This document shows, piece by piece, positions 1-32,000 of a stretch of 32,000 nucleotides of DNA (its first letter is position 1; every line of letters starts with the position of its first letter). Source of the DNA: Sinorhizobium meliloti (GTDB taxonomy: Bacteria > Pseudomonadota > Alphaproteobacteria > Rhizobiales > Rhizobiaceae); assembly GCF_017876815.1 (NCBI RefSeq), contig NZ_JAGIOS010000001.1:450001-482000 (forward strand), given 5' to 3'. The notes beneath the pieces are model-generated. The model made no database searches. It was not told the origin of the DNA and was given only the letters and a program-made list of their open reading frames with translations. The position numbers and the translations under genes are program-made.

Positions 1-417
1 GCCGTCACGACTTTCGCCAACGGCTTCTTCACGCCGGCGACACCCTATCTCCTGTTGATCTCCGTCCTGCTGATCGCCGGCTTCGCCCGGTCCTTCTTCT
101 TCACCGGCGTCAACGCACTCTCTTTCGCCGATATCGACGATGCCGACGCCAGCAAGGCGACGTCGATGAGCGCCGTACTGCAGCAGATCAGTCTCGCATT
201 GGGGGTCGCAGTCGCAGGCGCCATTCTCGAATTCGAGACGGCGCTCAGCGGCAAGCCGCTTGAGCTTGCAGACTTTCACGTCGCGTTCATGATCATTGCC
301 ATCGCCAACCTTCTGGCGGCGATCCCCTTCATCGCCATGGCGAAGAATGCCGGCGCCTCGGTTTCGGGGCATCGGCTGGCAGTACGGGAAGTGGAAACGA
401 CGGCTGCCGGCAAATAA
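1..417 (+). CDS. MFS transporter, C-terminal fragment (5' end lies outside the window)
   Basis: Frame 1 is open from base 1 to the stop at 415-417. The translation has hydrophobic TM-like segments (ISVLLIAGFARSFFFTG, LQQISLALGVAVAGAIL, FMIIAIANLLAAIPFIA) typical of the last helices of drug/H+ antiporter-type MFS proteins. Confidence 0.6.
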   Translation, partial: AVTTFANGFFTPATPYLLLISVLLIAGFARSFFFTGVNALSFADIDDADASKATSMSAVLQQISLALGVAVAGAILEFETALSGKPLELADFHVAFMIIAIANLLAAIPFIAMAKNAGASVSGHRLAVREVETTAAGK

Positions 418-494
418 TCTGCCGCAGGGTCTGATTAGGCAGCACTGTCAGGGGGGCGCTCCGCCCCTGCCCTTTCAAGCAAGCCGCACAACTC

Positions 495-878
495 CTATTC
501 CGGCCGCTCGCAGACCGCCGAAAGCTTGTTGCCGTCCGGGTCACGGACGTAAGCCGCATAAAAATTGGCATGGAACGGGCGCAGCCCCGGCGCGCCCTCA
601 TCGGTGCCGCCGCCGGCGAGCGCCGCGGCATGGAAGGCGTCCACCGCCGCGCGGCTTTCCGCTTCGAGCGCCACCATCGAGCCGTTGCCGATCGTCGCGG
701 CCTCGCGATTGAACGGCGTCACCACCCAAAGCCGGCAGCGGACGTCACCCTCCGCGCCGTAACCGATCTCCACCTCATCCTCCTTGCGGCGCTTCAGGCC
801 GAGGGGCGCAAGCGCCCGATCGTAGAAAGCGCCCGCCGTTTCGAGATCGTTGGAGCCGAGGGTCACATATAGCAGCAT
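495..878 (-). CDS. VOC (glyoxalase/bleomycin resistance/dioxygenase) family protein
   Basis: Internal ATG at 878 gives MLLYVTLGSNDLETAGAFYDRAL...FYAAYVRDPDGNKL, a typical VOC fold signature. It lies 4 nt downstream of the rlmE stop, so it is probably in the same operon. Confidence 0.8.
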   Translation of the reverse strand: MLLYVTLGSNDLETAGAFYDRALAPLGLKRRKEDEVEIGYGAEGDVRCRLWVVTPFNREAATIGNGSMVALEAESRAAVDAFHAAALAGGGTDEGAPGLRPFHANFYAAYVRDPDGNKLSAVCERPE

Positions 879-882
879 GGCT

Positions 883-1620
883 CTATTCTTCCGCAGCACC
901 CTCTGCCGGTTCGTCGCTCTCAAGCGCATGGCGGCCCTTGAAACCCTTGGCGAGCAGAAACATCTCGACCGATTCGGCACGCGACGATGCCGGCTTCACA
1001 TGGACGACCTGGCGGAAATTCTGCTTCAGCATGTTCAGGAGGTCGCGCTCGGTGCCGCCCTGGAAGGTCTTCGCCAGAAAATGTCCGCCCTCCGCGAGTA
1101 CCTCGACGGCGAAATGCGCCGCCACCTCGCAGAGATGCATGGTTCTGATATGGTCGGTCTGTCGATGACCCGTGGTCGGCGCCGCCATATCGGACAGGAC
1201 GATATCAGGAGCTCCGCCGATCGCCTGTTTCAGGTTTTCCGGCGCCTCGGGATCGAGGAAATCCATCTGCAGGAAGCGGACGCCCGGGATCGGATCCATT
1301 TCGAGGAAGTCGATCGCCGCGACCCGCGGATCGGCATCGGTCGAGTTCGTCACCTTGGCGGCGATCTGAGACCAGCTACCGGGTGCCGCGCCCAGATCGA
1401 TGATGCGCTTGGCGCCGGCAAGAATCTTGTGCTTCTCGTCGATCTCGAGAAGTTTGAACGCCGCTCTTGCGCGGTAGCCTTCGAGCTGCGCCCGCTGAAC
1501 ATAGGGGTCGTTGATGTGGCGCTCGATCCAGCGGCGCGAAGACGCCTTGAGCTTGCCCTTCTTGACCTTCTGTCCGAGCTTGCGGCCGCTGCGATTGCCG
1601 CCGATCGGGGATTTCGTCAT
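883..1620 (-). CDS. rlmE: 23S rRNA (uridine2552-2'-O)-methyltransferase RlmE/FtsJ
   Basis: ATG at 1620. The translation contains [27 protein letters not shown], the SAM motif [13 protein letters not shown], and [12 protein letters not shown]. The ATGA start overlaps the stop of the upstream Ppx-family gene. Confidence 0.9.
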
Positions 1621-3254
1621 GCCTCGGTTCCTTCGTGGCGCTTCACCCGTTCCTCGCCCGCCTGCGCAGAACCGAAGCTGCGCTGATGACGGCGCGGACG
1701 CCCCCGGCGCCAGGCCCCGTCATCCGCCATCATATCGGTCAGCAGCCCTTCGCGAAGCCCGCGATCGGCGACGCGCATGCGGCTCGACGGCCAGCGGCGG
1801 CGGATCGCCTCGAGAATCGCGCAGCCGGCAAGCACCAGATCGGCCCGGTCCGGGCCGATGCAGGGATTGGCGGCACGTGCGGCGAAATCCCAGGAGAGCA
1901 GGCGTGCCTGCATGGCCGAGACCTCGTCGTCGGAAAGCCAGAGCCCGTCCACGCGGCGGCGGTCGTAACGCGGCAGGTCGAGATGCACGCCGGCGAGCGT
2001 CGTCACGGTTCCCGACGTTCCGATCAGATGGAAGCCGTCGCCGTAGGAGCCGCTTGCCAGCGCGTCGACCGAGGGGCTCTCGAAGCCGGCGAGCATCGCC
2101 TCGACCTCGCGCACCATCACCTCGAAACTCTGGGGCGTCACATGCTCGCCGCCGTGGCGCTCGGAAAGGGTGACGACGCCCACGGGCAGAGAAGTCCAGT
2201 GGGTAATGTGATTGGCAAGCCGGCTCGAGCGATTTTCGCCTATCCGGATGACGGCGATTTCCGACGAGCCGCCGCCGATATCGAAGAGCACGACGGACCT
2301 GGTTTCGCGGTCGACGAGCGACGAGCAGCCGGACACGGCAAGCCGTGCCTCCGTCTCGCGATCGATGATCTCGAGTTCGAGACCGGTTTCCTCGGCGACG
2401 CGCTTCATGAAGGCTTCGCCGTTGGCAGCCGCACGCGCAGCCTCGGTCGCAATCAGCCGGCGACGGCGGATCGAGCGGGCACCGAGCTTGGCGGCACAGA
2501 CCTTGAGCGCTTCGACCGACCGCTCCATCGCGTCGTCCGAAAGCCGCCCGCTGGCGCCGAGCCCCTCGCCCAAGCGGACGATTCGCGAAAACGCATCGAC
2601 CACACGGAACTGGCCCGGCCGGGTCGGCTGCGCGACGAGCAGCCGGCAATTGTTGGTGCCGAGGTCGAGTGCCGCATAAAGCGGTGCCGGCGGCTCGCCC
2701 GGCGCGACGAACGGCGCACCGAGCCTCTCCGGACGCGCCTGCTGTTGCGCGGCGGCTTCGCCGTTCCGCGGCCGCGCAGTATCGCCGGGCCGCTCGCCCG
2801 GCCGGCCGCCGGGCCGCTCGCCCGGCCGGCCGCCCGGCCGCAGGCTTGTCGTCGGGTTGCCCGCGGAAGCCAGCGGCCGCCCCTGAAGGCCGCGCCGATG
2901 GCGCGCCTTCCTGTTGCGCTTTTGGCCGCCCTTCTTGTCGCTGAGCGCCGCATCCAACGCCGGCGCGCTTGCACCGGAGGCAGCGGACTGATCTTGCGGT
3001 CTTGCTGATTTCGAACGCCGGCGCCGTTTGCGCTTGCGCGACGGCTCCGCCTCGTTCAGTGCTGCGGGACGCCCTGCTTCCCCGGACGGGCCGGATCCGC
3101 TGGCAATTGCAGACGGGGAACCGGACAGCTTACGCCGCCTCCGTTTGCCCTTGCCGCCCCGCGGCGCGCCTGTGCGCGCCTCGCTGCGGTCTGCTGCCGA
3201 CGCCCCGGATTCAGACGGCTTCTCGCCGTGATCGGGGTCTTTCACTTGTCTCAA
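1617..3254 (-). CDS. Ppx/GppA-family phosphatase with a long basic low-complexity N-terminal extension (start codon uncertain)
   Basis: The core from about residue 193 ([18 protein letters not shown]...[12 protein letters not shown]...) is the actin-like Ppx/GppA fold. There is no in-frame ATG upstream of the domain. The track start at 3254 is TTG, and another in-frame TTG sits at 2957. Confidence 0.8.
2784..2840. repeat. Perfect 24-bp tandem duplication inside the Ppx N-terminal extension (encodes GGRPGERP x2)
   Basis: Bases 2787-2810 and 2811-2834 are identical (gggccgctcgcccggccggccgcc) with partial copies flanking. The repeat is in frame with the minus-strand CDS. Confidence 0.9.
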
Positions 3255-3479
3255 CCATGGCGCCGCGCGAAGCCTGACGGCCGCTCAAGGCGCTCTCTCG
3301 ATTTTGCGTTGGCGCGACTGTACCAGCGCCGCTTCTTTTCGCCAAACTTTTTTTGAAACCATAGCGGAGCGGGCGACCCCGACCGCCCTTCCCTGCGGTT
3401 GCCGGAGACCGATGGACTTCGAGGCTCAACCCAGAAGCAGAAGGACACAGCCCGGCCGCATTTTTTTGGCAAAAGGTAT

Positions 3480-3507
3480 TTGCATCGGGCGTTCTTTTGT
3501 TTATAAG
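3480..3507 (+). promoter_or_regulatory. Candidate sigma70-type promoter for tRNA-Gln
   Basis: TTGCAT (3480-3485), 16-nt spacer, then TATAAG (3502-3507). It lies about 40 nt upstream of the mature tRNA 5' end. Confidence 0.4.
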
Positions 3508-3546
3508 CCCGCCACACCGACGCGGCGGTACACCGTCTGCGGGCCT

Positions 3547-3620
3547 TGGGGAATAGGTTAACGGTAGACCAGCGGACTCTGACTCCGTTAGTCCTGGTTC
3601 GAATCCAGGTTCCCCAGCCA
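3547..3620 (+). tRNA. tRNA-Gln (anticodon CUG), encoded CCA
   Basis: Hand-folded cloverleaf. Acceptor stem tggggaa/ttcccca, D stem ggtt/gacc, anticodon stem gcgga/tccgt with loop cTCTGAc (U33, CTG, A37). T arm cctgg-ttcgaat-ccagg, discriminator G, then CCA. The U1-A72 pair plus G73 is typical of tRNA-Gln. Confidence 0.9.
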
Positions 3621-3970
3621 ACCACTTTCCCTGATAAAACAGCTACTTAGCATGCATTTTGCTTAAATAAGCGATTATCGTCGCCTATCGGCGCTGTACG
3701 CTGTTGCCGCTCAATGAAATGTCTTACTCAGCCGACGATCCCGCACCAGACCCCAACCGTTGCCCGCATGTTTCCGCAGCGATCTAGCATCCAACGGCAC
3801 CTCGCCGCCCTTCCCGCCCCAGTGCCGGGCTCCTCCGGCAGCGGGCCGCAAGCATCGCCGCGAAGCATGTTGTTAATATCTCCTTCCGGTTGCATTTCCT
3901 TGTAGACAGATCGGGGGGAAGAGCGATTGATTGCTCTTGTAAGAACCTATGGGCAATCGGGGCTATCAAC

Positions 3971-4426
3971 ATGAATCTAAGAATATTTTCGGCGCTGACC
4001 GTGATGGTTGCGGTGTCAGGTTGCGGATCCATCACCCGCGGAACCACGGAAAACGTAACCATTACATCGTCACCCAGCGATGCAAGTATAAGTACTTCTA
4101 TAGGAAAGTACTGCCCTCGTTCTCCATGCACGATCGAAGTCAACCGTCGCACGGAGTTCACCGCATATGCTGAGAAAGATGGTTACAAAAAGGGGTCCAT
4201 CGAGATCAAGACAAAAGTAGTCGGCGCGGGTGCTGCCGGTTTTGCTGGCAATGTTTTGATTGGCGGCGTCATCGGAATGGGTGTGGACGCAGCGACTGGA
4301 GCGGCGTTGGACCATTATCCCAACCCTGCGCATATCGAACTGGTCCCGCTGGGAAAGCGTGCTCCCGATAAGGCGGCCAAACCAAAAAGGCGGAAACACA
4401 CGAGCACGGCTAAACCATCCGTATAG
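3971..4426 (+). CDS. Lipoprotein with PEGA-like beta domain and glycine-zipper segment
   Basis: ATG at 3971. The signal peptide ends in the lipobox MVAVSGC. It is followed by ENVTITSSPSDASI...YAEKDGYKKGSIEI (PEGA-like) and GAGAAGFAGNVLIGGVIGMGVDAATGAAL (glycine zipper). GC content is visibly lower than in neighbouring genes. Confidence 0.7.
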   Translation: MNLRIFSALTVMVAVSGCGSITRGTTENVTITSSPSDASISTSIGKYCPRSPCTIEVNRRTEFTAYAEKDGYKKGSIEIKTKVVGAGAAGFAGNVLIGGVIGMGVDAATGAALDHYPNPAHIELVPLGKRAPDKAAKPKRRKHTSTAKPSV

Positions 4427-4450
4427 CGCCACGCTCTTCAGCGAACACAG

Positions 4451-4480
4451 GCCCGCCGCTCTTGACCGGCGGGCTTGTCG
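4451..4480 (+). terminator. Hairpin terminator after the lipoprotein gene
   Basis: Stem gcccgccg (4451-4458) pairs with cggcgggc (4467-4474) across an 8-nt loop, followed by ttgtcg. Confidence 0.5.
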
Positions 4481-4551
4481 AGCGCCCCGCCATACCTCTC
4501 CTCGCAGCATCGTCGTTGCCTGCCATTCATCCGGCGTTCAGGGCCGATCTT

Positions 4552-4576
4552 CGAAACTAAGCGCTCAGAGATGCGT
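4552..4576 (+). promoter_or_regulatory. Near-consensus EcfG-type promoter (GAAAC-N16-CGTT, one mismatch in the -35)
   Basis: gaaac at 4552-4556, 16-nt spacer, cgtt at 4573-4576. It sits 39 nt upstream of the ATG at 4615. Confidence 0.3.
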
Positions 4577-4614
4577 TGATCCGGCATACGAGAATACGAC
4601 GAAGGAGCCCGACC

Positions 4615-4881
4615 ATGAAGCTTTTGACCATCGCAGCGGCGGCCGGCGTGGCTCTCACCCTGTGCGCCGGCAACGCGCTGGCCGACCCCTGGAAAGACGA
4701 AAGCGGTCACGGGCGCTGGCGTGGGTATCATGACGAGCCACGCTATGAACGAAGAGCATACAAGGAAGAGTATCGCCGCGGTCGCTGCAAGATCGAGCGG
4801 AAATGGGACGAGGACGAGTACAAGGAAGAGATCAAGTGCAAGCGCGGGCCGCGGCCTGCCTATGGATATTACCGGTACTGA
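4615..4881 (+). CDS. Small secreted, highly charged Tyr/Trp/Arg-rich protein (hypothetical)
   Basis: ATG at 4615 is preceded by GAAGGAG 8 nt upstream. The signal peptide is MKLLTIAAAAGVALTLCAGNALA. The mature part has two Cys residues (CKIERKWDEDEYKEEIKC). Confidence 0.6.
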   Translation: MKLLTIAAAAGVALTLCAGNALADPWKDESGHGRWRGYHDEPRYERRAYKEEYRRGRCKIERKWDEDEYKEEIKCKRGPRPAYGYYRY

Positions 4882-5135
4882 ACGCAGCTCGCGTGGCTAT
4901 CTTCCGGTCAGGCGCCGGTGGCGCTCGCCGGCGGCCGGTCGGTGCCGCTTATCAGTCGACGCATCTGGTCCATGGCAGAGATCATCGCGCGCGGAGCCCG
5001 AAACATCCGGACCATTGACCATCGCTTGACAACGACAGCCAAAGGCCAGAAAACACGTTCCATGGGGTTGCGATCACCCCACGAGGCGACAGCCGAAGCA
5101 TCGCGTCCGATAAACCGCCAGGCGGAGGACGCGCC

Positions 5136-5285
5136 ATGTCTTCACTTCTCGAAATTTCCCCCGAAAAGCTTGCCCGCTTCATAGGCACCCCGAACTGCCC
5201 GGTCCTCATCGCCGTGCGCTGGTGCCGTGACGCGACTGATGAGATACACACATGGCCGTCGCCGAAGAAGGGAGCGTGGAATTGA
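5136..5285 (+). pseudogene. 49-codon remnant resembling the N-terminus of rhodanese-domain/ChrB-type chromate resistance proteins
   Basis: GGAGGAC SD, then ATG at 5136. The translation is MSSLLEISPEKLARFIGTPNCPVLIAVR..., after which resemblance is lost and a stop follows at 5283-5285. It overlaps the chrA start in another frame. The assignment rests on recalled family N-termini, not on a search. Confidence 0.35.
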
Positions 5286-6694
5286 CCGAAACTGCACAGA
5301 ACACCACCGCATCGGCTCAAGGTCAGGCTTTGAGCCATGGTATTTCCTTTGGCGAGGCGCTCCGGGTCTGGGCACGCGTGGCGGCTTTGAGCTTTGGTGG
5401 CCCAGCCGGACAGATCGCGATGATGCACCGCATCATTGTCGAGGAGAAACGCTGGATTGGCGAGACCCGGTTTCTACATGCGCTGAACTATTGCACCCTG
5501 CTGCCGGGGCCGGAAGCGCAGCAGCTTGCAATCTATATCGGCTGGCTCATGCACAAGACCAAGGGCGGTCTGGTCGCCGGAGCCCTGTTCGTGCTCCCCG
5601 GCGCCGTTGCCATCATGGTGCTGAGCTGGATCTACGCCATCTTCGGAAATGTCGGCGCCGTTCAGGCGCTGTTCTTTGGATTGAAGGCCGCGGTTCTGGC
5701 GATCGTGCTCGAAGCGGTTCTTCGTATCGGCCGCCGGGCGCTCAGGAACCGTGCCATGATAGCCCTTGCCGCCGGGGCATTCATCGCGCTCTTCCTGTTC
5801 CGCGCTCCCTTCCCACTGGTCGTCCTCACTGCGGGTCTCATCGGCTTTGTCGGCGGTCGAGCCGGCTGGGCTGCCTTTCAGGCGGGGAACGGACACGGAA
5901 AAGTTGGCAGCAGGCAAGTCGCTGATATCGAGACCGCGCTTGGCGAAGAGGTTCCGGCCCATGCACGACCCCCAATCAGCTGGTCGCTCAAGGTTGCCGG
6001 TGTCGCTCTCTTTTTGTGGTTCGCTCCGGTGCTGGCACTTGTCGCGTTGCTTGGCCCAGGCAATGTCTTCACCGACATCTCGATCTTCTTTTCGAAGATG
6101 GCGATGGTCACCTTTGGCGGCGCCTATGCGGTTCTCTCCTATGTCGCTCAACAAGCCGTCGAGCACTATCATTGGCTGAAACCCGGCGAGATGCTCGACG
6201 GTCTCGGCATGGCTGAGACGACGCCTGGCCCGCTGATCATGGTCACTCAGTTCGTGGGCTTCATGGGCGCCTACCGCGACCCCGGTCTGCTTCATCCATT
6301 GCTCGCCGGCACGCTCGGCGCGCTGCTCACGACCTGGGTGACTTTCGTGCCCTGCTTTCTCTGGATTTTCCTCGGCGCGCCGTTCATGGAAACGATGCGC
6401 AACAACAGGGCTCTGTCCGCCGCGCTGGCGGCGATCACCGCGGCGGTCGTCGGGGTCATCCTCAATCTGGCAGTCTGGTTCGCGTTGCACGTGCTCTTTC
6501 GCGAACTCTATGAAGCGCGCGGATTCGGCATGACGGTCGATGTGCCGGTTCTGAGTTCTGTGAACCTTGCCTCTCTCATCCTGACCGTCGGCGCGATTGT
6601 CGCGGTGTTCCGGTTCAAAATCGGCATGCTGACAGTCTTGGCCGGCTGCTCCCTCATCGGCCTCGTCTATGGATTGTTCATGGGGTGGATCTAG
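5252..6694 (+). CDS. chrA: Chromate ion transporter (CHR family) ChrA
   Basis: Duplicated CHR domains. Motifs FGEALRVWARVAALSFGGPAGQIAMMH...LNYCTLLPGPEAQQLAIYIGW and a second half MAMVTFGGAYAVLSYV...GLGMAETTPGPLIMV. Confidence 0.9.
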   Translation: MAVAEEGSVELTETAQNTTASAQGQALSHGISFGEALRVWARVAALSFGGPAGQIAMMHRIIVEEKRWIGETRFLHALNYCTLLPGPEAQQLAIYIGWLMHKTKGGLVAGALFVLPGAVAIMVLSWIYAIFGNVGAVQALFFGLKAAVLAIVLEAVLRIGRRALRNRAMIALAAGAFIALFLFRAPFPLVVLTAGLIGFVGGRAGWAAFQAGNGHGKVGSRQVADIETALGEEVPAHARPPISWSLKVAGVALFLWFAPVLALVALLGPGNVFTDISIFFSKMAMVTFGGAYAVLSYVAQQAVEHYHWLKPGEMLDGLGMAETTPGPLIMVTQFVGFMGAYRDPGLLHPLLAGTLGALLTTWVTFVPCFLWIFLGAPFMETMRNNRALSAALAAITAAVVGVILNLAVWFALHVLFRELYEARGFGMTVDVPVLSSVNLASLILTVGAIVAVFRFKIGMLTVLAGCSLIGLVYGLFMGWI

Positions 6695-6772
6695 CTCCCG
6701 AAAACGCGATCCGGCAGCGCTTCGATTGAGAAGCGCGCAGGGCTCGAGGGAGGGGGCGCTCCGAGCGAAGGT

Positions 6773-7974
6773 ATGAAGGCGGTGCAAAGCATTCATCCGG
6801 CCACCTATCTTTTTGCGGCGCGCGCCTTACGCGATTTTGGCGACGGGTTCGTCGCCATTCTGTTGCCGGTCTATCTGCTTGCTTTGGGATTTTCGCCGCT
6901 GCAGGTCGGCGTCATCGCGACCGCATCGCTCTCCGGCTCCGCACTCTTGACGATCGCGATCGGATTCCTCGGTGCGCGCCGTGATCTCCGCGGCTTGCTC
7001 CTGGCCGCCGCCGGCCTGATGGTCGCCTCCGGTGTCGCCATGTCTATCGTCAATGATTACGCGCTCCTGCTGGTGGTCGCCTTTGCAGGTACGATCAATC
7101 CATCGGCAGGCAGCGTGAGCGTCTTCGTCCCACTGGAGCATGCGGTGCTTACCCGCGAAGTGGCGAGTGCCGAGCGGACGCGCATGTTCGCTCGCTACAG
7201 CCTCGCCGGAGCGCTCGCAAGCGCCGTCGGGGCGCTCGCGGCAGCTCTACCGGATTTCATGACGACCTTCGGCTCGGGCAACTGACCGCCATCAAGCTGA
7301 TGTTCGTTGTCTACGCGTTTTTAGGTCTGGCTGGCGCAGTACTTTATGCCCGCATGCCTCCGCGCATCACCCGCGGCGAGCCCGCGAAAGCAGCACTTGG
7401 CCCTTCGCGCGCTATCGTATTCAAGCTCGCAGCCCTGTTCAGCCTCGATGCATTCGCTGGCGGGTTCGTGGTGCAGTCGTTGCTCGCCCTGTGGCTGTTC
7501 GAGCAATTCAATCTGTCGCTCGCGGAAGCCGGGGTGTTTTTCTTCTGGTCGGGCGTGCTGTCGGCCTTCTCTTTTCCTGTCGCCGCATGGTTATCGAAGC
7601 GGGTTGGCCTCATCAACACGATGGTGTTCACTCACATCCCATCGAGCATCGCCCTGATGCTGGCAGCATTCGCGCCTACCTTGCCGCTGGCGCTTGCCTT
7701 GCTATTGATACGTGCGGCACTCTCGCAAATGGATGTTCCGACGCGTTCATCCTATGTGATGGCGGTCGTGACCGAGGCGGAACGCGCCGCGGCCGCAAGC
7801 TTCACCTCGGTGCCGCGCAGTCTCGCCGCAGCGGTCAGCCCTGCACTGGCAGGCGCTCTCTTCGCTGCTTCGTTTCGTGCTTGGCCGTTCCTAATCTGCG
7901 CCGCGCTGAAGATCACCTACGACGTCCTGCTCTTGCTGCAGTTCCGACACCACAAGCCACCTGAGGAATACTGA
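6773..7974 (+). pseudogene. MFS transporter interrupted by a frameshift near 7270-7285 (track ORFs 6773-7285 and 7300-7974)
   Basis: The first ORF encodes about 6 TM helices and stops at TGA 7283-7285. The other frame is open from before 7240 and reads ...GQLTAIKLMFVVYAFLG..., continuing into another 6 TM helices. Together they make one 12-TM MFS protein. Confidence 0.6.
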
Positions 7975-7996
7975 GCCGACCGCCTCCTCCGCACCA

Positions 7997-8021
7997 GGAA
8001 CCACGCCGCGGCTGGCCCGTT
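7997..8021 (+). promoter_or_regulatory. Perfect EcfG/RpoE2-type promoter GGAAC-N16-CGTT
   Basis: ggaac at 7997-8001, 16-nt spacer, cgtt at 8018-8021. It sits 26 nt upstream of the ATG at 8047 and is intergenic. Confidence 0.7.
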
Positions 8022-8046
8022 CTCCTTCTGCCGAAAGGAGAAGACG

Positions 8047-8229
8047 ATGAGTACCAAGGATACCAATGCCACTCCGGAACAGTCGGAACCAGCCGACGTC
8101 CGTCAGCCGGCAAACCGAAAGAAGCATCGGGACGAGGAGTCGATCGCACCACCAGCGGTCCAGCCTCCAGGGGCAAAGGACACAAGTGAGAAACCCGAAG
8201 TGAACCCGGTCACCGGCGGGGCGTTGTAG
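8047..8229 (+). CDS. 60-aa hydrophilic, Pro/Glu/Lys-rich protein (hypothetical; probable stress-induced)
   Basis: AAAGGAG SD lies 6 nt before the ATG, and an EcfG-type promoter sits immediately upstream. There is no hydrophobic segment. Confidence 0.6.
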   Translation: MSTKDTNATPEQSEPADVRQPANRKKHRDEESIAPPAVQPPGAKDTSEKPEVNPVTGGAL

Positions 8230-8241
8230 CGCTCGCCGCGC

Positions 8242-8610
8242 CTATTTGACCACCTGCACGACGGTGCGGCTCTTCACATCCGCGATGACGCGCTTCTCGT
8301 TGACCACCGCAAAACCATAGCGCCTGTCGGCCGGAACCGTATTGAGAAAGACTGTTTCAGGCACCGGTTTGCCGACGGATATCTGTTCCTGCAGCACAAG
8401 CGGCCGTTGCGGAAATGGCTGCAGTTCGACGTATTCCGTCACGCCTGGCGGCGGCGGATCGATCGCCGCACCCTCAACGGGCCCTGCGACAGCCGCCACG
8501 GTCGTATCGGCAGCGCTGATTTCGTTTGTGCTTTGCGCTTGGGCAGGAGCCGCGGTCAAGAAAACCGCAACACCCAATGCAACGGAGCTCTTGACGAGTA
8601 CAATTGTCAT
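8242..8610 (-). CDS. DUF1236-like secreted protein
   Basis: ATG at 8610 with a GGAG SD. The signal peptide ends AAPAQAQ. The C-terminal part, VPETVFLNTVPADRRYGFAVVNEKRVIADVKSRTVVQVV, matches the DUF1236 pattern as I recall it. Confidence 0.7.
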   Translation of the reverse strand: MTIVLVKSSVALGVAVFLTAAPAQAQSTNEISAADTTVAAVAGPVEGAAIDPPPPGVTEYVELQPFPQRPLVLQEQISVGKPVPETVFLNTVPADRRYGFAVVNEKRVIADVKSRTVVQVVK

Positions 8611-8805
8611 GAGAGCTACTCCAGCTACGAATCCCTTCTCATGAAGAATCGCCTGCCGAGAGCTTTGTTCCGGCGTGCCTGCGGCATCAGACCTTGGTCC
8701 TACACGGGAAGGTTAAAGGTCCTAGGACCGTTGCACGCTGCTCCTCGTGACGCATATCGCTCTGAGACGACCACGGCGGCATCCTCGTCAGCCGTCCACG
8801 TCGTC

Positions 8806-8858
8806 TGAAGGTCCCGGAGCCAACGCGATTGTCCCTTCTAAACGCTCCGGGACCTTCA
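8806..8858. repeat. 14-bp perfect inverted repeat with 25-nt spacer
   Basis: tgaaggtcccggag (8806-8819) and ctccgggaccttca (8845-8858). It lies 26 nt downstream of the beta-propeller gene stop. It may act as that gene's terminator, but there is no U-tract on the minus strand. Confidence 0.6.
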
Positions 8859-8883
8859 TTTCCGTCCATATACGGGGGACCGT

Positions 8884-9528
8884 CTAAGCGGAGACCCGGC
8901 TTGGCCTGCGCACGGCCCTCACCTTCCCGCTGCTTCCTCCGCCACAGTAAAACCGGTCTCCGCCATCGGATTCGAGGCCGGAAACGCCTACACCCGGGGG
9001 CATCTCGAGCGTTTCGAGGACTTCTCCCGTTTCCGGGTCAAGGCGCCTCAGGTCGCTCTCGTCGCCTTCCCATGTGGCATGCCAGAGCTCGCCGTCGACC
9101 CAGGTGACGCCGGTGACGACTCGGTTGGATTCGATGGTGCGGAGAATCTTCCCGGTGTCGGGATCGACCTGGTGGATCTTCCGCCCTCGATAGTGGCCCA
9201 CCCAGAGCGTTCCTTCAGCCCAGGCGAGGCCTGAATCACCGCCCTCGGCAGGCGCCGGAATGGTGGCAAGCACGCGGCCGGTCGCCGGATCGATCTTCTG
9301 GATACGATCCTCTGCAATCTGGTACAGATGCTCACCGTCGAAGGCCGTTCCCGCATGTGCGGCGACATCGATCGAGCGCACCGTCTTGCCGCTCTCCGGA
9401 TCGAGGGCGTTCAGCCTGTCGCCGGAGGCGAACCAGACATGCCGGCCATCGAAGGTGACGCCGGCCACCTGCCCGGTATTCGGGAAAGGTCCGTATTCCT
9501 GGAGAATTTCTGCTTTCGATCGTTTCAT
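8884..9528 (-). CDS. Cytoplasmic beta-propeller repeat protein (glutamine cyclotransferase-like)
   Basis: ATG at 9528 with a GAGGA SD. Repeated blades carry DPxTGK/R motifs (LDPESGKTVRSI, IDPATGRVLATI, VDPDTGKILRTI, LDPETGEVLETL). No signal peptide. Confidence 0.7.
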   Translation of the reverse strand: MKRSKAEILQEYGPFPNTGQVAGVTFDGRHVWFASGDRLNALDPESGKTVRSIDVAAHAGTAFDGEHLYQIAEDRIQKIDPATGRVLATIPAPAEGGDSGLAWAEGTLWVGHYRGRKIHQVDPDTGKILRTIESNRVVTGVTWVDGELWHATWEGDESDLRRLDPETGEVLETLEMPPGVGVSGLESDGGDRFYCGGGSSGKVRAVRRPSRVSA

Positions 9529-9561
9529 TTTTCCGTCCTCGTCGCTGTAATGTCTCGCATC

Positions 9562-10785
9562 CTAGTCGCTCGGTAGCGGGCCCGGGAGTAACAAGACTGT
9601 CGGGAAGCCCAGGACGGGCGGGGTCATCCAGCGAAGCGCCCGTCCGCGGCCGAAGGACTGCACCTTGCCGGCCGACGCAAGCTGCTCGAGTGCCCGCTGC
9701 ACGGTGCGCGGGCTCGCCCCGAGCGCAATCGCCAGCGCCGAGCTCGACCACGATTCGCCGTCGGCAAGGAAGGCAAGCACCGCCGCATGCTGGTCTTCGA
9801 CGGGCGGCGCCAGCACGACGATCTCACCGGCGGCGCGGAGTGAGAGCGCGAAACCCTGCTTCGTCGCCCGCACCTCCGCCAGAGACCGAAGCTCTGCCCG
9901 AAGGCGTCCGATCTCCACGCGCAACCGCGCGCGGTGGGATTCGTCTGCATGTCTCGCACGGAAGGCGCGCGCTAGGAGCGTTGCTCTCGGCACGTCTTCC
10001 GGCCAGGCTTCGCCGAGCGCACGCGCAAGCGCGAAGAGCACCGGACGCGTGGCGAGCGAGACCACGCGCTTTTCGTTCCGCACCACATTGCGGCAGGCAT
10101 CCACCACGAGTGCCCCGGAAGAGAGCAGCGTTTCGACTTCCTCGATGAGGAGAGACCGCTCACCGCCGCTGCCGATCAGGCGCGCGACCGGCGCATCCAG
10201 CACGAGCGATGCGCTTTCGACCTCAGCCGTCAGTGCCGGGATGTCGGCTTCGCGCGCGGCGCGTTCGGCTCGGGCGAGCGATATCCGCGCGGCTTTCGCC
10301 TGCAGACGCCGTATGGCGATGCCGGCGATGACCAGTTCGCGGGCCGCCCGCGTCGCCGGGGGGAGCGGCATGCCGGAGTCGAGCTCCGCAAGCGCGCGTT
10401 CGGCCTCGTCCAGGCGGCCGATGAGAAGCAGGCGCCGGGCCTCGAGATTGCGCGCATGCGCGGCATTGACGTGGTCGCCATGCGCTTCGAGGGTCGATCT
10501 CGCCGCTTCGAGCGTTTTCGTGGGCCAGCCGAGATCCCGCGAGACGAGAGCGATCTCGGCCTCGGCGACGATGCAGCGCGCGCGCGCCACCGCCTGCCTC
10601 TGGCCGAAGGCATGCGCAGCACTTCTGAGAAGGGTCTTCGCCCGGCCGAAATCGCCGAGCTGCGCCATCGCGATGCCCCGAAGCGCGAGCGCATGGGCGT
10701 CGTCGCGCAAAGCCACGCGGTTCAGTACGCCGAGAAGATCGCCGGCCGCGAGCGCCCGTGCCGCAGCGGTGATCAGCGAGTCCAT
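9562..10785 (-). CDS. Putative transcriptional regulator: N-terminal TPR-like helical repeats, central OmpR/SARP-like winged helix, C-terminal HTH
   Basis: ATG at 10785. The central part reads VVSLATRPVLFALARALGEAWPEDVPRATLLARAF...RLRVEIGRLRAEL. The C-terminal part reads SSSALAIALGASPRTVQRALEQLASAGKV. The gene is 33 nt upstream of the beta-propeller gene on the same strand. Confidence 0.65.
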   Translation of the reverse strand: MDSLITAAARALAAGDLLGVLNRVALRDDAHALALRGIAMAQLGDFGRAKTLLRSAAHAFGQRQAVARARCIVAEAEIALVSRDLGWPTKTLEAARSTLEAHGDHVNAAHARNLEARRLLLIGRLDEAERALAELDSGMPLPPATRAARELVIAGIAIRRLQAKAARISLARAERAAREADIPALTAEVESASLVLDAPVARLIGSGGERSLLIEEVETLLSSGALVVDACRNVVRNEKRVVSLATRPVLFALARALGEAWPEDVPRATLLARAFRARHADESHRARLRVEIGRLRAELRSLAEVRATKQGFALSLRAAGEIVVLAPPVEDQHAAVLAFLADGESWSSSALAIALGASPRTVQRALEQLASAGKVQSFGRGRALRWMTPPVLGFPTVLLLPGPLPSD

Positions 10786-10903
10786 CGAAATCCCGTCACA
10801 CTTGTCACTCTCACCGTTCGATCTCCGGCTCTAGTCTGGGTTCCTGTCGGTCGAGCAACCCGCCCCCGGGCAATGTACGACGACAAATGGCCAAAGGAGA
10901 AGA

Positions 10904-11719
10904 ATGATGACGGCACATGCAATCGGAACACGGGAAGAATGGCTGGCTGCGCGGCTCGACCTGCTCGAGGCCGAAAAGAACCTGACGCGGCGAAGCGACG
11001 AGCTGGCGAAGTGGCGCCGGGAATTGCCTTGGGTACGGATCGACAAGGCGTACCGGTTCGAGACTGACGAAGGCGAGGCCTCGCTGCGCGACCTCTTCAA
11101 GGGGTGTTCGCAACTCCTCGTCTACCATTTCATGTTCGGGCCCGATTATACCGCCGGCTGCCCGTCCTGTTTGGCGATCGCCGATGGTTTCAACGGGATC
11201 GTCGCTCATCTCGAAAACCACGACGTCGCCTTCTCCGCGGTCTCGCGCGCGCCGCTTGCGAAGCTCACGGCCTATAAGCGACGGCTGGGATGGAGCTTCC
11301 CCTGGGCTTCTTCGGACGACGGCGCCTTCAACCGTGATTTCTGCGTCTGGTTCACCGAACAACAACAGCGCGAGGGCGGCATCGAGTATAATTTCCGCCG
11401 CGAGCCGCCAATCCCCGAGCAACCGGCGTCCGAGCCGCTCGCGGGCAGGACAGTCCGGGAATGGGACGCAAGCGGCAGCGAGGGGCCGGTCGCACAGATC
11501 GCAGCCATGACGGGGACCGACGTCGCCACCTATACACGCGACAGGCCCGGTGTCAGCGCCTTCGCGCTCGAAGACGGCATCGTCTACCACACCTACTCCA
11601 GTTATGCGCGTGGACTGGATGGGCTATGGGGCATGTATCAGTGGCTCGACCGGACCCCCAAGGGACGCAACGAGAACGGCATCTGGTGGCGCCGCCACGA
11701 CGAATATGCCCAAGGGTGA
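10904..11719 (+). CDS. DUF899 thioredoxin-like family protein
   Basis: AAAGGAG SD before the ATG at 10904. The translation reads REEWLAARLDLLEAEKNLTRRSDELAKWRRELPWVRIDKAYRFETDEG...LLVYHFMFGPDYTAGCPSC..., the characteristic DUF899 signature. Confidence 0.85.
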   Translation: MMTAHAIGTREEWLAARLDLLEAEKNLTRRSDELAKWRRELPWVRIDKAYRFETDEGEASLRDLFKGCSQLLVYHFMFGPDYTAGCPSCLAIADGFNGIVAHLENHDVAFSAVSRAPLAKLTAYKRRLGWSFPWASSDDGAFNRDFCVWFTEQQQREGGIEYNFRREPPIPEQPASEPLAGRTVREWDASGSEGPVAQIAAMTGTDVATYTRDRPGVSAFALEDGIVYHTYSSYARGLDGLWGMYQWLDRTPKGRNENGIWWRRHDEYAQG

Positions 11720-11726
11720 CCGTCCG

Positions 11727-11996
11727 ATGCGGCTCGCAACGGGTACCGCCGCGCGTGGCCTGGCCGACTGGCTGGGCCTCGCCGCCGCACCGGCTTTCGC
11801 GGTCATGGCGCTTCTGACCGCCGGCGGTGATGCGGATATCTGCTCATCGATACAAGGTGCTTCGCTGCTGAGCGGAATGAGCAGCATGTATTTGCTGATG
11901 TCAGTTTTTCACCTGGCGCCATGGCTGAAGCTGATTTCCGCAAGACGGGAAGCGCCAACCGATCCGGCGCTTCCGCGGATCACTCCGCCGACTTGA
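11727..11996 (+). CDS. Small two-TM membrane protein (hypothetical)
   Basis: ATG lies 7 nt after the DUF899 stop. Two hydrophobic helices are present (WLGLAAAPAFAVMALL, MSSMYLLMSVFHLAPWL). Its 3' end overlaps the convergent gene by 17 nt. Confidence 0.45.
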   Translation: MRLATGTAARGLADWLGLAAAPAFAVMALLTAGGDADICSSIQGASLLSGMSSMYLLMSVFHLAPWLKLISARREAPTDPALPRITPPT

Positions 11997-12345
11997 ACTG
12001 CAGCGTGAACACGTTGCCCGCGATCTCATCGGAGAGTGATTTCGAGAACTCCAGCGGCACGCAATTCTGCAGCGCCTCGGTGGCGGCGGTCACGAAAGCC
12101 TGCCGCTGCTTTTCGTCGCCGTTCACTTCGATCGCGGTCGGCCGGGGCGGCCCCATCAACGTACCGTCGCCGCGGAACCCGAACCTGAGGGTGACGAAGG
12201 AATCCTTGAAGCCTTGCGGCGGAGTCCAGCATCTGCCAAGCGCGGCTCCAAGGTCGGCCACCGTATAAAGCGGCTCGGCGTGGAGCCTCTCAGCCCCCGA
12301 AACGGCAAGGATTAGACCAGTGCAAGCCAGTCTCGCCATCTGCAT
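11980..12345 (-). CDS. Secreted/periplasmic hypothetical protein
   Basis: ATG at 12345 (alternative at 12339). There is a short signal peptide, ARLACTGLILAVSGAERLHA, followed by a globular mature region with two Cys. Confidence 0.55.
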   Translation of the reverse strand: MQMARLACTGLILAVSGAERLHAEPLYTVADLGAALGRCWTPPQGFKDSFVTLRFGFRGDGTLMGPPRPTAIEVNGDEKQRQAFVTAATEALQNCVPLEFSKSLSDEIAGNVFTLQFKSAE

Positions 12346-12383
12346 CGTCTTCAGCCCCTATCCCAGAGGATGGTGAAGCTAGA

Positions 12384-12427
12384 GCGGGATGAGGAAAAGT
12401 GTGTGCAGTTTTCCGCCCGCATCCCGC
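12384..12427. repeat. Nested palindromic element (REP/RIME-like intergenic repeat)
   Basis: The outer stem is gcgggatg (12384-12391) pairing with catcccgc (12420-12427). The inner stem is ggaaaa (12393-12398) pairing with ttttcc (12409-12414). The core gaaaagtgtgtgcagttttcc resembles a motif I recall as recurrent in rhizobial intergenic regions. Confidence 0.4.
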
Positions 12428-12546
12428 GTCTCAACCTACTAGAATCGATCACGTTCATGCCTTTAGGCCGACGGCCTGAAACCATCATGATCTAGCAGAT
12501 TCGGAAACGCCTGCAACGGGCCCGTATTCACATACGGACTTGCGCC

Positions 12547-13203
12547 TCAGCGGCGCTTCGTTTTCAGCGCCGCATGGCTCGTGAGGCTGAGAAAGACGGC
12601 CAGGAACATGATGCCGAGGATCTTGAAGCCCTCCTCGACGAAAACCAGTCCGGCGAAGTTTTCCGAAACCGCGTCCACCAGGAAGGAACAGCCGAGCGAG
12701 GCGACGGCGGCAGCAAGCAGGACCCACTGAATATTCCGGCGGATAAACCAGGCGTGATAACAGAGCGTCGCCAGCAACAGCATATGGGGAACAAGGACAA
12801 ACGGCTCCGGGACCCCGGCCGTGGCAATCGCCTCATGAAGCATCAGGAGATCGTCGATGCCCATCAACCCGGAAAAGAGCCCGCCGGCGAGAAGCGTGCG
12901 TCGCAGATGCGGCGCGTCGTAGCCGGCTCCGGACCAATAGGCCTGGAGAGCCGCGATCCCTCCCGTAAACCAGAGAATGACGCCGAGATTGGAGACCAGC
13001 CCGAAATATTTCGGCTGCCCGGCAATCGCGTTGGGGTCGCGTACGAGGTCGTAGTAGTCGATGCCAAAAAGCCGGTCGGCGATGACGATCGACGTCAACA
13101 GCACGATGCAGGAGCAGATGACGAGGAGGGCGTAGTGGAAATCACCCTGTATTCGCCTCTCCCGTGGCAGGGCTTTGGCCGTGGTGATGCCTTCGACATC
13201 CAT
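12547..13203 (-). CDS. Integral membrane protein (hypothetical, about 6 TM)
   Basis: I chose the internal ATG at 13203 because GGAGGA lies 5 nt upstream. There are multiple hydrophobic helices and no recognisable family motif. Confidence 0.6.
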   Translation of the reverse strand: MDVEGITTAKALPRERRIQGDFHYALLVICSCIVLLTSIVIADRLFGIDYYDLVRDPNAIAGQPKYFGLVSNLGVILWFTGGIAALQAYWSGAGYDAPHLRRTLLAGGLFSGLMGIDDLLMLHEAIATAGVPEPFVLVPHMLLLATLCYHAWFIRRNIQWVLLAAAVASLGCSFLVDAVSENFAGLVFVEEGFKILGIMFLAVFLSLTSHAALKTKRR

Positions 13204-13346
13204 CTCGATCCTCCGCAACAGATGCCCCAGCATGCCACCGCGGACGGTCAGCTGCCTTTGTGACAGTTTTATGACAAGGCGCGACCGGCGGTTGCGGACC
13301 TCCCGGCAAGGTGGTCCGGGACGCGCGGCACGGTCCCGCACACAAC

Positions 13347-13371
13347 GGAACCTTGCAGGTTTTCGGACGTT
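13347..13371 (+). promoter_or_regulatory. Perfect EcfG/RpoE2-type promoter GGAAC-N16-CGTT
   Basis: ggaac at 13347-13351, 16-nt spacer, cgtt at 13368-13371. It is intergenic, about 140 nt upstream of the ATG at 13510. Confidence 0.65.
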
Positions 13372-13509
13372 AATCGTTGCGTCGTGTGCTCACCGGCCCG
13401 CGACAAGGTCGCAATTTACTTGCGGTGGTACGGAACCCCTCCCCTAGGGTCATGCTGATTGGGGATCTATGCAAAGGCGAATTTGCAGGCGGGGTGACGG
13501 AGAGAAAGG

Positions 13510-13962
13510 ATGTATGCCATGAACCAGCACGAAGAATTGCGGGAGAAGCCGCCGCTCGATCCTGCCACCGGCCAACCGACGCCGCGGGACCCGGAAGTGC
13601 CCGTGACCAGATCGCGCCGTAGCAGCTGGCCTTTGCTGGTCATCATTCTTGCCGGTCTGATACTCGCGTTGATCGCCTGGCTTCCGGCAGAGCTGACCAG
13701 GGATGCCGAGAACGAGCCGGTCGCGCCGGGCCAAACCGAGACGACCCCGTCCGACGCCACCCCGCCGGCCGCTCAACCCGCGCCTACGGACCAGGCCGCG
13801 CCTACGAATGAGGCCGCACCTACGGACCAGGCGACGCCGCCCGCCGGGGGAACCACGGCGCCGGCAGCACCTGAGACCCAGACCCCGGCAGCGCCCGAGA
13901 CGCCGGCAGCACCGGCAGCACCTGCCACGCCGGCACAGCCGCAGAGCGCTCCTGCGCAGTAG
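13510..13962 (+). CDS. Single-pass membrane protein with Pro/Ala/Thr-rich repetitive C-terminal tail
   Basis: GGAGAGAAAGG precedes the ATG. The TM helix is WPLLVIILAGLILALIAWL. The tail carries APTDQA/APTNEA/APTDQA and AAPET repeats. Confidence 0.65.
   Translation: MYAMNQHEELREKPPLDPATGQPTPRDPEVPVTRSRRSSWPLLVIILAGLILALIAWLPAELTRDAENEPVAPGQTETTPSDATPPAAQPAPTDQAAPTNEAAPTDQATPPAGGTTAPAAPETQTPAAPETPAAPAAPATPAQPQSAPAQ
13780..13833. repeat. 18-bp x3 in-frame tandem repeat (APTDQA-APTNEA-APTDQA)
   Basis: The units are gcgcctacggaccaggcc, gcgcctacgaatgaggcc and gcacctacggaccaggcg. Confidence 0.85.
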
Positions 13963-13982
13963 AACGACGAACGCCCCTTGTC

Positions 13983-14022
13983 GAGCGGGATGAAGCGGCT
14001 TGCCGCGCCATCCCGCTCTTCT
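13983..14022 (+). terminator. Hairpin terminator after the PAT-rich protein gene
   Basis: Stem gagcgggatg (13983-13992) pairs with catcccgctc (14009-14018), followed by ttct. Confidence 0.5.
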
Positions 14023-14072
14023 GCAGTTAGATCCTCCCCGAGGGGTCGAGTGACGGAGCGGGTTCGTCTTTC

Positions 14073-14645
14073 ATGAACGAAATCTTTGCCGACATCCTTG
14101 CCGATACCCAAACACCTTATCCGGTGATATTCGCGCGGCTCTTCGGCGCGGTCCTGCTCGGCGCAATGATCGGCGTCGAGCGTGAGAAGCGGCAGCGGCC
14201 GGCAGGGCTCAGGACCCATATTCTCGTCAGCCTCGCCTCCGCGATCTTCGCGGTGGTCGCCATCGAAAGCGTGCACATGAAAAGCCTTTCCGGCCCCGAG
14301 GTGCGCATCGATCCCATTCGCGTCGTGGAAGCCGTAACCGCGGGAGTGGCCTTTCTCGCTGCCGGCATGATCGTCTTTTCGAAGGGGGAGGTGAAGGGGC
14401 TGACGACCGGCGCCGGCATGTGGCTTGCCGGCGCCGTCGGTCTCTCGGTCGGCTTCGGCTTCTGGCTGATCGCGGCCTTCGCCGCCGTTGCGAGCCTCGT
14501 CGTGCTCTTTGTCCTCGGCCGGCTGGAGGTGGCGCTGCAGTGGAAGGCACCGGACGAGTTCTACAACACGGGTTCTACGTCGCAGAAGAATGAAGATGCA
14601 GGAGAAGACCGGCCCCGAGACCGGGACGATATACGCGAACGTTGA
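14073..14645 (+). CDS. MgtC/SapB family membrane protein
   Basis: The translation reads FARLFGAVLLGAMIGVEREKRQRPAGLRTHILVSLASAIF...TAGVAFLAAGMI...GLTTGAGMWLAGAVG, the classic MgtC N-terminal domain. Confidence 0.85.
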   Translation: MNEIFADILADTQTPYPVIFARLFGAVLLGAMIGVEREKRQRPAGLRTHILVSLASAIFAVVAIESVHMKSLSGPEVRIDPIRVVEAVTAGVAFLAAGMIVFSKGEVKGLTTGAGMWLAGAVGLSVGFGFWLIAAFAAVASLVVLFVLGRLEVALQWKAPDEFYNTGSTSQKNEDAGEDRPRDRDDIRER

Positions 14646-14669
14646 TCGGAGCCGCCAATGGCGGTTCGA

Positions 14670-14918
14670 TCAGCGCAGTTCGGAAATTGGGGTTGTTTGA
14701 TACCCGCCCAAGGGGAGCGGACGGTTATCGAAGACCGCCCTCCCCTCCTTCAGGCCATGAATGACAGCAACGGCCTTGCGGGCTTCGTCCGGCGTCGCGA
14801 ACAGCTGGCCTTCCAGGGACCAGACGCTGAATTTCACGGCCATGAACCGCAACCGTCCGTTCTCCGGAATCAGCGCGCCGACAGCCTCGCCGGCAAACTC
14901 CACCGTCTGCTTGCTCAT
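14670..14918 (-). CDS. 82-aa hypothetical protein
   Basis: The internal ATG at 14918 has GAGGGAGGAG about 10 nt upstream. The remainder of the track ORF upstream has no SD. Confidence 0.45.
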   Translation of the reverse strand: MSKQTVEFAGEAVGALIPENGRLRFMAVKFSVWSLEGQLFATPDEARKAVAVIHGLKEGRAVFDNRPLPLGGYQTTPISELR

Positions 14919-15072
14919 CGTGTTTGAAACTCCTCCCTCGGCCGGGCAAAGCCCAAGCGGGCCGACTCTTGCGGTCAGCCGCAGGAGAAACACGCGAAGC
15001 GCAGGTTGGTTCCGGCGCCGAACGGAAAAAGCTTGAGCCATGAAGGATAAGGACCTCCGGATGGAAACCGCT

Positions 15073-16326
15073 CTATGCGAGGAAGCGCTCCGGCCGATAC
15101 GGCGTGATGTCGATCACAGGCTTCTCACCCGTCATCGCCTGTGCCAGCGCCCGGCCGGTGACCGGCCCGAGCGTCATGCCGTGATGCGCGTGGCCGAAGG
15201 CGAACCAGAGGCCTTCGTGCCGCGGAGCCTTACCGATAACAGGCATCATGTCGGGCGTGCAGGGGCGCGCGCCCATCCACGGTTCCTCGTCGCGCCGCTC
15301 GGCGAGCGGGAAGAACTCGCGAGCGACCCGCTCCGCTCGTGTCAGCTGCACCGGCGTTTTCGGCGCATCGCGCAACGCGAACTCGGCGCCGGTCGTCAGC
15401 CGGATACCGCGCAGCATCGGCGCCAGGAAATATCCCTTCTCGGCGTCGAGCACCCAGTTGTTGAGCTGAGCGCCCTCCCTGATGCCATAATGCATGTGGT
15501 AGCCGCGCTTCACGGCGAGCGGGAAATGGTAGCCGAGCTTTCGCGTCACCGTGTCGGCCCACGGCCCGAGCGCGACGACGACCTCCCGGGCCTCCAAAGG
15601 GCCGTCCGGTGTGGCGACACGCCAGCCCGCCCCTTCCAGAATATGCTCCAGCGTCGCCGCATCGCCGGAAACGAGCCGGCCGCCGAGCGACTGGAAGTAG
15701 GCGAGATATGCCTTGTTCAGGCTGTGCGGATCGCGGATCGACCACGGATCGGTCCAGCGCAGGCCGCCGGCGAGTTCGGCCTGGATGGATGGTTCGATCG
15801 TCTTCAGCTCGCTGGTCGAAAGCTTCTGGTGATTGACTCCGAAGCCGGCGGAAAGCCGCTCTGCGTCCTTATAGGCCGCGTCCCGCTCCTTTTCGGTGCG
15901 GAAAACCTTCATCCAGCCATCCTTGCGAATGAGGTCGCCGGCGCCGGATGCGTCGATCAAGTCCTGATGTTCCGCGATCGAATGTTCGATAAGCGGTGCA
16001 TAAAGATGGGCTATCTTCTGGTGCTGGGTGAAGCCCGAGTGCCACCAGTAGCGCGCGAGGAACGGCACGAGACTGGGCAGCGCACGGAAGTGATAGCTGG
16101 CGTCGATCGTGTTGTTCAGGGCGTAACGGAAAAGCGCTCCGAAATTGTGCGGGAAGCCGTAGGGGAAGACGCCCTCGCGCTGTATCAGGCCTGCATTGCC
16201 GTAGGACGTCTCCTCCCCCGCACCGCGCCGGTCCAGAAGCACCACCGACTTTCCAAGCCGAGCCAGATGGATCGCGCTGGAAATGCCGACAATGCCGGCA
16301 CCGAGAACCACTACGTCCGTCTTCAT
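15073..16326 (-). CDS. FAD-dependent oxidoreductase (D-amino-acid dehydrogenase/DAO family)
   Basis: ATG at 16326 with a GGAGAG SD. The N-terminal Rossmann motif is DVVVLGAGIVGISSAIHLARLGKSVVLLD. Length and C-terminal pattern fit DadA-like enzymes. Confidence 0.85.
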   Translation of the reverse strand: MKTDVVVLGAGIVGISSAIHLARLGKSVVLLDRRGAGEETSYGNAGLIQREGVFPYGFPHNFGALFRYALNNTIDASYHFRALPSLVPFLARYWWHSGFTQHQKIAHLYAPLIEHSIAEHQDLIDASGAGDLIRKDGWMKVFRTEKERDAAYKDAERLSAGFGVNHQKLSTSELKTIEPSIQAELAGGLRWTDPWSIRDPHSLNKAYLAYFQSLGGRLVSGDAATLEHILEGAGWRVATPDGPLEAREVVVALGPWADTVTRKLGYHFPLAVKRGYHMHYGIREGAQLNNWVLDAEKGYFLAPMLRGIRLTTGAEFALRDAPKTPVQLTRAERVAREFFPLAERRDEEPWMGARPCTPDMMPVIGKAPRHEGLWFAFGHAHHGMTLGPVTGRALAQAMTGEKPVIDITPYRPERFLA

Positions 16327-16495
16327 GTGCAGATGCTCTCCTATCCGTCAAACCGCCGTGCCGCGTCACTTCACGACGACAACTTCCAGGGATTTCGTGG
16401 GAGGTGGTGTCCTGACATGCGCGGCGGGTATTCGCATGAATAGCCAAGCGAGCCCGGCAGGGCAAGGGAACAGAGCGTCACACCGCAACTGGAAA

Positions 16496-16520
16496 GGGGT
16501 GGAGACGAGAGCTCCACCCC
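16496..16520 (-). terminator. Rho-independent terminator after the DUF1328 gene
   Basis: Stem ggggtggag pairs with ctccacccc (9 bp). On the minus strand it is followed by TTTCCAGTT. Confidence 0.6.
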
Positions 16521-16566
16521 TTATCGTTCGGCACCAATTTGCGGGCGGCAAGCCCCGCCTGGAGGC

Positions 16567-16731
16567 TCACGTTCGCCGGATGAGACCCGCTACGAGCGAG
16601 ATCACGAGGAATATGAGGAACAGGAAGAACAGGACCTGCGCAATTCCCGCCGAAGCGCCGGCAATTCCGCCGAAGCCGAGCACACCGGCGATGATCGCGA
16701 CGATCAGAAACACGAGAGCGTAATAGAGCAT
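16567..16731 (-). CDS. DUF1328 (UPF0391, YtjA-like) small membrane protein, 54 aa; below the ORF-track cutoff
   Basis: Hand translation gives [54 protein letters not shown]. The ATG at 16731 is preceded by AAGGAG, and the stop TGA is at 16567-16569. Confidence 0.75.
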
Positions 16732-16764
16732 CTGCTATCTCCTTGTCTGCGCTACCGAAATCGA

Positions 16765-16790
16765 AACGCGTGTCGGCTCGCCTTTGTTCC
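16765..16790 (-). promoter_or_regulatory. Perfect EcfG/RpoE2-type promoter GGAAC-N17-CGTT (minus strand)
   Basis: On the plus strand, aacg at 16765-16768 and gttcc at 16786-16790 are separated by 17 nt. The element is 34 nt upstream of the DUF1328 ATG. Confidence 0.7.
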
Positions 16791-16900
16791 CGGATCGGCC
16801 CCGGCTGCGCGGCGCGAGGGTGTTTGCGTGGTTCAGAAAGCATTGATTAACCAAGAGAACCGCAAATAGAACGGAACTTATATTTCCCGTGCAAGCGAGA

Positions 16901-16926
16901 GGAACCTTCGAAAGGCGCTTGGCGTT
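16901..16926 (+). promoter_or_regulatory. Perfect EcfG/RpoE2-type promoter GGAAC-N17-CGTT
   Basis: ggaac at 16901-16905, 17-nt spacer, cgtt at 16923-16926. It is 31 nt upstream of the ATG at 16957. Confidence 0.7.
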
Positions 16927-16956
16927 GTTCGCATTGAAAGAATTTCCGGGAAGACA

Positions 16957-17151
16957 ATGAAGATACCATCGCGACATATTTGGAAGACCGTAAACGAGGC
17001 CGGCCGTTATCAGGCGGATCTGCGCGATCGGAATCTTCATATAGGCAGGACGATGCGCGACCTTCAGCGCCACTCCGAGGAAAAGTACAACAAGCGGATC
17101 CAGGCACTGCTTGAAACTCTGGAACGTGCCGAACGCCAGTCGCATAAATGA
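16957..17151 (+). CDS. 64-aa hydrophilic, helix-prone protein (hypothetical; probable stress-induced)
   Basis: I prefer this ORF over the overlapping minus-strand ORFs because a perfect EcfG promoter sits directly upstream and a GGGAAG SD-like element is present. The product is charged, with no TM segment. Confidence 0.5.
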   Translation: MKIPSRHIWKTVNEAGRYQADLRDRNLHIGRTMRDLQRHSEEKYNKRIQALLETLERAERQSHK

Positions 17152-17205
17152 CGATCGCTCCGTGTCCCTCCGGCAACAGGCATGCGCCCTGGCGTCGTGC
17201 CGCGC

Positions 17206-17230
17206 GGAACAAAAGGCGCCAATCGGCGTT
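17206..17230 (+). promoter_or_regulatory. Perfect EcfG/RpoE2-type promoter GGAAC-N16-CGTT
   Basis: ggaac at 17206-17210, 16-nt spacer, cgtt at 17227-17230. It is 212 nt upstream of the lipoprotein ATG at 17442. Confidence 0.65.
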
Positions 17231-17441
17231 TTGGCGACAATAACAAGCGCCGCGGCGGCGGCATCCATGGGAGATGGGAATGCAAGCCTCGGCGGCGCCT
17301 GTTGTGATCACCCCTCCAGTGGGGATCGACGCTCAGATGAGCGTCGCAGCGGCTCCAGCCATGGCCTCGGCGCGCATTTCCGCCGAAGACTGTGCTCGGC
17401 AACTCCAGCAGTTCTGTATCAACCCTGAATAGGAACGCGTC

Positions 17442-17690
17442 ATGAAGAAGCTACTCGTCGTCGCAAGCCTGATCCTTCCCCTGGCTGCCTGCACGCAAAC
17501 CGAACGAGGTGCGGCGATCGGCGCTGCCTCCGGCGGTATCATCGGTGGTGCCATATCGAATGATGTCAGGGGAGCTGCGGTAGGCGCCGCTGTCGGCGGT
17601 GTCGCCGGAGCCCTTATCGGTCGTGCGAACGAGCCCGGCTATTGCGTCTATCGCGACCGCTACGGCCGCCGCTATACCGCGCGCTGCTGA
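17442..17690 (+). CDS. Glycine-zipper (17-kDa-antigen-like) outer-membrane lipoprotein
   Basis: The lipobox is ILPLAAC. The glycine-zipper segment is GAAIGAASGGIIGGAI...GAAVGAAVGGVAGALIG. The Cys-containing tail is YCVYRDRYGRRYTARC. Confidence 0.75.
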   Translation: MKKLLVVASLILPLAACTQTERGAAIGAASGGIIGGAISNDVRGAAVGAAVGGVAGALIGRANEPGYCVYRDRYGRRYTARC

Positions 17691-17701
17691 TACGAACGGC
17701 C

Positions 17702-17730
17702 AGCCGAGCCGCGCTCCGGCCGGCTCGGCT
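17702..17730. terminator. Bidirectional hairpin between the convergent lipoprotein and nepR genes
   Basis: Stem agccgagccg (17702-17711) pairs with cggctcggct (17721-17730), a 10-bp stem. On the plus strand it is followed by cgtttcgtc. Confidence 0.55.
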
Positions 17731-17768
17731 CGTTTCGTCGGTGGCCGACTGGCGTGAACGCTGCGACG

Positions 17769-17957
17769 TTACTCGCGCGGTCGTTCTTCGGCCTCATCCA
17801 GACGGTGCAGAAGGTCCAGAAAGTGCTGCGGCACCGGCTCGTTCTCCACCGCCTGGTAGAGCGCCTTCAGCTTCGAAGCGATTTGACCGTGAGGTTGCGT
17901 CGTTTCGGCGGGGGCGACCCCCGCTGGCACGGCGCCTTTCTTTGAGGACTTCTTCAT
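17769..17957 (-). CDS. nepR: NepR-family anti-sigma factor (62 aa)
   Basis: The internal ATG at 17957 gives MKKSSKKGAV...IASKLKALYQAVENEPVPQHFLDLLHRLDEAE. This is the NepR signature (L..Y.....EP.P..F..LL..LD). The gene is divergent from phyR. Confidence 0.8.
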   Translation of the reverse strand: MKKSSKKGAVPAGVAPAETTQPHGQIASKLKALYQAVENEPVPQHFLDLLHRLDEAEERPRE

Positions 17958-18214
17958 CTTCCCGTTCCGTGCGGGCTGCAGTTCCGCGCCATTTTCAGAT
18001 CCGCGGTAACCTGATGTGGCGCTTTTCGTGCCTGTCGGGTTCAGCTTCGGCCAATCCCATCCAAGGCCGCACCAGCCGGTCGCCCAATTCATTTGCCGCG
18101 ACTGTTTCTCAAGGCTTTCCATAAACCGGAATACGTGCTCAAAACATTTGAGGTATCCTGCTGCGCGCCGTCGGCAAGACAGGAACATATGCATAATAGT
18201 TTAGGAAGGTCTAA

Positions 18215-19012
18215 ATGCCACTTTCCACAAGGATTGCGCCCCACCTCCCCTATCTTCGGCGTTACGCCCGTGCCGTCACCGGCTCGCAAGCAGCAGGCGA
18301 TGCCTATGTCGCTGCCGTGCTCGAAGCGCTGATCGACGATCTCGAGCTTTTTCCAGCCGCGTCGAACGATCGCATCGGTCTTTACAAGCTGTTCTGTTCC
18401 CTGTTCGAAAAACTCAAGATCGACCGAACCCAGCTCGCCTCGCCTTTCGCATGGGAGCAGAGGGCGGCCTCCAATCTCTCCCTCATCGCGCCGCCCCAGA
18501 GACAGGCATTCCTGCTCGTCGCCCTCGAGGGTTTCTCGACCGGCGAGGCGGCGGAAATCATGGGGCTTGACCAAGGCGCCTTCGGCAAGCTGCTGACCAG
18601 CGCCTCGGAGGAGATTTCGCGCCAGATCGCAACCGACGTGATGATCATCGAGGATGAGCCTCTCATCGCGTTGGATATCGAGGACATGGTGACGAGCCTC
18701 GGTCACCGGGTCACCGGGATCGCCCGCACGCGCCGCGAGGCGCTTGATCTCTATCACCAGACATCGCCGAAAATGGTGCTTGCGGATATCCAGCTGGCCG
18801 ACGGCAGTTCGGGCATCGACGCGGTCAACGACATCCTGACGCAGGCGGCCGTACCGGTCATCTTCATCACCGCCTTTCCCGAACGGCTGCTGACCGGCAA
18901 GAAACCCGAGCCGGCCTTTCTGGTAACCAAACCCTTCAACCCGGAAACCGTGAAGGCGCTGATCAGCCAGGCTCTTTTCTTCGACGAACATGCGCAAGCC
19001 GGAGCGAGCTAG
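18215..19012 (+). CDS. phyR: PhyR-type anti-anti-sigma response regulator (sigma-like N-domain plus receiver)
   Basis: The N-terminus is MPLSTRIAPHLPYLRRYARAVTGSQ. The sigma region-4-like segment is QRQAFLLVALEGFSTGEAAEIMG. The receiver domain reads MIIEDEPLIALDIEDMV...VLADIQLADGSSGIDAV...VIFITAFPE...TKPF. Confidence 0.9.
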   Translation: MPLSTRIAPHLPYLRRYARAVTGSQAAGDAYVAAVLEALIDDLELFPAASNDRIGLYKLFCSLFEKLKIDRTQLASPFAWEQRAASNLSLIAPPQRQAFLLVALEGFSTGEAAEIMGLDQGAFGKLLTSASEEISRQIATDVMIIEDEPLIALDIEDMVTSLGHRVTGIARTRREALDLYHQTSPKMVLADIQLADGSSGIDAVNDILTQAAVPVIFITAFPERLLTGKKPEPAFLVTKPFNPETVKALISQALFFDEHAQAGAS

Positions 19013-19038
19013 ATAACCCTTGAAGTCAGCATGAAGGG

Positions 19039-20169
19039 TCAGCCCGGCAACTGGCGTTCCGGCTGGGGCAGCAGTATCTGCTCGAATATGATCATCGCGA
19101 TCAGCGACAGCGGAAAGGCGAGGAGCGCCCCGACAGCACCCCACATCCACGTCCAGAAAATGATCGCGACGAAGACCAGAAACGGATTGATATCGAAGCG
19201 TTGGCCGAGGATGGCGGGCACCAGCAGATTTTCCATGGCGAGGTGAACGGTGAAGAAGGCGACCGCCGGGGCGATGGCCACGATGAGCGCATCATGCGTC
19301 ATCAGCCCGCCGACGACCAAAGAGAGGGTCATGAAGGTGACGCCGAGATAGGGAATGAAACTCGAGACGAAGGCGAACAGCCCCCAAAGCGGGGGCATCG
19401 CCAGTCCGCCGACCAGCGCAATGACCATGGTTATGAAGCCCAGCGCCAGATAGATCAGGCTGGCGGTCGAGAAATATTGCGTAAGCGCATCCTCGAGGGC
19501 GTTCATGACTCGGATCGCGCTCAGGCGACCTTCGCGGCTGGGAAAAGCGAGAATGATCGTGCTGCGCAGCTGAACGCGCCCGAGCAGGAAGAGTACAAGG
19601 GCGGCCAGGAAGATCAGGGTCTGCACCAAAGCGGGCGTCAGGCTCGCCGCCGCGCCGCCGATCAGCGGTCCCGCATTCTTGACGATGACGTCGGCAAAAG
19701 CCTCTTCTCCGCTGCCGCGGGCAAGCGCTACGTTTACCCATTCGAAGCGCTGCAGATAGGGCAGTATCCGCTCCATGAGGCCTTCGACGAGCCGCGGCGC
19801 CTCGCGCGCGACCTCGGTGATCGGCCAGAGGATGGCATTGACCAGGTATGACAGGCCAAGCAGAAAGCATAGCGCCAGCAAAAGGCCGCCGAACATGGGC
19901 GGCAGCCCGAACCGCGCCAGTTCATCGGCAGCGCGGCCGAGAACGATGCCGATGACGACGGCGAGCGTGATCGGCAGGAGGATCGCTTCCATCGTATAGA
20001 CGACTGCCGCGCAGGCGATCACGAACAGGCCGATGACGCTCCAGGCGCCGGCGAGATCGATGTTGTCGCGTTTTCTGGCGACGATCGCCGATGCCTCTGC
20101 CAGAGCGATTTCCCTCTCCGCTTCGCGCTTTCGTCGACGCTCGGCCGTCGTCCGCCCGGCTGTGTCCAT
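19039..20169 (-). CDS. AI-2E family (PerM/UPF0118) transporter
   Basis: ATG at 20169 (the track start at 20175 is GTG). There are multiple TM helices, and the C-terminal motif reads ENLLVPAILGQRFDINPFLVFVAIIFWTWMWGAVGALLAFPL. Confidence 0.85.
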   Translation of the reverse strand: MDTAGRTTAERRRKREAEREIALAEASAIVARKRDNIDLAGAWSVIGLFVIACAAVVYTMEAILLPITLAVVIGIVLGRAADELARFGLPPMFGGLLLALCFLLGLSYLVNAILWPITEVAREAPRLVEGLMERILPYLQRFEWVNVALARGSGEEAFADVIVKNAGPLIGGAAASLTPALVQTLIFLAALVLFLLGRVQLRSTIILAFPSREGRLSAIRVMNALEDALTQYFSTASLIYLALGFITMVIALVGGLAMPPLWGLFAFVSSFIPYLGVTFMTLSLVVGGLMTHDALIVAIAPAVAFFTVHLAMENLLVPAILGQRFDINPFLVFVAIIFWTWMWGAVGALLAFPLSLIAMIIFEQILLPQPERQLPG

Positions 20170-20270
20170 CGGCACCTACCTCTCAAACGCTCGTGCGGCG
20201 AACAGCCCGTTCGCGGATGCAGGACGGAGGTGGCGCACTCCACCGCAGGATGCCCCCCGCGAAGCGTTGC

Positions 20271-20441
20271 TCAATGTTGCTCAGGCGGGAACAGGTGGAG
20301 CGTGGCGGAAAGCAGGCCAAGCCCACCGATGATGATCAGCAATGTGTAGGCCACGTCCTCCGGCGTCCGCGGGAAGAGACCCATGCCAAGTACCAGCACG
20401 GCAAGCGCTGACACGACGAGCCGTGGCACCCAGTAGAGCAT
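20271..20441 (-). CDS. 56-aa two-TM membrane protein (hypothetical); below the ORF-track cutoff
   Basis: Hand translation gives MLYWVPRLVVSALAVLVLGMGLFPRTPEDVAYTLLIIIGGLGLLSATLHLFPPEQH. GGAGG lies 7 nt before the ATG at 20441, and an EcfG promoter sits directly upstream. Confidence 0.5.
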   Translation of the reverse strand: MLYWVPRLVVSALAVLVLGMGLFPRTPEDVAYTLLIIIGGLGLLSATLHLFPPEQH

Positions 20442-20472
20442 GTCTCAACCTCCATTGCGGAACGCACCGATA

Positions 20473-20498
20473 AACGCCGCAACTGCGGAAATCGTTCC
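20473..20498 (-). promoter_or_regulatory. Perfect EcfG/RpoE2-type promoter GGAAC-N17-CGTT (minus strand)
   Basis: On the plus strand, aacg at 20473-20476 and gttcc at 20494-20498 are separated by 17 nt. The element is 32 nt upstream of the ATG at 20441. Confidence 0.7.
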
Positions 20499-20525
20499 TG
20501 CGCGACACGCGTGTAAGGACGGCAG

Positions 20526-20556
20526 CAAAACGCCGCCGGCCCAGGGGCCGACGGCG
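20526..20556 (-). terminator. Rho-independent terminator after ridA (end of the dpp-ridA transcription unit)
   Basis: An 11-bp stem (one mismatch) pairs cgccgccggcc with ggccgacggcg. On the minus strand it is followed by TTTTGCTG. Confidence 0.55.
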
Positions 20557-20593
20557 GGGAAAGTGGAGCGTATATCTGCTTGCGTGAAACGGC

Positions 20594-20947
20594 TTAGAGA
20601 GCTGCCGTCACGATGACTTCGACGAGATATTCCGGGGTTGCGAGTTTCGCTTCGCCGGTCGCGCGGGCCGGCGCGTGGCCCTGAGGCACCCAGGCGTCCC
20701 AGACCGAGTTCATCTTGGCGAAGTCCGCCATGTCGGCAAGCCAGACGGTCGCGGAAAGAATGCGCGTCTTGTCCGTGCCTGCGAGCGCCAGCAGACGGTC
20801 GACCTCCGCCAGCGCCTGCTTCGTCTGGGTGACGACGTCGTCGCCGGCATTGCCGACCTGGCCGGCGAGATAGACCGTGTTGTTGTAGACCACGGCCTGG
20901 CTCATCCGCGGGCCGGTTTCGAAACGCCTGATTTCCATAATCCTCAT
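20594..20947 (-). CDS. RidA/YjgF family protein
   Basis: The translation reads ...MEIRRFETGPRMSQAVVYNNTVYLAGQVG...TRILSATVWLADMADFAKMN...PARATGEAKLATPEYLVEVIVTA. The start is either 20947 or 20938. Confidence 0.8.
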   Translation of the reverse strand: MRIMEIRRFETGPRMSQAVVYNNTVYLAGQVGNAGDDVVTQTKQALAEVDRLLALAGTDKTRILSATVWLADMADFAKMNSVWDAWVPQGHAPARATGEAKLATPEYLVEVIVTAAL

Positions 20948-21002
20948 CCTGGTATTGAGCCGAACAACGGTCTGCCGGCATTTGGGTGATACGTATTTCC
21001 GC

Positions 21003-21830
21003 TCAGGCGGCATTCTTCCGGGCGAGCCGGGCCTTGATGCTGGCAACATCCGCCCGCGGCGTCGCCGCGAACAACGTCTTCGTATAATCGTGCTGCGGGT
21101 CGGAGAATACCGCGTCCCGGCTGCCATACTCGACCGCTTCGCCGTAATACATCACCATTACGTCATCGGCGATGTAGCGCACCACCGACAGATCGTGACT
21201 GATGAAGACATAGGTGAGCTTGAATTCGTCCTGCAGATCGGCGAGCAGGTTCAGAACCTGCGCCTGTACGGAGAGGTCGAGGGCCGAAACCGGCTCATCC
21301 AGAACCAGAAGCTTGGGATTGAGCATCAGCGCACGGGCGATCGCGATGCGCTGCCGCTGGCCGCCGGAGAACATGTGCGGATAGCGATTGTAGTGCTTCT
21401 CCTCGAGGCCGACCTTCTTCAACATCGCCATTGCCCGCTCGCGGCGTTCGCCTGCCGGGACCTTGGTGTTGATGATGAGCGGTTCCGCGAGAATATCGCC
21501 GATCTTCTGGCGAGGATTGAGGGAGCCGTAAGGGTTCTGAAAGACGATCTGGACCTTGCGGCGCATCTCCGCCGTCAGCCCTTCGCGGGCGATGTCGACC
21601 GTCTTGCCGTCGATCAACAGCTCTCCCGCGGTCGCCGGGTCGATGAGCGTGATGATGCGTCCGAGCGTAGACTTGCCGCAGCCGCTTTCGCCCACGATCG
21701 CGAGCGTCTTGCCCTCGTCGACCGTGAAGCTTACGCCCTTCAGCGCATGAACGGTGCGCGCCTTGCGGAACAGGTTGCCGGGAATGTGATAGTCACGCAC
21801 CAGGTTGCGGGCTTCGAGAACATGGGTCAT
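21003..21830 (-). CDS. dppF: Dipeptide ABC transporter ATP-binding protein DppF
   Basis: Walker A is GESGCGKST, the signature motif is FSGGQRQR, and Walker B is LLVLDEPVSALD. It is last in the dppABCDF order, and its ATGA start overlaps the dppD stop. Confidence 0.9.
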   Translation of the reverse strand: MTHVLEARNLVRDYHIPGNLFRKARTVHALKGVSFTVDEGKTLAIVGESGCGKSTLGRIITLIDPATAGELLIDGKTVDIAREGLTAEMRRKVQIVFQNPYGSLNPRQKIGDILAEPLIINTKVPAGERRERAMAMLKKVGLEEKHYNRYPHMFSGGQRQRIAIARALMLNPKLLVLDEPVSALDLSVQAQVLNLLADLQDEFKLTYVFISHDLSVVRYIADDVMVMYYGEAVEYGSRDAVFSDPQHDYTKTLFAATPRADVASIKARLARKNAA

Positions 21831-22681
21831 CGAGCAGCTCCCTCGAGCATTTGTTGCTCATTGAAAAGTTCGGAAATCGTCGGCAAGCGGTCTCCCGTCG
21901 CATTCTCCGGCAAGGCCGAGAGAAGCGCGCGGGTGTAATTGCTCTTCGGCGACTCGAACAGCGACAGGACATCCGCCTCTTCGATCTTCCGGCCCTTGTA
22001 CTGCACGATGACGCGATCCGCCGTCTCCGCCACGACGCCCATGTTATGGGTGATCATGATGAGGCCCATGCGGAATTCCTGCTGCAGCTTCATCAGGAGA
22101 TCGAGAATCTGCTTCTGGATCGTCACGTCCAGTGCGGTTGTCGGCTCGTCTGCGATGAGCAGTTTCGGGTTGCAGGCAAGCGCGATGGCGATCATCACGC
22201 GTTGGCACTGCCCGCCCGACATCTGGTGCGGAAAGTGCCCGAGGCGCTCGGCCGGGTCGGGAATGCCTACCGCCTCGAAAAGCTCGATCGCGCGCTTGCG
22301 CCGCGCGGCCCGGTCGAGGCCCATATGTATCCGCAGCACTTCCTCGATCTGGAAACCGACGGTGAAGCATGGATTGAGGCTGGCGATGGGCTCCTGAAAG
22401 ATCATCGCAATGTCCTTGCCGACGATCTTGCGACGGTCGGAGGCCGGCATCTTCAATAGATCCCGTCCGTTGAAGGCGAGCTTGTCCGCGGTCACCTTGG
22501 CGGTCCAGGGCAGAAGCCCCATGGCGGCAAGCATGGACACGGATTTGCCGGAGCCCGATTCCCCGACGATCGCCAGGACCTCGCCCTCATGCACTTTGAG
22601 CGAGACGCCGTCGACGGCTCGGAACGGCCCGGACGCCGTCTGGAATTCGACGACGAGGTTTTCGATTTCGAGAAGCGCCAT
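21827..22681 (-). CDS. dppD: Dipeptide ABC transporter ATP-binding protein DppD
   Basis: Walker A is GESGSGKS, the signature motif is MSGGQCQRV, and Walker B is LLIADEPTTALD. Confidence 0.9.
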   Translation of the reverse strand: MALLEIENLVVEFQTASGPFRAVDGVSLKVHEGEVLAIVGESGSGKSVSMLAAMGLLPWTAKVTADKLAFNGRDLLKMPASDRRKIVGKDIAMIFQEPIASLNPCFTVGFQIEEVLRIHMGLDRAARRKRAIELFEAVGIPDPAERLGHFPHQMSGGQCQRVMIAIALACNPKLLIADEPTTALDVTIQKQILDLLMKLQQEFRMGLIMITHNMGVVAETADRVIVQYKGRKIEEADVLSLFESPKSNYTRALLSALPENATGDRLPTISELFNEQQMLEGAAR

Positions 22682-22682
22682 G

Positions 22683-23591
22683 TCAGGACCTCTTCAGCTT
22701 GGGGTCTAGAGCGTCGCGCAGGCCGTCGCCCATCAGATTGATTGCCAGAACGGTCACGAGGATAGCGAGGCCTGGAAGCGTCACGACCCACCAGGCACGG
22801 AGGATGAATTCGCGTGCTTCCGCCAGCATCGTTCCCCATTCCGGCGTCGGCGGCTGCGCACCCATGCCCAGGAAGCCGAGTGCCGCCGCATCGAGGATCG
22901 CGCTCGAAAACGAGAGCGTCGCCTGAACGATGAGCGGCGCCATGCAGTTCGGCAGGATGGTCTTGAACATCAGCCTCGCATGTCCGGCTCCGGCGACCTT
23001 CGCCGCCACCACGTAGTCGCGCGTCTTCTCCGTCATCACCGCCGCCCGCGTCAGGCGAACGAAATGCGGCTGGAAAACCAGCGCGATCGCGATCATCGCA
23101 TTGGTGAGGCCCGGCCCCAGCACCGCCACCAGGACGAGCGCCAGCAGGAGCGACGGGAAGGCCAGGATGATGTCCATGACCCGCATGATGACCGTGTCGA
23201 TCCACCCGCGGAAATAGCCGGCGATGACGCCGACGAGGATTCCGCCGGTCAGCGACAAAACCGTCACGATGACGCCGACGAAGAGCGAGAAGCGGGTGCC
23301 GTAGATGAGACGGGAGAGCATGTCGCGGCCGACGGCGTCGGTGCCGAGCAGGAAAGTCGCGCGGCCGCCTTCCTGCCAGACGGGCGGGAGCAGCACCGCC
23401 TCACGGAACTGGATGGTCGGGTTATGGGGTGCCACCAGCGGAGCGAAGATGGCGAGCAGCACCAGGAACAGGAAGAAGAACAGGCCGATGACGGCGCCGC
23501 GGTTCTCCGAGAAATAATACCAGAACTCGGCGAGACGCGCCCGGCGCGTCGGATCGGTGGATATGGCGGTTGTTGCGGTAGCTTCGGTCAT
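22683..23591 (-). CDS. dppC: Dipeptide ABC transporter permease DppC
   Basis: BPD-type permease with an N-terminal OppC-like segment and the EAA-loop region AAKVAGAGHARLMFKTILPN. Confidence 0.9.
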   Translation of the reverse strand: MTEATATTAISTDPTRRARLAEFWYYFSENRGAVIGLFFFLFLVLLAIFAPLVAPHNPTIQFREAVLLPPVWQEGGRATFLLGTDAVGRDMLSRLIYGTRFSLFVGVIVTVLSLTGGILVGVIAGYFRGWIDTVIMRVMDIILAFPSLLLALVLVAVLGPGLTNAMIAIALVFQPHFVRLTRAAVMTEKTRDYVVAAKVAGAGHARLMFKTILPNCMAPLIVQATLSFSSAILDAAALGFLGMGAQPPTPEWGTMLAEAREFILRAWWVVTLPGLAILVTVLAINLMGDGLRDALDPKLKRS

Positions 23592-23601
23592 ATCGCTCTC
23601 C

Positions 23602-24606
23602 TCAGTGCCGGATGCGGGGGTTGATCAGGCCGTAGAGCAGATCCACGGCGAGGTTCACCAGCATGATGACCGCGGCTATGATCAGGAGCCCGCCCTGTAT
23701 GACGGCATAGTCGCGCCGGAAGACCGAATCGACCATCCATTTGCCGATCCCCGGCCAGGAGAAGATCGTCTCCGTCAGGATCGCGCCCGCCAGCATCACA
23801 CCGATCTGCAGGCCGATGGTGGTGACGACAGGGATCATCGCATTGCGCAGCGCATGAATGCCGACCACACGGAAGGTGGAGAGCCCCTTGGCACGCGCGG
23901 TGCGCACATAGTCCTCGGAAAGCACTTCGAGCATTGCCGAGCGGGTCTGGCGCGCGATGACGGCGAGCGGAATGGTGCCGAGAACGATCGTCGGCAGGAT
24001 GAGGTGATTGAAGGCCGACTGGAACGCCCCTTCCTGGCCGGACAATAGCGAGTCGACCAGCATGAAGCCGGTGACAGACGGGAAGAAGAACATCAACGAG
24101 ATGCGCCCGGACACCGGCGTCCACTGCAGAATGCCGGAGACGACGATGATCAACAGCAGGCCCCACCAGAAAATCGGCATCGAGAAGCCGATGAGCGCGG
24201 TGCCCATGATGATCTGGTCGAAGATGGACCCGCGCTTGACTGCCGCGACGACACCGGCGGGGATGCCGACGACCACCGCGAAGATGATGGCGCAGAGCGA
24301 CAGCTCGACGGTCGCCGGGAAGAGCTCCATGAACTGATCGATCACCGGCTTCTTGGTGACGATCGAGGTTCCGAAATCGCCCTGCAGAACGCCCCAGAGA
24401 TAATCCAGGTACTGCATGACGATGGGGCGGTCGAAGCCCAATTGGTGGGAGATCTCGGCGTGCCGCTCCGGCGACATCACCCGTTCGCCGGAAAGCAGCG
24501 CCACGGGATCGCCGGGAAGCAGGCGGATGAAGGAAAAGGCGATGATGGAAACCCCGATGAAAGTCGGGATCAGAACTGCCAAACGCCCCAGAAGGAATCG
24601 GAACAT
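23602..24606 (-). CDS. dppB: Dipeptide ABC transporter permease DppB
   Basis: ATG at 24606 (the track start at 24612 is TTG). The N-terminus is MFRFLLGRLAVLIPTFIGVSIIAFSFIRLLPGDP, and the EAA loop is YVRTARAKGLS. Confidence 0.9.
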   Translation of the reverse strand: MFRFLLGRLAVLIPTFIGVSIIAFSFIRLLPGDPVALLSGERVMSPERHAEISHQLGFDRPIVMQYLDYLWGVLQGDFGTSIVTKKPVIDQFMELFPATVELSLCAIIFAVVVGIPAGVVAAVKRGSIFDQIIMGTALIGFSMPIFWWGLLLIIVVSGILQWTPVSGRISLMFFFPSVTGFMLVDSLLSGQEGAFQSAFNHLILPTIVLGTIPLAVIARQTRSAMLEVLSEDYVRTARAKGLSTFRVVGIHALRNAMIPVVTTIGLQIGVMLAGAILTETIFSWPGIGKWMVDSVFRRDYAVIQGGLLIIAAVIMLVNLAVDLLYGLINPRIRH

Positions 24607-24649
24607 AGTCAAACCTCATGCCAACCGTGGCCGCATAAGCGGCGCACTG

Positions 24650-24691
24650 GCAAAAAGGAAGAGGGGCGCTCGCCAGCGGCAAACGCCCCCT
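24650..24691 (-). terminator. Intercistronic hairpin downstream of dppA (possible partial terminator or mRNA stabiliser)
   Basis: The minus strand reads ggggcg-N-cgcccc followed by cttcctttttgcc. This arrangement is typical after binding-protein genes of ABC operons. Confidence 0.45.
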
Positions 24692-24709
24692 TCGGATCAT
24701 TCGATAAGA

Positions 24710-26305
24710 TTACTCTACAATATCAACGCCGTCGAAAGCAAAGTCGCCGAGCGGGCTCTGCACGAAGCCTTCGACATTCTTGCGCATCGGGACGATGGAG
24801 AGCGAGTGGTCGAGCGTCGCCCAGGGGGCTTCGCGCTTGAAGACGACCTGCGCCTCCTCGTAGAGCTTGGTGCGCTCTGCCACGTCGGATGCTTCCTTCG
24901 CCTTCGTGACGAGTTCGTCGAACTCCTTGTCGCACCACTGCGCGCGGTTGTTGCCGCCGACAGCGTCGCAACCGAGCAGCGTGTCGAGGAAGTTGTCCGG
25001 GTCGCCATTGTCGCCCGTCCAGCCGAGGATGACCGCACCGTCGCGGTCCTTCGCCTTGGACTTCTCGAGATATTCCGCCCATTCGTAGGAGACGATTTCG
25101 ACCTTGACGCCGACCTTGGCGAAATCGGCCTGCATCAGCTCGGCGGCACGGCGGGCGTTCAGCATGTAGGGACGCGCGACCGGCATCGCCCAGACCTTCA
25201 TCGAAAGGTCCTTGACGCCGGCATCCTCGAGCATCTTCTTCGCCGCTTCCGGATCGTAGGTGTCGTCTTCGATGTGTTCGTTATAGGACCACATCGTCGG
25301 CGGGATCGGGTTGGTCGCCGGCGTGGCCTGGCCCTGGAAGACGGCGTCGACGATCGCCTGCTTGTTGATCGCCTTGTTCAGCGCCTTGCGCACTTCGACC
25401 TTGTCGAAGGGCGGCTGCGTCGTGTTGTAGGCGAGATAGGCGACGTTGAGGCCGGCCTGCTCCATCACCTTGAGGTTCGGATCGGCCTTCATGGCTTCCA
25501 CATCGGCCGCGTTCGGATAGGGCATCAGGTGGCATTCGCCGGCCTGCAGCTTCTGGAAGCGAACGGCCGCATCCGTGGTGATCGCGAAGACCAGATCGTC
25601 GATCTTCTGTTTTCCGCCCCAGAAGTCCGGATGAGCCTTGTAGCGGATGACCGCGTCCTGCTGGTAGCCGACGAAGGCGAAAGGACCGGTGCCGAGCGGC
25701 ATCTGGTTGAGCTGGTTCATCTTGCCTTCGGCCTGCAGCTTGTCGGCATATTCCTTCGACATGATCGATGCGAAGGGCATGGCAAGATTGGCGAGGAACG
25801 GCGCTTCCTTGCGCTTCAGCTTGATCTTGACCGTCATGTCGTCGACTTTCTCGACCGACTCGAGCAGTTCCGGCAGGCCCATGCCCGCGAAATATTCCCA
25901 GGAACCGCCGGTTACGTAGCCGTGCCACGGATGGTCGGACTTCCACTGGCGCTCGATCGAGAAGATCACATCATCGGCGTTCAGTTCGCGGGTGGGCGTG
26001 AAGAACTCGGTCGTCTGGAACTTGACGCCGGGACGCAGCTTGAAAGTATATTCGAGACCATCGTCGGAAATCGTCCAGCTTTCGGCGAGCCCGGGCTCGG
26101 TCTCCGTCGTGCCCTTCTTGAACTCGAGAAGACGGCTGTAAACGGTATGCGCGGCAGCGTCGAACGTGGTGCCGGCCGTATAGAGGCCCGGGTCAAAGCC
26201 TTCCGGCGACCCTTCCGAGCAGAAGACGAAAGTTTTCGACCAGGCAGTGCCGGCCATCAGCGTGGCAATCGCCGTCGCTGCCAAGAGAGTAGTGAGCTTT
26301 TTCAT
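24710..26305 (-). CDS. dppA: Dipeptide ABC transporter periplasmic binding protein DppA
   Basis: A signal peptide is followed by KTFVFCSEGSPEGFDPGLYTAGTTFDAAAHTVYSRLLEFKKGTTE..PGLAESW, closely matching the E. coli DppA N-terminus as I recall it. Confidence 0.9.
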   Translation of the reverse strand: MKKLTTLLAATAIATLMAGTAWSKTFVFCSEGSPEGFDPGLYTAGTTFDAAAHTVYSRLLEFKKGTTETEPGLAESWTISDDGLEYTFKLRPGVKFQTTEFFTPTRELNADDVIFSIERQWKSDHPWHGYVTGGSWEYFAGMGLPELLESVEKVDDMTVKIKLKRKEAPFLANLAMPFASIMSKEYADKLQAEGKMNQLNQMPLGTGPFAFVGYQQDAVIRYKAHPDFWGGKQKIDDLVFAITTDAAVRFQKLQAGECHLMPYPNAADVEAMKADPNLKVMEQAGLNVAYLAYNTTQPPFDKVEVRKALNKAINKQAIVDAVFQGQATPATNPIPPTMWSYNEHIEDDTYDPEAAKKMLEDAGVKDLSMKVWAMPVARPYMLNARRAAELMQADFAKVGVKVEIVSYEWAEYLEKSKAKDRDGAVILGWTGDNGDPDNFLDTLLGCDAVGGNNRAQWCDKEFDELVTKAKEASDVAERTKLYEEAQVVFKREAPWATLDHSLSIVPMRKNVEGFVQSPLGDFAFDGVDIVE

Positions 26306-26782
26306 GAGCTTGCTTCCCAGATTTGTTTTTGTTCTCGCAATTTATCTGACGCGGCATGACGTTTACACCCGGTCAAGGCCGGATGGAACGACATTTGGCG
26401 TCGCAATGCAATAAGTCGCTTTGGAATTTTGTCTATGCGAAAAATTCTTCCGCAAATAGAACGTGCGGAACTATCCCCGACTTTCGCCGACAACCGCGGT
26501 TCCGGGGCAAGCAGCCCGAGTCGCGAACCCTTAAGGGGAGTGCAGATAAACTCTAAGCTGTGCTGTCGAAGGGAAGCATTCGACCTCGAAAGTGCTCACC
26601 ACCGTTCGAGGTTCTGAGTTCGCCCGCCGGAAGCACGAGCCGCCGAGGCAACTAGAAGCAGCAGGTCGCGGGTGAGCTCCGCCACCAGCATGCGTGCCGC
26701 GGCATGCGTGGGCTTTCCGCCCGCTCTCACGCTGCTTCAAGGCGGAGCTTTACGGCCCGCAAGCTCGCAGACGCGAGTGAAT

Positions 26783-27247
26783 TCAGGCGGCCGAGGTCTG
26801 CGGGCGCACCGGCTCTTCCAGGCCCAGGAGGAAGTTGATCTGCGGCCGGGCCTTGACCAGGTCGTCGATCGTGTATCCCTGAAGTACTTCGAAAAAGGCG
26901 TTCAGCGCCTTGCGCAGCGCGGCATTGAGGCCACAGCTGTCCACCAGCGGGCAGTCGATCTCGCCCGCCTCGAAGCATTCCGCCATGGCGAAACTGTCTT
27001 CCGTCACCTTCACGACGTCGAAAAGAGTGATCTCCGACGCCGGTCTCGGCAGGCGGACTCCGCCGTTGCGGCCGCGTACCGTCTCGACCAGGCCGGCTCT
27101 CGTGAGCGGCTGCAGTATCTTGAAAAGGAACAGTTCGGAAACGCCGTAAGCCCTGGCAATCTCGGGAATGCGGCTGAGCTTCTCGCCGTTCGCAGCGCAG
27201 TACATCAACATGCGTACCGCGTAGTTGGTTTGCTTCGTCAGACGCAT
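26783..27247 (-). CDS. rirA: Rrf2-family iron-responsive regulator RirA
   Basis: The N-terminus is MRLTKQTNYAVRMLMYCAAN, the HTH is IPEIARAYGVSELFLFKILQPL, and the Cys cluster is CFEAGEIDCPLVDSC. It is divergent from fbpA. Confidence 0.85.
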   Translation of the reverse strand: MRLTKQTNYAVRMLMYCAANGEKLSRIPEIARAYGVSELFLFKILQPLTRAGLVETVRGRNGGVRLPRPASEITLFDVVKVTEDSFAMAECFEAGEIDCPLVDSCGLNAALRKALNAFFEVLQGYTIDDLVKARPQINFLLGLEEPVRPQTSAA

Positions 27248-27300
27248 TTTTTGCTCCGGATCCGATAAATTCGTGCCTCATCATATAGGACGGATCGTAG

Positions 27301-27317
27301 TTTGGAACAATTCCAAA
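27301..27317. promoter_or_regulatory. ICE-like (Irr-box-like) perfect palindrome TTTGGAA-N3-TTCCAAA
   Basis: Seen directly at 27301-27317, 54 nt upstream of the rirA ATG. It resembles the iron control element TTTAGAA-N3-TTCTAAA with a symmetric A-to-G / T-to-C change. Confidence 0.45.
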
Positions 27318-27446
27318 AAGTGGAAAAGTTCACGAAGGTTATCTCTTCACCGTTTCGCTTGTTGACTGGCGCGCCTGCTGGCGGCAGAAATACGAGAAAT
27401 ATGATTGACTAAGTTAAGTTTAAAACACGAAAAAGGAGAGAACACC

Positions 27447-28490
27447 ATGAATATTTCAAAAGCGCTGATCGGCGCGCTGTCCGTGGCGGCGACATTTCTT
27501 GCCTCGACGGCGCCTGTCCGCGCCGATGGGGAGGTCAACATCTACTCCTACCGGCAGCCGGACCTCATTCAGCCGCTATTGGACGCCTTCACCAAGAAGA
27601 CGGGCATCACGACCAACGTGCTCTTCCTCGACAAGGGTCTCGTCGAGCGCATTCAGGCCGAAGGCGCGAACTCTCCCGCCGACGTAATCCTGACCGTGGA
27701 TATCAGCCGCCTGACCGAGGCCAAGGATGCGGGCGTGACGCAACCGGTCGCCAACGAGACCATCAACAAGGACATCCCCGACCATTTCCGCGATCCGGAC
27801 GGCAACTGGTTCGGTCTGACGACGCGCGGCCGCGTCGTCTATGCCTCGAAGGAGCGCGTCGCACAGGACGACATCACCTATGAGGAACTCGCCGACCCGA
27901 AGTGGAAGGGCAAGATCTGCACCCGCGACGGCCAGCACTCCTACAATGTCGGCCTGTTCGCCTCCATGATCGCCCACCACGGCGAAGCCGAAGCGGAAAA
28001 GTGGCTGACCGGCCTCAGGAACAATCTTGCCAAGAAGCCGGACGGCGGCGACCGCGACCAGGCCAAGGCAATCTTCGCCGGGGAGTGCGACCTGGCGCTC
28101 GGCAACAGCTACTATGTCGGCCTGATGATCACCAACGAGAAGGAGCCCGAACAGAAGGAATGGGCCTCGGCGATCAAGGTTCTGTTCCCGAACACGAAGG
28201 ACCGGGGCACCCATGTGAACATCTCCGGCATGGCGCTCGCCAAGAACGCGCCGAACAAGGAGAATGCCCTGAAGCTCATGGAATTCCTGTCCGAAGGCGA
28301 AGCGCAGAAGATCTATGCCGAGCAGGTCTTCGAATATCCGGTGCTGCCGGGCGCCGAACCGTCGGAAGTCGTCAAGTCCTTCGGTGAGATCAAGCCCGAC
28401 ACGCTGCCGCTCGCCGAAATCGCGGCAAACCGCAAGAAGGCCTCGGAACTCGTCGACAAGGTCGGCTACAACGACGGCCCGCAGGATTGA
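27447..28490 (+). CDS. fbpA: Fe(3+) ABC transporter periplasmic binding protein (FbpA/AfuA-like), with no adjacent permease or ATPase
   Basis: AAAAGGAGAG SD before the ATG at 27447. A signal peptide is followed by EVNIYSYRQPDLIQPLLDAFTKKTGI. Length and pattern fit the iron-binding SBP family. Confidence 0.8.
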   Translation: MNISKALIGALSVAATFLASTAPVRADGEVNIYSYRQPDLIQPLLDAFTKKTGITTNVLFLDKGLVERIQAEGANSPADVILTVDISRLTEAKDAGVTQPVANETINKDIPDHFRDPDGNWFGLTTRGRVVYASKERVAQDDITYEELADPKWKGKICTRDGQHSYNVGLFASMIAHHGEAEAEKWLTGLRNNLAKKPDGGDRDQAKAIFAGECDLALGNSYYVGLMITNEKEPEQKEWASAIKVLFPNTKDRGTHVNISGMALAKNAPNKENALKLMEFLSEGEAQKIYAEQVFEYPVLPGAEPSEVVKSFGEIKPDTLPLAEIAANRKKASELVDKVGYNDGPQD

Positions 28491-28516
28491 CGGGAACCCG
28501 CCGGATAGGTGCGACG

Positions 28517-28545
28517 ACGGCGGGCGAATGCCCGCCGTTTTCGTC
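28517..28545 (+). terminator. Rho-independent terminator after fbpA
   Basis: Stem acggcgggc pairs with gcccgccgt across the loop gaat, followed by tttcg. Confidence 0.65.
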
Positions 28546-28565
28546 CGTGCCGGCGGAAGTGCTCC

Positions 28566-29618
28566 CTATTTCCGTTCGTGGCCGATCCAGTCCAGGATCG
28601 CCTTGCGCCGCTCCGGCGTCGAGGGATGCGTCGAAAAGATGCTCGTTCCACCTTTGTCGTCGAGCTTCGTTTCCAGCAGTTCGAAGAAACGGGCGATCGC
28701 TGCCGGATCGAAACCCGCCTTCATCATCAGTTCGACCGAGTGCCTGTCCGCTTCCGCCTCTGCTGAGCGTGAGTAGGAAAGTGCGAGGAGGCCGCCGCCC
28801 TGCACCAGCATGTCCTCGGCTCCCGATCCGATATCGCCGGCGACCAGCATGAGGAGGGCAGTGATGCCGGCGGCACGATAGATCTGTCGAAGGCTGTGCT
28901 TGTGCGCGACATCGCCGATCTCATGGGCCAGCACGCCGAGGATCATCTCGGTATCTTCGCCCGCGAGTTCCACGAGTTCGTCGGTAAGGATCAGTGTTCC
29001 GTCGGGCAAGGCGAAGGCGTTCGGACCGAGCGCGCCGCCTCCGCGGAAGTGGAGCGTATAGCCCGCCTCTCCCCGTGCGGATTGCGACGCGACGCGGCGG
29101 AACCCTTCCACGATCCTGTTGCGCTTCGCCTCGTCGAGCTTCGACTTGTCCAGCAGGGTCCGATCCATCGTCTCCAGGGCGCTCGCCGACATGATTTGCG
29201 GCACGGCCGGCGGCGTGACGGCGATGGCAACCTCCACCAGCAAGGGCAGTGCCGAGCGATAAATCAGCGCGCCAAGCAGGATCGCGGCGGCGACGAAGGC
29301 GATCAGCCGCGGATGGAAGCGCTCCAGCCGGTGGATCGCTCCCTCGCTTGCGCGACCTTTCCCGGTTAGGAACCGGTCGACCGCGTCATTGTCGGCAGTC
29401 TCGAACAGCGATCCGTCCGGAAAGGTGACCCGGCGCGGAATGCGGCCTACCCGGGACGATATCTCGATCGAGTGCAGGTTGCCGCCCGCAAGCTCGCCGC
29501 CGCTTTCTCCGTCGACGACAAGGTGCCCTGCTCTCTCGACGAGGCTTGCGGGAACCGAGCGACTCGATCCCGGAGGATGCCACTCGCCTGAAGCGATCGT
29601 CGTGCCGTCAGAAGCCAA
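28566..29618 (-). CDS. M48-family zinc metallopeptidase-like protein with an N-terminal domain of the type paired with DUF898; motif reads HEIGD
   Basis: The translation contains LAHEIGDVAHKHS...SRSAEAEADRHSVELMMKAGFDP...STHPSTPERR. The track start at 29618 is TTG and overlaps the DUF898 stop by 11 nt. Confidence 0.8.
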   Translation of the reverse strand: MASDGTTIASGEWHPPGSSRSVPASLVERAGHLVVDGESGGELAGGNLHSIEISSRVGRIPRRVTFPDGSLFETADNDAVDRFLTGKGRASEGAIHRLERFHPRLIAFVAAAILLGALIYRSALPLLVEVAIAVTPPAVPQIMSASALETMDRTLLDKSKLDEAKRNRIVEGFRRVASQSARGEAGYTLHFRGGGALGPNAFALPDGTLILTDELVELAGEDTEMILGVLAHEIGDVAHKHSLRQIYRAAGITALLMLVAGDIGSGAEDMLVQGGGLLALSYSRSAEAEADRHSVELMMKAGFDPAAIARFFELLETKLDDKGGTSIFSTHPSTPERRKAILDWIGHERK

Positions 29619-30726
29619 AGTCGAATCCTTCTATATCCATGAATTCGGCACCGACCGCCGAGCCCTCCTGCGCAATCTGCGACAAGAGTTCGCCGACATC
29701 TCCTTCGAATCGCACGCCCGTATGCTCGTTCACGTAGCGCGCCATCCTCACTGCCGCCCAGGGCCGCATCAGGCCGAGCGTAACAAGGGTAACGATCAGG
29801 TTTGAGACGGCGATCCAGGTATAGCGCAGGCGCGACAGGTCGCTCAACAGCCGATGCCTGCCGTCGAAAGAGGTGGCGGACCAGGCGACGTTGCGCACGC
29901 CGGCGCGGTAGATCAGCGCCGCCAGGCCGAAGATCGCGAAGAGAAGGAGGTAACCGAGCACAAGCAGCAAGCCGGTAAACCCCTGCAAAGCCTGGGAAGA
30001 GAGTTCGGCACCCTCTGCCACGGCGTTGACCAACGCCACGCCGAGGAAAACAAAGAAGCCGCCGATCAGCATGCCCAGCACCAGGACCGCGGCCGGGGCC
30101 ACCCAGGTTCTGTAGAGCCGACCAAGAGGGGGATCGGTCGAAAACGGCTTCTGACCATAGCGCAGATTGTTGCCGACATAGCGGTAGGACCAGCGGCTGG
30201 CGAGCGGCGCCAAAATGCCGAGGGTCAAGGCCGCCAGGACCGGACCGATGATAAAAGCAAGGAACGCCCCGCCGGCGCCGCCGACGAAGTCGAAGCGCAC
30301 GTTGCGGTAGCTCGTCACCCTTGCGCTGAAGCGCAGCCCCCGCGCGACGAGCCAGGGTACGAAGAAAAGCATCAGGACGCCGAGACCGATGCCGACGAGC
30401 GGCACGAATGTGAGCATGATGTTGTAGAGGACCAGATAGGCGAACACGATCAGGCGGCCGATGAGGATCTGCCCGCCACTCGCGTGATACTCGAACCCGC
30501 GCCCGAGCAGGATGGTGTTGCCGTAGAAATAACGATTGCGGCGGACCTTCGCCCAGGCCGAATAGATGCCGAGCGTTATGATCGTCAAAAGGATATTGAC
30601 GATCCATATCCCGAAATATTCCCTGCCGCTTCCCGTGAAGGATAGGCGCTGGATATCCCCTTCAGCCGCGCGTCCGAAGCTGCGCTCGCCGGCATTTTGT
30701 GCCGGCAACGACTCTGCCATTGTCAT
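29608..30726 (-). CDS. DUF898 (YjgN-like) multi-pass membrane protein
   Basis: ATG at 30726. The translation contains FTGSGREYFGIWIVNILLTIITLGIYSAWAKVRRNRYFYGNT, and the module is repeated later (YTWIAVSNLIVTLVTLGLMRPWAAVRMARY). Confidence 0.8.
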   Translation of the reverse strand: MTMAESLPAQNAGERSFGRAAEGDIQRLSFTGSGREYFGIWIVNILLTIITLGIYSAWAKVRRNRYFYGNTILLGRGFEYHASGGQILIGRLIVFAYLVLYNIMLTFVPLVGIGLGVLMLFFVPWLVARGLRFSARVTSYRNVRFDFVGGAGGAFLAFIIGPVLAALTLGILAPLASRWSYRYVGNNLRYGQKPFSTDPPLGRLYRTWVAPAAVLVLGMLIGGFFVFLGVALVNAVAEGAELSSQALQGFTGLLLVLGYLLLFAIFGLAALIYRAGVRNVAWSATSFDGRHRLLSDLSRLRYTWIAVSNLIVTLVTLGLMRPWAAVRMARYVNEHTGVRFEGDVGELLSQIAQEGSAVGAEFMDIEGFDFGF

Positions 30727-30924
30727 GGTGCCCCCTACAAACCGATGCCTGCCGCCTCAGCGGCAGGTGCCGCTTGAATATTCGACGGCCATCCCCCAAC
30801 GACCATCTGCTAGAGCACTTAGGTAACGGTTTTCCGTCCCGAAGTGCGTATCTGACGAAGGATGCGAATCTGCGATTCACATCGAGCACAACTGACGATA
30901 GTTTCCCTGCCGGATCTCGCGCAA

Positions 30925-30951
30925 CAAAAAAGAGCCTCCCGAAGGAGGCTC
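30925..30951 (-). terminator. Rho-independent terminator after mmsA
   Basis: On the minus strand, the stem ggagcctcc / gggaggctc with a ttcg loop is followed by TTTTTTG. Confidence 0.75.
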
Positions 30952-30979
30952 CGATTGGAGGAGGAGAGCTTTGTTCGCG

Positions 30980-32000
30980 TTACCGCATCGTCGGTATCGA
31001 GAACTCGGCGCCGTCCTTGATGCCTGACGGCCAGCGCGAGGTGATGGTCTTGGTCCGGGTCCAGAACTTGATCGAATCCGTGCCATGCTGATTGAGGTCG
31101 CCGAAGGACGAGGATTTCCAGCCGCCGAAAGAATGATAGGCGAGCGGAACCGGGATCGGAACATTGACGCCGACCATGCCGATATTGATGCGGGAGGCGA
31201 AGTCGCGCGCCGCATCGCCGTCGCGGGTATAGATGGCGACACCATTGCCGTATTCATGCTTCATCGGCAGCGACAGGGCCTCTTCGTAGTTCCTGGCGCG
31301 GACGACCGACAGGACGGGTCCGAAGATTTCGGTCTTGTAGATGTCCATGTCGGGCGTGACGTCGTCGAAGAGGCAGCCGCCGATGAAGTGGCCGTTCTCA
31401 TAGCCCTGCAGCTTGAAGTCGCGGCCGTCGACCACGAGCTTCGCACCCTGCTCGATACCGCTGTCGATCAGGCTGCGGATGCGCTGCTCCGCCTCCTTGG
31501 TGACGACGGGGCCCATATCGGCCTTTTCGTCGGTATAGGGACCGATGCGCAGGCTTTCGACCATCGGCACGAGCTTGTCGATCAGCCGGTTTGCGGTTTC
31601 CTCGCCGACCGGAACAGCGACCGAGATCGCCATGCAGCGCTCGCCCGCGGAACCGTAGCCGGCGCCAATGAGGGCGTTGGCCGCCTGGTCGAGGTCGGCG
31701 TCCGGCATGATGATCATGTGGTTCTTTGCGCCGCCGAAGCATTGCGCACGCTTGCCGTTCATCGCAGCCGTGCCGTAGACGTAGCGGGCGATCGGGGTCG
31801 AGCCGACGAAGGAGACGGCGGCGATATCGGGATGCGTCAGAATCGCATCGACCGCGCCCTTGTCACCGTTGACGACGTTGAGGATGCCCGCCGGCAGACC
31901 GGCTTCGATCATCAGTTCGGCAAGGCGGATCGGCACGGAGGGATCGCGTTCGGAAGGCTTGAGGATGAACGCATTGCCGCAGGCGATCGCCGGGGCGAAC
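30980..32000 (-). CDS. mmsA: Methylmalonate-semialdehyde dehydrogenase (CoA-acylating), C-terminal two thirds; 5' end lies outside the window
   Basis: The frame is open to base 32000 and reads FAPAIACGNAFILKPSERDPSVPIRLAEL...GAKNHMIIMPDADLDQA...GSAGERCMA. This is the aldehyde dehydrogenase catalytic Cys region with an MmsA/IolA-type sequence. Confidence 0.9.
   Translation of the reverse strand, partial: FAPAIACGNAFILKPSERDPSVPIRLAELMIEAGLPAGILNVVNGDKGAVDAILTHPDIAAVSFVGSTPIARYVYGTAAMNGKRAQCFGGAKNHMIIMPDADLDQAANALIGAGYGSAGERCMAISVAVPVGEETANRLIDKLVPMVESLRIGPYTDEKADMGPVVTKEAEQRIRSLIDSGIEQGAKLVVDGRDFKLQGYENGHFIGGCLFDDVTPDMDIYKTEIFGPVLSVVRARNYEEALSLPMKHEYGNGVAIYTRDGDAARDFASRINIGMVGVNVPIPVPLAYHSFGGWKSSSFGDLNQHGTDSIKFWTRTKTITSRWPSGIKDGAEFSIPTMR

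Follow-up and report, generated by a model that had tools for sequence, protein, structure and literature searches.

Within the 32,000-nucleotide stretch of Sinorhizobium meliloti DNA analysed here (the window), six perfect matches to the promoter motif of the sigma factor RpoE2 are found around a pair of regulator genes, and together they very probably belong to a conserved island of general-stress-response targets built around the constitutively expressed rsiA2 and rsiB2. The locus is chromosomal, its nepR-phyR pair being rsiA2 (SMc04884) and rsiB2 (SMc00794). Published data show both the start sites and the RpoE2 dependence of five of the perfect promoters and of an imperfect one upstream of SMc00809.

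Perfect motifs and their RpoE2 dependence

Both strands of the whole window were scanned with the pattern GGAAC-N{16,17}-CGTT, which returned six perfect matches and no more (Table 1), at the same coordinates as in the first-pass annotation, whose estimate of about 0.5 chance matches also agrees with the mean of 0.55 (maximum 3) obtained from 100 dinucleotide-preserving shuffles, none of which reached six. As had likewise been claimed, all six lie between called genes and point at a nearby start codon on the same strand, at 25, 138, 33, 30, 211 and 31 nt from the end of CGTT, and the gene and family matches agree with its descriptions of DUF1328, the glycine-zipper lipoprotein, the AI-2E transporter, PhyR and NepR. 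Three additional sites, upstream of SMc00809, SMc00798 and SMc00806, show one or two deviations from the motif.

Table 1. Promoters and genes of the island, in window coordinates; for promoters, start sites (published coordinate = window position) and log2 changes on RpoE2 overexpression are those of PMC3616915
Feature	Position	Strand	Basis or published data
Imperfect (GAAAC) published RpoE2 promoter of SMc00809	4553..4577	+	Table S19; start site 829207; log2 1.06
SMc00809, 88-aa secreted protein	4615-4881	+	
Perfect RpoE2/EcfG-type promoter of SMc_ORF_5	7997..8021	+	motif, published start site
SMc_ORF_5, 60-aa hydrophilic protein, without family assignment	8047..8229	+	
SMc00806, DUF1236	8242-8610	-	
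Weak candidate promoter of SMc00806, GGAACAA-N13-CGATTC	8647..8671	-	sequence
Perfect RpoE2 promoter of SMc00800(-SMc00799)	13347..13371	+	motif, Table S19 (RpoE2 class); 820413 = 13379; log2 3.93
SMc00800, 150-aa single-pass membrane protein	13510..13962	+	
SMc00799, MgtC-family gene after SMc00800	14073-14645		published log2 2.2-2.6
SMc00798, 82-aa protein	14670..14918	-	
Candidate imperfect RpoE2 promoter of SMc00798, GGAACCA-N13-GTGTTT (TGTT for CGTT)	14989..15013	-	
SMc00796, 54-aa DUF1328 membrane protein	16567..16731	-	PF07043, 57.6 bits
Perfect RpoE2 promoter of SMc00796	16765..16790	-	motif, Table S19; 817036 = 16756; log2 4.08
Perfect RpoE2-type promoter of 64-aa ORF	16901..16926	+	motif, conservation
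64-aa ORF, NepR-like; Sinme_0445-type 'hypothetical protein', without Rm1021 annotation	16957..17151	+	
Perfect RpoE2 promoter of SMc00795	17206..17230	+	motif, Tables S19/S20; 816553 = 17239; log2 4.02
SMc00795, 82-aa glycine-zipper (OsmB-like) lipoprotein, 203-nt leader	17442..17690	+	
rsiA2 (SMc04884), NepR anti-sigma factor	17769..17957	-	PF18557, 52.3 bits (cut-off 25.7)
rsiB2 (SMc00794), PhyR anti-anti-sigma response regulator	18215..19012	+	NF006623, 383 bits (cut-off 240)
SMc00793, AI-2E family transporter	19039-20175	-	published log2 2.1-2.3
SMc00792, 56-aa membrane protein	20271-20441	-	
Perfect RpoE2 promoter of SMc00792-SMc00793	20473..20498	-	motif, published start site; 813327 = 20465; log2 4.8-5.0

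A reading in which a short, degenerate motif has built up by chance in GC-rich DNA between genes, without promoter function, would fit the fact that the motif has nine fixed bases only, that its one-mismatch variants occur in the window at chance frequency (16 seen, about 15 expected as 0.55 x 27), and that chance may account for about half of the perfect motifs in the rest of the genome, since 550 kb of DNA from pSymA and pSymB contain a reversed control motif 11 times and the motif itself 10 times (0.018/kb). Because the one-mismatch variants stand at about chance level, the excess is confined to perfect matches, and the shuffles, the intergenic position and correct orientation of all six sites, and the published and comparative evidence given below leave this reading next to no credibility; for five sites a chance origin is refuted by published start sites and expression data.

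Published RNA-seq coordinates, when placed on the window, put mapped start sites 8-9 nt after CGTT at five of the six perfect sites. Four sites (SMc00792, SMc00795, SMc00796 and SMc00800) are published RpoE2 promoters (PMC3616915, Tables S18-S20), and their genes rise by log2 3.9-5.0 (about 16-fold) on RpoE2 overexpression (PMC3616915, PMC6180224). The fifth, that of SMc_ORF_5, has the start site SMc_TSS02145 (Rm1021 825762, window 8030), 9 nt after CGTT and with a leader of 17 nt (Schlueter 2013, PMC3616915, Table S3), and a sense-strand intergenic probe there is up by log2 1.15 (2.2-fold; Lang 2018, PMC6180224). These expression data are published overexpression data (Schlueter 2013, PMC3616915; Lang 2018, PMC6180224, Data Set S1), and they bear out the earlier reading of the sites as EcfG/RpoE2 promoters, the sixth of which, upstream of a 64-aa ORF, is assigned by conservation. 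The promoters are identical to those of the RpoE2 (sigma-EcfG, ECF15) regulon described for S. meliloti (Schlueter 2013, PMC3616915; Sallet 2013, PMC3738161; Lang 2018, PMC6180224), the four perfect sites and the imperfect SMc00809 site being found by sequence in Table S19 and the fifth start site in Table S3. An RpoH-type promoter overlaps the RpoE2 promoter of SMc00792-SMc00793.

It could also be argued that a different ECF sigma factor of similar motif, RpoE5 or RpoE6, does most of the work at these promoters, and that their RpoE2 dependence is indirect: RpoE2 activates rpoE5, whose product is the second ECF15 member, the RpoE6 motif resembles the ECF15 motif (Lang 2018, PMC6180224), and RpoE6 overexpression raises SMc00792 by log2 0.68, SMc00800 by 0.91 and the SMc_ORF_5 intergenic probe by 0.64 (PMC6180224). 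Since RpoE6 weakly induces these three, promoter recognition is not strictly exclusive to RpoE2; induction of the same genes by RpoE2 is, however, 10-30 times stronger, the regulons of the other ECF sigma factors hold at most 10 genes, or about 40 for RpoE6 (Lang 2018, PMC6180224), and the motif is the RpoE2 consensus validated by 5'-RACE, which makes this alternative improbable.

Imperfect promoters and a NepR-like protein

The candidate promoter of SMc00798, absent from the first-pass list, is located 70 nt before the ATG at 14918, which has the ribosome-binding site GGGAGGAG. SMc00798 is up by log2 3.25 on RpoE2 overexpression and has no mapped start site in the same data (PMC3616915, PMC6180224); at the corresponding position, 25 of 42 orthologues carry the perfect motif and 41 of 42 a relaxed one, and the GTGTTT -10 element occurs in the published RpoE2 promoters of SMb20255 and SMa5002 (PMC3616915). 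For SMc00806 (log2 1.17; PMC6180224, Data Set S1), a start site was looked for in published data and none was found; the candidate -10 element is identical to that of the published SMa0280 promoter, and the assignment, made from sequence, is speculative. Both promoters may be active.

The 64-aa protein is labelled 'hypothetical protein' by every source, and its ORF is intact, at 63-70 aa, in 63 species. At the profile level it is homologous to NepR, with an hhalign probability of 96.8% against true NepR (E 3e-10, 57 columns), and the two best-scoring of 177,635 PDB sequences, aligned without gaps at E 0.007-0.01, are both NepR chains (5uxx_B and 4qic_B). The S. meliloti protein itself gives no match to the Pfam NepR model, and three of 10 orthologues match PF18557 below the gathering score (12.8-16.5 vs 25.7 bits). 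Orthologues from Ensifer, Pararhizobium and Rhizobium keep T-L-R-D-L-Y and in part P-x-P; proteins of the Sinorhizobium clade, including that of this window, read M-R-D-L-Q and have no prolines. In S. meliloti, Gln takes the place of the key tyrosine in the conserved Leu-Arg-x-x-Tyr of NepR helix 1, and the EP-x-P loop has been lost.

The promoter of this ORF is predicted to be active from its conservation (63 of 63 orthologues). The Schlueter map (PMC3616915) has no start site there, the identifiers 02122 and 02123 being consecutive across the promoter; the ORF had no separate probe on the published arrays, and no induced probe set is listed for the 5' half of its intergenic region (PMC6180224). 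In the RpoE2 literature covered by the analysis, PMC3616915 and PMC6180224 among it, we found no listing of this promoter or of that of SMc00798, and no discussion of the clustering of RpoE2 promoters around rsiA2-rsiB2.

Conservation, clustering and origin of the island

Gene order and orientation are kept in 66 species of Sinorhizobium, Ensifer, Pararhizobium and Rhizobium, and across 63 related loci the perfect motif reaches 0.685/kb in the island core vs 0.030/kb in the flanks; 14 Shinella and Mycoplana loci with the same DAO gene and without the nepR-phyR neighbourhood have 0-1 motif each. A perfect motif is found upstream of the orthologues of SMc00800 (64/64), SMc00796 (62/65), SMc00795 (60/65) and SMc00792 (51/53), as well as of the 64-aa ORF, compared with 1/66 and 0/51 for the non-targets DAO and RidA. 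The flanks and spacers of the promoters have diverged to a mean top-base frequency of about 0.5 (0.54 in the flanks for the 64-aa ORF), and the persistence of the motif in spite of this speaks further against chance. These counts cover five of the six perfect sites, SMc_ORF_5 lying outside the conserved synteny, and at these five selection has preserved the motif upstream of the orthologues.

The cluster density of 0.48/kb (Poisson P(>=6) = 1.6e-7) is about 26 times the megaplasmid background, where no 12.5-kb stretch holds more than two perfect motifs. Among 88 published RpoE2 promoters, chromosomal clusters of at least four per 12.5 kb occur only at this locus and at the rpoE2-rsiA1-rsiB1 locus, and the description of the region as a hot spot of the stress regulon therefore stands; it is not a unique one, because pSymB holds three comparable clusters.

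The nepR-phyR pair named in the first-pass annotation is indeed present, with a correction of strand: rsiA2 is on the minus strand, adjoining rsiB2 in divergent orientation. The product of rsiB2 has an N-terminal sigma-like and a C-terminal receiver domain (PF22029, PF22233, PF00072). Both genes are reported not to be rpoE2-dependent; rsiA2 has a 5'-RACE start site at 815620 and rsiB2 a predicted RpoD-type promoter (PMC3616915). An EcfG motif was found upstream of 0/65 NepR and 0/65 PhyR orthologues. The canonical phyR/nepR-ecfG locus with its autoregulated promoters (rsiB1/rsiA1-rpoE2 in S. meliloti) likewise has divergent phyR and nepR amid EcfG-dependent promoters, and at rsiB1 a span of 4.9 kb contains four that are published as RpoE2 promoters; the present island differs in having no ecfG gene and in that its EcfG promoters drive neighbouring small genes and not nepR or phyR.

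Another possibility, which we regard as rather unlikely, is that the clustering in itself serves no function and is a relic of a once complete ancestral stress locus, in which targets lay beside phyR and an autoregulated nepR-ecfG operon and from which the sigma gene was lost, the 64-aa gene being a decayed autoregulated nepR. The homology to NepR would suit such an origin, as would the EcfG-type promoter, which the 64-aa gene shares with nepR in canonical nepR-ecfG operons (rsiA1-rpoE2) and which rsiA2 does not have, the lack of any sigma-factor gene in the window, the lost tyrosine and loop, and the cargo between SMc00795 and the 64-aa ORF, which differs among genera. Against it, gene order has been retained across genus-level divergence, and the state of the 64-aa ORF in 63 species, where it is intact, keeps conserved residues and follows a perfect promoter, argues for continued selection and not decay. 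A relic would in any case concern origin, and is compatible with the main account of promoter function.

Proposed mechanism and related systems

In that main account of an island built around rsiA2 and rsiB2, stress causes phosphorylation of RsiB1 and RsiB2, as is established for S. meliloti, and these bind RsiA1 and RsiA2 and so free RpoE2, an ECF15 sigma factor whose gene lies outside the window at a distance of about 1.8 Mb. RNA polymerase with RpoE2 then reads GGAAC (-35) and CGTT (-10), 16-17 nt apart, and starts 8-9 nt after CGTT. The six perfect promoters serve the short units SMc_ORF_5, SMc00800-SMc00799, SMc00796, SMc00795, SMc00792-SMc00793 and, as predicted, the 64-aa ORF, and up to three imperfect ones would extend the set to SMc00809, SMc00798 and perhaps SMc00806. 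Most of the products are small envelope or hydrophilic proteins. RpoS in enterobacteria and SigB in Bacillus are also single alternative sigma factors that turn on many small genes of envelope or unknown function, and SigB too is controlled by partner switching; as their sigma families and promoter motifs are unrelated, the likeness to the RpoE2 island is one of functional analogy only.

NepR2 of Sphingomonas melonis Fr1 binds PhyR and is a negative feedback regulator (Gottschlich 2019, PMC6599016). Both NepR2 and MexAM1_META2p0735 of Methylobacterium extorquens resemble the 64-aa protein, by description and not by sequence alignment, in being small, NepR-like and missed by BLAST, in lying beside core stress regulators and in belonging to the EcfG regulon (by predicted promoter for the 64-aa ORF). 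In contrast to NepR and NepR2, which have Leu-Arg-x-x-Tyr/Phe at residues shown to matter for function, the S. meliloti protein has Met-Arg-x-x-Gln, and it also carries a conserved N-terminal IWK motif that is absent from NepR. It may feed back on the partner switch.

In conclusion, the interpretation given in the first-pass annotation is supported and largely restates published knowledge, to which modest new details are added; what goes beyond the first-pass annotation is the imperfect promoters of SMc00809, already published, and of SMc00798 and SMc00806, both candidates, and the NepR-like nature of the 64-aa protein.

RpoE2-type promoters and their published start sites

A pattern search of both strands for GGAAC-N16/17-CGTT, the motif recognized by the EcfG-type sigma factor RpoE2, returned exactly the six sites claimed in the first-pass annotation, at identical coordinates; dinucleotide-preserving shuffles averaged 0.55 matches and never exceeded 3. 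On a gene map built from third-position GC, Pfam matches and the gene calls of identical public contigs, all six lie between genes and face the next start codon at 25–211 nt, the gene-proximal placement that had been proposed. One-mismatch variants number 16 in the window, approximately the chance expectation, so that only the perfect motif is in excess.

Table S19 of Schlueter et al. 2013 (PMC3616915) gives the exact sequences of four of the motifs, assigns them to the RpoE2 class and reports an RNA-seq start site for each. The 60-aa SMc_ORF_5, newly found in the same study, follows another; its sense-strand intergenic probe rises by log2 1.15 in the reanalysis of Lang et al. 2018 (PMC6180224). 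When Rm1021 coordinates (y) are converted to window coordinates (x = 833792 - y, with a 1-bp shift left of about 8000), each of the five published start sites falls 8–9 nt past CGTT. The sixth motif, that of a 64-aa ORF, is without a start site in the Schlueter map (PMC3616915), whose ids run directly from 02122 to 02123 at this point, and no separate induced probe at this motif is found in the published array lists. Downstream genes are co-induced (SMc00793, encoding the AI-2E protein, log2 2.3; SMc00799, log2 2.6), and Sallet et al. 2013 (PMC3738161) report the motif upstream of the 5' end in 108 transcription units. An RpoH1/RpoH2-type promoter overlaps the RpoE2 promoter of SMc00792, which would therefore receive dual stress-sigma input.

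The earlier list of promoters proved incomplete, having overlooked the published imperfect motif of SMc00809 and the candidate ones of SMc00798 and, possibly, SMc00806. In the published data SMc00798 is induced (log2 3.25) without a mapped start site; of its 42 orthologues, 25 have the motif in perfect form and 41 in a relaxed form. With the imperfect sites included, the cluster may comprise as many as nine promoters over 16 kb. Searches of SMc_ORF_5, SMc00798, SMc00792, SMc00809 and SMc00800 against Pfam and NCBIfam gave nothing usable; SMc00792 and SMc00798 are included in the ribosome-profiling supplement (PMC10117765), while the 64-aa ORF and SMc_ORF_5 are absent among the entries listed in its accessible part.

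Features of the window, with published start sites and 5' ends (Table S19, PMC3616915, for SMc00792, SMc00795, SMc00796, SMc00800 and the RpoH1/RpoH2-type promoter; SMc_ORF_5 from the same study), log2 induction on RpoE2 overexpression, and orthologues with a correctly oriented perfect motif no more than 350 nt upstream
Feature	Position	Strand	Start site, Rm1021	Start site, window	log2	Orthologues with motif	Remark
SMc00809 promoter	4553-4577	+			1.06		GAAAC-N16-CGTT; published
chrB-a RNA motif	5059-5138	+					RF03078, 81 bits
chrA	5252-6694						chromate transporter
SMc00807	6773-7974	+					ORFs 6773-7285 and 7300-7974
SMc_ORF_5			825762	8030			leader 17 nt
SMc00806 (DUF1236) promoter	8647-8671	-			1.17 (gene)		weaker candidate; GGAACAA-N13-CGATTC
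SMc00800			820413	13379	3.93	64/64	
SMc00798 promoter	14989-15013	-					candidate; GGAAC-N16-TGTT, 70 nt before start codon
SMc00797 (DAO)						1/66	D-amino-acid dehydrogenase-like
SMc00796 (DUF1328)			817036	16756	4.08	62/65	
Sixth motif	16901-16926						precedes 64-aa ORF
64-aa ORF (p64)	16957-17151	+				63/63	
Second 5' end			816617	17175			just past 64-aa ORF
SMc00795 (GlyZip)			816553	17239	4.02	60/65	
SMc00795 leader	17239-17441	+					203 nt
Array signal antisense to rsiA2	17691-18214	+			3.5-3.9		downstream of SMc00795
Hairpin	17702-17730						12-bp GC, weak U tract
rsiA2 (SMc04884, nepR)	17769-17957	-				0/65	
rsiB2 (SMc00794, phyR)	18215-19012					0/65	
SMc00792 (p56)			813327	20465	4.8	51/53	
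RpoH1/RpoH2-type promoter	20483-20517	-	813309	20483			CTTACA-N16-ACGATTT; Table S19
RidA						0/51	

Further left, the chrB-a motif lies directly 5' of chrA, and no RNA family was found by Rfam inside the promoter cluster. The MFS permease gene SMc00807 is divided into two ORFs in different frames, and a 1-bp offset between the window and Rm1021 falls somewhere between 6694 and 8047; the cause of the split and the offset would be a frameshift or else a difference between strains.

Density and conservation of the promoter island

Background density was obtained from eleven evenly spaced 50-kb pieces of Rm1021 pSymA and pSymB (550 kb), and published promoter tables were consulted besides. The sample contains 10 perfect motifs, with at most two in any 12.5-kb stretch, and 11 occurrences of a reversed control motif. 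The density in the cluster is 0.48 motifs/kb against 0.018/kb in this megaplasmid DNA (Poisson P(≥6) = 1.6e-7), and the equally high genome-wide density that would have spoken against the proposal was not observed in this sample. Whether it constitutes a chromosomal hot spot was assessed with the 88 RpoE2 promoters tied to a start site in Tables S19 and S20 (PMC3616915), among which at least four promoters per 12.5 kb occur in five places. Two of these are chromosomal, namely this locus and the rpoE2-rsiA1-rsiB1 locus, and they are the same places as the two nepR-phyR loci; the other three, with 4–5 promoters per 12.5 kb, lie on Rm1021 pSymB (1372300-1381207, 251095-261354 and 83259-95314), one of them consisting of five promoters. 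The cluster is thus real but not unique, and the pSymB examples indicate that clustering is general to the RpoE2 regulon, beyond the nepR-phyR loci.

For comparison, 80 loci from different species were collected, anchored on SMc00797. Gene order and orientation are kept in 66 of them, from Sinorhizobium, Ensifer, Pararhizobium and Rhizobium species (p56 > AI-2E > phyR < nepR > GlyZip < p64 < DUF1328 > DAO > (SMc00798 >) SMc00800 <), each syntenic locus carrying 3–11 perfect motifs; the remaining 14, from Shinella and Mycoplana, have the anchor gene without the island neighbourhood and 0–1 perfect motifs each. Over 63 loci, motif density is 0.685/kb in the core and 0.030/kb in the flanks. The motifs recur upstream of the same genes (Table), and their spacers and flanks have diverged (top-base frequency about 0.5 on average). 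Judged from this comparison of sequences, there is strong evidence that the motifs, including the sixth, are under selection. Outside S. meliloti, synteny ends left of SMc00800, so that the comparison covers five of the six perfect sites, from SMc00800 to SMc00792. In loci of other genera, extra motif-preceded genes that S. meliloti does not possess are present between GlyZip and p64: 39 loci have one for a 109-aa protein containing Cys, 25 have one for a protein of about 328 aa and 17 have one for a protein of about 314 aa. Pararhizobium loci reach 10–11 perfect motifs per 21 kb.

The regulator genes, antisense transcription and the 64-aa protein

An identical PhyR protein is encoded on many Sinorhizobium meliloti chromosomes, e.g. 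that of AK83 (CP002781.1). The response regulator RsiB2 scores 383 bits against the NCBIfam PhyR model (cut-off 240) and RsiA2 52 bits against the NepR family PF18557 (cut-off 25.7). There is no sigma-factor gene within the window, rpoE2 (SMc01506) being located at about 2.62 Mb according to the literature. In published work rsiA2 served as an rpoE2-independent control, and an RpoD-type promoter was predicted for rsiB2.

The first ~65 nt of the SMc00795 leader are conserved within Sinorhizobium. A 52-aa upstream ORF in this leader was rejected as a gene, as even S. medicae gave only 36% identity (E 0.04). Judging by the position of the second published 5' end, just past the 64-aa ORF, the 64-aa ORF and SMc00795 units may be co-transcribed. 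A strict scan found no terminator between SMc00795 and nepR; the folded hairpin is the sole separator of the convergent SMc00795 and rsiA2, an arrangement that is itself conserved. Published arrays show induction of the strand antisense to rsiA2 (Table) and a fall of log2 0.88 for the rsiA2 sense probe on RpoE2 overexpression. From this one may infer that RpoE2 dampens rsiA2 through antisense RNA; transcripts reading on from the SMc00795 promoter would cross rsiA2 in antisense and add a positive loop.

Orthologues of the 64-aa ORF are intact (63–70 aa), and every database name for the protein is "hypothetical protein". Their common pattern, IWK...R...NLHIG.T.R.LY...LL..L...E, resembles the NepR core, the conserved N-terminal IWK motif being peculiar to this family. 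With hhalign, 24 orthologues matched 21 true NepRs of the same loci at 96.8% probability (E 3e-10, 57 columns), and when a profile was run against the whole set of PDB sequences, two NepR chains ranked first, with gap-free alignments. Pfam NepR matches are sub-threshold; a single-sequence search yielded 13 clusters, all "hypothetical", and an exhaustive search with the Sinorhizobium-clade profile 13 representative clusters only, canonical NepR being absent at E ≤ 0.001. The NepR link therefore rests on the profile-profile and PDB-profile comparisons. In the Sinorhizobium clade, S. meliloti included, Met-Arg-x-x-Gln replaces the functionally important Leu-Arg-x-x-Tyr, so that the tyrosine of NepR helix 1 is gone, and the proline loop is lost. 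An AlphaFold2 model, a single long helix (pLDDT 87, pTM 0.41), is uninformative on NepR likeness. We class the protein, from its sequence, as NepR-like, a distant homologue of putative function, overlooked because it is unannotated in Rm1021 and below the Pfam threshold.

A precedent is NepR2 of Sphingomonas melonis (PMC6599016), which is likewise NepR-like, EcfG-dependent and adjacent to the core regulators, and which binds PhyR and damps the response. By analogy, the 64-aa protein would bind RsiB1/RsiB2 or RpoE2 and provide negative feedback. We propose tentatively, at less than even chances, that it may join the S. meliloti partner switch as a further NepR-like factor, the third and one induced by stress. 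Together with the antisense loop on rsiA2, this would give the island a role in the circuit itself besides that of a set of targets.

Meaning for the general stress response

In conclusion, the observation of the promoter cluster is confirmed and its interpretation as RpoE2 stress promoters is supported, the mechanism being the textbook PhyR-NepR-EcfG partner switch on known promoters. The literature already describes the S. meliloti RpoE2 regulon with its consensus and the majority of the promoters in question, and supplementary tables contain most of the finding, which is therefore of low novelty and, as first stated, of little consequence. New are the persistence of the island across genera, two or three additional promoters, the recognition of one target as NepR-like and the possible antisense loop.

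For researchers on the alphaproteobacterial general stress response, a second nepR-phyR pair within an island of target genes, intact over at least four genera, offers a comparative set for the core regulon, and the coincidence of the chromosomal RpoE2-promoter clusters with both nepR-phyR loci raises the question of why targets remain linked to their regulators. The 64-aa ORF appears to be a NepR relative that had escaped notice and is preceded by an EcfG-type promoter and, if it is active, models of RsiA1/RsiA2 and RsiB1/RsiB2 would need another player.
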